Origin: Eledone cirrhosa
Lineage: Eukaryota
Length of the DNA stretch: 64,000 nucleotides
Direction: 5' to 3'
NCBI GenBank assembly: GCA_964016885.1
Contig: OZ024741.1
Span: forward strand, 58,404,001-58,468,000
Shown: piece by piece, positions 1 through 64,000 of the stretch
Numbering within the stretch: the stretch's first letter is position 1
How the letters are laid out: each line of letters begins with the position of its first letter
The notes under the pieces: generated by a model
Database searches by the model: none
What the model saw: the letters and a program-made list of their open reading frames with translations, nothing else
Told to the model about the DNA's origin: nothing
Made by a program: the position numbers and the translations under genes

Positions 1-741
1 CCTCTGCCTACTAGTATGGAAAAGCAAATGGAAAAGAAATGATAATGATGATTGGACCTTACAATCAGAAATAAATAACATGTTTGAATTTCAACTATTT
101 GCTGTTTCCTCTGTCACTACACAATCATGTTTGTGTGACTTAGAAGGTGGTTTTGTGTTCAGCACCTTGGACACGTCTTCTGATATAGCCTCAAGCTGAC
201 CAATGTTTTGTGAGTGAATTTGGTTGATGGGAACTCTATAAAAGTCTTTCATTTGTACGTAGTATGTGTAAGTTTGTGTACATCACCTCCAGAAACTGTT
301 AAATCTCTACCATAGTGAAAAGTATGGGTTGGGGTCAAATTTGCTATGGATTAAAAAAAAAAAAAGAAGACTGGTGTGTGATATTTTTCATCAGCAAGGA
401 AAATAACTTTAATCTACAGTTGTGTCAACTTATTTTAATGTTTTATGCTTCATAGATTTGTTGTGCGTTTAGAATAGGTATCAAAATAGCAGAGTTGTTA
501 GAATGTCAGAATGTGTAGCTGCATTTGTTCTGGCTTTCTGTGCCCAAAATATAAATCCAACTAAAGCTATCTTTACCTTTCACTCTTTCAAGGTCAATAA
601 AGTATCAGTCTAGTACTGGGGCCAATTCTTCCTCTCTCTTACTTCCTCATATTCTCTCTTCTCACTTCCTACTACTCCTCTCTTTCTTTGAAAGAATTTG
701 ACTGTTCTTACCTGGAGAGGTATGGCTTCTGCCAGGTTTAA

Positions 742-943
742 ACCCTTAGCATTTAAACCGGCTGTATCCGGCCAGGATTCTCTCACCTCTTTCTGTTCAA
801 ACCGGCCATAACTGGCTACTCATACTAATGTTAAGATATTGTTCTCAAAATAAATAACATTAAAATCTCATAGATTCGATATTATGTGAGATAAAGCCTT
901 TACCATGAAAATACAATCGTATAGAAATGTAAATTCTAAAGGG
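742..943. mobile_element. piggyBac-like MITE family 1 (diverged copy)
   Basis: Ends ccttagcattta...taaattctaaaggg; reverse-complement homolog of 17962-18191. Confidence 0.7.
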
Positions 944-1055
944 TCAAATACCCAATATATGCTGCATTGTTGTGTTGTGTTGTATTCAAATTTTCTTAAC
1001 ATTCACATAATTTAATATTGTTTTAAATTTTCATATTTGAATTGTGTTGACAAGT

Positions 1056-1091
1056 TTGACAAAATTGTATTTCTTTATTTTGTAGGTAAGT
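1056..1091 (+). promoter_or_regulatory. Candidate recursive splice site (3'ss immediately followed by 5'ss)
   Basis: TTGAC branch-like motif 1056-1060, T-rich tract, then TAG|GTAAGT (AG 1084-1085, GT 1086). Confidence 0.5.
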
Positions 1092-1759
1092 AAACTGATT
1101 ATCATTGAAGACTCAGGGTTTGTAACCATTCTTTTTCTTCTCATTTATTTCTTCTCTTCAGCTCTTACAGTTTTAACTCTTGATACAAACATCCCTACAA
1201 CTGTAGCTGTAGTTCAAAAGGCTAGTTTTGTCACATTCTGTGTCACAGTGAATTTCCTTGAGAATTGTCTGTGAAATACTCTGCCAACATACATGTTAAT
1301 TTCATGAGTCAGCCATTCCATTAATAGATCATCTGAAACACTCATCATCTAAGCCAACAAAAGGGCAATTACTTTATTTCAAACACTAAAACTCCACATA
1401 ACTTGGTTAAAGTATTTCTATTAACCCTTTTTATGAGAAACCACCCTTGGTTTTATAATACAAAACTGTTTTGTTTTTTTTAAAGTGTTTATTTAACTAA
1501 AAGTCTTATATAATGATTTTATCTAAAAACCTTCCATCATGATTTTATCTAAAAACCTCTAATGTATATTCCATGCACCAGATTAATAATGAGAAAGTTA
1601 TTTTCGAATTGATTTGAAAATAGTAGGTTCTGCCTTCCATTAGAAAGGGATTGTAATGACTGTGTTAATGATGCCATCGCATAATGCATAATAGAAATAA
1701 GAGAAGGGAGAGACATATGAGCTATCACACTCTTTCCTCATTGTATAGGTTAATAACAT

Positions 1760-1978
1760 TTACTCTTAACGTCCTGTACCACATGGAACTACATTAGCAT
1801 GATATTCTTTAAAAAGTAAAAAAACAGCACTATGACTGCATCACATAAAGAATTAGTCTTTAGTTTTCTATAAATTTCCACAACAATCTGGTTTCTAGTA
1901 AAGATACTGTAAACATTTGAATTAACAAATCTGTTTTTAGATATTTTCTTTTAAATCATTGCAGGGTGTTAAGAGTTA
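1760..1978. mobile_element. MITE family 3 (TIR approx. CTCTTAACRTCCTG); related copies ~7770-8056, ~29870-30145, ~35093-35260
   Basis: actcttaacgtcctg ... cagggtgttaagagt inverted ends; shared core 'tagtaaagatactataaacat.tgaattaacaaa'. Confidence 0.6.
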
Positions 1979-3060
1979 GACAGAATTAGCAAACTACTAT
2001 AATAAAACTAAAATATAAAAAGGTTTCTTTGCTATTAAATTTCAGTTAATGTATAAATAACTGTATATCTCCCTGCTGCAGTTAATTATACATATTATAT
2101 AATTTTAACTTGTGAGCTGGAAGTAAACATGTAGTAGTAGTAGTAAACTTTTATTTATTACTAACATAAATAGCACCCGCCAGGCAGTTTTCTGCTAGTG
2201 TAAGTATGTATGTGTGTTTCATAATGTATCTAATCAATGTGTACAAATGTATGAAAAAAGAAAAATACATTTTTGACATGCAAAAGATATGAACTGGCAT
2301 CAACAAAAATCATCTTGCTATTTATATAATTTAATACACAAGTTTTTTTCCCCATAAGTTGCCTTTTAAATTTTTTTCTAAATGATATGATCCTTAAGTT
2401 AATGGTTTTGAATTTAAGCCCAGGGCCAGCAATTTGAGGGCAGATGCAGGAAAATCATACCCTCTCCCCCAATCCTTAGTATTTTACTGGTACTGTATTT
2501 TATCATCCTTGACAGAATAAAAGGCAAAATAAATATTTTATAAAATTATGATGGAAGGTTTTTAGATAAATATAGACACTTTAAAATAAACATTTCTTTC
2601 ATAGAAACAAGGGCAATTTCAGGCAGTTTATCAAAGTTAATATGCTCAGTAAGAGATGTAGATGATAGAATTTTCTAAACCCTTGGATTTACTGAAAAAA
2701 GAACTCTTTTAAAACAAAGAGGTAGGCCACTTAAGATTAATTGTTATCTATGTTTATCTTTGAAAAGAGGTAAAATTTCACAAAGGTAATGTTCTTAGTC
2801 TACACTAAGTTCTAGAAGATTCTTAATATAAAAGAGAAATATCAGAATTAATGGATAACAAGTTGAAAGAACAAACTATTGATCCAGTAAAGAAAGGTGT
2901 GTTTGATGAGAAAGAAAATCTAGATTTTTATTAATCCTCATGTATCGGCCGATGATTTCACCTTATCTACTTATCTATAACGTTAGATCTTGCTACCTAA
3001 TTCTACTGATGCACACATAAATACATTTCTAACGTATTTTGTGGCTTTATCCAGTCTTAC

Positions 3061-3101
<41 letters not shown>

Positions 3102-3410
3102 TAAAGAGAAAGTTACAGTATTTTCTTGTAATATGAAAAATTTTGATCTAAAACTATGCCGAAGAGTTGTACTATACATCTTGAGTACACATTCTCTCTC
3201 TCTCTCTTTTTAATTTTTTTTTTTTTACAAAAGACTGTATTGTTCAAATAAGTATGAATATATATTTTAATTTCTCTAACTTAATATATATAAAAAATAA
3301 TAGCCATATTAAACAGAATAGTATATTAACTTGATTAATATCTTAAATAAAATTACTAAAAATACATTGTCAACTTTGCAAATTTCCTAAAATTTGAAAA
3401 CTTGTTTTGA

Positions 3411-3785
3411 AATCATCATCATTCGGCAACCTCAGCTGAAATCGACTCAACAATTGATCTCTATGTGGGTCTGTCGTTCATTGCCACTGCCAAATCCTGG
3501 ATTTCAATACCAGAATCTCTGGAGATGACATCGGGAAAGGAGAGCTTGTTATTAGTGACTGCTTGTGGTTTCCAAAGCACTAATGGGGACACAGCCTCAT
3601 AGGTGGCACAATGGCAGTGGCCAGCAAATCTTACTCTCCTTTTACGTACAACGACAGATATGTGTGGGAGGCCAGCATATATTTCTTTCAAAGTCACATG
3701 TCGCCAGCTTAGAAGCAGGCGAGTGTAGGTGCCATCAAGGCGCTTTTGTTGTTCAGATGAAAGCGTCCATGTTTCACTTCCATAT
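3411..3785 (-). mobile_element. 3' end of an RTE/RTEX-like LINE (third family)
   Basis: ORF 3461-3697 has RRVRFAGHC..E.VS.LVLW.P C-terminal motif typical of RTE-group ORF2; (ATG)n tail at ~3412-3422. Confidence 0.7.
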
Positions 3786-6199
3786 ATAATGTTTTGAGAT
3801 AGGAAATATGCACAAAATGCTAAATATAGTAGTGAAATCGAAATTTTAATGGATAACGTGTTACAAGTTTACCAAAAAGTTGATGTACCCTAGCATGGCC
3901 TCAGCCAGTTGAGTGGAACAGGTAAAAGAATAATAGACATGACTTTCATCTTTTTGAGATCAATCAAGTACCAGTCCAATAGAAACCTTTGAGCAAGATG
4001 AGGTAATTTATGTGTCTGGTTTTGGACCATGCCAACCTATCCATCCCATGCCAGTGTTGAAAGTGAACATAAAAATTATCTATAAAAATAACAAACAAAA
4101 TATAATATCAGAAAAGATAACAGTATATTAGTTTAATACTTCTAAAAAAAATTAGAAAAACACCATCTTAAAATTTTGGATGCTAGTCTTTCATTGGAAG
4201 GTTGATGTTTTGAAGAAAGTAGAAAAACAAATACGAAGAGAATATAAGGTGAATTAAGAAGTAAAAGGGAGAGATAAAAACTCTTGTAATTGTCAGTTAT
4301 TTATATATGATGCACTTCAAAAGACAGCACACAAAAAAGATTTTCTCAGAAGTAATTATCAATAAAAAAAAAAACGAGGTATCATAGTCATCTCTTATTT
4401 TCATTGATTTATTAAAAAATAATCAGATTTGTAAGCAGAAATTGGTGCTAAAAGTTAAACCTAAATCCAAAAAGCCAGTGATATACTTCAATCATCATAA
4501 TTTTATGTTTGTTTTCCATGTTGGCATGGGTTTGACAAGTTATGATCCAAGTCTGTTTTTATTTAGATATTGTCTTTTTAAACAAATTGGGGAAATCATG
4601 TCACATTCATACATTCTAATTGTGAAATGACTTCAACAGTTGGATGCCCTTTTTATAAAGTGTTCTGGGTGCATTTTCTCATGGCATTAGCACTAGAGAG
4701 GCTGTTAAATACTTTATATAGTCTTCTTTATCATATGTTGTCTCTGTCCATTTGTCAATTACCTAATAGTGTACTTGGGGCATTTTGTCATGGCCTCAAC
4801 ACTGCAAGGTTGTTTCATGAATATCCAGGAGTTTCTAGTTCATCATGTTTAGTTTTGTATTTGAGTATATTGCCAGTCAGCTTGGTTCTGTGTCATTGCC
4901 TTCTTGAGGTTCAATTTCTTGAGGAATACACAGAAATAAAAGATTAATCAAATTAAGCTATTACATTTACAAAGATCAAAGAACATATTTAATAGATTTA
5001 CAAGGATTAAAGATCACAGATATTTAATCAGAGAAATTAATATGTTAAAATGGTAATGTTTTAATTCTGATCAAATTGGATATTACTTTCTGTAAATATA
5101 TTGTGGCTAAGATTTGTTGTATTTTGATTGAACAGATGAAAGTTAATATAAATATCTATGAAAATAGTATTTACTAATTTAGATGTAAGATAAATGTTTT
5201 CAATGTTAAGATCACAGAATCAAATATTGCATATTTTTTGATAATGTAATGTTTGTCTATAATTAATTCATAGTAAAGGCAGATATATTATACAATAATG
5301 TAAAAATGAGAAAAAAGATATTTAATATGAAGAAAACAAATTGCTGTTTATATTACATAAGTGTGTGAAGATGCATGGCATTGTGGTTAGGGTTTTGGAC
5401 TCTAATATGGCTATGGGTTCGATTCCTGGACCAGGTGATGCATTGTGTTTGTGAGTGAGATGCTTCATTTCACATTGCTTTTCATGATGGGACTGGGATC
5501 TCTGTCATTAAACAAGTTACAAACCTTTTATGAGACATAACCTTGTTGAAGATCTACATAGTTGTGTGAAATATTTCATTTTTTCACTTTTCCATGGTGG
5601 CATGGGTTGGATAAAATTTTTTTTGAAGTCGTATTGAAGAGTTGGATACTTTTTCTGACAACCAGTCACATACATTCCTTCACTTCACAGAGTATACTGA
5701 CACCAATATCTTTGACACAACTGAAGAGTCTTTCAACCCTTATTTTGCAAGTTTTCTATGGTTGAATGCCCTTCCTATCACCAACCACTTGACAGTGTAG
5801 TATGTTCACCAAAACTACAGAGGTTGTGGTGCCCTTGACATAGAAGAATAGAAATTATATTTTATGAGCTAATAAAATAATTCAAGACTTTCATATTTGT
5901 CATAACATATGAATAATATTCTTAACATTTATCTCATTCAAGGTGAATTTTCATAAGTTTTCTTTAAAAACAAAAGTATTCTTAAATATGGAAGTCATTT
6001 CTAAATTTATTGGGAAGAAAAAGAAAAATTTGCATTCAAATCTTTTGAACAATATTTATATTTCATCTAGATATTTTCTTAATTACTAACACACACACGC
6101 ACACACATATGAAATCATTTAAACATCTATTTTTCCATGCTATACATATATATATATTGTTTTAATTGAAAGGTTCAATGATTTTAATTACTGTGACAT

Positions 6200-6426
6200 T
6201 AATCCTTTTGATATGAAACTGCTCCTGGTTCTATGATACCAAACTGTTTGTTTTAAAGTGTTTACATTTATCTAAAAACCTTCCATCATTTTATGTAAAA
6301 GCCTTTGTTCCAAACATCAGCTTAATAATAAGAAAATTAGTTATATTATCAAATTCTCTATTTTCAAAATTATTTCAAATTCATAGGCAGTGTTTTTCGT
6401 TAGGAATATGGTAATGAAAAGGTTAA
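6200..6426. mobile_element. piggyBac-like MITE family 2 (~230-250 bp); further copies ~1421-1640, 11649-11860, 12940-13162, 15258-15508, 20178-20390, 26633-26790, 30841-31085, 34080-34310, 47772-47880, 51805-51910, 61151-61285, 61593-61815, 62223-62445
   Basis: TTAA-CCCTTT-like start and AAAGGG-TTAA-like end; shared internal motifs (tgttccaaacaccagcttaataatgagaaagtta; ttcattagaaatatggt). Confidence 0.7.
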
Positions 6427-7049
6427 CAGTATGGTAAGGTTTCAATTTTTGTATCTACAGTTACACTGCTTGTGAGTGAATGAATATATAATGAATGAAT
6501 AAATATGGTTCAGAACCATCAGGAGGGTTCTGCTTTTTTTCCATAGTCAAAGGAATACATGAAGTAGAAAAGGTAAAGATATGGAATCAGGTTTATTGAG
6601 CTGTGTTAATGAATATGCAACAGTATTTCAATCTAAACACATTTTCTGCAATAAGAAAACTTTGTTTTAAAATATTTAAATTGTTCTTATTACACCCACA
6701 CAAAGTGGGAGTTTTAGATGGTTTCTTCATTCATCATTAAATGTCTATTTTCCTTGCTAACAAGGTTTGGACAAGTGCATTTTATTGTAGCACCGGCACT
6801 TGGGAGGTTATCTTGTCTTTGACTCAACTGAAGAGTCCCCTCAACCCTTTATATGGCAAGTATTTTACAGCTGGATGCCTTTCCTATCACCAACTCTTTT
6901 ACAGAGTGCACTGGGTGTGTTTTATCATGTCCACACAATCACTAGTGAAGTTGTTGTGCATACAAAATAGTGACATTGTAGTTTTGTAGTCCTGCATGGT
7001 ATTATTGTCATCATGAACTTGGAACATTGCTTAAACCAAGCATTATGGT

Positions 7050-7387
7050 ATCATCATCATCATTTAATTTTACGTCCGCTTTTTCCCTGCTTGCAAGGGT
7101 GGGACGGGAACTGATTCTGGCTTGATTTCTACAGCTGGATGCCCTTCCTAACACCAACCTCATTTACAGTGAGTGCTGGGTGCTTTTTTGCCATGGCACC
7201 TCCATGACCACATTGCAGTGGAATATGGACTCCAGTCCCTATCATCTCATTTCTACAGCTGAGTAAACTGGAGCAATGTGAAATAAAGTGTCTTGCTCAA
7301 GGAAACAACACATCACCCGGTCTGCGAATTGAACTCACAACCTTTCGATTGCAAGGCCAATGCTCTAACCACTAAGCCATGTGCCTC
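7050..7387 (-). mobile_element. Young tRNA-derived SINE with RTE-type tail (full length)
   Basis: Reverse complement highly similar to 25602-25944; A box TGGCTTAGTGG, B box GAGTTCAATTC, (ATG)n tail. Confidence 0.9.
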
Positions 7388-9324
7388 TATCGTGTCTATG
7401 TGCAAGCTATTTTTGTGTTGGACCTCTGTTGATTCCAATGATGAATGTTCCACTCGTACGAACAAGAGAACAACCTGCTCCTAAAATTGTGCAAGTAGCT
7501 GAGCATTCCATGGACATGTGTACCCTTAACATAGTTTTCAGGGAGATTCTGCATGACATGGTGTGTGGTAAGATTGGCCCATAGAGTTACCGGTAAAACT
7601 CATTTTTTCTTGCTGAGTGAACTAGAGCAATGTGAAATAAAATGTCTTGCTCAAGGATGCGATATGCTGCCAGGAAACAAACTCAGAACCTTATAATCAT
7701 GAACCAAACAGCCTAAGCACTAATTCATGTGTCTTATGATATGTAATACAACTATGTAATTACTGCATTAAGATATTCTTGAAAAGTATAAAGTAGCACT
7801 ATGTCTGCATCACATTAAATGTTATCCTTTACTCTAATACTGCAAATTTTCGCTATGATCTGTCCACTAGTAAAGCTGGAATTAAACCACCTGAAACAAA
7901 ATTAGCAAATCATTCTACAAAACAGCACTATGACTGCATTACATTAACATTTAAATGCTACAAATTTTCACACTGGTAAAGATACTATAAACATGTGAAT
8001 TAACAAACCAATTTTTAGATATTTTCTGCTCAATCATTACAAGATGTTAAGAGTTTAGCCTGGCATCCATTAATAATATTAGTTTGCAGTACTGTCTATA
8101 ATTGTTTTTCATCTTTCTCTATATAAGAAATACTTAGTCTTCACCAGTCAATTCTACTGTTTGATTTTTAATTCCCACTTGTAACTATTACATTTTACTA
8201 ATCTCTAATGTGCTGGAAGCAGACTTCAGCATCACCATTTCCTCTGTGTGTATGTTGGACCTACATTGGTTTCGACGATAAATACTCTAACTGATGCGAT
8301 GGAGTAGAAATTAGCGTGTAAGTGGCATGAATATTCCACATACATGCACACCCATAATATAGTTCTCAGGAAGATTCAGTGTGACAAAATTAACCCTTTG
8401 AATTACAGGTACAACCCATTATAGCCCACTAAGTGTACTGAAACAACATGAAATAAAGCATCTTACTCCAGGACACAACACACTGCTGGGAATTGAATTC
8501 TTGACCTTACAAATGTAACCCAAACACTCTAACCACTGTGCCATGTGCCTTCACTTCTTACTTGTAAATATTACATTTCTCTAATATCTCTAATGTAATA
8601 TTACATTTCTCTAATATCGCTAATGTGCTTGTGGCAGATTTCAACATCACACTCTTTCATCTGACTGTATAAATGTAGGGTATTACATTTATATAAGAAA
8701 TTAATATTTGACAGTATTGAACTTAATTTATATTGCCTTAACCACATTCTGAATATTAAACTACGTAGTTGATTGTATCAGACTCCGTTCAGTTATCCAG
8801 TTTAGTATCCAGTCTGACTTGTAAAGTAACATGGTTGTATAAAGGATATGGTCACTGTAGGGTGAAGACATATGGCTTAGTGGTTAGGGTGTAGGACTTG
8901 CAATTGTAAGGTTATGGGTTTGATTCTTGGTTTAGCTGGTGGTGTGCTTTGTGTTCTTTATTTTTAAAAAATCAATTTCATGTTGCTCCAATCCACCCAG
9001 CAGTAGGGGTCCTCATCATTGAAACATCTGAGAAATCTATGTGATGCAATCTCGTAATAAAACAATTATAAGGTGTGGGAGACAAACAAGAATGTTATCA
9101 GTGGAGAGGTGTGAAAGCCTAACATTTTTATTTGGGTAGCGCCCACCTAACACTATCAAATATTAATTTGGGTAGAAAATAGCTGAGTTGAAGATGTAAA
9201 ATGTACAGAAGTAGTTTTAAAATGTGTTGGCTTGGTATGAAATGGATGGTGTTCTGAACACACTTTATATAAAGCACATGCTGAAATGATAAGATTAAGA
9301 AATTAGTTCTTTCATTACTATATC

Positions 9325-9535
9325 TTCTTCTTTGTCCACTTATTCTTGGAAAAGAGTCATGGGGGAAGATTCCTCAAGCACACTTTCCAGCGGGTCCTGT
9401 TGGGAGCAACCATCTCCAACTGATCTGGCTAGATCTCCAAGTGTGACTTCATGGATTTTATCCAATCATCTTGCTCGAGGTCTACCCCTGGGTCTCCTGC
9501 TGGTTATTTTTGCCTGTAAAATGTTTTCTTTTTCC
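9325..9535 (-). mobile_element. 3' end of an RTE-like LINE
   Basis: Translated ILQAKITSRRPRGRPRAR*LD, matching the RTE C-terminal RGRP motif; short AAG-type tail. Confidence 0.55.
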
Positions 9536-10150
9536 CAATCAATAGTTACAAGTTTCCACATTAGTGAGAGGCAGGATAGAAGTCTAAAATTGTCTACTAC
9601 ATTGATTTTAGCAGGGTCCTTTTGACTGAGCACAGTCTTATCCATTGTCACCCATATAGATATCTCTACATGGTTGTTTGACATAGCATTCATTTGAGTT
9701 GTTATTTGCTCATGTAAAGATGTCAACATCTTTAACCAAAAGCCCTGGGCCCCCACCAGGTCCAGGAGCTTTCAAATTGGGAATATTTTGGCTTGTATGC
9801 ATACCATTCCTGTTATTTCAATATCACTTTTCTTCACATTCAGCTTAATAACCTGTGCCTCATCATCCCAGATGTTTGAGCAAAACATTTTGCTTTCTTC
9901 TGCATCCAGTGTCACTCTTTCTTTTTTACTTTTACTCTCGGTCTCATTTTTTTATCATACTGAAACATTCTGTTGATTCTATATTGTGTTTTTCGTTCAA
10001 ATCCCACTTTGGACACCTTGGACTGCATCCATTGTTACTACTCCTCAATAACGTTTATACCTTTTTTCTGTATATTATACTTCTTTTCTATTTCAAGATG
10101 TTTATTATTCTTCTTTATTTCCCTTTGGTTTTCTCCGTTCCAGGATGTTA
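9535..10150 (-). mobile_element. Dong/R4-clade LINE fragment (RT N-terminal region)
   Basis: PNLKAPGP..QGFWLK.LTSLH ... TVLSQKDPAK.N.VDNFR...CL.LMWKL.T motifs typical of R4/Dong RT. Confidence 0.7.
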
Positions 10151-10345
10151 ATGAACTATCTTAATTCATTAATTGATCCTCTAATTCTTCCTTTTCCCCA
10201 TCTGGTGGATTCACTTACTGATACACAAAATGAATTTCTTGTCTTAGAGCAGCAACTATTCAATTTTGAAAAAGCTTTGAACCGACGGTATAGATAACTT
10301 GTAGAGTTCAGACAAAAAATAACAAATATAAGGAAATGCTATATA

Positions 10346-11228
10346 CGAGGTGTGTCAGAAAAGTTCCAGGACTGATGTCACAAAAGATTTATTTCAAACC
10401 CAAACTTCACACTAAGAGTTTTCTCCTTCAAAGTAATCCCCCTGGAGTATGTAACTGTAATCTTAGCTCTCTGCAGTGATCCAACTTTTTTCTTCATAAT
10501 TTTATATACATGTCCTCTGTTTCAGGTCGTCAAGCAATGAGCACAGAACAACAAACAAACTTGAAAACTCCGTCAAAAGCACTGGGATTGCTGCAGCAAG
10601 TGTATGGAGATGAGACGATGTCACGCTCACGTGTTTTTGAGTGGTGCAAGAGGTTTAAAGAAGGACGCGAGGACGTGGAAGATGACCCCAGGAGCGGAAG
10701 GCCCTCAACAACCAGGACTGAGGTCAACGTTGAGCGCATTAGGCAGATAGTGCGTAGCGATCGTTGGCTGACTGTTCGACTGATTGCAAATGAGCTGGGC
10801 ATGAATCAGGACAGCGTCTGGAAGATTTGGACATGCGGAAAGTCTGCGCGAAGATGGTGCCAAAACTGCTGAATGATGACCAGAAGGGTCGACGCATGCA
10901 AGTGTGCTAGGACATCCTCGAGCCTCTTGAAACTGAACCAGATTTGCTAGGGACAGTCATCACCGGTGATGAGTCATGGATCTTCGAATACGACCCGGAG
11001 GGGACCCATTTTGAAGACGTGGACGACATCAAAAAGGCCGTGACGAAGGAACTGCGGAGGATCTCGGAAGAATCCTTCCAGGAGTGCATGCAAGCGTGGC
11101 AGAAAAGGATGGAAAAGTGCATTAGACTCCAGGGGGATTACTTTGGAGGAGAAAACTCTTAGTGTGAAGTTTGGGTTTGAAATAAATCTTTTGTGACATC
11201 AGTCCTGGAACTTTTCTGATACACCTCG
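10346..11228 (+). mobile_element. Mariner transposon, internally deleted, with 103-bp inverted ends and TA target duplication
   Basis: TA|CGAGGTGTGTCAGAAAAGTTCC... at 10344; inverse ends 11228|TA; arms 10346-10448 and 11126-11228 near-perfect. Confidence 0.95.
10537..11162 (+). pseudogene. Mariner transposase pseudogene (HTH domains retained, catalytic core largely deleted)
   Basis: VYGDETMSRSRVFEWCKRFKEGREDVEDDPRSGRP, frameshifted WVP-like linker, then TGDESWIFEYDPE joined directly to GTHFEDVDDIK; HDNA and YSPDL motifs absent. Confidence 0.9.
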
Positions 11229-12418
11229 TATATATATATAATGTGTATATATAATATATATATAATGTGTGTTTGTGCATACATATATGTGTGTGTGTGT
11301 ATTCTTTTTTTACTTTTCTTTTTATTCATAGTACCATGATGGTATGCTGCATATGATAAACATGAGAAATATTTCTATGTATTTCATTTGTTTCTTCATT
11401 TAAAAGAAAACTTGTGCACAAGTATTTTTATGTAATTTTGAGAAAATGCAGTGATTAAATTATTTGGGAATGTAATTTTTCAGCACTGCTAGATGTCTGC
11501 AGTTGATAAAACTCAAGATTGCCTTAAGGTCATTTTGCTTGATGTCTTCAGTCTATGCAGTGCAAATGAGTTGTTGAACTGTGTTTGTTAAAGAAATCCA
11601 ATTTAGTAGTATAGTTATGGATTTTGTACCAGCTAAACTGCATGCCGTTTAACCCTTTTGTGACAGTATTTCTAATGAGATACTTTCTATTTTGATTATT
11701 TAATAAAGAATTTTGAGGGATTTACGAAAAGTATTTCATTACTAGAAACTTCACAAATGATTTTTATATAAAATGTTGGAAGATTTTGATTTAAGCAGGA
11801 ATCCTTTTAAATGGATGGTTTTATTTCATAGAATCAGGGCTGTTTTTTGGTTGGGCTGGTTTTGTGTATATGTATGTGCATGTATGTTTATATGCATACA
11901 TATGTATGTTTATATGCATACATATGTATGTTTATATGCATACATATAACTCAAATATGAAGTAAGGTTGTAATAAAATACATACAAACACATAGGTATC
12001 TGTTTATTTGCACACACGTATATATATTCTTTCATATATATTTTTAATAACCAACTTGCTTTTAATTCATATTAAAAGAAATAAGAGATAACAAAGGAAT
12101 TTGAATCAACTTATTAAAAAATTTATATGAAAATATATATATACATATGTCAATTATTCTTCTTGTACAAATATTTCATTACAATTTCAATGATTCCTAA
12201 ATATTCAATCATATAAAAACACCCAGTCTTTGTTTTTAATCTCTAACAAATATATTAGCCTATTATATTTCTTTAACATTTATATCACTGAAAAGGAATT
12301 TCTTATTAGTATAGGTACAGAGTTGTTAGAATGTTGGATAGAATGCTTTGCAGTGTTTGTTCCTGCCGAGGGCAAATCTGCCTTTCATCCTTTTGAGGTC
12401 ATTAAAGTACCATTTCAG

Positions 12419-12830
12419 TCATCATCATCATCATCACTGCTTTGATGTCTATTTTCCACACTAGCATGAGTTAGGTGAGTTGTACCATTGTGAGACAAGC
12501 CAAGTCAGACGACCATGTCTTATTCATACAGAACTGATTTTGGCTTGGTTTCTATGACTGAATGCTCCTCATAACACCAACCACATTTACAGTGTGCTGG
12601 GGGCTTTTTGTTGTGGCACCGACACGATCACTTCAGTGTGGGCTGGGTTGTTTTTGTTGTGACACCTACATGACCACTTCAGTGTGTGCTGGGTGCTTTT
12701 TGTCGTGACATCTACACAACTGCTTTACAGCATTGACTGGCTGCTTTTTGTTGCGACACCTACACGGCCACTTTACAGTGTGGGCTGGGTACCTTTTTGT
12801 CATGTCACCTACATGATACTACTGGAGTTT
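12419..12830 (-). mobile_element. SINE with internal ~45-bp tandem array
   Basis: (ATC)n tail at ~12420 followed by ~5 diverged units like acttcagtgtgggctgggtgctttttgttgtgacacctacacgacc. Confidence 0.7.
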
Positions 12831-13488
12831 ATTTTTCTTGTTTCATTCTCCCCTTATCGCTCTCCCCTCCTCTCTCTCTCTTTCTCTAAGAAGAAGAAAT
12901 TGGATGTGTTTAGATATAGAGAGAGATGGACACCATTCAGTTGAACACTTTCAATGCCAACCTGGAACAAAACCACTCATTTAAAGGATTTCTGTATAGA
13001 ATAATACCTTCCAACATAAGTTTATATAAGAACCTTTTAAATTATATTAAATACAATCTTAATAATAAAATAATTATGATTTTAGTAAATCCTTCCAAAT
13101 TCTTCATTGATTAAATGGAACACTGTTGTATTTCATTAGAAATATGGTCACTAAATGGTTAAATGTTATGGTGTTCTTTATGAGTTGAGGCCCATGCCCA
13201 TGAGAAAGAAGCAAAATTAATTATAGGACAGATGGGAACAAATTTAAGATTGAGAAAATGTGGGAAAGTTTGAAGATGACGAAAATACATATATAAAATA
13301 TATAAAATTATTAATAAAACGACAAAATTGAGGGGGAAATAAATAAATAGATAATAAAAAGTTGAGTGAGCATAAATATTCATATTTCTGCTTCAGAGAG
13401 TAACCTAGTGAACAGAATCTAGATTACAAAGGACAGCCTGTTTCTAATTCTAATTTTTGAAATCAATATTTACACAAGGAAATGTAAA

Positions 13489-13495
<7 letters not shown>

Positions 13496-13531
<36 letters not shown>

Positions 13532-13684
13532 GGTGTGTGCACGCGTTTGTGTGTATATATTATATAAAGAGAAATATATATATATAAACGTATATATACA
13601 TATATATATAAACATAATATACATATATATATATAATATATGTATATTATGTTTATATATATATGTTTATATATATATATATAT
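13496..13684. repeat. (TA)n/(TG)n compound microsatellite
   Basis: Directly visible; similar tracts at ~3063, 11229, 33450, 44440, 46390, 50830. Confidence 0.95.
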
Positions 13685-16069
13685 TTCTCTTTGAATAAAC
13701 ATTTTTCATTTCCAAAATAAACAGGATGAACAACCCCAAAAAAATCTTGTTTAAAATGGCAAAAGAAATATTGAATATATTTGCCCATCCACTTGTAAAT
13801 ATTTTCAGATAAAAAAGAATTAAAAAGTAAATAGGTAAATAAAACCAAAACTAAACGGAATTTTATTAAAACTGTATCCGCCCAAGATTGTACCAGAGTC
13901 AAAAATATACCCCCCCCCCCAAAAAAAAAGAAAGCTAACAAACAAAACTCATTTTAAAATATTTTCTTTTGAAATTCTTTTATCTTTTAACTGGTTCCTC
14001 AGTCATTAAACAGTGGCCATGCTGGGACACTGCCTTGATTTTGTCAACCATATCAACCCCAGTACTTATATTTTCAAGTCTGCTATTTATTATATTGATC
14101 TCATTATTTTTGACACACCCTTAAGTTACAAAACACAAACACACCGAGACAAATATAAACATACATCCACACGCATATATACAGTGGGCTTCTGCAATTT
14201 CCACCTTCCAAATTCCACTCATGAGGCAAATAGTCAACCCAAGGCTATAGTAGAAGACTTGCTCAAGGTGCTGCACAGCAGGACTGAACCCAAAACTATG
14301 TTGTTGCAAAGAAAATTTATTAATCAGTCATCATTCAATTAATTTTTTTACTTTTTCTTTTTCTTCTTTTCTGATATTTTTAAAGAATTTTGTGGAATTT
14401 GATCACTTTTGTTTGATTGATTTTATTTTTATCAATTTATTTGTTTTCCAATCAAGATTTTTATAAACTGTGTTTGTGAAATGATAAAAGATAAAAATAT
14501 GCCCTTCAAAAAATAAAAATAAAAAATACTCTCAATACTTAAATAATTTTTGAAAAAACTTTAATTTCTTTTATATTTTCTGCAATATATGCACAAAAAC
14601 GAATATATGCAATATACTTTTATAAAGGTTTTAAAAAATTCATGTTCACGATCATTCTCTACAATTTTTTTTTTTAAATTAAAGTGAAAATAGCATAAAC
14701 CTTAAAAAAAAAAATTACTAATTACTTTATTTAACAGAAAATGCAATTTTAAAATATCTTTCCAAAATCTTGACCTCAATTTTTTCGTATAAATACTATA
14801 CAATATCTAACTATTTTTTTTTAGTATAAATATTATACAGTATCTATTTTTTTTAGCATACATATACAATATGAAACTATATTTTAATCAATCTGATCTC
14901 TGACAATTATCAGTCATATTTCTGAATAGGTGCATAGATCTAGCTTGGATTTGCATTAGGAATCTTTCTTTCTAAACTAAGGTTAGTGATGCCTTATCCA
15001 CCATTTCCCTTCGAGCTATGCAAATCAAAATATTGTTGTGCACATATGGAAATGTTGCTACACACATTAAAATGTAGCCACATTCATACACACATCAAAA
15101 TGTTGCTGTGCTTTAGCTTTGAATTTAAAATATTTTTGTTCAAAGCAACAAAACTTTTGATCAACAGTTGAGAAAATTTAAAGAAAACATTGATTAAAGA
15201 TGAAAAAAATATTGTAACTATTTATTTTTAAAATGTGAGATATTGAAATTTATAGTTTTGATCCTTTTGATACTAAACCACCCAATCTATGAAACAAGGC
15301 TACATGTTTTAACGGGTTCCTATATAGATTAGAATCTTCCAACATAATTTTATGACAACTATGTATTAAGTACTATCTTAATAATTGTTGATAATTTTAG
15401 TAATCCCTCAAATTATTTTATTTTAATAAAAATAAATCCTTCAAAATTCTTCATTAATTAATTGAAATGGAAGGTGTATCATTAAAAATGTGGTCATGAA
15501 AGGGTTAATAGAATTTTCAAACTAAAAATAAATATAAGCAACAAAGGTATCCAAATCTTTACATGGGAATTTGTTATATTATTTTACCAAGCAATCAAGG
15601 GTAAATAGATGAATTTTAGGATGGCTGGATTCCTGCTACATAGACAAAAGAATTTGTTTTTCCAAGTAATGATCATGTTTACAAATCAGACAATAAATAC
15701 AGTGATAAGCAGATAATTATCAGCTCCTTATATGGGTCAAGACAACATTAAGAGGCTACTTAAAACAATGAAAAAACATTAAGATATCACTGCCAGAATA
15801 TATTGATTTTAGAATAGATGTTCAAGAGATTTCTGAATACAGTTAAAGTATTATTAAGTAAAGAGAAAATACAAACATGTTGTATGTACTTATAGATAAG
15901 TTTTTTTTTTACTTTGTGAAAAGAGAAAAATCTGGCATGAAATGTCACATGTGACTTATCTATTGAATCTTGCTCTGGGCTTGAAATAATGAAACCAAAA
16001 TATTGTACACAGAAAATAGGGTTTAACTTATCTACCAAACTTTGCTTTAAGCCTGAAACATTAAATAAT

Positions 16070-16249
16070 TGTTTCTACTTTTGGCACAAGGCCAGCAATT
16101 ACCCAGTGCATTAGTGGTATTTTATTTTATCGACCCCATAAGGATGAAAGGCAAAGTTAATCTTGGCGGGATTTGAACTCAGAATGGCAAGGGCCATAAC
16201 TCTATGCGTCAAAGCAAGGTGTCCGACCCTCTACCGATATTGCCAATCC
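16070..16249 (-). mobile_element. Second tRNA-like SINE family with 12-bp TSD; other copies ~41938-42055 (-), 56565-56728 (+), 59957-60110 (-)
   Basis: ACATTAAATAAT flanks both sides (16058-16069, 16250-16261); B-box GAGTTCAAATCC; core TTTGCCTTTCATCCTTA.GGGGTCGATAAAATAAA.TACC. Confidence 0.85.
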
Positions 16250-16477
16250 ACATTAAATAATGAAGTCAAAATACCATAAACAAACCATCTTCCACTGCCA
16301 CTTATATACAAGTATATATGATAAATGTTAGAATCTTAAAACATTGATCCAACACGAAGTTAATTTTGCGTATATAACATTATGCAATACTGAATAATTA
16401 CAACTGGTTTTAGAATAGAAGCATGACATTGGAGGAAATTAAAATGGCTGGCAACATGAAGAACATGTAGCCAGAAA

Positions 16478-16622
16478 ACACTGCCTCAGAAAACCTGTCT
16501 AACTAAACCACTAACTGTAAGTGATCAGCATGATCTATATATCACTATGACACATAGATCATGCTGATCAATTATAGTTAGTGACATGTAGATCATATTA
16601 GACAGGTTTTCTGAGGCAGTGT
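16478..16622. repeat. Long inverted repeat / fold-back hairpin
   Basis: Perfect 25-bp outer arms ACACTGCCTCAGAAAACCTGTCTAA / TTAGACAGGTTTTCTGAGGCAGTGT, plus ~30-bp inner arms with 2 differences. Confidence 0.9.
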
Positions 16623-16624
16623 AA

Positions 16625-16975
16625 CAACATAATACTGGAACACCTATCCTTTAACATTCCCAGGAAACCTATGAGATGTAAGCTCAAAGGAGCTACTCCA
16701 ATATAAGTATGAACTGTATCGACAACATGATAGTACTGGGGCTCCTATCATTATAAACACCCAAATGCAACTTCTTAGTTGTGAGCTGTAAATTTATGAT
16801 AGGAATGCCGCTCCTATAATTAAAGTACCTGAGAAACCATATATGCAACTTATAAGCAGGCCAGTTAACCCTGCTTAGATGCGAGCTATGATAGGACTAG
16901 GACCTCTATCCCTAAAATACCCAAGAAACCTATGTTGCAACTTCTTAGGTGATCAACAAAATCTGTTTAGATGTA
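16625..16975 (+). repeat. Degenerate ~90-bp tandem array (SINE-derived); larger array at ~27110-27590
   Basis: Recurring atgatag.actggg.ccctatcattaaa..acccaagaaacctatgagatgcaac unit. Confidence 0.65.
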
Positions 16976-17961
16976 AAATCAATTTTTTTTTTTTTTATTT
17001 CATCAAATTCTAAACCAATCTGATTCACATGGAATTGAAGCTTACATTCCAAATTTAGCAAGTGCAAACACTTACAGAATATTAGCAATAAGGTTATATA
17101 TAATAATTTTAAATTGTGAGATTTTTAAACAAACTAAATGTATTGATTCCATTAGAAGAAAGAATTGATCCTATTTGCTAATGGAAATGTCTCAGTCACT
17201 TTAAAATAAAATTTCTTTCAAAATTCCAGATTTAAGCATAAAATAACAAAATAGCAAAACACATTTATTGAAATATTTTATTTTGTATATTAGGTGTATA
17301 CATGTATATATTAACAGGTGTATACATGTGTATATGAACATGTGTATGCATGCTTATATTAGCATGTTCATGTGCACATAAACTTGCTCATGCATGTGCA
17401 TAAGCACATGTATATGAGAAAACTATTTTTTTTCACTTATTTTCCATTACTTGGTCCTTATGTTTTATTGTTTCAAGCAAAGTTTTTTTGGGGAAAACCT
17501 AGAGAATTCCGTCTGTAATCATTTTATGTTTTTTTTAGTTTCATAAATCTTTACAAATATTTATGAACTTTTCAATTTTCTACTTCTTTTGTCTTATTCC
17601 ATAAAAGTATTTCCTTCTTAGGTAAACTAAATACCAACTTCGTATTTTCATTGTTATAATGTGAAACTTTTCCTTTCACTTTTTCTTATATTTATTTACC
17701 ATTTCTTTTTATATTGTGAAAGTTTTTGATTAAACATTTATAAATATTTCTGGAGACTGTGCATACACACACAATTTATATATACTACCATAGTACCCTT
17801 CAAAAATGATAGAATTTATTGTAAAAATATTTAATTTAATAATTCCTTGATTATTAGATATTTGAATCCTCAGTTTTCCTTGACCTCTTCCTTTTTATCA
17901 TATATTTCATTTTACATTTATTTAAATCAATTACAATAATTTTCTTCCACTTTGTCTTTAA

Positions 17962-18191
17962 CCCTTTAGCATTTACATTACTCTATATATATACTATTAT
18001 ATTTTCACAGTAAAGGCTTTACCTCACATAATTATCTCACATAATATCGAACCTATGAGATTTTGATATTATTTATTTTGAGAACACTACCTTATAAGTA
18101 TGAGCGGCCGGTTACAGCTAGTTATGGCCGGTTTGAACAGAAAGAGATGAGAGAATTCTGGCCGGATATGGTTGGTTTAAATGCTAAAGGG
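17962..18191. mobile_element. piggyBac-like MITE family 1, intact, TTAA TSD
   Basis: TTAA|CCCTTTAGCATTTA ... TAAATGCTAAAGGG|TTAA, perfect 14-bp TIR; related copies at 742, ~18990 and ~35520. Confidence 0.9.
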
Positions 18192-18319
18192 TTAATCTTT
18201 ATCAAATGTATATCCCCTAAACTATGATGCCTTTGTTCTATCTATGTCTCTATCTGTCTATATATTTATGAATTACCGTGTGGGGTTTGGGAATTGTTGC
18301 TACTGTTGTTTTTGTCTGA

Positions 18320-18510
18320 AGGTAGATACATAAATAGATAACTATAGATTAACATTCAGGCAGACAGGAAGTGGTAGGTTGGTAGATAAGTAGATAGGCA
18401 GGTTCAGATTTAGATAAGTATATGTAGGTAGGTAGGTAGACAGTTATGTAGACAGATAGATGTTAGAACTATAGACTGAAGATAGAGACATAGGTAGGCA
18501 GCTATATATA
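18320..18510. repeat. Degenerate (TAGA/TAGG)n tetranucleotide repeat
   Basis: Directly visible. Confidence 0.75.
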
Positions 18511-19171
18511 GTTGTTGCATGACCACTGGATAACTTGTCAAAACTGTGTGAGAGAGATATGTAGGGAGGAAGAAATTAAATTATTATTTCCCTGTCAAAG
18601 TTAGAACAAAGTGGTTGTCAATTAGCTTTGTGTTTTCTTGTAAAGATAAGGTGGTTAGGTAAAACATCCAGCTACATAAGCCCTACCAAATATGGAAAAT
18701 AGAAGCAAGATGTCTCTGTAACCTGTCTAGTATCCGATTGTGACAACCTGTCCAACCAATGCTAGCAGCCAAAGTTCATATAAAATGGTGTGTGTATATA
18801 TATATATATATATGTGTGTGTGAGTGGCCTAGTGGTTAGGGTGTTGCACTCATGATAAAGATGTTGTAGGTTCAATTCCTGGCCTAAGCAGCACATTCTG
18901 TTCCAGAGCAAGATGCTTCATTTCACGATGCTTTTCATGTTATGACTGAGGGCCCTAGCATTAAATCACATAAGAAACCTCCTATAAGTTAAACTGGACA
19001 TATCCAGCCAGAATTTTCTCGCCTCTGTTCAAACTGGCCACTCATACTCAAATAAATAGCATCAAAATTTCAAAGATTTCATTTTATGTGAGATAAAGCC
19101 TTTACCACGAAAATATAATAGTATATATAAAGTAATGTAAATGCTAAAGTGTTAATGTCATATATATATAT

Positions 19172-19425
19172 ACACACGTGTGAGCAGTGCTTGAGCTTGA
19201 CTGATTTCCTCTGTGATCAAGGCAATGTCATCGGCGAAGTCTGTGTCAGTGACAACTTTTGGATGGTAACGACAGCTTCTCCTTCGATCCAATTTGAAAC
19301 CCAACCCTTCTTCCTTCCCATGAATGGCCTGTCTCATTGCATAATTAAGGACAGTTGCAAATAGGAAGGGTGCAAGCATGTTGCCTTGGAGAACACCTGC
19401 GAGAATCTCAAAGTAATCAGTGCTT
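19172..19425 (-). mobile_element. Internal RT fragment of RTE/RTEX-like LINE
   Basis: FEILAGVLQGNMLAPFLF ... TDTDFADDIAL (RT QG and FADD motifs). Confidence 0.85.
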
Positions 19426-20667
19426 CTCAACATCTCTTGGAAACAGAAGCTGACAAATAAGGAACTATACAGATCACTACCACCAGTCTCAAAAAAAAGT
19501 TGCCTGCAGACGAATAAAAAATATATATAAAAAAGTGATGAGTCCTTAACCTCTGGACTCATAGGGGAGCCACTCACCATCATTTAATATCTACTTTCCC
19601 TGCTAGCAAGAGTTGGATAGGTTTTCACAGACAAAGTCTGTACTAAATCGAGGTTTACATCTTGCTTACACATGGTTCCACTTTCTACTACATGCACTTT
19701 ATTGTGGCACTAGCACTGGAGGTTGTCATGTCTTTGACAACTGGAGAGTCCTCCCAACCCTTAGTTTGGCAAGCTTTCTATGGATGGATGCCATTTCTAT
19801 CACCAACAACTTTACAGTGTGAACAGGGTGCATTTATCATGTAGAACACCTAGTCAAAGGAGGTTGTCATGCCCTTGACACAACTGAAGGGCCCTCCCAA
19901 CCCTTTGTTTGGTCCTCTGTCTTGCATTTTAAACCTAGTGGGGCTCATCCCTCTCCAAGTCAGAACACAATCAATTTGTTTTAGAGAGAGAAAGGGAGAG
20001 AGAGGGGTAGGGAGAATGGACTGATACATTATTTACCGACCTTGAAAGGATGAAAGACAAAGTTGATCTCAACATAATTTGAACATAAAGCACAGTGAGA
20101 TAGAACAAATATTAAGGCATTTTTCATTCAATTCCTTAACAACCCTGCCAATTTGTCAACATATTAAATGCAAGGCTTTAACTCTTTTGTGACTGTATTT
20201 CTAATGAAATAAACTCTTTCAATTAACTGGTTAAAAATTTTGACAGATTCACTAAAATTATTTCATTACTAAAATTGCAACTTATATTAAATTGTTGGAA
20301 GATTTTAATTCAAATAGGAACCCTTTCCAAGGTTTTTTTTCTTATTTTGTTTTTCATAGAACTAAAGCCAGTTTTGGTCAGTTCAAAAGTGTTCATTTCC
20401 TCATAGCAAGCGAAGAGAACAGTAAAGCTATTATTGCTAATTGCCATCAAATTGGAATGCTTATTTTTAACAAAAAAATCTCTCAATATTAGTATAGAAA
20501 TGATTTAAATGTATCTTCCAGCGCTAAAGATAACATTGAGGGAGAGAGAGATTGACACAAATAGTTTCAAGATGGCTCTCTTAAATCACAATAAACCAGT
20601 AGATAGAACATTTTATTTCAACATTATGTATTATAAAAATAAAAACAGCTGAATTTATCAACGTTTT

Positions 20668-21165
20668 AATCATTATCATTTTAAATCTGCTTTCAATGTT
20701 TGGTCTGGGGTACAAGGAATATCACGTTTCAGGATTAGAGAAGTCATGACCACAGCTTACTCATTTTGGCATAGTTTCTATGGCTGGTTACTCTTCTTAA
20801 TGCCAACCATATCACAATGTGCCGTGAGTGTATTTTATTGTGGCACTACCAATTTACAGTGTGGGCTGGATACCTTTTATTGTGGCACCAGCACTACCGC
20901 TTGTTGAGTGTACTGAATATATTTTATTGTGGCACCAGCATTACCACATTTGAGTGATGTAGGTCTTATTTTGGCACAAGTACTATCATTTTACTAAGGG
21001 CATTTTATCATGACATCAACACTACCATTTTACAGGGTAGACTGGATGCATTTTATTGTAGCACAAGCACTACCTATTTATAGTATGGGTTGGGTACATT
21101 TTATCATGACACCAATACTTCTACTTTACAGTATGAGCTGGGTACTTTTTATTGTAGCACCAAAA
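20668..21165 (-). repeat. Old SINE with expanded ~44-bp minisatellite (~8 units); similar at ~32065-32310, 46850-47110, 57790-57980
   Basis: Repeated actacca.tttacagtgtg..ctgggtgcattttattgtggcaccagc units. Confidence 0.7.
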
Positions 21166-21721
21166 AATTTATGTATTTGAAGAAAGGGAAAAAAAGAGGT
21201 GAATTGATTGAAATTCTAATCGTTTATATATGTGATATTGTAGTGATGCTGTAAATCATCCATATGATTAGAAGAAAACTCTCACTGTTTCCAGCAACTG
21301 TCAATTACCATTCCCAGAGCTCTAACTGTTTGTAGATCTATGTTATTGATTCAGACCTTTGTTGTTGTTCAAAAGTAGCAGACCACTCTCCACAGAGACC
21401 ACTGAACACTAACTTATCTATTGCTTTCATATAATGGCTGAGATGAGGTTTTCTCTTAACCCATTCATTTCATATTTATTGCTGACCAACTGATCATCAT
21501 CATTGTCATTGTTTTAAGTCCATTTTCCATGCTAGCATGAGGTTGGATGGATTATCAGGTTCTGAGACTAGATAGTCCAGATAACCATGTCCTATTCCTG
21601 TTCTATTTTGTCATGGTATCTACAGCTGGATGTTACCCTTCCTAAAGAACATTTATCATATCCAAGAAAGAAAAGATAAATGCTGTCTTGAACAAGTGTC
21701 TTCTACTATAGCTTCAGGTTG

Positions 21722-24700
21722 ATCATCATCATCATCATCATCATCATCGTTTAACGTCCGTGTTCCACGCTTGCATGGGTTTGGATGGGAGTTTTCCCAC
21801 TTGAGGCAAGAGTGATTGTCTTGCTCGCATAGGACTGTCTGGCGGGTTTTCTACAGCTGGATGCCCTTCCTAACACCAACCAGATTTACAGTATGGGGCT
21901 GGGAGGTTTTTGCCGTGTTGCCTACACGGCCACATTACAGCGTGGACTGTGTTTTTTTGTCGTGACACCTACATGATCTCATTTGTTTCGGCCTGGATGT
22001 TGTGGCACCAACATAACTTTACATTGAAAGGGGCGGTGTGGATGGGGTGGGGGTGGTGGGACGGGGGTGTATTTTGTTAGAGATGCCTACTGACTGTAGT
22101 AGGTTTTACTTTGTATTTAGGTAAGGCGGGTCTTCTCTATTACTGAGTACCGCCAAAGGTCTCGGTCCCGTGACATTGTCTTGGAGAGGTGTAAGTGTGT
22201 GAGGTCGGAATTTATCAGCTCGTCCCAGGTTTTTCTGGGTCTGCCTACTCCGTAGCTACCGTCTATCTTTATTGCCCTGCACTTTGTTATACAGCTGTCG
22301 TCTTTCATGTGCATCACGTGACCATACCAACGTAGCCTTCTCTCGAGTAAACAACATCTGATCCCTCTTATTTCTAATTTTTTCCTTAGTTCGTTTATGC
22401 TTTGCCGTTCACGTATATTACTATTACACATCCAGCGGAGCATGCAAGCTTCGTTCCTCTCTAGTCTGCGTATATCCTCTGCACACAATGCCCAGGTCTC
22501 ACTGCCATGCAACATTGCTGTTCGTATGCAGGCATCATACAACCTGCCTTTCATTTTTAGGGAGAACCCTTTAGCGGCTAATAGTGGTATAAGCTCTCTG
22601 AACTTTTTCCATCCAGTTCTGACTCTAGCTACTGTACTTTCAGAGCACCCTCCACCACTGCTGATTTTGTCACCCAGGTAACGGAAGCTGTCCACTATTT
22701 CTATAGAACCCTCTGCGCAATTGAAAGAGCTAGTATTTTGTGGGCACTTGCTGCTACTTATTGCACCAGAGCACCGGTAAAATCTATGTTCTTAGTTAGC
22801 TTACCTGTGATCCCACTACATCTTTTATGCACCCATACTTTGCATTAGGGACATAAAATGGAGTTTCTACCTACGCCTTTCCTACATACTGAGCATGGCC
22901 ATTTCCCGGAAGGGACCGGCGCCTTATTTTCTTTCCTACAAACTAGAACTTTAGTCTTAGCCAGGTTAATTTTAAGGCCTTTTGATTCTAGGCCGTGCTT
23001 CCATGTTTGGAATTTCTTCTCTAGCCCGGCCATTGATTCAGCTATGAGCGTTAGATCATCTGCGTATAGGAGTTCCCATGGGCAGCCGGTCTTGAACTCC
23101 ACTGTTATAGCCTGAAGGGCAATAATAAATAGTAGGGGGCTAAGAACAGAGCCGTGATGAACGCCAACTTTTACGCTAAACTCTTCACTATATTCATTGT
23201 TAATTCTAACCTTGCTGACTGTTTCTTTATACATGGCTTGTATAGCTCTCGCAAGCCATTCGTCAACACCTAGTTTTCTAAGAGCCCACCAGATAATGGA
23301 ACGGGGGGACTCTGTCGAAGGCTTTCTCCAAGTCAACAAAAGCTAAGTATAGGGGTTTACTTTTAGCTAGGTACTTCTCCTGTAGTTGTCGTACAATGAA
23401 AAGAGCATCTGTGGTACTTTTGCCTGACACAAAACCGAACTGCATTTCATCTAGATCAATTCTCTCTCTGATTAGGTGCGCTATTACTTTTTCCGTGACC
23501 TTCATGACCTGGTCGATTAATTTAATGCCTCTATAGTTACTCCTATCTAGGGCATCTCCTTTACCCTTGTAACAATTAATGATGATGCTGCTACGCCAGT
23601 CCTTCGGAACAACCCCATTCTGTATGATTTGGTTTACTATCCGGGTGACCATGGTGTGTCCCACCGTTCCAGAGGCTTTCAGCATCTCAGCAACTATTTC
23701 CGAAGGCCCAGCCGCCTTACCCATCTTCATATCTTTGATTGCCTTACTTATTATACTACCTTCGACTAGGACTGCCGGTCCCTCTATTGGGTCGATGTGG
23801 GGGAGACTGTCTTTCTCCCATTTATTCTCCTCATTTAGAAGCCTTTCGTAGTGACACTTCCAAGCTATCTTCTTATCAGCGTCAGTGATGGCAAGTATGC
23901 CATCATTAAGTACACACTTCTCCCTGACAATATCACGGTTTTCCTTGACACATTGCCTAGCAATCCTGAACACTTCACGTTTTTGGTCCTCACGTTGTAG
24001 AACATGCTTGAACTTTGTTTCCTCTGCTTCCCTTCTTGCGAAGTACACTTGTCTCCTAGCTTCCCTCCTGGCCACTTGATAGTCTTCCCTACTTCTCCCA
24101 TCCCGCCATACTTTCCAAGCCTGCTTTTTGGCCTTAATTGACTTCTCCACCTTACTGTTCCACCACCATGTTACTCTTCTCCTACCTACAGGCCTGCTCC
24201 AGCCACAGACTTCGTCTGCCGCCGTCAGCAGGTTTGCTTTCAGGAATTCCCACTGTTCCTCTATATTATACGACTCTAATTGCTCTTCCTTACTGTCGAA
24301 AGCATCAAGTAACATGCTTTGAAATTTATTCCTGGCTGTGGGGTCCTTTAGCTTCCATATTTTTCTCCTGAGGATAGTCCTCTTCTGCTGTCGAGTACGT
24401 CTCGTCCTGACTATGAGGTCGCTAATTATCAGTCTATGTTGGGAGGTGCATTCTTCATGGGGGAGGGATTTAGTGTTTACAACAGACACTCTGTCACGTC
24501 TTCTGGTAAGGATATAATCTACCTGGCTTGTATGTTCCCCTGATCTGTAGGTGATCAAGTGATTGTCTCGTCTTTTGAAGTTAGTGTTACAGATAGTTAG
24601 GTTATTTGCGTCACAGAATTCCAGGATCCTGGAGCCTTCCTCATTTCTAGTACCAAACCCATAACCTCCATGGATTCCGTCATAGCCGTCACAATGTTGT

Positions 24701-25497
24701 CCAACGTGACCATTTAGGTCGCCTGCAATAATTATATAGTCACTGTCGGTTATTTGGGAGGTAGCGAGCATCAGTGTCTCATAGAATCTGTCTTTTAAAG
24801 TGCCGGGCATTTCGGATTGGGGCGCGTATGCCGATATTACTGTCACAGTAGTTCTATTGAGGACAAGTCTTATTTTAATTATTCTGTCGTTCACTCTATT
24901 TACGTCTATTATCTTATCTGCCCACTTTTCTGCTACCATGATTCCTACTCCACCCAGCCCATTGTCATTTCCCACCCAGAAAAGCTTATAGCATCGTTCT
25001 TTACCCACGATGAATCTAGCAGACCCTCCTCTCCACCTGGTCTCTTGAATACAACAAACATCGACCTCCTTACGTTCAAGCATTTCTACAACCTCGTTAG
25101 AGCGACCCTTTAAGGTGCCTACATTCAAAGTACCAACTCTGAAGTTTTGGATTGCGTTTGGAGGGTGGGGCGCGGGGGGGGGGGTTATGTTAGCTATCTG
25201 CGGCCGAAACAAGGAGGAGGAGTGCTTGCATTCTCGTCCACGAGGTGAATTTGACTTTATCTTTGGCATTGTCGCTGAGCGTCCAGATTTTTCTCTCTCT
25301 TCAACTCTCCAGAATTCTGTAGTCCATCCATCATATCGAAAGGCAACCAGGTAAGCGATAGTATAGGCCTCTGACTTATGATTGGTCCACGTAATAATGG
25401 TGATGCGTGGGGGCGGGAGGGAGGGATGTTGGGTAGTTAGCGAGAAGGTAAGGTTATAAATAAGATCCCCGTATTTTGGGCATAATTTAACAAGCAT
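21722..25497 (-). mobile_element. RTE-clade LINE, family A, near full length (~3.8 kb)
   Basis: APE endonuclease + RT ORF, ~390-bp 3' UTR, (ATG)n tail at 21722-21748; flanks join into one interrupted SINE. Confidence 0.95.
22117..25269 (-). pseudogene. RTE ORF: AP endonuclease - reverse transcriptase - PHD finger - C-terminal domain; about three lesions
   Basis: VGTLNV, CIQETRW, SAYAPQ, GDLNGH, SQVDY, HRL (APE); DLEKAFDRVP, GSVLSPLLF, YADD, FRYLG (RT); RLRWYGH, GRPRKTW. Frameshift ~23305, stop 22845, small deletion ~22778. Confidence 0.95.
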
Positions 25498-25601
25498 AAT
25501 ACTGTATAAATGAAATTTGGTAGATGAAAACTGAAGAAACCCACTGTGTGAGTGTCTGTTAGTGTGAAGGTGCATGGCTTAGCGGTTAGTGTTTAGATAA
25601 T

Positions 25602-25944
25602 GGAGGCACATGGCTTAGTGGTTAGAGCATTGGCCTTGCAATCGAAAGGTTGTGAGTTCAATTCTCAGACCGGGTGATGTGTTGTTTCCTTGAGCAAGAC
25701 ACTTTATTTCACATTGCTCCAGTTTACTCAGCTGTAGAAATGAGATGATAGGGACTAGGGTCCCTATCATTCCACTGCAAAGTGGTCGTGGAGGTGCCAC
25801 GGCAAAAAAGCACCCAGCACTCACTGTAAATGGTGTTGGTGTTAGGAAGGGCATCCAGCTGTAGAAATCAAGCCAGAATCAGTTCCCGTCCCACCCTTGC
25901 AAGCAGGGAAAAGCGGACGTAAAATGAAATGATGAAATGATGAT
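25602..25944 (+). mobile_element. Young tRNA-derived SINE nested in an older SINE (~25566-26180)
   Basis: A/B boxes, RTE tail, GATAAT duplicated at 25596-25601 and 25945-25950; older SINE head upstream resumes downstream. Confidence 0.9.
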
Positions 25945-28394
25945 GATAATGTCATAAGTTTGATTCAAGGTGGTCCATTGTGTCCTTGAGCAAGACACTT
26001 TATTGTACATTGCTCCAGTCTACTCAGCTGAAGAATTGTAATTCAAACTGCCAGCCTTGTCACATATTGTGTCATGCTGAACCTGTCTCAGAACTATGTT
26101 AAGGGTACATGTGTCTGTAGGATGTTCTGTTGATTGAATAACCTGGAATACTCGCTGTCGGAACTGATAGAGGTTCAATGTCACGTGTGTGTATGTATTT
26201 TCTTGTCTCTGTTTACATTTGTGTTTGTACTTATCTCCTATGAATTAGCAGACAAAAAATAGTTCAATAAAATTAATACTAAAGTTGAAAAAATAAGTAT
26301 TGGGGTCAATATGATTGTCTAAATCAAGGCAGTGCTACCACATGGCTTGAAACCAGTAAAAGAATAAGAAAAATAAAATAATAAACATTGCATATATCTG
26401 TGAGAGACATTTAGCAGAATATTTCCCTTTGAAACTGCTTGGCTGTCACTAAACCAGAATCTGGTGATAGTTGTATATAGATTGTATAGAGTCTTTTGAA
26501 CACTACTTTTGTCTACCATTCACACAGCATGGAACTCTATTGATGTTTGATGATGTTATAATTAGGTGACTAGTTACAGAGTAGTTTGTAAAATCAATGG
26601 AACATGAAACATTCTTAGTGACTCTAGAGATATTAACCCTTTCCTCACCATATTTCTAATGACACTGCCTATGGTTTTCAAGTCATTTTGAAAATAAAGA
26701 ATTTAGTGAAATTTAGAAATATAGCAAACTTTCTCATTATTTAGCTGTGGTTTGGAACATAACTTAATGGAGGTTCTTAGATAAAATTGTTTATTTTCTA
26801 AACTTCCTCTTCAAAGAGATTATCTGCTCATCCTTTTGTGTTTATTTTAGTCTATAAACTATTCTTCAACTCCTTAATGTTATAAATTATTATAAATTCT
26901 GTTCATAGACCCATTAAAAATAATGCTGTTGGATATTCCAATTGTAAATTTTAAAACTTAGCGATCCAGTAAAAATCTTTTTTATAAGTTGTAAAGGCAT
27001 ATGACTAAATCGTTAAGGTGTTAGGCTTTTGATCATAAGGTTGTGGGTCCAATTCCTTGATGGGTGGTTTGTTGTGTTCTTTCTTGAGCAAGATACTTCA
27101 TTTCACATTGCTATTTATGATAGGAGTGGGGCCCCTATCATTAAAGTACACAACATCCTATGAGATGCATGTATTGATGCCAGCTAAACCTGCACAGGTA
27201 TGTGCTGTAATAACTATGCATGCATGATAGAACTGGGACCCCTATCATTAAAAACCCCAAGAAACAACGTATGAGATACAACCTCATCAGTCAGCCAAAC
27301 CTTCTTAGGTTTAAGCTGTAACACTCAAGGAACCTCCCATGAGTTGCAGCCTCATAGGAGGCCAGCTAATCTTGCATAGGTGTGAACAGTAACAACATAT
27401 GTTTGGGGCCACTTTCATTAAAACACCTGAGAAACCCTGTAGAAGGCCAGCTAAGCCTGCATAAGTGTGTGCTGTAACAACATGATACAGACCGGGGCTT
27501 CTTATTAAAACACCCGAGAAACCTTCTATGAAATGCAACCTTGCAGGAGACTAGGTAAACTCCATCGGGGTGAACTATAAATTGCATTTCATATTTTTTA
27601 CAATCTTCCTCTTTAAAGATTTTTATCTCCTCATCCTTTTGTCTTCATTTTAATCTCATCATTTATTTTTCTTTAACACTCTTTGATGTTGCAAATTCTA
27701 TCTGTAAACTCATTAAAAAGAATTGTTGGATATTGCAATTATGATAAATTTTGAAATATAGAAATATTCAGGGGGTGATAACTTAAAAAAAAAAAATTAA
27801 GTTGTATTTCTTATAATATTACAATATAGATTTGATGAAATCTACCAAATTAATTTTATAGCAAAGATTTATAAATAAACATTACTTTAGGAGATAATCA
27901 TTTTTCTGGGTTTTGTTTGAATTTAGAAAAACACACTCTTTAGATATTTATTTTCATTTTCTTTTTTTTTTATTTTATCTGAAATATCAATTTTCAGCAA
28001 GCAAAAAAATAAAAAGATAATAATAAATTTGGTTTTAAAAAATTTATTTTCATTTGTTTTGTTATATTACCTGACATTTTGTTTTTTGTTTTATCAGATA
28101 ATTCTTATCAATAAATTTCACACATTTTGAGAGAAAAAGTGATATATTCTTAATTAATTTTAAAATCTGTGACAAAAGCAGAGCAATGATTATTGGTTTA
28201 TCACTTAAATTTCAATAGTGTGTTTCCTGAATTATCTGAAATTAACATCATTGTACTTGATACTGTCTCCTTAATTTAATTATGATCAACTATTTTACAG
28301 AATTATGTGCATCTAATACCAGTTAGAAACTTTTTGGAATGCTCCCAGGGTTTATATTTATATTTACACTAAGAAAACTTCAGTATTTACAGTG

Positions 28395-28655
28395 CATATT
28401 TCCCTATTATCTTTTTATTTCCTTTTTTCCATACTTGTGGGTTGGACAATTCTTTTTCAACAGAGCATCCCTCCACTTGTTTCTTTGTCATCTTTTCTGT
28501 GCACTTCACTAATTTGAGATTTGATCTCAGCTCTAACCACCACTGCCCAGGTTTTCCTTGATCACAGCTACATTCCACTGGGATTTCCATGCTCTTCTTC
28601 ACCCAACAATCATTATCTACATACATCACATGCCCATACCAGTGCAGTCTTCTCT
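28395..28655 (-). mobile_element. Old RTE 3' fragment; similar relics ~32750-33235 (-), 36280-36630 (-), 55230-55567 (+)
   Basis: Degenerate RLHWYGHVM..D.DCWVKK coding similarity to 45587-45916. Confidence 0.7.
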
Positions 28656-29326
28656 CTTTAGAAATTTTATTTGGAATATATTTTACTTTCTGTCATTCTA
28701 AGTACTATTTTTATACAAGTGAGCCCACACGATCAAAAGTGATAGCATTTGTGAGTGAGCATGTTACTCACACAAACATACAATGTGTGTGTATATAATA
28801 TATATGCAAGTTCACATATGAGCATTTTTGTGCATAAATATATGCTTTGTGTGTATGTGTGTATGCATGCATATTTTATGGATTTGTTAAAGTTTATGCA
28901 CTATAATTTTTTTATTTAAAACATTCATTTCAATTACATTATTAGTTGTTTTTTTGTGTTGCATATGAAATTTCCTGTTTTGGAAAATTTCTTCAGTGAA
29001 TTGCTATTTATATATCAAAACTTCTGTGAAAAGTTTATTTTGAAAAAGAGCTATTTTATTTTCCCTATATAAGCTACATCTATGCTCTTAATACTGTCAT
29101 CATCAACTATATTTTACAGCCTTGAAGGAATATCTTATTTAACTTCTCACTATGGATTTTTCATTGATTTTACATTATGAACGTGTGACTAACATAGCAA
29201 TGATCTCTTCTCTTTTTTTATCTTAATTTCTAAGCCATATATAGTTATATCATGCTTTTTTTAGTTGTTGTTTTTTTATAAGTGCAGAAAGTGAACTGAA
29301 AATGTGCCCCAAAAAACTGTTTTGAC

Positions 29327-29712
29327 CAGTGGATCCCAAACTGTGTGCCTCGGTGTACTGGTGCACTTTGAAAGGGCAAGGTTCTCTTTCAAACTGTAAA
29401 AGATGAAATTGAAATTTGTGATAAAATTCATAGTTAACTGTAAAAGTGGGGAAATAATTAAACTAGGAATGATGCCCCCAAAACCCAATAATAGTAATAA
29501 AGCCCCAATAAGTCCATGGTTCTCATTGATAATTTTCCTCCATTTATTGACTAAAGGAGGAAGTGCATATAATTTTTCTATATTTTTTATTTATCTTTAT
29601 TTCTACTTTATGCCATACTAATATGTATAAATATTTTTGAATACATTTTCGAGTTTAAGTACAAAGTGCATCAAAATATCATACTGTGAGTAAAAATGTA
29701 TTTGAACCACTG
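29327..29712. mobile_element. hAT/Charlie-like MITE
   Basis: CAGTGGATCCCAAA ... TTTGAACCACTG ends with imperfect 8-bp TSD GTTTTGAC/GTGTAGAC. Confidence 0.55.
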
Positions 29713-32700
29713 GTGTAGACATTAACTGGGTATATAGACACACATAAACATTAGAATTGGTTCTTAAATAATAAATCTGAGGAAGATTAAAATTGTATAA
29801 ACTTAACTCCTGTACATGAGACATTAACAAGATTTTCATTAAAAAATGATAGTTTTTTTTCTCCAATATTGAAAATTTTCACAACAATCTGTTCGCCAGT
29901 AAAGATATAATAAACATGTGAATTAGCAAATTCGTTTTTAGGTATTCTCTGTTTAATCATTGCTGTATGCTATGATTCTATATTATTTTTACCATAATTG
30001 ACAGCATGACATTAAATAACCTCTTTAGTATAAATACTGCAAATTTTCACAATGATCTGTTTACTAGTAAAGATATGATTAACATTTTTATTAACAAACC
30101 TGTTTTTAGACATTTTCTGCAAGATCATTACAGGATGTTAAGAATGAAGATACAAAACCAAACAAGCCAGGAGACATTTAATATAATATTATTGTCAGAT
30201 GAAAACTTTGAACATAAAACATCACATAAAGGAACAATTTATATGATAGATATATTTATGATATATTTATTTTATATCATACATGCTGCTTTTTCTAAGT
30301 TTATATGATAGATGTATTTATTGAAATATGTAGTTCTTTGTAAGTGAACCAACAGTATTTTACTGTTTGATAGTGTTTTAATAAAAATGTAATATGGACC
30401 ATTAAAAATTGTATGTGGAGGAAAGGTAAAACCAAAAAAGGACATGGCTGAAGGTAGAGGAGGAAATAAAAGCCAGGGCATTGTTGAGCAGGTCATGCAG
30501 CTAATAGGGTAAAATGGAGAAGCATATCATACCTCCGCCTTCATTTTAGAAAGAAAATGGCCTTAAAACACTTAATTCAGCTCTAAAATTTGTATATGGA
30601 ACGAAGCAGAAGACCAAGAAAGACATGAATAAAGATGGAAGAGGAAATGTAGGCTAGGGTGTTGGTGAAATGGGGACGCAGCCAATAGGTTAAAATGGAG
30701 AAGTTTGTCATCTTTGAATCTGCAAAGAAAATGGCCTTAAAGCATTTGTTGTGTTGGGCTATAAAAATAAAAATGCTCCAACATTAAATTCAAGATGGGA
30801 AAGGTAAAAAATAGAAAACTTTCAATAACCTTAAATGCATTTAACTTTTTGGATACCAAATTGCCTGAAATGACCCCTAATTTTATGATAGAAAACTCTG
30901 TTTTAAAGTATTTATATTTGTCTAAAAATGTTTCATCTTCATTTTTCAGAAGAACCTCTATGTTCCAAACCAGCTTAATAATGAGAAAGTTATATTACTA
31001 AATCTATCTAAATTCTCAATTATTTTCAAAATCAGAAAATCACAGGTAGTGTCTTTCATTAGAAATATGGCAGCGAAAGGGTTAATCCAACAATAATTGA
31101 ATTGAGTATTTTATTATCAAATTTAAAACCATGGATGATTTACTATAAACATACCATTTGATGTAAAATGAATTATTTTTCCAGCATGTTGAAAATATTT
31201 ACATATAAATTCTAAATCATTATATCAAAATATAATAACAGTTATCTTCTATACAATTGCTGTGTTAGATTTCAAATTTAGAATAATACAAAATTGTTTT
31301 CTTTATTTTTATACAATGTAAAATTTAGATTATTACTTTAAACTAAATTACTTCAGTTTTATTCTTGTTTTTTGATTGTGGAATTTATTAATTTCTTTTA
31401 TTTTATCTAAGGTATTTTTTACTTTGACATCATAAATTTTAAAATTTCCATTCTAGAATTGTCTGTGAAGAATTAAAAAATTTATAGCATTTCCTTTGTA
31501 TCTATTTTACAAGTATTTAAGGCCATTTTCCCTGCTAAAACATGGGTTATCCCTGCACACCCCATGACAAGCTTCTTACTTTTTTCCTATCATCTGCATC
31601 TACACTCACGACCCCCCCCCCCCCCCTCGGCTTTCATTTTCTTCATCACCCAAGTCGTATTTTTCTTGGTTTTCCTCTATTTCCACATTCATTTCCATCA
31701 CTCTTCTTTCCTAGTTACTGTCATCCTCCTAACCATCTCATTCCATTTATTTTCACAACAATCATCACTGTCGCTATCCTCATCATCCTCTGTAATTCAA
31801 TGTGTTCCTATCTCTAAACATCACTCCGCTCATCCAGTGAACCATTCTCATTCTCTTCTTCCCAGCCTTCTCTGCTGCTCCACATTTATCATCCATGTCT
31901 CAATCCCATAAATCACGGCACTTCTTGTACATGCAGCATACACCTTGCCATTCTGTTCTTTGCAGCCTTCTGTTGTTCCATGTTCATCACCCATCTCTCA
32001 CTCTCATAAGTCATGGCATTTCTTAAACACACAGCATACTCCTTTTCCAGATAAAATGCACCCACTATGTACTGGGTTCATTTAATTATGACACAACCAG
32101 CAACATTGGGTGCATTTTACTATGGCACCAACATTAGCACTTTATTAAGTGTACTCAGTGCATTTTACTGTAACATCAGCACTGCCAATTTACAGAGTGT
32201 ACTGGTCCATTTTACTGTGACATCAACACTACCACTTTACAGAATGTACGGGTATATTTTATCGTCTTCAGAACAACCACATTACAGAGTGTACTGAGTG
32301 CATTTTCCCAACACTAGGGAACGATTGTCATATCATATAAAACTGAAATCTGAAAATTCCGATGACTCAGTAGGCTAGAAAATATTTAATGTAGAGTTAA
32401 CATAAAATATACTTTCTGTTGTTTTCCTTCAAGACAAAAATATTATTGAATAATGTGCTGCTATAAGATTTTTGACTACAAAATAAATAGCCACTTTTTT
32501 TATTTGAGAATAAATATTTCATTATATATATCATCATCACCATCATCGTTTTAACAGCCTCACATTCTAGCAAGTGCACAGGAGAGGTTGTCATGTCTTT
32601 GACACAACTGGAAGGTCTTCCCAACCTTTTTGCTTGGCATTACAGCATATACTGGGTGCATTTGTCATGTAGATCACTAACACTAGAGAAGTTGTCATAC

Positions 32701-33456
32701 TGTGGCACAACTGAAGGGTCCTCCCAACTATATTGTAAGCTGTAAACCAGATCTTTACTAGCACAGCATAACACCAGCCCTCATGGTCCTTAGTCATTTT
32801 TGTTTTGAGATTTAGTTTTTAAGTTCTGTCTTCACAACCTCATTCCATGCCTTTCTGGGTCTGCTTCTTCCACAGGTCAGAGCCATTGGTGTTTCTCTGC
32901 ATTTCTTTATGCAGCTGTTATCTTCTATGCACTTCACATGTCCATACCAACACAATCTTCTCTCTTGCACACAACATCCAATTCCTCTTATGCCAAGTTT
33001 TCCCTTCAGTTTGTTAATGCTATGTTACTCATGCACACTATCATTACACTACATATCCATCGGGGCATACTTGACTCATTTCTTTGTAGCCTCCGCAGGT
33101 CTTCTGCAGTCAAGGCCTATGTTTCACTGCCATGTAGCATTTCAGTTCATACACAGGCATCATACAGTCTACCCTTCACTCTGAGAGAACAGTCCTTTGT
33201 TGTCAGCAGCCATAATAGATCTTTAAATTTCTAGCCTGCTAGAAATTGGGTAGGCAGAAACTGTTTGGAAATCCCTCTGATGGATTGTACCGTTAATTCA
33301 AAGAGCTAGCCCTGTCGCACACTGTTATGCTGAATCTCTTTGAGAATTACTTTGTGTACACATGCCTATGGAATGCTCAGTCACTTACTTATTAATTTTA
33401 GGAGTAGACTAAAACATTGTCCTTTCCACTATTAATATACACATATATAATATATA

Positions 33457-33495
<39 letters not shown>

Positions 33496-36400
33496 TATTG
33501 CAAAATCAGTTGAGTGTTGAAGTTTTAAATTAAAATGTCTTGCCTCAACTAATGTAGGCATTTATTCAGCATTTTCGATGTAGATAGGCAATTTCTGGGT
33601 AAATTACTTTTCTAATTAAAATGACTGTGTAAATTACTTGCCCATAATATGAAGTTGAAATAATAATGTGAAATATGTTGTACTCCAGGGTATTTTAGTT
33701 ATGTTTTAATAAAAAGAAATACACACTGTGAGAGAGTGAGTTGTATATAGTATGGATATATGTGTAAATATGTTCATGCATATGTCCAAACCTTGCTAGC
33801 AGGGAAAACGGATGTTGAATGATGACAATCTGTCACACACAATTATGTGTGTGTGTATATGTATATATATATATATTTATATTTGTGTGTGTGTGTTTGT
33901 GTTTGTGTACTTTTTAAAGCATAAGCCATCTTCAATACACCTTTGTAAAACAGTCATATTCTGTGTATTAATTAAATACAATGTTTGAATTGTTATTATT
34001 TGTTACACTCGTAACAGTGTTAAAGGATGGTGCTAGTTTTAGTTTCCTAATTTTTCCTAAGTAGAATCACTGTTGCTATGACTTTACTCTTTTGATACCA
34101 AGATGTCTGAAATGACCTAGTTCTTTCAACATCATAATCTGTTTGTTTATCCACAAACTTACCATCATAGTTTTATATAAGAAGCTTTATGGTCCAAACA
34201 CCAGTTTATAATTGAATATTTAATAAATATTTAATAAATCATTCCAAATTCTTGATTACTGAAAATCATAGGCAATGTATTTCAATAGAAATGGTAACAA
34301 AAGTGTTTAAGTGTGTCAGTTGTTGCCTTGATGTCACCTTTAACAACATATAGAGAAAAGAAGAGGGTTAGAAAGGGAAAATTAACATGGGTAGATGTAT
34401 ACATACAGTGAAGTGGCAAGCAGTGATAGATATGAACTAATGCTGGAGAGCCTGTGCATGCACACATGCAGGTATATATCATTGTCATCTGCTGAGAGTT
34501 TGTACAAAGTTTTTTTTCTTTTCTCTCTTTCTTCATTGATGAATGGAATAAACATATGGAATAAACAATTTCTTTTTCCCTTTTTCTCAAATCCCTGCTA
34601 TATTTATAGTGTTTATCCATGAGCAATGTAATGAATTGTTTAGTTAAAATCAAAGCATGGGAATTCATTTATATATTTTTATCAATACATTTATACAGTT
34701 TTATTTATTTACCTACTGTTACCATCAGTATATACTCTCAAAAATACCTGTTATATGACAGGTAAGACTCTAGTGTATATTATATAATGTGCTGAATTGC
34801 ATGATAACTCTGTCAGTTCAAATGTGTGTGTGATGGCAACAGAGAAAAGTGCAAATTATTATGAAAGCTGCTATCATGGTTTAGACAAAGAAAATCAATA
34901 TTGCAAATTATCTGATTAATGGTCAGTTTTACAGATAATTTTGATATAGATTTACTGCAATGTTTTTGTAATAAATAAGTTTGGAAATCTTCAAATAAAT
35001 TAAAAATTTGATAATTGAATTTACAAGATTGACAAAGAAACTTTTTTCTTTTAGTATATATATATATTGTAAAGATCAATATTCAAAACAGTGTTAACTC
35101 TTAATGTCCTGTACAGTAGCAAGATATTCAAAGAAGTTCAAAATAATACAATGACAGCATCACTCTAATACTGCACATTTTCACAATGATTTGTTCACTA
35201 GTACAAATACTATAAACATTTGAATTAGGAAATCTGTTTTTATATAATTTCTTCTAAATTACGTACATATATATATGTGTGCATGTATGTATATATATAT
35301 ATATATATACATACTACTGTATGTCTGCATACATATATGTATGTACGTGTACATACTTACATTATAAAATGTTTAAGTTAAAATGATTTATAGGAACTTC
35401 AGATAAGTAAGTAATTAAATGAAAAGAAAAAAATAGTATTTAGTTTATATGAAGCATTATGGGATATGTACTTTTCTTTTCTATTCTTTCATTGGTTTCA
35501 ATTAGATTGAGGTCATAATAGCATGCTGCCTTAACTCTATATTTACTATTGTATTTTCATGGTAAACACTTTATCTCACATAATTATTTCACATAATATC
35601 AAATCTATGGGATTTTGATATTGTTTATTTCGAGAACAATGCCTTAATGTCAGTATGAGGGGCCAGTTTAAATAGAAAGAGGTGAGAGAATTCTGGCCGG
35701 GTATGGCTGGTTTAAATGCTAAAAGTTTAAAAGGATTTTTAATCAATCTTATCAATCCCACAAGAGAAGATACTTGCACAAGGTGCAACGCGAGGGACTG
35801 AAGACATCCTCGTGATTGTGAAGCAAACACCTTTACCATACTTGCACATATGTAGTCATGATGGGGTTCAGAAAACTGTAAATTAAAATACAAGACTGAA
35901 AACTAGAATAAAGTAAGAAAAATAAAACAACACTTTATATTATCTTTATTTGTGGACAGAATGTTGTGGTAATTTGCTGTATTAGCATAAAGAATGTCTT
36001 GCTAATATGGTTTTGTGTAGTACAGGACATTGAATTAACTTGATTCTGATCTGATTGGTCTAGAAAGGGTTAAGATAGTCCCAGCTGTAGTTATTAGATT
36101 ATGTAAATCATAGTAAACTGATGAGTTTGAGGAGGTTGAAAAAGTGTAAAGGGCTGCTACACCATTTGATATTTTAAATGATTTTTGGTTAAATATCTAA
36201 ATTTCTAGGGTGAATTGTTATTATTAAGAATTATAATCTTTATTTGTGCTATTTTACTTTTGATGTTACCAAATGTAATTTATCATCATCATTGTTTTTA
36301 CATTTCTTTTTTATGCATCCATGGGTTGGTCAGATCCCCCTCAACATGCCACTTGTTGCATTCCTATCTCTTTTGTGAGTTTAGTATTCTCCAATCAATT

Positions 36401-37996
36401 TTCACCATGTCTACTCATATTTTCCTCAATCACACTCTTATGTACTTCTTTCCATTTTGTTTTTCTGGAATGTTTTCATCCAACCAACTGTCATCATTCA
36501 TACACATTAAATATCTGTATGAGTACAATCTTCTCTTTTCTATACAAAATTTGATTCCTCTTATACCTAGTTTTTCCCTCAATTCATTGGTACTTTATTG
36601 TTCGTGTATATTGACTTTGTGGATGCAGTCACTAGTTCCCAGGTTCGATGACACAGCATGCCATTTTGGGTGCCATGGCTTGTAAGTAAAGACAGAACTG
36701 CTTGGAAGCCTGTTGGATAGACTGTACCTCTATTTCAAATTACCAATTTCATCACACACTTTTGTCACCCTGAATTGCCCATTTGTAAATTTGAATTTGC
36801 ACGTCTTCTATTTTTCTTTTGTTTGATTTAAATTTTTTTTTTTTTTGCAATTCTTGCATTTTGAAATCGTGCATTGAAACAGATATTGTTTATACTTTGG
36901 GAGAGTCATGTTGCCAATAACATACGCAGCAATTAAGTTTGACTTCAGTTTTTATTATTAATCAGGTAACTAATCCATTCATCATTTGGTTTAGTAACTG
37001 GATGGCTATCTAATTGTCATCAAACATTCCATGAGCTTCTCAATGGCTATTTTGGTCATCTGAGTCACCTCATCATGTTGATTTTGTTCTAATTACTCCA
37101 TCTTGTCTTTCTGTGGTAATTTTGTTTATTTTTTTCAATCTGATAGATTGATGATGATATTACTGTAAATGGATTTGAAACATCCTATAGAAAGAAGTGT
37201 TTTGATTATTTTAGATTTATCATTTTACTACTATTCAAATTCATATTTAATTTTTGATTGTATTCCTGAAAATTCTGATTGCTCTGCATCATACCTGACA
37301 ACATGGAATGAAAAGCAAAAAATCAAAATAAAGAATTAATCTCTTAGTAATCAATCTATTTTTTATCTATCTAACAAGAAAGAGCAACATTTCTCTCCTT
37401 ACTCGAAAGTGCTGAACAATATTTCCATTAATTTCAGAAGTACTTTCTAGTATTATCTGAAGTTCAATTTTGAAGAAGCAAAAAAATATATGATGATTTT
37501 CTTGTATTTTATTTCAAAATTTTCAGTTATGGATGTCTAACATCTAACATACATATTTCATGGAATTAATTCAAGGATTTGCTTCAAGAAATTTAAAACA
37601 TAATCAATATATTTTAAGGGGACTTTATTCAATTTGATTTTTGTTGTTGTTATTTTCCATATTTTCCTAAACATTATTTATGCTGAAAAACTCTTCATAT
37701 TACTTTTTTTTCAAGTCCAAGCTTAATAGCATGTTTTTAAAATATGTATGTAAAAAAAAAATTAATATCTTTAAAAGATTTTGCTTAAAGATACTTTTGC
37801 TCTGAAAGTATTAATTTAATTTCTGCAAATTGACTTAGAAAATCACTTGCCATATCTTTTCATGTATAATATGATAAATTTTAAACTAAAATTAAAAGCA
37901 AAAAAGTGGGTTTATATTATACTTGAGTACATGTTTCCAGAAATTTTTACTGAGCTAAAAGAATATTCATTTTAAATGGCAAGAATGCAAATACAC

Positions 37997-40925
37997 ATCA
38001 TTATCATCATCATCATCGCCGTTTAACGTCCATCTTCCACGCTTGCATGGGTTTGGATGGGAATTTTCCCACTTAAGGCAAGATTGGTTGTCTTGCTCGT
38101 ATAGGACTGTCTGGCGGGTTTTCTACGGCTGGATGCCCTTCCTAACACCAACCACGTTTACAGTGTGGACTGGGAGGTTTTTACCGTGTTACCTACACGG
38201 CCACATTACAGCGTGGAAGATGTGTATTTTTTGTCGTGACACCTACACGACCTCATTTATTTAGAACTGGATGTTGTGGTACCAACATAACTTTACATCG
38301 AAAGTGGTGGTGTGGATGGGGTGGTGGTAGTGGGATGGAGGTGTATTTTTGTTAAGAGGTGCCTACTGACTAGGTTTCGCTTTGTACTTAGGCAAGGCGG
38401 GTCTTCTCTATTACTGTGTAGCGCCAAAGATCTTGGTCCAGAGACATTGTCTTGGAGAGGTGTAAGTGTGTGAGGTCGGAATTTATCAAGTCGTCCCAGG
38501 TTTTTCTGGGTCTGCCTACTCCGTGGTTACCGTCTATTTTTATCGCCCTGCACTTTTTTATACAGCTGTCGTCTTTCATGCGCATCACATGACCATACCA
38601 ACGTAGTCTTCTCTCGAGTAAACAACATATGATCCCTCTTATTCATAATTTCTCCCTTAGTTCATTTATGCTTTGCCGTTCACGTATATTACTATTACAC
38701 ATCCAACGGAGCATGCAAGCTTCGTTCATTTCCAGTCTGCATATATCCACTGCACACGATGCCCAAGTCTCACTGCCATGTAACATTGCTGTTCGTATGC
38801 AGGCATCATACAGCCTGCCTTTCATTTTTAGTGAGAACCCTTTAGAGGCCAATAGTGGCATAAGCTCTCTGAACTTTTTCCATCGCGTTCTGACTCTAGC
38901 TACTGTACTTTCAGAGCACCCTCCACCACTGCTGATTTTGTCACCCAGGTACCGGAAGGTGTCCACTATTTCTATAGAACCATCTGTGCAATGGAATGAG
39001 CTAGTATTTTGTGGGCACTTACTGCTACTTATTGCACCTGAGCACTGGCCACATATAAAATCTATATTCTTAGTTAGCTTACCTGTGATCCCACTACATC
39101 TTTTATGCACCCATACTTTGCATTTGGGACATAAAATGGAGTTTCTGCTTACTCCTTTCCTACACACTGAGCATGGCCATTTCCCAGATAGGACCAGTGC
39201 CCTATTTTCCTTCCTAAAAACTAGAACTTTAGTCTTACACAGGTTAATTTTAAGGCCTTTTGATTCTAGGCCATGCTTCCATGTTTGGAATTTCTTCTCT
39301 AGTTCAGCCATTGATTCAGCTATGAGCGTTAGATCATCTGCGTATAGGAGATCCCATGGGCAGCCTGTCTTGAACTCCTCTGTAATAGCCTGAAGGGCAA
39401 TAATAAATAGTAGGGGGCTAAGGATGGAGCCCTAATAAACACCAACTTTTACGCTAAACTCTTCACTATATTCGTTAATTCTAACCTAGCTGACTGTTTC
39501 TTTATACATGGCTTGTATAGCTCTCACAAGCCATTCATCAACACCTAGTTTTCTAAGAGCCCACCAGATAATGGAGCGGGGGACTCTGTCAAAGGCTTTC
39601 TCCAAGTCAACAAAAGCTAAGTATAGGGGTTTACTTTTAGCTAGGTACTTCTGTGGTTGTCGTACAATGAAAAGAGCGTCTGTGGTACTTTTACCTGACA
39701 CAAACCCGAACTGCATTTTATCTAGATCAATTCGCTCTCTGATTAGTTGCGCTATTTTTTCTGTGACGTTCATGACCTGGTCAATTAATTTAATGCTTCT
39801 ATAGTTTCCCCTATCTAAGGCATCTCCTTTACCCTTGTAGCAGTTAATGATGCTGCTGCTGCTACGCCAGTCCTTCAGAATGACCCCATTCTGTATGACT
39901 TGGTTTACTATCCGGGTGACCATAGTGTGTCCCACCGTTCCAGAGGCTTTCAGCATTTCAGAAATTATTTCCGAAGGCCCAGCCGCCTTGCCTGTCTTCA
40001 TATCTTTGATCGCCTTACTTATTATACTACCTTCAACTTGCACTGCTGGTCCCTCTATTGGATCGATGTGGGGGAGACTGTCTTTCTCCCATTTATTCTC
40101 CTCATTTAGTAGCCTTTCGTAGTGACACTTCCAAGCTACCTTCTTATCAGCGTCAGTGATGGCAAGTACACCATCATCATTAAGGACACACCTCTCCCCG
40201 ACAATATCACGGTTTTCCTTGACACATTGCCTAGCAATCCTGAACACCTCACGTTTTTGGTCCTCGTGTTGTAGAACATGCTTGAACTTTGTTTCCTCTG
40301 CTTCCCTTCTTGCAAAGTACACTTGTCTCCTGGCCACTTGATAGTCTTCTCTACTTCCCCCATCTCGCCATGCTTTCCAAGCCTGCTTTTTGGCCTTGAT
40401 TGACTCCTCCACCTTACTGTTCCACCACCAAGTTACTCTCCTCCTGCCTATAGGTCTGCTCCAGCCACAGATTTCATCTGTCGCCTTCAGCAGGTTAGCT
40501 TTCAGGAATTCCCACTGTTCCTCTATATTGTACGACTCTAATTGCTCTTCCTTACTATCAAAAGCATCAAGTAATATGCTTTTAAATTTATTTCTGGCTG
40601 TGGAGTCCTTTAGCCTCCATATTTTTCCCCTGAGGATAGTCCTCCTCTGTTGTCGAGTACGTCTCATCCTCACTATGAGGTCGCTAATTATCAGTCTATG
40701 TTGGGAGGTGCATTCTTCATGGGGGAGGGATTTAGTGTTTACAACAGACACCATGTCATATCTTCTGGTAAGGATATAATCTATCTGGCTGCTGTGTTCC
40801 CCTGATCTATAGGTGATCAAGTGATTGTCTCGTTTTTTGAAGTTAGTGTTACAGATAGTTAGGTTACTTGCATCACAGAATTCCAGGATTCTGGAGCCTT
40901 CCTCATTTCTAGTACCAAACCCATA
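37997..40925 (-). mobile_element. RTE LINE family A, 5'-truncated copy
   Basis: Colinear and highly similar to 21722-24663; several stops/frameshifts; (ATG)n tail. Confidence 0.95.
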
Positions 40926-40952
40926 GCACGTTAATAACAAACACGGTAATAA

Positions 40953-41206
40953 CATCATCATCATCATCATCATTTTACGTCCGCGTTTCCTTGCTTGCAA
41001 GGGTGGGATGGGAACTGATTCTGGCTTGATTTCTACAGCTGGATACCCTTCCTAACACCAACCTCATTTACAGTGAGTACTGGGTGCTTTTTGCCGTGGC
41101 ACCTCCACGACCACTTTGCAGTGGAATGATAGGTACTCCAGTCCCTATCATCTCATTTCTACAGCTGAGTAAACTGGAGCAATGTGAAATAAAGTGTCTT
41201 GCTCAA
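40953..41206 (-). mobile_element. 5'-truncated young SINE with long flanking direct repeat
   Basis: Matches 25690-25930; flanked by CACGTTAATAACAAACACG(G/T)TAATAACA at 40927-40954 and 41208-41235. Confidence 0.9.
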
Positions 41207-43799
41207 ACACGTTAATAACAAACACGTTAATAACAATTGTTTACAAATAGTATTTCATATATCAGCTATATTTGCCTTTTGAAAATCAAGGACAGGAAAT
41301 TGATAAAATAAATTAATAAAGGGGAACATAATATCTGCTGTTTTACATTCTTTAACATCATGAGAACCTGAATAATCTAGTGATATATGTGTGTGAGATT
41401 GAAAATTTTACAATTTTATAAAAAGTTTACATTGACATGGACTGTATTCAGATAATTTATTCCTTTTTTTTTCCTTCATAAACAAGGGTTATATTATACA
41501 CAAATAAATATGTTATGTTGTTTAAAATAAACTATAAAACTGAGTTTCTTCCTTGGTAGATGTTTCATTGTGTCAAGATTTTCTGGAGTATTGTTATTGC
41601 TTTCTAAGGTGTTTAGGACTTTTTGTAAATTTATCTAGGAAAGAGTTCATTTATTTTCATAATCTGAATTTTAATGAGTAATATATATTTACATCATCAT
41701 TATCATTTTTATGTTTGCCTTTCCATGCTGGATAATAGAAAAAATAGCCCAGTGAGATGTGATAGAGTACTAACTAAAAAATCTTTCATTGGCAATAGAT
41801 GCTTAATATCAACTAGACTACATATACATTCAAAGATCAACCAAAGATATGCATTGAGTATATGTCAGTTTTATGTATTTCCCCATAAATTGCAAAAATG
41901 ATGAATTTAATATACAGCATAAATATAGTATTAAAATAATTGTTTCTACTTTTGGCACAAGGCCAGCAATTACCCAGTACATTACTGGTACTTTATTTTA
42001 TCGACCCCGTAAGGATGAAAGGCAAAGTTAACCTCAGCGAGATTTGAACTCAGATCATAAAGCGACAATGCTGTGATTTGAGAAAAAAGGAAACCAAAAC
42101 GATTGAGAAAAGAAATATATATTTTCATGTTTGTTCTATTCTTCAACAATAATGTAGGCAGTGTGAAACGAAAATAACTTTCTACAAACACTCAGCTACT
42201 GACAATTACGCGCATGCATGCTCCTACACACTTTCCCTAGCATTGGTTTTGTCTCAATATCTTTCATATGTTACCTACCACTTCAGTCAGCAGGTATACT
42301 CCAACTTCACCTGATATGTTAGTCTCTCTCCTCCTCCTCTCTCTATATGATGTAAAATGTGACCTCTAAAATCTGACCAACCAACATACTGGGTATTATA
42401 TTATAGAGACACTTTTTTTTGTTTTTAACTGCTATTATTGCTAAATTATATAGGGGATTTTTTTTTTTTTGTATTAAAAAAAAAATGATTTTTATTTATG
42501 TCGAAATTTTCTTTTCTTTTTTCTTTCTATCTTAAAATATCTTTGATGTTAAATATCTTTTTCTCACTTACTATGACTTGTAAATGATTTTCTTTGCAAA
42601 TGGGACATTTTTTGTCACAGAATGTTCTGTTTGTAATTAACTTTCTGATATTGTATATTAAACATGCTTTTTTTTGTGATGGTGGAAGCCATCAAACTGT
42701 TTTTATATTAATGCCTAACGTCCTACAAGTATTTAGCAGAAAATACTGAAATAGGCTTGTTTATTCAGATGTTTATAATACTTCTAAGGGTTGATGCCCT
42801 TCTTAATGCCAACCAGTTAACATAGTGTACTGAGTACATGTTATTGTAGCACCAGCACTAGGGAGGTTGTTCTATCTTTGACATGTTTTCTATAACAGGA
42901 GCCCTTCCTAATGCCAATTGTTTTACAGAGTGAACTGGGTACATTTTATCTATAAGTATATCATGGTACATATTAAAATTTACTTTCATTCCATTCAATT
43001 TTGTAAGTTCTCGATTCTGTTTAAGAAAACATACTTCAGATAGAGGATTATATTCTGAGACTTAAGCATTAATGTCAACTGACATAGATTACTAAAGTAA
43101 AATCTGATAGGTTGTATATATCATGTGAATTTCTCTCTCTCTCTCTCTCTCTCTCTACCCATACACACATACATTGTGAAGCTGTGTAGCCTAGTGTATA
43201 AGGTACTAGATGCATGGTCATAAGGTTGGTTTGATTCTTGGACCAGGCTATGCATTGCATTCTTCAGCAAAATATTCAGTTTGCATTGCTTTTCATGATG
43301 GGACTGGGTCCTCTATCATTAAAATACTCAAGAAACCTGAGATGCAACCTTGTCAGAGGCCAGCTAAACCTGCATAGGCATTAACTGTAAATTACATTTC
43401 ATTTTCTTAATACTACAGTCACACACTGCAGTAAAATACTCTCTCTCTATATATAAAACACACACACACACACACACAACAGTTAAGTACACAAACATTA
43501 CAGTTCAGTACACATGAAAGTGTGAAGCTGAAGAAATAATATTTTAAAAACATCAGTTATCCAAATTAAACAGTTTAAAACTAATCTACGAATGAGAAGA
43601 CCTCTGTCATTAGTTTTTTTTAATGTTTGTTAATTATCTGTTATGCTGTTTTCATGTTGTAATAAAAATAATTTTTACTGCATATTTATATTTATCTATT
43701 TTCACAAGAAATATAATTTACAATAAAAATGGTTGTGTATGTATGCTTTGTTTATTGAATGTATCTGTGTGTGTGTATTGTATATACTTGTGATGTTGG

Positions 43800-44185
43800 T
43801 AAAGGCACGTGGCTTAGAGGTTAAGGTGTTAGGTTAATGATCATAAGGTTTGTGAGTTTCATTCGTGGATTATGTTGTCCTTAAGCATGACAGTATTTGA
43901 CATTGGTCTAGTCACACTTGGGTAGAAAACAAATTAGTTGTGATAACACATGCAAATCAACCTTTTCCTTACTTAGATAATATCATATATAGTGCATATA
44001 CAAGTTGTGATGATAGTGGTTCCAAGCTGTATTAGTCTTTCCCTTTCTCTTGTACATCAGTGGTGTAGAGAGAGGAGACTGGCATGTATTGCTAACTTCC
44101 ACAAAATACTTTGGTCTTATTTGTACCATGCAGTGGAACTTTCATGGAGAGGAACTCATGGTCAACCGTGACCAAGGATCTTTTT
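43800..44185 (+). mobile_element. Old tRNA-headed SINE
   Basis: ggcacgtggcttagaggttaaggtg ... gagtttcattc head, tccttaagca.gaca core; comparable heads at ~5365, 8865, 18822, 26992, 43178, 48062. Confidence 0.55.
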
Positions 44186-44464
44186 TTAGGTGGAGGATGC
44201 ATTGTTTCTCAAATGTTAGTGTGTATATACCTGTGTGTGGTTGGTGTGTTGTATAAAGTGTTTTGATTTATATTAGGAAGGGCATTCAGCTGTAGAAACC
44301 AACCCAAAATACAGATCCATATGAACAAGATGTGGGTTACCTGACGTGACTTGTCTCATAACATAACAACCCATCTAACCCATGCAAGTATGGAAAAATA
44401 GATGTTAAATGATGATGATGGTGATGATGGTGATGATTAAATATATATATATATATATATATAT

Positions 44465-45947
44465 GGTACAAAGGTAAAGGGGATGCTCTGGAGAGGAGCA
44501 ATTATAGGGGTATAAAACTGATAGATCAGGTTATGAAAGTGGCAGAAAGGATATTAGCACAACTAATTAGAGAAAGGGTCAAACTAGATGAGATGCAGTT
44601 TGGTTTTGTGCCTGGGAAGAGTACAACAGATGCCCTCTTCTTGGTGAGACAATTGCAAGAGAGGTTCTTAGAGAAAAATAAGCCACTATACTTAGCCTTT
44701 GTTGACCTAGAGAAGGCCTTTGATAGGGTACCTCGATCTGTCATCTGGTGGTCCCTAAGGAAGCTAGGTGTTGAGGAATGGCTTGTGAGGACAGTGCAAA
44801 CTTTGTACTGAGGTACTCTCAGTAAAGTCAGGGTAGGAATGGAGTTTAGTGAGGAATTCCAGATACAAGTAGGAGTACATCAGGATTCGGTCCTCAGCCC
44901 GCTCTTGTTCATTATAGTCCTCCAAGCCATAACAGAGGAGTTTAAGACTGGCTGTCCATGGGAATTTCTCTATGCTGACGATCTGGTTCTTATAGCAGAA
45001 TCAGTAGAGGAGCTAGAGAATAAATTCTGGCTATGGAAACAGCAGTTGGAAACAAGAGGACTGAGAGTGAACCTAGCTAAGACAAAAGTGTTGATGAGTA
45101 GAAAAGAGGACAAAACCCTGATTCCGTCAAGGAAATGGCCATGTTCGATATAAATTCTATAAAATGCACACAATGCAGATCCTGGGTACACAAGAGATGT
45201 AGCGGGATAGCAGGCAAACTAACAGGTAGGGAGAAATATGTATGCAGTAGATGTACAGGGAAATTAGACAGTAGAAGTCGCATTGATAGACACATTTTTC
45301 AAATGCAGGAGGGCGCTATAGAAGTGGTGGATAGCTTCCGGTACCTAGGAGATCAGATTAGCATGGGAGGAGGGTGTTTCGAGGCCATAGTATCTAGAAT
45401 AAGGATGGGTTGGAAGAAGTTTAGGGAGCTGCTTCCTCTGTTGACGAAGAAGGGTTTCTCCCTGCGTACGAAAGGCCGGCTGTATGATGCCTGTGTGAGG
45501 AGCGCGATGCTGCATGGTAGTGAGACATGGGCAGCAACTGCAGAGGATATGCGACGGCTGGAGAGAAATGAGGCAAGCATGCTCCGTTGGATGTGCGTGA
45601 ACGACCCAGCATAAATGTGTTGAGAGAGAAACTGTGTCTGAGAGGGATAGAATGTAGTGTACGGGAGACGAGACTGAGGTGGTATGGACATGTGATGCGC
45701 ATGGAGGATGACCGATGGGTGAAGAAGTGCCAGGAAATGCCAGTTGAAGGAAGACGTGGTAGAGGTAGACCACGAAAAACATGGGCGGAGGTGGTGAGAA
45801 CAGACCTCAGATCATTGAAGCTCACGGTGAAGATGACGAAGGACCGTGACGAGTGGAGAGATGCTGTGCTGAATAAGACCCGTCCCACCCTTGCAAGCAG
45901 GGAAAAGCGGACGTAAAATGATGATGAAATGATGATGATGATGATGA
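44465..45947 (+). mobile_element. RTE LINE family B, 5'-truncated
   Basis: YKGKGDAL, DLEKAFDRVP, YADD, PHD-like Cys cluster, FRYLG, RLRWYGH, GRPRKTW; ORF stop (45914-45916) runs straight into (ATG)n tail. Confidence 0.95.
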
Positions 45948-48900
45948 TATACACACACACATACACTGAGACAAACCTGTGATGGGTGCATTGAAGAAAA
46001 TAAAAATAAAAGATTGTTTTATTTGAATGTCAGGTTTATTTATTTAACAAGTTGAATTAATACGATTTCTAGAATATTAAATTTTTTCAATTTAGAAAAT
46101 TTATCTAATCTGCAAATTATAATTTTTTGTGTGAAGATTAACAGCTCCTCGATCTCACTTTCATACAATGCATGTGCACATGTTTGTGTGATGTATGTAT
46201 CTATGTGTGTTGTGTATGTATGTATGTGGTGTATGCATGTGTGAGATGTATGTATGCATGCGTGATGTATTTTTGTGTATGCATCAATGCATGTATGTGT
46301 ACATTTCTATTCTATGAAAAAAATAATTAAGGAATTTGTTTTGGTTCTTCCTCGAATGAGTTGGCAAATAAATTAAACTAAGGTGTACACATACATGTAC
46401 ATGCACGTACACACACACACATGTATGTATATATATATATATTCACATGTGTGTGTATATATATATATATATATACACACACACATACATGCACACCATA
46501 CATATATATCTCATTTGCTTGTTTAATTTTCTGTAACTGCATAAAATTAAGAAATAAATTTGAGATTTGATTATGCTTCAATCAGCATTATCTAATTTCA
46601 ATGTTTGAACAATAAACTACCATTTTAGATATGCAAAAGTGTGTGTGTGTGTGTAATATGTGTGTAAGAGTCTATATAAACTGTTGTGTGTATATATATA
46701 AACTATGCACATATGGTCACATCATCATTTTATGTCTTCTTTCTGAGATGGTTTGTCATGGCCCAAGACTAGACAGGTCAAAGAGACTGCATCTTATATG
46801 TTCCATATTTAGCATGGTTCCTATGGATGGATACCCTTCTTAGTGCAAATCACCTTAAAGAATGCAATGTGTACAACACATCAACCCTACCATTTTACTG
46901 AAAGTACCAAGTGAATTTTGTATCACCAATGCAATCATTTTCCAGGGTGTACTGCATGTATTTTATTGTAGCACCCACACTAGAGGGATTTTCCTATGCT
47001 CAGCAAAGCTGAAAAATCTTTTCTATCCTATATTGTCTCCATTGTATTGCCAACCACTACAGTGTATGCTGGGTGATTTTATCATGGTGCCAGCACTGCC
47101 ACTTTTCTATCATACTCCAATGCTTGATCAATAAATATGAGTGTGTGAGTGGTGGTAAAAAAACCCAGGTTATATTCATAGTTGGTAGAGCACTCTGTTC
47201 AAAGGACGAGTTTGGTATAGAGTTAGTTCTATATGGATATATTTTAACTGATAGAATTGACACAACTAATTTTCAATAAAATCAAAAGTAATTTTGTTAA
47301 ACTGTTTGACCACAGCAAATGCTCAATATTTGGTCCATTTCAAATCCGTTTAGAGGATGCTCTAATGGTAGATGGTGTGACCAAATCCTAAAACAGTTTC
47401 AATGTCAACATTGGCAGAAATCAATCCAATGATAATGAACAGAGATAAATGGAGGAAATATGTTCATGATGTTACATACTCTGCTATATGTGGAAATAAC
47501 AATTTAAATAACACAATATATATAATACTTTAATATTTCATCAATAAACTACAATCATGTGTGTGTGTTTGTGTAAACTATGCAAATGTTATTGTATCTC
47601 ATCTGTATATACACAATATAATCTCACCACAATTGGCTATAAACAGAAATTTAGTAAAATAATTAATGAAAATGTAATTAAATAGATAATTTTATTTATG
47701 TAATTATTCTTATTTAACTGGTTTCAGCCACTGGGCTGTAACTGTTCTGCATTGCTGCTTTTAATGGGTTTTAACCCTTTCGTTACCATATTTTTAATGA
47801 AACACACTCAGAGATTTTCAAGGAATTTTGAAAATAATCAAAAATTTGGAGAGATTTAGTAAAATTAAACAATTTGATAAATAGAATTCCTGGCCTTGTG
47901 CCTAAGTTAGAAACTATTATTGTTGTTATGTGGGCAGTGGATTAGCAACTTTTAGTTACAGCCATTTATGTTCTGAGGTCAATTTTATCAACTTTCCTTT
48001 CAGGTTGCCAGTTGCTGGCTTTGTGCCAAAATTAATCTTATTCTTATTTTGTATTGTGTACACAGCATGGCCAAATGGTTAAGAAGTTCGCTTTGTAATC
48101 ATTAGGTCCTATGTTTGAATCCCACTGCATAGCATTTTGGGCAAATGTCATTTACCATAGACTTTGGTTGACCTATGCTTTGCAAGTGAAATTGGATAAA
48201 GGGAAAACTATTTTCTGTTTGGAAGCCCATCAGATGGACTGTACCTGTAATTCAAAGGGCCAACATTGTCACACACTGAATTCCCCTGAAGGTACACGTG
48301 TTTGTGGAATGCTCAGCCACTTGCATGTTATTTTCATGAGCATGCTGTTCCATTGTTCAATCAAGTGAAACATTCTTTATCGAAAGTGACAGGGGTTCTT
48401 TCCATTGTTATTACTATTTATTACAGCTATTCTTATGTAGAATATGTTAATTCACTTAATTAGAATTAGCTATGATCCTGAGCACTTGATTAAGTTATAT
48501 TGTCTGTATAATTGGATGAAAATATATTTAAACAGGTTTCATCTGGTATTCATATTGTCTGTTGTATATTGAATTATTCATATAAAACAACAATAACCAC
48601 TTCCTAATTAAATGTAGAAATAATTTTATGATACCGATGATGATATTGATTATTTTTAGTAATGTTATATCTTTTACTTCAGTTGGTACTACACTTCTTT
48701 CCATAGTATATTCTATATATGTATATGTCATCATCATCATTAGTTTTATGTCCACTTCCTACACTGTCATGGGTTGGGTGGATTGTGATGGTTCAAGACT
48801 GGAAAAATTAGGAATGACTTCATCTTGCTCATATCTTCCATATTTGGCAAGATTTCTATGGCTGGATGCCCTTCCTAACGCAACCAGCTTGCAGGATGTA

Positions 48901-49784
48901 CTGGGTGCATTTATTGTTGTTTATCTTTTGTGTCATCACCACTACCAATTTACAGAGTGTACTGGGTGTATTTTAACATAGCACCAACACTAAAGAGGTT
49001 ACTTGGACCGAAGAGACCTCATAGACTGTTATATTGTCTCTGTTTAATCTCCAAATACTGTATAATAAGGTCTCCCTTCTTCTTGCTGTTTTTGCTGTCC
49101 TTGCTGTCATTCCCATTTACTGCCACTTCTGCCTGCCGTTTTTTCTCCTTTCTTCATCTTCTTTCGTCTTTTAACTCTCTTCTCCCTTCTTCTTGCTGCT
49201 CTTGCTGTAACTTCCACTGTCCAAAAGCTTTTGCTGTCCTTTCTAGCAGCAGCCTGATGTCGATAGGCTGCTCTTTGCTTCGCTCTCTGATCTGTATGTC
49301 TGTCTATCTGTTCTGTTCATTTTGCAGTCCTTCCTAGAGGTGGCTTGGTGTTGATAGGATACACTTTACCTCGCTCTCTGATTTGTCTGCCTATGTATCT
49401 GTTCTGTTTGTTTTATCATTCACACATTATACCAGTAGAAAGATTTATTTTTTTCTGTTGCATGATCCAGCATTTTTAAAATGGTACTCTCAATTAAATC
49501 ATGTGAAACTATTTTGCTAGTTTGAGAGCTGAGGGTGAAGATGTGTGTGAACTTGTCTTGAACATTATCTTTATTTCCTTTTTCCACTATCTTCTATGCA
49601 ATAACACATTCTCCTTGTCTTATTTCAATCTTTTCTATATTTCATCTGCCTGTCGCCCACCTTGTGGATTTGTCCTCTGAGGCATTTTTGCCCATTGCTG
49701 TCATTGACAGCATTTGGCTGTTTTAACAACTGTTCTAGCATTGAGTTTTCTCAATCAGGCACAACAATGTTTATTCATTATATA

Positions 49785-50552
49785 TATAAATTGCTACAAG
49801 GGCAAAGGTGATGCCCTAGAAAGAAGCAACTATAAAGAAATAAAACTAATGGACCAAGTTGTGAAAGTGATGGAAAGAGTTATAGTGCAACTAATTAGAG
49901 AAAGAGTCAAATTAGAAAAGATGCAGTTTGGTTTTATGCCTGGGAAAAGTATTACAGATGCCCTCATTTTAGTGAGGCAACTACAAGAGAAGTTCTTCAC
50001 CAAACATACGCCACTATACCTAGCTTTCATTAATCTAGAAAAAGCGTTTGACAGAGTACCTCAATCTATTATCTGATGGTCCTTAAGAAAATTACGTGTA
50101 GAAGAATGGTTGGTGAGAGCAGTGCAAGCCATGAACAGAGGAGCTGTCAGCAAAGTGTGAGTTTAGTGAGGAATTCAAGATACAAGGAGTTCATCAAGGT
50201 TCAGTTCTTAGCCTACTACTATTCATTATAATTCTCCAGTCTATAACAGGAGTTTAAGACTGGCTGCCCATGGGAACATCTCTATGCAGATGATCTTGTC
50301 CTATAGCTGAATCCATTAAAGAACTACTAAATAAGTTCTGACTATGGAAACATAATTTAGAATCTAAAGGTCTAGGAGTAAACTTAGCCAAAACTAAAGT
50401 GCTAGTAAGTAGGAGAGAAGACTGGACCATGATTCCTTCGGGGAAGTGGCCCTGCTCAATATGTAGAAACTCCATACGTACACAAGAGATGTAGTGGGAT
50501 AATGGGTAGACTAACAGGAAGGGAAGACTTTGTTTGTAGAAGATGCACAGAG
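49785..50552 (+). mobile_element. Older internal RTE fragment (family B-like)
   Basis: NCYKGKGDALERSNY ... LEKAFDRVP ... YADD ... GKWPCSIC; many lesions; no 3' tail. Confidence 0.85.
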
Positions 50553-50790
50553 GTACCCGAAGGGAAGAGAGCCGGTGATGTAATCCTATTCCAGTTACAA
50601 TTTAGAATTGACAATGACAGTTTATATTCTATTATTTTTCATTTTTTAATTCCCATATTTTGCTCGCCAATGCGGTAGATTTTTGAAGCTCCAGATAAAC
50701 AGCTCTTTTAGGGCGTAACTTAGTGATCAAACGTGTGTTAGAATGTGTAATTAAGTTTTTCTACTCACGCCTTGTCTGTTTTTCCTAACA
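50553..50790 (-). mobile_element. Probable Penelope-like element fragment (GIY-YIG endonuclease C-terminal part)
   Basis: Minus-strand translation KSTALASKIWELKNEK..EYKLSLSIL resembles the T.LS..IW.LK...I.W.I motif of Penelope endonucleases. Confidence 0.5.
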
Positions 50791-51904
50791 TATTGATATA
50801 TATATAAACAAAACTTCATAGTTTGTCTTTATATATATATATATATATATATATGATGTATTAGCACTATGGTCCAAAAATAATTAACTGAATTAGAAAA
50901 TCTTTATAAATTGAATATAGCAAAATAAAATAACACTAATGAGTAAATGCAGTAAATTTGTTTTCCCTAGTTTTAAGATATCACCATCATCAGAAGTACT
51001 TTTATTTGTGCTGATGTCTTATCAGCTATAGTTATATTATCAGTCTCTCTTATCTATAACTTTCTTGTTTGTAAAAATGCAAGATTTTGAGAAAGCTGTT
51101 AAAAATTTCTGAAAGTTTGTCTTTTTGTTGAACACTGGTTCATTTGTATTAACTTGAAAAGTTTGATTTATATAATTTTAAAATCATCAGATGAAAAGAT
51201 AATGAGATATAATAAACAAAATAACATTTTATATCTGTAAATTTATCATCTCTGCAGTTTATCTTTTATTGTAGCTTTATCACTTTTAATGAGGTTTGTT
51301 CATATAGCATTACTAGATACACAATATATTTAATCAAAGCAGTCAAACTTCAATAATTATAGACAGTCAGTTGTTAGAGCATAGGGAAAATACCTTACAG
51401 TATTTACTCCAGGTCTCTGTGTTCAAATCGTGCCATGGTCAACTTTGTTTATATCCTTTTAGGGATGGTAAAATAAAGTACTAGTTTAAGGCAATGGATT
51501 GGCAAAATTGTTACAGTATCAGATGAGATGTCTTGTAGTATTTGTTCCAGCTCTTTGCATTCTGAATTGAAATCCTGCTGTGGCTTTAGTTGAGTGGTAA
51601 ACTTGATTTCGCACAACCACCTGGCCCTTCATTGGTTTTAGCAGTCCGCTTTGTTGCAAACATTTGAGCTGGGGCTCCGACTTCAGGATGTGTTCCTCAC
51701 ACCTCTTGAAATTAAATAATGTCATGAGGACTGCCATTCCCTTCATAGCTAAACAGGTAAAAATATATATATATTTATATCCTTAGGATCATTTTCACTG
51801 TTGCTTTACCCCTTTCCAATGAAAGACACAACCTATTACTTCAAATAATTTTGAAAATAACGAAAAATTTGGAAGGATTTAGTAATATAACTTTTTCATA
51901 TTTT

Positions 51905-52226
51905 GAACATAACAAAGGAAGATCAAAACAGGAAAATCAAAGCCAACAAATCAGATAGTGTAGTCAAAGACTGCAAAGAAAAGAAATGCTTTCTAATTGA
52001 TGACAATATATGTCATCAGGGAAATGGAGAAATTATCCAAATATAAAGATCTGGAGATAGAAATGATCTGATTGCGGATAAGAAAAACAGAAACAATCCC
52101 TATAATGACAGGTGCTCTAGCAATAATAAATAATACACAGGTAGATACATAACCCAACTCCAGAATATATACAAAACTAATGATGATAATAATAATAATA
52201 ATAATAATAATAATAGTAGTAATAAT
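51905..52226 (+). mobile_element. Dong/R4 LINE 3' end (restriction-like endonuclease) with (AAT)n tail
   Basis: RKIKANKSD.VVKD.KEKKCFLID ... EKLSKYKDLEIE ... TIPI..GAL; TAA-repeat tail ~52178-52226. Confidence 0.75.
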
Positions 52227-53190
52227 TGGTTGAATCTAACAAAGTTGAAAAGGAAATATTGTTGAAAGGCCGAAAGGAAACATTTTCATGTGGATTGTTT
52301 TTTTGTTTTTTTTTTGTTTTTTTTTTAATTCTTTCAAATCAGAGAAATTAATTTGTAATTCACTTTATAGAATTTCTCATTACTAATTTTTTATGTTTTT
52401 TATATTATGCTTCATTCTAGTTGTCGCTGTGTACAATTGCTGTTCTTGTCTGGGGGAAAAAAAAAAGAAGGCTCATCATTATCATTATAGTTATTAATTA
52501 GTGTGTGTTAATAGCTTTTTTCATTTAGTTTATTAGTTGTTATAATTGCTTTGCATCATAATGTAACATCAGCTCATGTTATTAGAATAATATTTAGTTT
52601 CTAGCTTGAGATATTGTCATCAGCAATTACTGTCAACTTACCTGGTTGGCATGGGGTGATGAGCTGTTGTGGTCTGTGTGTAGACTGTTCAGGAGAGCAT
52701 GTCTAGCTCATGCATTCCATTTTGGGCATGGTTTCTATGGTTGGGAGAATTTTAACATGGCTCCAGCACTACCATTTTACTGGGTGGATTGGGTGCTTTT
52801 TACCATGACACTAGCATCAACACTTAATAGCGTGCTTTTTATTGACACTTGAATGTTGTGTAATTAATATTTAATTGCATTTCAAAACAATTTTTTCCTG
52901 CTTTTCTGTATTTTCTTTCTTTCTTTCTTGAAATCTATTATACTTTTAATGGTTTGTTTCCAGTTACTGTAAATTGCTACCTATAATGGACTGGTTGAGC
53001 CTGAAGTTTTGCACTTTAGAGACAGAATGATAGAACAAAAGAATGTGACAATCTTTCATTGGTTGATTTTTACTGATGCCGTTAGTCACTACACTTACAC
53101 CGATACATACACATATATGTCATTAAGATTTGTTATCATTTCTCCTGAATGTTTGTATATGTAAGTTACTTTTTAGTTTATATTATTGAA

Positions 53191-53272
53191 TTAATATCAT
53201 TTTATTTTCTTTCATTGCAGGTAAGTGTTCTTGTGAAATATTGGTGAATAGAAACATATAATATTGGTGAGT
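53191..53272 (+). promoter_or_regulatory. Candidate recursive splice site with 46-nt cryptic RS-exon
   Basis: TTAAT branch-like motif, TTTTATTTTCTTTCATTGCAG|GTAAGT (53220/53221), second donor G|GTGAGT at 53267. Confidence 0.6.
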
Positions 53273-53339
53273 AATATTATGTAATAGGGGGTTTATGATT
53301 TTATTTTTTATTTTTTAAATTATCAATTAAGAATAAATA

Positions 53340-53570
53340 GATAAATTTGATGGGAAAATGCTAGGACAGTCTGGAAAACATGCTGTGAGCATTTTGAGAT
53401 GAGGCATAGAGGTTTTGTAGGTCACTCACTCAGCAAGTGAAGTTGTTGAGAAAACTGGTTTCTACTGGGACACAAGTCAGTGCCTGATCAACCCTGGCTA
53501 GTTTACCTAGGCAAGGGTGTATGATGTTGAAAGACCAATGACTCCAGCTCACATCACTGGCGATGAATCC
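53340..53570 (+). mobile_element. HERO/R2-like LINE 3' remnant; another at ~56755-56975
   Basis: RGFVGHSL-like coding relic followed by cctgatcaaccctggct...agggtgtatgatgttgaaagacc...catcactg, recalled as HERO-type 3' UTR; second copy has ASCWLW motif. Confidence 0.5.
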
Positions 53571-54260
53571 CAGCTCATCTACAAGGATGAATTTTGCACA
53601 CCAAAAGAATAATTGTCGGAAATAGAAACTGATGTTTTGCGTGAGCTTTTCTTGAAACTTTTATTTGTACTATAGAGTGACACATAATATTTCAGGTAAA
53701 TTTGGAAGTATGTTTGCCACTATAGGTGCCACACCATCATGACATAGGTGTTCTCACCCCTGCATCTTTCCCCTATGCTCTCAAAAGGCATCCCTTCTCC
53801 ACTGATCACTTTGTCAAATCATATCACGCCATGACTTCATACTTATCTCCCTTCTCCTATCATCTCTACCCAACATCTACAGAGCAGCGAATGCTCTTCC
53901 ATTGGGACTCTTCCGTGAGACTCTTCTGGTGCCACTAAAATGCACCCGGTACACCATGTAATGTTAGCGACAGGAAGGACACGCTGCTGTAGAAACCATA
54001 CCTAAAAAGCATTAAGAACCTTCAGTTGTATCAAGGACATAAAACTCCCTAGTTTTGGTGATCTATGCTATAAACTCATCCAGTACAAACTGTAAAGTGA
54101 TTGAAAATACTGTATATAAAAATGGAAAAAAAAAGGAACTCACTATACCTACATTTGGCTAAAATGTTTCACAAGTTTGTCCATGCCAAAACACTATACA
54201 TAGAGTATTAAAGAAAGCAGAAATTTGAAGAGAAAAAAGGAATATATATTTTCATATATG

Positions 54261-55225
54261 ATAGAAATAGTGGACACCTGGGTGACAAAATCAGCAGTGG
54301 GGGAGGGTGCTCTGAAAGTACAGTAGCTAGAGTCAGAACTGGATGGAAAAAGTTCAGAGAGCTTATACTACTATTAGCCGCTAAAGGGTTCTCCCTAAAA
54401 ATGAAAGGCAGGTTGTACGATGCCTGCATACGAACAGCAATGTTGCATGGCAGTGAGACCTGGGCATTGTGTGCAGAGAATATACGCAGACTAGAGAGAA
54501 ACAAAGCTTGCATGCTCTGCTGGATGTGTAATAGTAATATACGTGAACGGCAAAGCATAAATGAACTAAGGAAAAAATTAGAAATAAGAGGGATCAGATG
54601 TTGTTTACTCGAGAGAAGGCTACGTTGGTATGGTCACATGATGCGCATGAAGGACGATAGCTGTATAACAAAGTGCAGGGCAATAAAGATAGACGGTAGT
54701 CACGGAATAGGCAGACCCAGAAAAACCTGGGACGAGCTGATAAATTCCGACCTCACACACTTACACCTCACCAAGACGATGTCACTGGACCGAGATCTTT
54801 GGCGGTACTCAGTAATAGAGAAGACCCGCCTTACCTAAATACAAAGTAAAACCTACTACAGTCAGTAGGCATCTCTAACAAAATACACCCCCGTCCCACC
54901 ACCCCCACCCCATCCACACCGCCCCTTTCAATGTAAAGTTATGTTGGTGCCACAACATCCAGGCCGAAACAAATGAGATCGTGTAGGTGTCACGTCAAAA
55001 AAACACACAGTTCACGCTGTAATGTGGCCGTGTAGGCAACACGGTGAAAAACCTCCCAGCCCCACACTGTAAATGTGGTTGGTGTTAGGAAGGGCATCCA
55101 GCTGTAGAAAACCCACCAGATAGTCCTATGCGAGCAAGATAACCACTCTTGCCTCAAGTGGGAAAACCCCCGTCCAAACCCATGCAAGAGTGGAACACGG
55201 ACGTTAAACGATGATGATGATGATG
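54261..55225 (+). mobile_element. RTE LINE family A, short 3' copy in opposite orientation
   Basis: Near-identical reverse complement of 21722-22705; ORF 54401-54838; (ATG)n tail. Confidence 0.95.
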
Positions 55226-58200
55226 TGTGATTGACTGAAGGGAAATAATGAAATCATGCTTTGATGGATGTCCAATGTTAATGTGTTTGAGTGACAAAGC
55301 ATGGATAAACTGAGAGAGAAACTTGGTATATGAGGAAGCAGAGAGAGAAGACGATGCTGGTTTGGACATGTGATGTGCATGGATGATAATCATTAGGTGA
55401 AGAAGTCCCAGTGGAAGGAAGTCACAGTAGAAGACCTGTATGGAGGTGGTGACAGCTGATCTCAACCTGCTGAAACTCAGGAGATGACAGGGATGTGACA
55501 AGTAAGGATATGCTCTGCTGAAAAAGTCTTGTCAAACCCATGCAAGTGTAAAATGATGATTATGATGGTGTATTCATCAGAAACAATGAAAAGAAACTGA
55601 AACCTTAAACAAAACCTCAGCTGATAAGTTACGTGTGTGTGTGTGTGTGCACATTTGCACTTGCATATATATTTGTTTCTCTGTGTGTGTTCTCACTTTC
55701 TCGCTCTCTCTTCCCTTTTCTGTTTTTAAATGCAACCTCTGACAAACCCCAATCAATACATCAGCTACTATATATTAGAAATATTTTACTTATTGTTGTT
55801 CCAATGTTGGTAATATTCTATCAATAATAAGTAAACCTTTAAAAACTTACCTCGTCATATTTCAAGATGTAGAAATATAGTGACTGTATCTATAATACAT
55901 TACTTAGTTTGATACTTTATGTTATTTTATATAATTGACTAAAATCCCTTGAAAGTGATATCCCAGCATGGTCGTAGTCCAATGACTAAAACCAGTGAAA
56001 GAATAAAAGAATATTTATTTCTGTTCATATGGGATTGTCTTGAAGAGACATCAGACATTTTCCTTTTAGCTATCTGTTGCTATTTCTCTTTACTTAATCC
56101 CAGCTCTTTTAGGAATTGTTTCAACTAAGATTTTGTTAAGTCTACTTTTTACTCTAGAACCATTTATTATTATTATTATTATTATTATCATTCCATTCAT
56201 CAGATCAAGAAAAAGATTTCATGGTAGAAAAAGTACTAATGCTGTCTGGTTCAAATTATTCTTCTTCTATTTTTATTTGGTGAGGAGAGAGAGATACAGA
56301 GAGGGGAGAGGGGGGGGGGGGGGCAGTTGTTAAGCATCTAAATTTAAATAATTGATTATTGAGAATCTCATAGAAGAACTGAATGTGGTAAACTTCATTT
56401 CCATATGTTAACACCCAGTTTTTTTCTAAGTTGTTAACTAACTAATGCTAAAATATTTCCACTACTCAAAGCAATTAACTACTGCAAGCTTGAAAGTATT
56501 ATTTTTTTCTTTGCTTTGTCAGGATAATTGGTAACAAAAACTATATAACAATATATCATTATTATAGAGGGTTGGACGTCATACTTTGACGCATAGTTAC
56601 GGCCCTTTCCATTCTGAGTTCAAATCCCGCCGAGGTCAACTTTGCCTTTCATCCTTACGGGGTCGATAAAATAAAGTACCAGTAATGTACTGCGTAATTG
56701 CTGGTCTTGTGCCAAAAGTAGAAACAAATATTATTTGATATCCATTTTCCCTACTAGCAATGGTTAGATGGGTTGTCACAAATGGTACTGCCAGCAAAAT
56801 GAGCCTCTTGTTGGTTATGGAGTAAGAAAGAGGAGTTAAGTTGGAAGCCAGAAGATGGGCAGTGATTTGGCAACCATTGCTGGCTCACCAATGAGAGGGC
56901 GTTACCGTTCAGAGTCAAAACACTCAGTGGGCATTGGGCATATTCTGATAACATCAGCTCCTCCTGGCCATTCTCTGAAAGTTAATGAGTTTGAGGTATA
57001 TCCTTTAAGATGTAAATATCCTTATATAGTTACAAAAAATATCCTTATACAGAAACCAAAAGTATTTAATAAAACAAATCTCAATTAATATATTTTTTAG
57101 AAGAAAATACATTTTCTGTGGTTAATGAGTTTGCTTTGCAATCATGTAGATCTGTGTTCAGTTCTTCAATGCAGAACCTTGTCTTCTCTAGCCTCAAATT
57201 GACCAGTGCTTTGTAAGTGAAATTTGGTAGATGGAAACTGCAGATGCCATATAAATATACACCCTCTCCACACAAATGTTTCTTGAAATCAACTATTCAA
57301 TTATTCTATACTTTCAAAGAAAGTAGTGTAGATATTATAATACATATAGTCGCTACATTTAAGCTTAAGCTATTTTGATGGTTTAAGCTCGACTGTAGGG
57401 CTTATATATCACACATATATATATATATGAATGTATTTTTATATATATGTATTTGAGAGAGAGAAATGCCTGTATTTGTAAATCTGTACTGTAAGGAAAA
57501 TTGAAACTGCAGTCCTTGTTTTTGTTTGTTTATTACAAGACCTAACAGGATTAACTATGTTGTCTGTTGATATTTAATGTCAATATATTTTGTTTTACAA
57601 ATCTTTACACAATTGTTTATCCTCTTCACAAAAGATTATAAAGATATATATCCTCATCATCATCACTGTTTTTCATTTGATTGCCATCCTGGCATGGGTT
57701 GGGTGGGTTGGCATGTTCTAGTATAGAGAGGTCCAATGAACATATCTTGTTCATGTTTAATTTTGGCATGGTTTCTATAGTTGGATGCCAACAACTTGAC
57801 AGCATGTGCTGGGTGTGTTTTATCGTTGCACCAGATCACTACTACTTTACAGAGTATATTGAGTGCATTTTATTGTGACTCTAATACTACCACTTTAGAG
57901 AGTGGACAGGGTGTATTTTATTGTAGCAACAGCACTATCACTTTACAGATTGGGATGAATGCATTATATCATGACAATTACCCCTATTTGGCAGGGAGAG
58001 GTAATAATGGTAGTGATGTGATGTGAGAGTAAGGCGAAAGTGGCACAGTTTGCAATGGCCACTACATGCTGCTTGCCAAGAGGGAATCTTGTAAATATGT
58101 ATATTTATATATCTCTTTTTGTTTTTTGTTTTTTTTATTGACAAATTGCATTGAATTGTTTTTGTAATAAAACCTCAAAAAGTGATATGTCTAAACTAAA

Positions 58201-61200
58201 ATTAATGTACAATATAGACTCAAAAACTTTGATATTTACATACACTTCATGTAAAAGTGGACCCTAGATTAATGATGTTGTCCTGAACATAAGTTTTAAC
58301 AGTTAGGAAATTAACTTTTCAAAACTTATGTCCTTATGTATGCAAGTGGAGACATATAAGAGTTACATAGCCTTTTTTATGTGTTTCGTTAGTAGGAAGT
58401 GTATTTTGATGGTTAGAAACATTGATATTTGCTGTAATTCATTGGTTTTATTCTTTAGAGTCTATTTAGGCTTCTGCTTATTGATAGAGTATTTTGGTTG
58501 AATTGTGAAATTTAGTCCCTCACAAGTTGTATCTATGTAATAGATGACCCATAAATTTAACTTTAAAAAATAGTCTAAAGAATTTGACTTTTACATGAGT
58601 ATAAATGATGGACTTTAACATCAGTATATGACAGATGATATTTTAGCTTTAACTAATAATATTCTGAGGCAGTGTTTGAGGTAGTGAAGTGAAAAGAGTT
58701 TAATTTATTTCCGTTGTTTGAAGTAAGACTGTTACCATTCTAATAGCTATTGCAAAGTGTTTCATTTAGGAACTATAGTTGACATCCAGCTCTTTCTTTC
58801 TTTCTTTTTTTTATTGTTAGAATGAATACATTAGTTTTGTTGTTATATTTATCAATTAAAGCTAAAAACAAAATTAGTTTCTAAGCAAATTTAATTTATT
58901 GAAATAATCATTAGTGGTTTCACTACACATTCAATGATTCACTGGCTATTCTCTTTGATGGCTATCCTCTCCCAGATTTTTTATACTCTAGGAAAACATT
59001 GAAATTCTTCAACTGGTAGAAGTGTCTCAAAATTTAATCACCTAACTGTCTTTGATAATTCATTCATGCTAATACATTCAGCCAAGCATTGTTATGTAGA
59101 AAAACAACTCATTTCTATTGACCAAAGCTGGTGGCTGGCAGCCAATTACTGGTGCACTATGTTCATTTTGAAATGATACTTTTTTTGTACATTGATAATT
59201 TTTTCTGGCATTAAGGAAATAGAATTCATTGCTTCCAGTGTCCACCATGCATTGACCATATCTTTCTTTTGATGAAGAATAGTTCCTGAGTCTCAGACTT
59301 GGCCAGCAACACTGCTGTAAATGTTCTGATATACAACTTATATATTCATGTGTATGTCACACCTCTTTTATATACAACATTTACATTCACCAGTTAATCA
59401 AAGCCACTGACCCTTGAATGGGCCAGTGGGCTGCTTCTCGTTTACATATGATCCAGCACTACAGAGTACACTGGGTACATTTTATTGACACCAACACTAC
59501 AGAGTACACTGGGTTCATTTTATTGACACCAACACCAATGTGGTTGTCTTTCTCTCGATACAACTCAAGGGTTCTCTCCATTCTATGTTCAAGTTTTCTA
59601 TGGCTGGATGCCCTTCCTAACACAACTACTCTACAGAGTGTACTAGCTGCATTTTCCATGGTACTAGTACTATAGTCCTCTTGACCCTATGTACCATATA
59701 TTTTGAATTGTAATTTTGTAGGTCTAGTAGATAAATCAGATAAACAATGGTTTTTCATGTCATTTATGTAGAATATGTGACTTTATATCAAGTCACTCCT
59801 CTATTTTACTTAAAACATTTACAGTGTACTATATATTTTACATTTAAGCTTTGTAGGTTCAATAAATAAGCTATATGCTAGTTTGTCAAAGTTTTGTTGG
59901 AAAAGGTGCAACGTATATACAAGTATATACTTGGTAGCAGGGAAAAGAAACATTAAATAATTGTTTCTACTTTAGGCACAAGGCCAGCAATTACCCAGTA
60001 CATTACTGGTACTTTATTTTATCGACCCTATAAGGATGAAAGGCAAAGTTAACCTCGGCGGGATTTGAACTCAGACTGTAAAGGGACATAACTATGCTAG
60101 AAAGCATGATGATATGTAGTGTTGGTGCCATGATAAAATGCACTTGGTATGCTCTGTAAAATGGTTGGCATTAAGATCTAGCCATTAAAACCATGCCAAA
60201 ATATGGAATGTATAGGCAAGGTATGGTATCTAAACCTTCTAGTCATGGATTGTGGTGGCATGTCCAGCCCATGCCAGCATAGGAAGCGAACTTACTATGT
60301 TGAAGATAATGATAATAAAATAATCTATTTTAAATGCAATTTAAGGTCCTCACTTAAAAATGAGTTATTATTGTGATATCAAAGCAGCACACTTGAAATA
60401 TCCATAGAATACCTTTTGTTAGTATCTCTCAGTTCTTAAGAGATGTTGACATTTCCAAATTAATTTCTGTATGTGGATTTCTTCAACATGATAATTGGTT
60501 TTGGGACTGGTTGCCATGATTTACTGTCTAGTCTGGACTAATGCAGTGAAAGTTGCTTGCTTGAGATAGCCATTTTGGCTATGAGGTTAACAAATTCACT
60601 TCACAACCAAATGGTTTCAGGTTCAGTCCTACTGTATAGCACCTTGAATAATTGTTTTCTACTATAGCCTTAAGTTGACTCTGTGTGTCTGTGTTTGTGA
60701 CCATGCCTGAATTACATCAGTATCTCTGCCTGTGTTTATGTCCTGTAACCTACTGGCTTAACAAACTAGATTGATATAATAAGTACCAGACTTGAAAAAA
60801 TATGTACTGAAGTAGATATTATCAACTAAATCCCTTTGTGGTTGTGCCCCACTGCATGGCCACAATCTAATGACTAAATCCAGTAAAGGGCATATATAAT
60901 GACAATGTTCATATTTAATAAGTGAAATATGTTTATTTATACAGAAATAAAATAACATTTTTTTTTTACTTCCAATTTATCAAGTATGATAAATCATGTG
61001 TGCCTACATAATACATACATATTTCCTAATGGCAAAAATGTATGCTTTTCGCACACGCACCGCACATGCACCGAGAGAGAGAGCTACTTTACTGTTGAAA
61101 GACAGATCAATTGTTACAATTATTAGAGAAATGGAAGCTAAAACAAAAGAAATTAACTCTTTTGTTACCAGATTTCTAATGAAAGACATTACCTATGAGT

Positions 61201-62484
61201 TTCAAATGATTTTGAATTGATACGAATTTAGTCATATAACTAGTGTTTGGAACATAACACCAGACAAAGTATTTAATTAAAAATATGGCCATGAATGGGT
61301 TATTATAAGTAATTAAGCAACTAATAAATTTCTTGAATATCTATCTACAACATCAAGATAGTTTTGATAAGAAAATTATGAATATTTATTCAGTTGTACA
61401 CTGATATTTCAGATGTGACCTGTGGTTTGATGTAAAAGCCCATTTCTTTTGTTTATGACTTTTAGTCTTTATTGAAAGATTCTGATAAATATCAAAAGGA
61501 AGACATAATTCTTCTTCAATATCTGGATCAGTGTTTCTCAAAGTGAGAAATGAATTTTTGAGGTTTTGCAAATAAAGTTCTAGGGTGTGCAAATTAACAC
61601 TTTTGATACCAAGCCACCAGAAACTGCCTTTGATCCTGTGATACAAAACTATTTTTAAAGTTTTTATATTTATCTAAAAAATCTTCTATCACAATTTTAT
61701 GTAAAAGCTTTTATGTTCCAAACATCAAGCTTAATAGTGAGATAGTTGGTAAATCTCTTCAAAGTCTTGATTATTTTCAAAATGTGAAAACCACAGGCAA
61801 TAACAAAAGGGTTAAGGTGCCTTTTAGTAAAGATTTATTTATTTTGTCTGACTAAAACTCATAATGTGGTTCTTTTTGAGGTAGTGTTTTACAGCCAGAT
61901 GCTCTTTCTGGCACCAACCCTTTTAGTTGCCTCATATAATATGCATTGATACAATGTGCCTATTTTAAACTAGCTATAAAATATACCTCAAAAAGGATCC
62001 CATAGAGAGTGTGAAGCTTATGATTAAAATGACTTTCTTTTTGGAAAGGATAAAAAGAAACTCATTTTCCTAATCCTCCGGTATTCCAAATCCTAAAATC
62101 TTTTATTCTTTCAAATCATTGTATTTAGAACCTAATGTTAATTTGCCTCAGTGAATAAATACTTCCACTCAGTAGAAGGATATCTTCTTTCACTGAGTTT
62201 ATTTGGCTGAATATCAAAAGGATTAACCCTTGTGATACCAACCTGGCCAAAACCAGCTCTGTTTCTATGAAACAAAACCACCCATTTTAAAGGGTTCCTA
62301 TTTAAATTATCTAATGTAAGTTTATATAAGAACCATATGTTAAATTACTTACTAATGAAATAATTGAGTTTTCGTAAATCTCTCAAAGTGCTTTATTTAC
62401 AAATTGAAATAGTGTATTTTATTAGAAATATGGTTATGGAAGGATCAAAAGGTCCCCCATTTAAATTAAAATTTCCAGCATAAT

Positions 62485-63475
62485 CTCTCTCTACATAAAA
62501 TTGTCTGTCTGTCTGTTTCCTTATGCATTCTTAAACAGCTCAACCAAACCAAATTGTCTGTTTCCTTATGCATTCTCAAACGGCTCAACCAAACCAAATC
62601 AAATCAAATTTTACAAGGTAATAGTATTAGACCCTGGGATTAACATGTAATTTTTATTTTCATTTTCATTAAAACAATATGACATTTTATCTAAAACATT
62701 CTACTATAGTCTATAAAGTAAATGACATTTTATAACATGATGGTCACATTTTGTATATGAGTGTGTATGTGTCTGTGAGTGTGTGTGTGTGTTTGCATGG
62801 TCACATTTTGTATATGAGTGTGTCTGAGTGTGTGTGTCTGTTTGCACGTTCATTACATATGTTAGGCCTTAGTAAGTTACATACACATACATCTTCACTT
62901 AAATATTTAATCAGATACACAGAGAATTAAACACACACACACACATCTACATATGTGATGACTGACAAGTATGTGTGTGAATGTATGTGAGGTTGAATTT
63001 AAGAGGCTTCAGTTACCAGTCAAACTAAGTTTTGTTACTTCAATCAACAAGCTGTTCTTATTCAGATTAGTAAACAATAAATATAGAGATTTTTTTCTCA
63101 TATTTCAAAAATCTACATTTCATAAAAAAAAAAATCAAAATTGTAATGATAATAGAATTTAGAAATGAAAATCTGCACTCAAGGACTTGATCACTCTACT
63201 ACATGTTTCTCCCACGGTCAACTCTATGTTGGTTGCTCATGAGCTGGAAGCAGCAACAATTTATTCATTTGGTCACCGACAAAAAATTACACAATGAATA
63301 TTGTTTACTCTGAGGTGCTTCAAGATTGACAGATTTTCATTTCTAAATTCTATTATCATTACAATTTTGATATTTTTTTTAATGAAATGTAGATACTTTG
63401 AAATATGAGAAAAAAATATATCTCTATCTGAATAAGAACAGCAGTAACCTGGGCAATGCCAGGTCATTCAGCTAA
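62485..63475 (+). mobile_element. Possible non-autonomous Helitron
   Basis: 5' TC..tacataaaattgtctgtctgtctg.. (internally duplicated 62500-62600); 3' hairpin CCTGGGCAATGCCAGG followed by tcattcagCTAA (CTRR). Confidence 0.5.
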
Positions 63476-64000
63476 TATTATATAAGAATCTTGTTTAATT
63501 GCTATCTTAGTAATGAAATAATTTTACTATATCTCTCAAAATGTTTTATTAATTAATTGAAATAGTATTTTCCATTAGAATTATGGTCACAAAAGTATTG
63601 CGTCAAGAAGTAAAAAAAGCACCTGTATTTTGCTTTTACCTAATGGTTATTTTTAATATTGGCAATGGTATTATCTTTTCTTTAAATAACTCAAGTAAAA
63701 GCTTGTCTAAATATGTTTAATATTATGTCTCAGTTTATAAAGTTTAGGTTTATTCACACACAAGTAGCTGATTGAAGGAATTTTAGACAATTTTATAAAG
63801 GTCATTCTGAACATGTTCAAAATGTTATTAATCTTTATCCAATTAATTTTTACATTTATGCATAGTTGGAATTCTTTGAACATACCATTTTGAAAATATT
63901 TATGTTATATATAATGTTGCATGGAGATGATGTTACTAATTGAGACCATTATTCAACTTAGTACACCATAGATATTATTATAGTCAAGCTTAAACCATTT

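Follow-up and report, generated by a model that had tools for sequence, protein, structure and literature searches.

Recursive splicing is established in flies and sparse in vertebrates. The closest described systems are the Drosophila ratchet points (Ubx, kuz, Bx; PMC8605326, PMC6110457), which in the available text of these sources consist of a tandem acceptor|donor with a very strong 3' signal within an intron of great length; further traits (PMC8605326) are out-of-frame cryptic exons of ~50 nt, weaker downstream donors and several sites per long intron. The site described here, at position 53221 of the analysed window (64,000 nucleotides of the Eledone cirrhosa genome; G000:C2:58404001-58468000), is like them in all of these respects. 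Unlike them, it lies in a mollusc, delimits intron segments of 52-103 kb and is known here from sequence alone. Moreover, an unrelated gene contains a homologue of it whose exon body is alignable, whereas RS-exon bodies of flies are poorly conserved according to the accessible part of PMC8605326.

For insects and sea urchin, Shepard et al. 2009 (PMC2773006) reported more RP-sites in large introns than expected; by its available text, their survey covered 13 species and no mollusc. The evidence presented below is of the same kind, i.e., motif excess and strand bias, and the density of two sites per 445 kb of host introns is close to the 0.5 per 100 kb listed there for bee and sea urchin. How sites originate or become duplicated is not addressed in the available part of that survey. 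Vertebrate RS-exons, as outlined in PMC8605326 and bioRxiv 10.1101/2024.12.11.627982, resemble the present case in that exon definition is followed by donor competition. The accessible text of the latter source describes a small number of fully skipped sites among vertebrates, with no increase in the lungfish despite its giant genome; unlike vertebrates, the octopod genome holds 133 motif sites in six narrow patterns alone, most of them beyond chance expectation. Among titles and abstract openings, with subscription papers thinly covered, we found no study of recursive splicing in molluscs and nothing relevant to the origin or duplication of ratchet points.

The 53221 site, ratchet point 2 of its intron, is a CAG|GTAAGT at 53218-53226 on the plus strand, with CAG at 53218-53220 and GTAAGT at 53221-53226. 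It is preceded on the same strand by a branch-point-like TTAAT (53191-53195), whose A at -27 is the putative branch nucleotide, and by an 18-nt polypyrimidine tract (53200-53217); an AG-free zone of 44 nt lies upstream. A candidate cryptic RS-exon of 46 nt (53221-53266, plus strand) ends at the donor GTGAGT (53267-53272). An earlier note, made from the letters alone, had placed these elements within 53191..53272, and sequence inspection located every one of them there. It did not mention a weak plus-strand donor, G|GTGAAT, at +23 (53244-53249). By our own approximate matrices, which were not trained on the Eledone cirrhosa genome, the acceptor scores 8.8, the top value for AG|GT sites outside repeats in the introns of the host gene, RXYLT1; CAG|GTAAGT scores 8.6, the +46 donor TTG|GTGAGT 5.0 and the +23 donor 1.5, compared with 5.2 for the homologous GTGAGT of the PDSS2 copy introduced below. 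As at Drosophila-type ratchet points, a strong 3' acceptor is juxtaposed with a consensus 5' donor, and a cryptic donor about 50 nt downstream is weaker than the regenerated one (5.0 versus 8.6 at +46).

CAG|GTAAGT is in itself a perfect donor, and an A+T-rich non-coding exon missing from annotation, or a nested transcript, could have its 5' splice site here, with the tract being exonic; a nested non-coding transcript is compatible with the sequence. This explanation is very improbable in our opinion, given the acceptor hallmarks upstream (the branch-like motif, the AG-free zone and the top-scoring tract) and the fact that an Rfam search at E<=1 matched no known RNA family at the site. Tandem Repeats Finder detected no tandem array at the site.

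The gene around the site was recognised from a candidate exon 276 kb along that matches RXYLT1/TMEM5, a glycosylation gene. With an Argonauta protein as query, tblastn and own-genome searches placed six RXYLT1 exons on the plus strand between window coordinates -101701 and 344348, and the same query found no second RXYLT1 copy in the genome. The exons join into an intact open frame of 437 aa that is identical to Octopus sinensis RXYLT1 in 429 of 438 columns. The window (1..64000) lies wholly inside intron 1, which spans 253,625 nt (-101562 to 152062, plus strand) and has no N gap. The 53221 site thus has sense orientation in a very long intron, as is typical of ratchet points; an intergenic location or minus-strand transcription, either of which had been named as an argument against recursive splicing, does not apply, the region being intronic and the host gene lying on the plus strand. 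The last three bases of RXYLT1 exon 1 are CAG, and joining this exon to 53221 would recreate CAG|GTAAGT. In six octopod-like RXYLT1 proteins the exon 1/2 junction, where modelled, is free of insertions; a cryptic exon with a stop would not show in such protein sets.

Several features of the RXYLT1 locus are recorded here for completeness. The giant intron is closed by the weak acceptor of exon 2 (152063-152236; 174 nt), and an O. bimaculoides isoform is without the residues that match this exon. A C2H2 zinc-finger coding sequence is nested antisense in intron 3 (~230900-231850, minus strand). Two further ratchet-like motifs lie upstream of the gene, at -260536 (minus strand) and -162500 (plus strand).

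A second candidate, ratchet point 1, was found by pattern match at 1070..1091 of the plus strand, where a tract and TAG|GTAAGT form a junction at 1086. No strong donor follows it (best score 1.2, at +32), and it is unrelated in sequence to the 53221 site. The two sites divide intron 1 into segments of 102,648, 52,135 and 98,842 nt; segments of at least 100 kb with no visible ratchet point persist, which counts against a fly-type reading, as does the lack of a strong cryptic donor behind 1086. Sites 1086 and 53221 are the only strong acceptor+GTAAGT sites outside repeats in the five RXYLT1 introns (~445 kb), and both are in sense orientation. A tract+YAG|GTAAGT pattern, fitted post hoc to these two sites, has two matches in the window (1086 and 53221) versus a mean of 0.01 in 100 shuffles. 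The expected number of such sites on the sense strand of intron 1 is 0.013, by an independence estimate with our own approximate score matrix. A look-alike, tract+TAG|GTAAGG with GTAAGT 70 nt downstream, is carried by a LINE-like repeat at window positions 22121 (plus) and 54834 (minus), and further copies occupy both strands of the flanks; the total for RXYLT1 intron 1 is three sense and three antisense, i.e., no strand bias.

DNA searches of the same genome revealed one other copy of the element, at G000:C1:194986432-194986538 on the minus strand. The shared stretch in the window, 53156..53265 (plus strand), spans -65 to +45 around the junction and is 82% identical over 111 columns. The local alignment score is 135, whereas shuffles reach no more than 71 and 24 unrelated sites no more than 83, and the junction itself falls within 23 bases identical between the twins. 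The earlier description of 53191..53272 as apparently non-repeat thus holds as to high-copy repeats and fails as to this one homologue on another chromosome. An interspersed family would have many dispersed copies; the searches recovered two of the element, versus 40-58 for neighbouring old repeats, although short copies can escape this DNA search. In three public runs from a single sample, contigs agree with both copies at every base of the element; they are DNA-like and the assembly may derive from this very sample, so that the match carries no independent support and no inference on expression.

The twin lies in a giant-intron gene as well. A candidate exon 385 kb upstream of it matches octopod PDSS2, and PDSS2 exons on the minus strand flank it on both sides at 385 kb and 179 kb. 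It is sense-oriented, between the last two mapped PDSS2 exons, in a gap-free stretch of 563.8 kb that has no other strong site. PDSS2 also contains an antisense site, which is weaker and is followed by a donor. Together, the mapped genes RXYLT1 and PDSS2 hold three sense versus no antisense strong sites, a count that alone is not significant. PDSS2 proteins of other animals fit a direct join across the 564-kb stretch, which may nonetheless comprise two introns by way of a 36-nt candidate exon at C1:194962735. No small exon within the 564 kb clearly matches the 13 extra residues of one O. bimaculoides PDSS2 isoform, and when 80 of the 92 listed candidate exons near the twin were compared with Pfam, the sole match was sub-threshold. 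A coding PDSS2 micro-exon at the twin was rejected, since 23 nt are incompatible with the phase 0-0 gap.

The mapped PDSS2 exons extend over C1:194.81-195.73 Mb (>920 kb) and are separated by gaps that include two of 351 and 564 kb. A young intronless PDSS2 copy, 96-99% identical to three exons, is found at C3:290.115 Mb (minus strand), and its 3' end meets a common repeat exactly at an exon end. It is likely a retrocopy of a transcript whose last exon was repeat-derived and lay within the 351-kb intron.

Other routes to a two-copy element were considered and rejected. No collinear homology exists beyond the twin element, and a larger segmental duplication is disfavoured by repeat-masked flanks that align like shuffles (63 versus 54+-8 upstream, 41 versus 38+-4 downstream); the remaining C1/C2 matches in the vicinity of the twin belong to high-copy repeats. 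Paralogous hosts do not explain the pair, RXYLT1 being single-copy and the twin being located within PDSS2. Nor does the element represent the terminus of the adjacent MITE-like repeat: of the other 24 copies listed, not one extends into it, and a profile search found no copy of this repeat beside the window site; the repeat adjoining the twin is a separate insertion.

The twins differ in their downstream donors. In the PDSS2 copy a G|GTGAGT donor is intact at +23 and there is no +46 donor, the 13 nt that hold the latter in the window (53266-53278, plus strand, with the donor at 53267-53272 and a 7-nt direct repeat as boundary) being missing. These 13 nt resemble the +23 donor region, which suggests that the +46 donor is a local duplicate; the difference may reflect a gain in RXYLT1 or a loss in PDSS2. 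The RXYLT1 copy fits the class pattern described below better than its twin does, since 23 nt is shorter than every strong donor distance seen in the class.

The existence of a homologous copy also means that one of the twins could be a passive copy. Taken further, the RXYLT1 copy would be an unused duplicate or a chance match, and the cassette would work, or have worked, elsewhere, for instance in PDSS2 or within a low-copy repeat now extinct. Such a passenger would agree with the derivation of about half of the region from repeats, with the similar motifs that repeats bear, and with the presence of chance members in the motif class. However, only two copies were found by a search that recovers 40-58 of the neighbouring old repeats, the element is no part of the adjacent MITE-like repeat, and each copy retains an intact GTGAGT, the sense orientation and the 23 identical bases across the junction. 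We therefore regard a passive role as unlikely.

From its sequence and surroundings, the 53221 site is in our judgement probably a fly-type ratchet point of RXYLT1 intron 1. The steps that follow are modelled on the anatomy of the site and on the Drosophila mechanism as presented in the available text of PMC8605326 and PMC6110457. U2 factors on the branch motif, tract and AG, together with U1 on the +46 donor, would define the cryptic exon. Exon 1, probably ratcheted to 1086 beforehand, would then be joined to 53221, where the regenerated CAG|GTAAGT (8.6) would beat TTG|GTGAGT (5.0) and splice to exon 2, 99 kb away, leaving no trace of the ratchet site in the mRNA. Rare use of the +46 donor would yield a transcript with a stop at 59 aa, a substrate for decay. 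As to origin, we propose that one of the two introns, in RXYLT1 or PDSS2, received the cassette from the other by duplication, in either direction, and that similarity has since stayed recognisable only near the splice signals. The RXYLT1 copy would have acquired its +46 donor through a local duplication of 13 nt, at a distance within the 33-74 nt range where strong class donors cluster. The recursive-splicing reading of the earlier note thus gains support, as a prediction from sequence, from the host gene, the strand and the enrichment of the motif class.

The 53221 site can be described as a molluscan candidate ratchet point with good sequence support, to which is added a homologous cassette in an unrelated giant-intron gene. 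Housekeeping genes of this octopod have introns of 250-560 kb at the loci considered here, which makes the mode of their removal a real question, and the site supplies exact coordinates for RT-PCR. As two unrelated genes share a homologous cassette, birth by copying becomes testable across related octopod genomes.

The genome-wide enrichment proposed in the earlier note is borne out. The motif class exceeds its mismatch control by approximately 3-5x, and neighbouring sites are strand-concordant. The strict tract+CAG|GTAAGT pattern has 24 sites versus 37 for the mismatch control with GTAAHT, which is 2.7-5.0x the background hexamer ratios (from 1.06 Mb of local DNA; p 2e-4 to 2e-8); the pattern that contains the 53221 site gives 22 versus 30. 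A control with reversed patterns was mixed: it showed no excess for the first pattern (24 motif versus 21 reversed), exceeded the motif for two patterns (3 versus 76 and 19 versus 122) and fell below it for three (22 versus 1, 27 versus 6 and 38 versus 17). An enrichment of 3-5x implies that a fifth to a third of the class are chance members.

The placement of the sites serves as a separate test. The 133 sites of the six patterns include 19 neighbours within 500 kb, versus 2.9 expected if they were uniformly distributed, of which 18 are on the same strand (p 4e-5) at a minimum spacing of 32 kb; 67 control sites form seven close pairs, in three local clusters that resemble tandem copies. A branch-like YTAAY was found at 19/24 sites versus 5/20 controls in set 1 and at 11/22 versus 6/30 in set 2, and the median AG-free zone was 71 versus 31.5 nt and 55.5 versus 36 nt, respectively. 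Cryptic donors follow 10/24 sites versus 2/20 controls in set 1, and 2/22 versus 3/30 in set 2 (rank test p 0.12), which holds the 53221 site as one of its two; the donor enrichment of set 1 thus did not recur in the set to which this site belongs, and this counts against the ratchet-point reading. The inspected flanks were those of 69 of the 133 sites, 20 of them hand-picked for identical tracts, and of 50 of the 67 controls; four of these 20 seem to belong to a single repeat family. When pooled, with the 53221 site, its PDSS2 twin and site 1086 excluded, 14/67 sites versus 5/50 controls have a strong donor at +25..79 (rank test p 0.001), and only 3/67 of the same sites have one at +100..154. 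All 14 strong downstream donors are at +33 to +74, with none at +7 to +32. By these sequence measures, the class of ratchet motifs looks selected in the Eledone cirrhosa genome.

Individual members of the class include a match at C2:81241046 (minus strand), five ratchet-like motifs, all minus, over 1.2 Mb at C4:227.98-229.16 Mb, and three plus-strand motifs at C17:32.59-32.75 Mb. The C4 and C17 runs are candidates for very long genes.

Inclusion of the 46-nt exon had been said to cause a frameshift, which is right, and the exon moreover contains an in-frame TAA; joined to exon 1, it would place a stop at codon 60 and give a 59-aa product. The term "poison exon" is therefore apt as far as the premature stop that would follow, the inclusion itself being putative. 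A regulated exon of this kind, lowering RXYLT1 through nonsense-mediated decay and with AG|GTAAGT acting mainly as a switch, would account for the full exon anatomy with its in-frame stop. It would likewise suit the likeness of the twins' exon bodies beyond the signals, which the available text of PMC8605326 does not lead one to expect of fly RS-exons, where these bodies are poorly conserved. Yet the regenerated donor is far stronger (8.6 versus 5.0), a setting in which fly cryptic exons are skipped according to the same text; class sites are spaced and strand-concordant along long loci, and the twin is devoid of the +46 donor. We consider regulated inclusion quite unlikely as the main role of the site.

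A broader proposal, advanced here tentatively and in our estimate with less than an even chance of being right, is that octopod ratchet points are portable. Short duplications would carry the cassette of branch, tract, AG|GTAAGT and cryptic exon between unrelated giant introns, and selection would keep sense landings and tune exon length. If so, the RXYLT1/PDSS2 twins, together with three further pairs (84-97% identity), are snapshots of recursive splicing spreading with intron expansion. The pairs emerged from an all-against-all comparison of the 69 inspected sites. Two are from the 47 other, unselected sites, namely C11:30583436/C24:19102150 (84% over 68 nt) and C3:65645929/C6:77850181 (88% over 66 nt, with a downstream GTAAGT in both). 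The third and youngest, C1:356294162/C3:203096773 (88% over 333 columns), is from the 20 hand-picked sites. Each pair is cross-chromosome, centred on the motif and present in two copies, a lower bound given that the DNA search overlooked the known C24 partner (84%, 68 nt). In 50 controls, homology was confined to one repeat family of seven members and to tandem copies.

Unrelated host genes are established only for the RXYLT1/PDSS2 pair. No exons were recognised in 50-kb regions around the four sites of the C11/C24 and C3/C6 pairs, and the C1/C3 pair was viewed over 600 nt only; the hosts of all three may be paralogous genes. Pairs of homologous sites such as these offer a test of selection inside one genome. 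In the C1/C3 pair, with the selected motif left out, the core is identical at 105/108 positions versus 107/127 in the flanks (p 5.5e-4, with core/flank borders chosen after inspection). This pattern is as expected if both copies are under constraint, and gene conversion would look alike.
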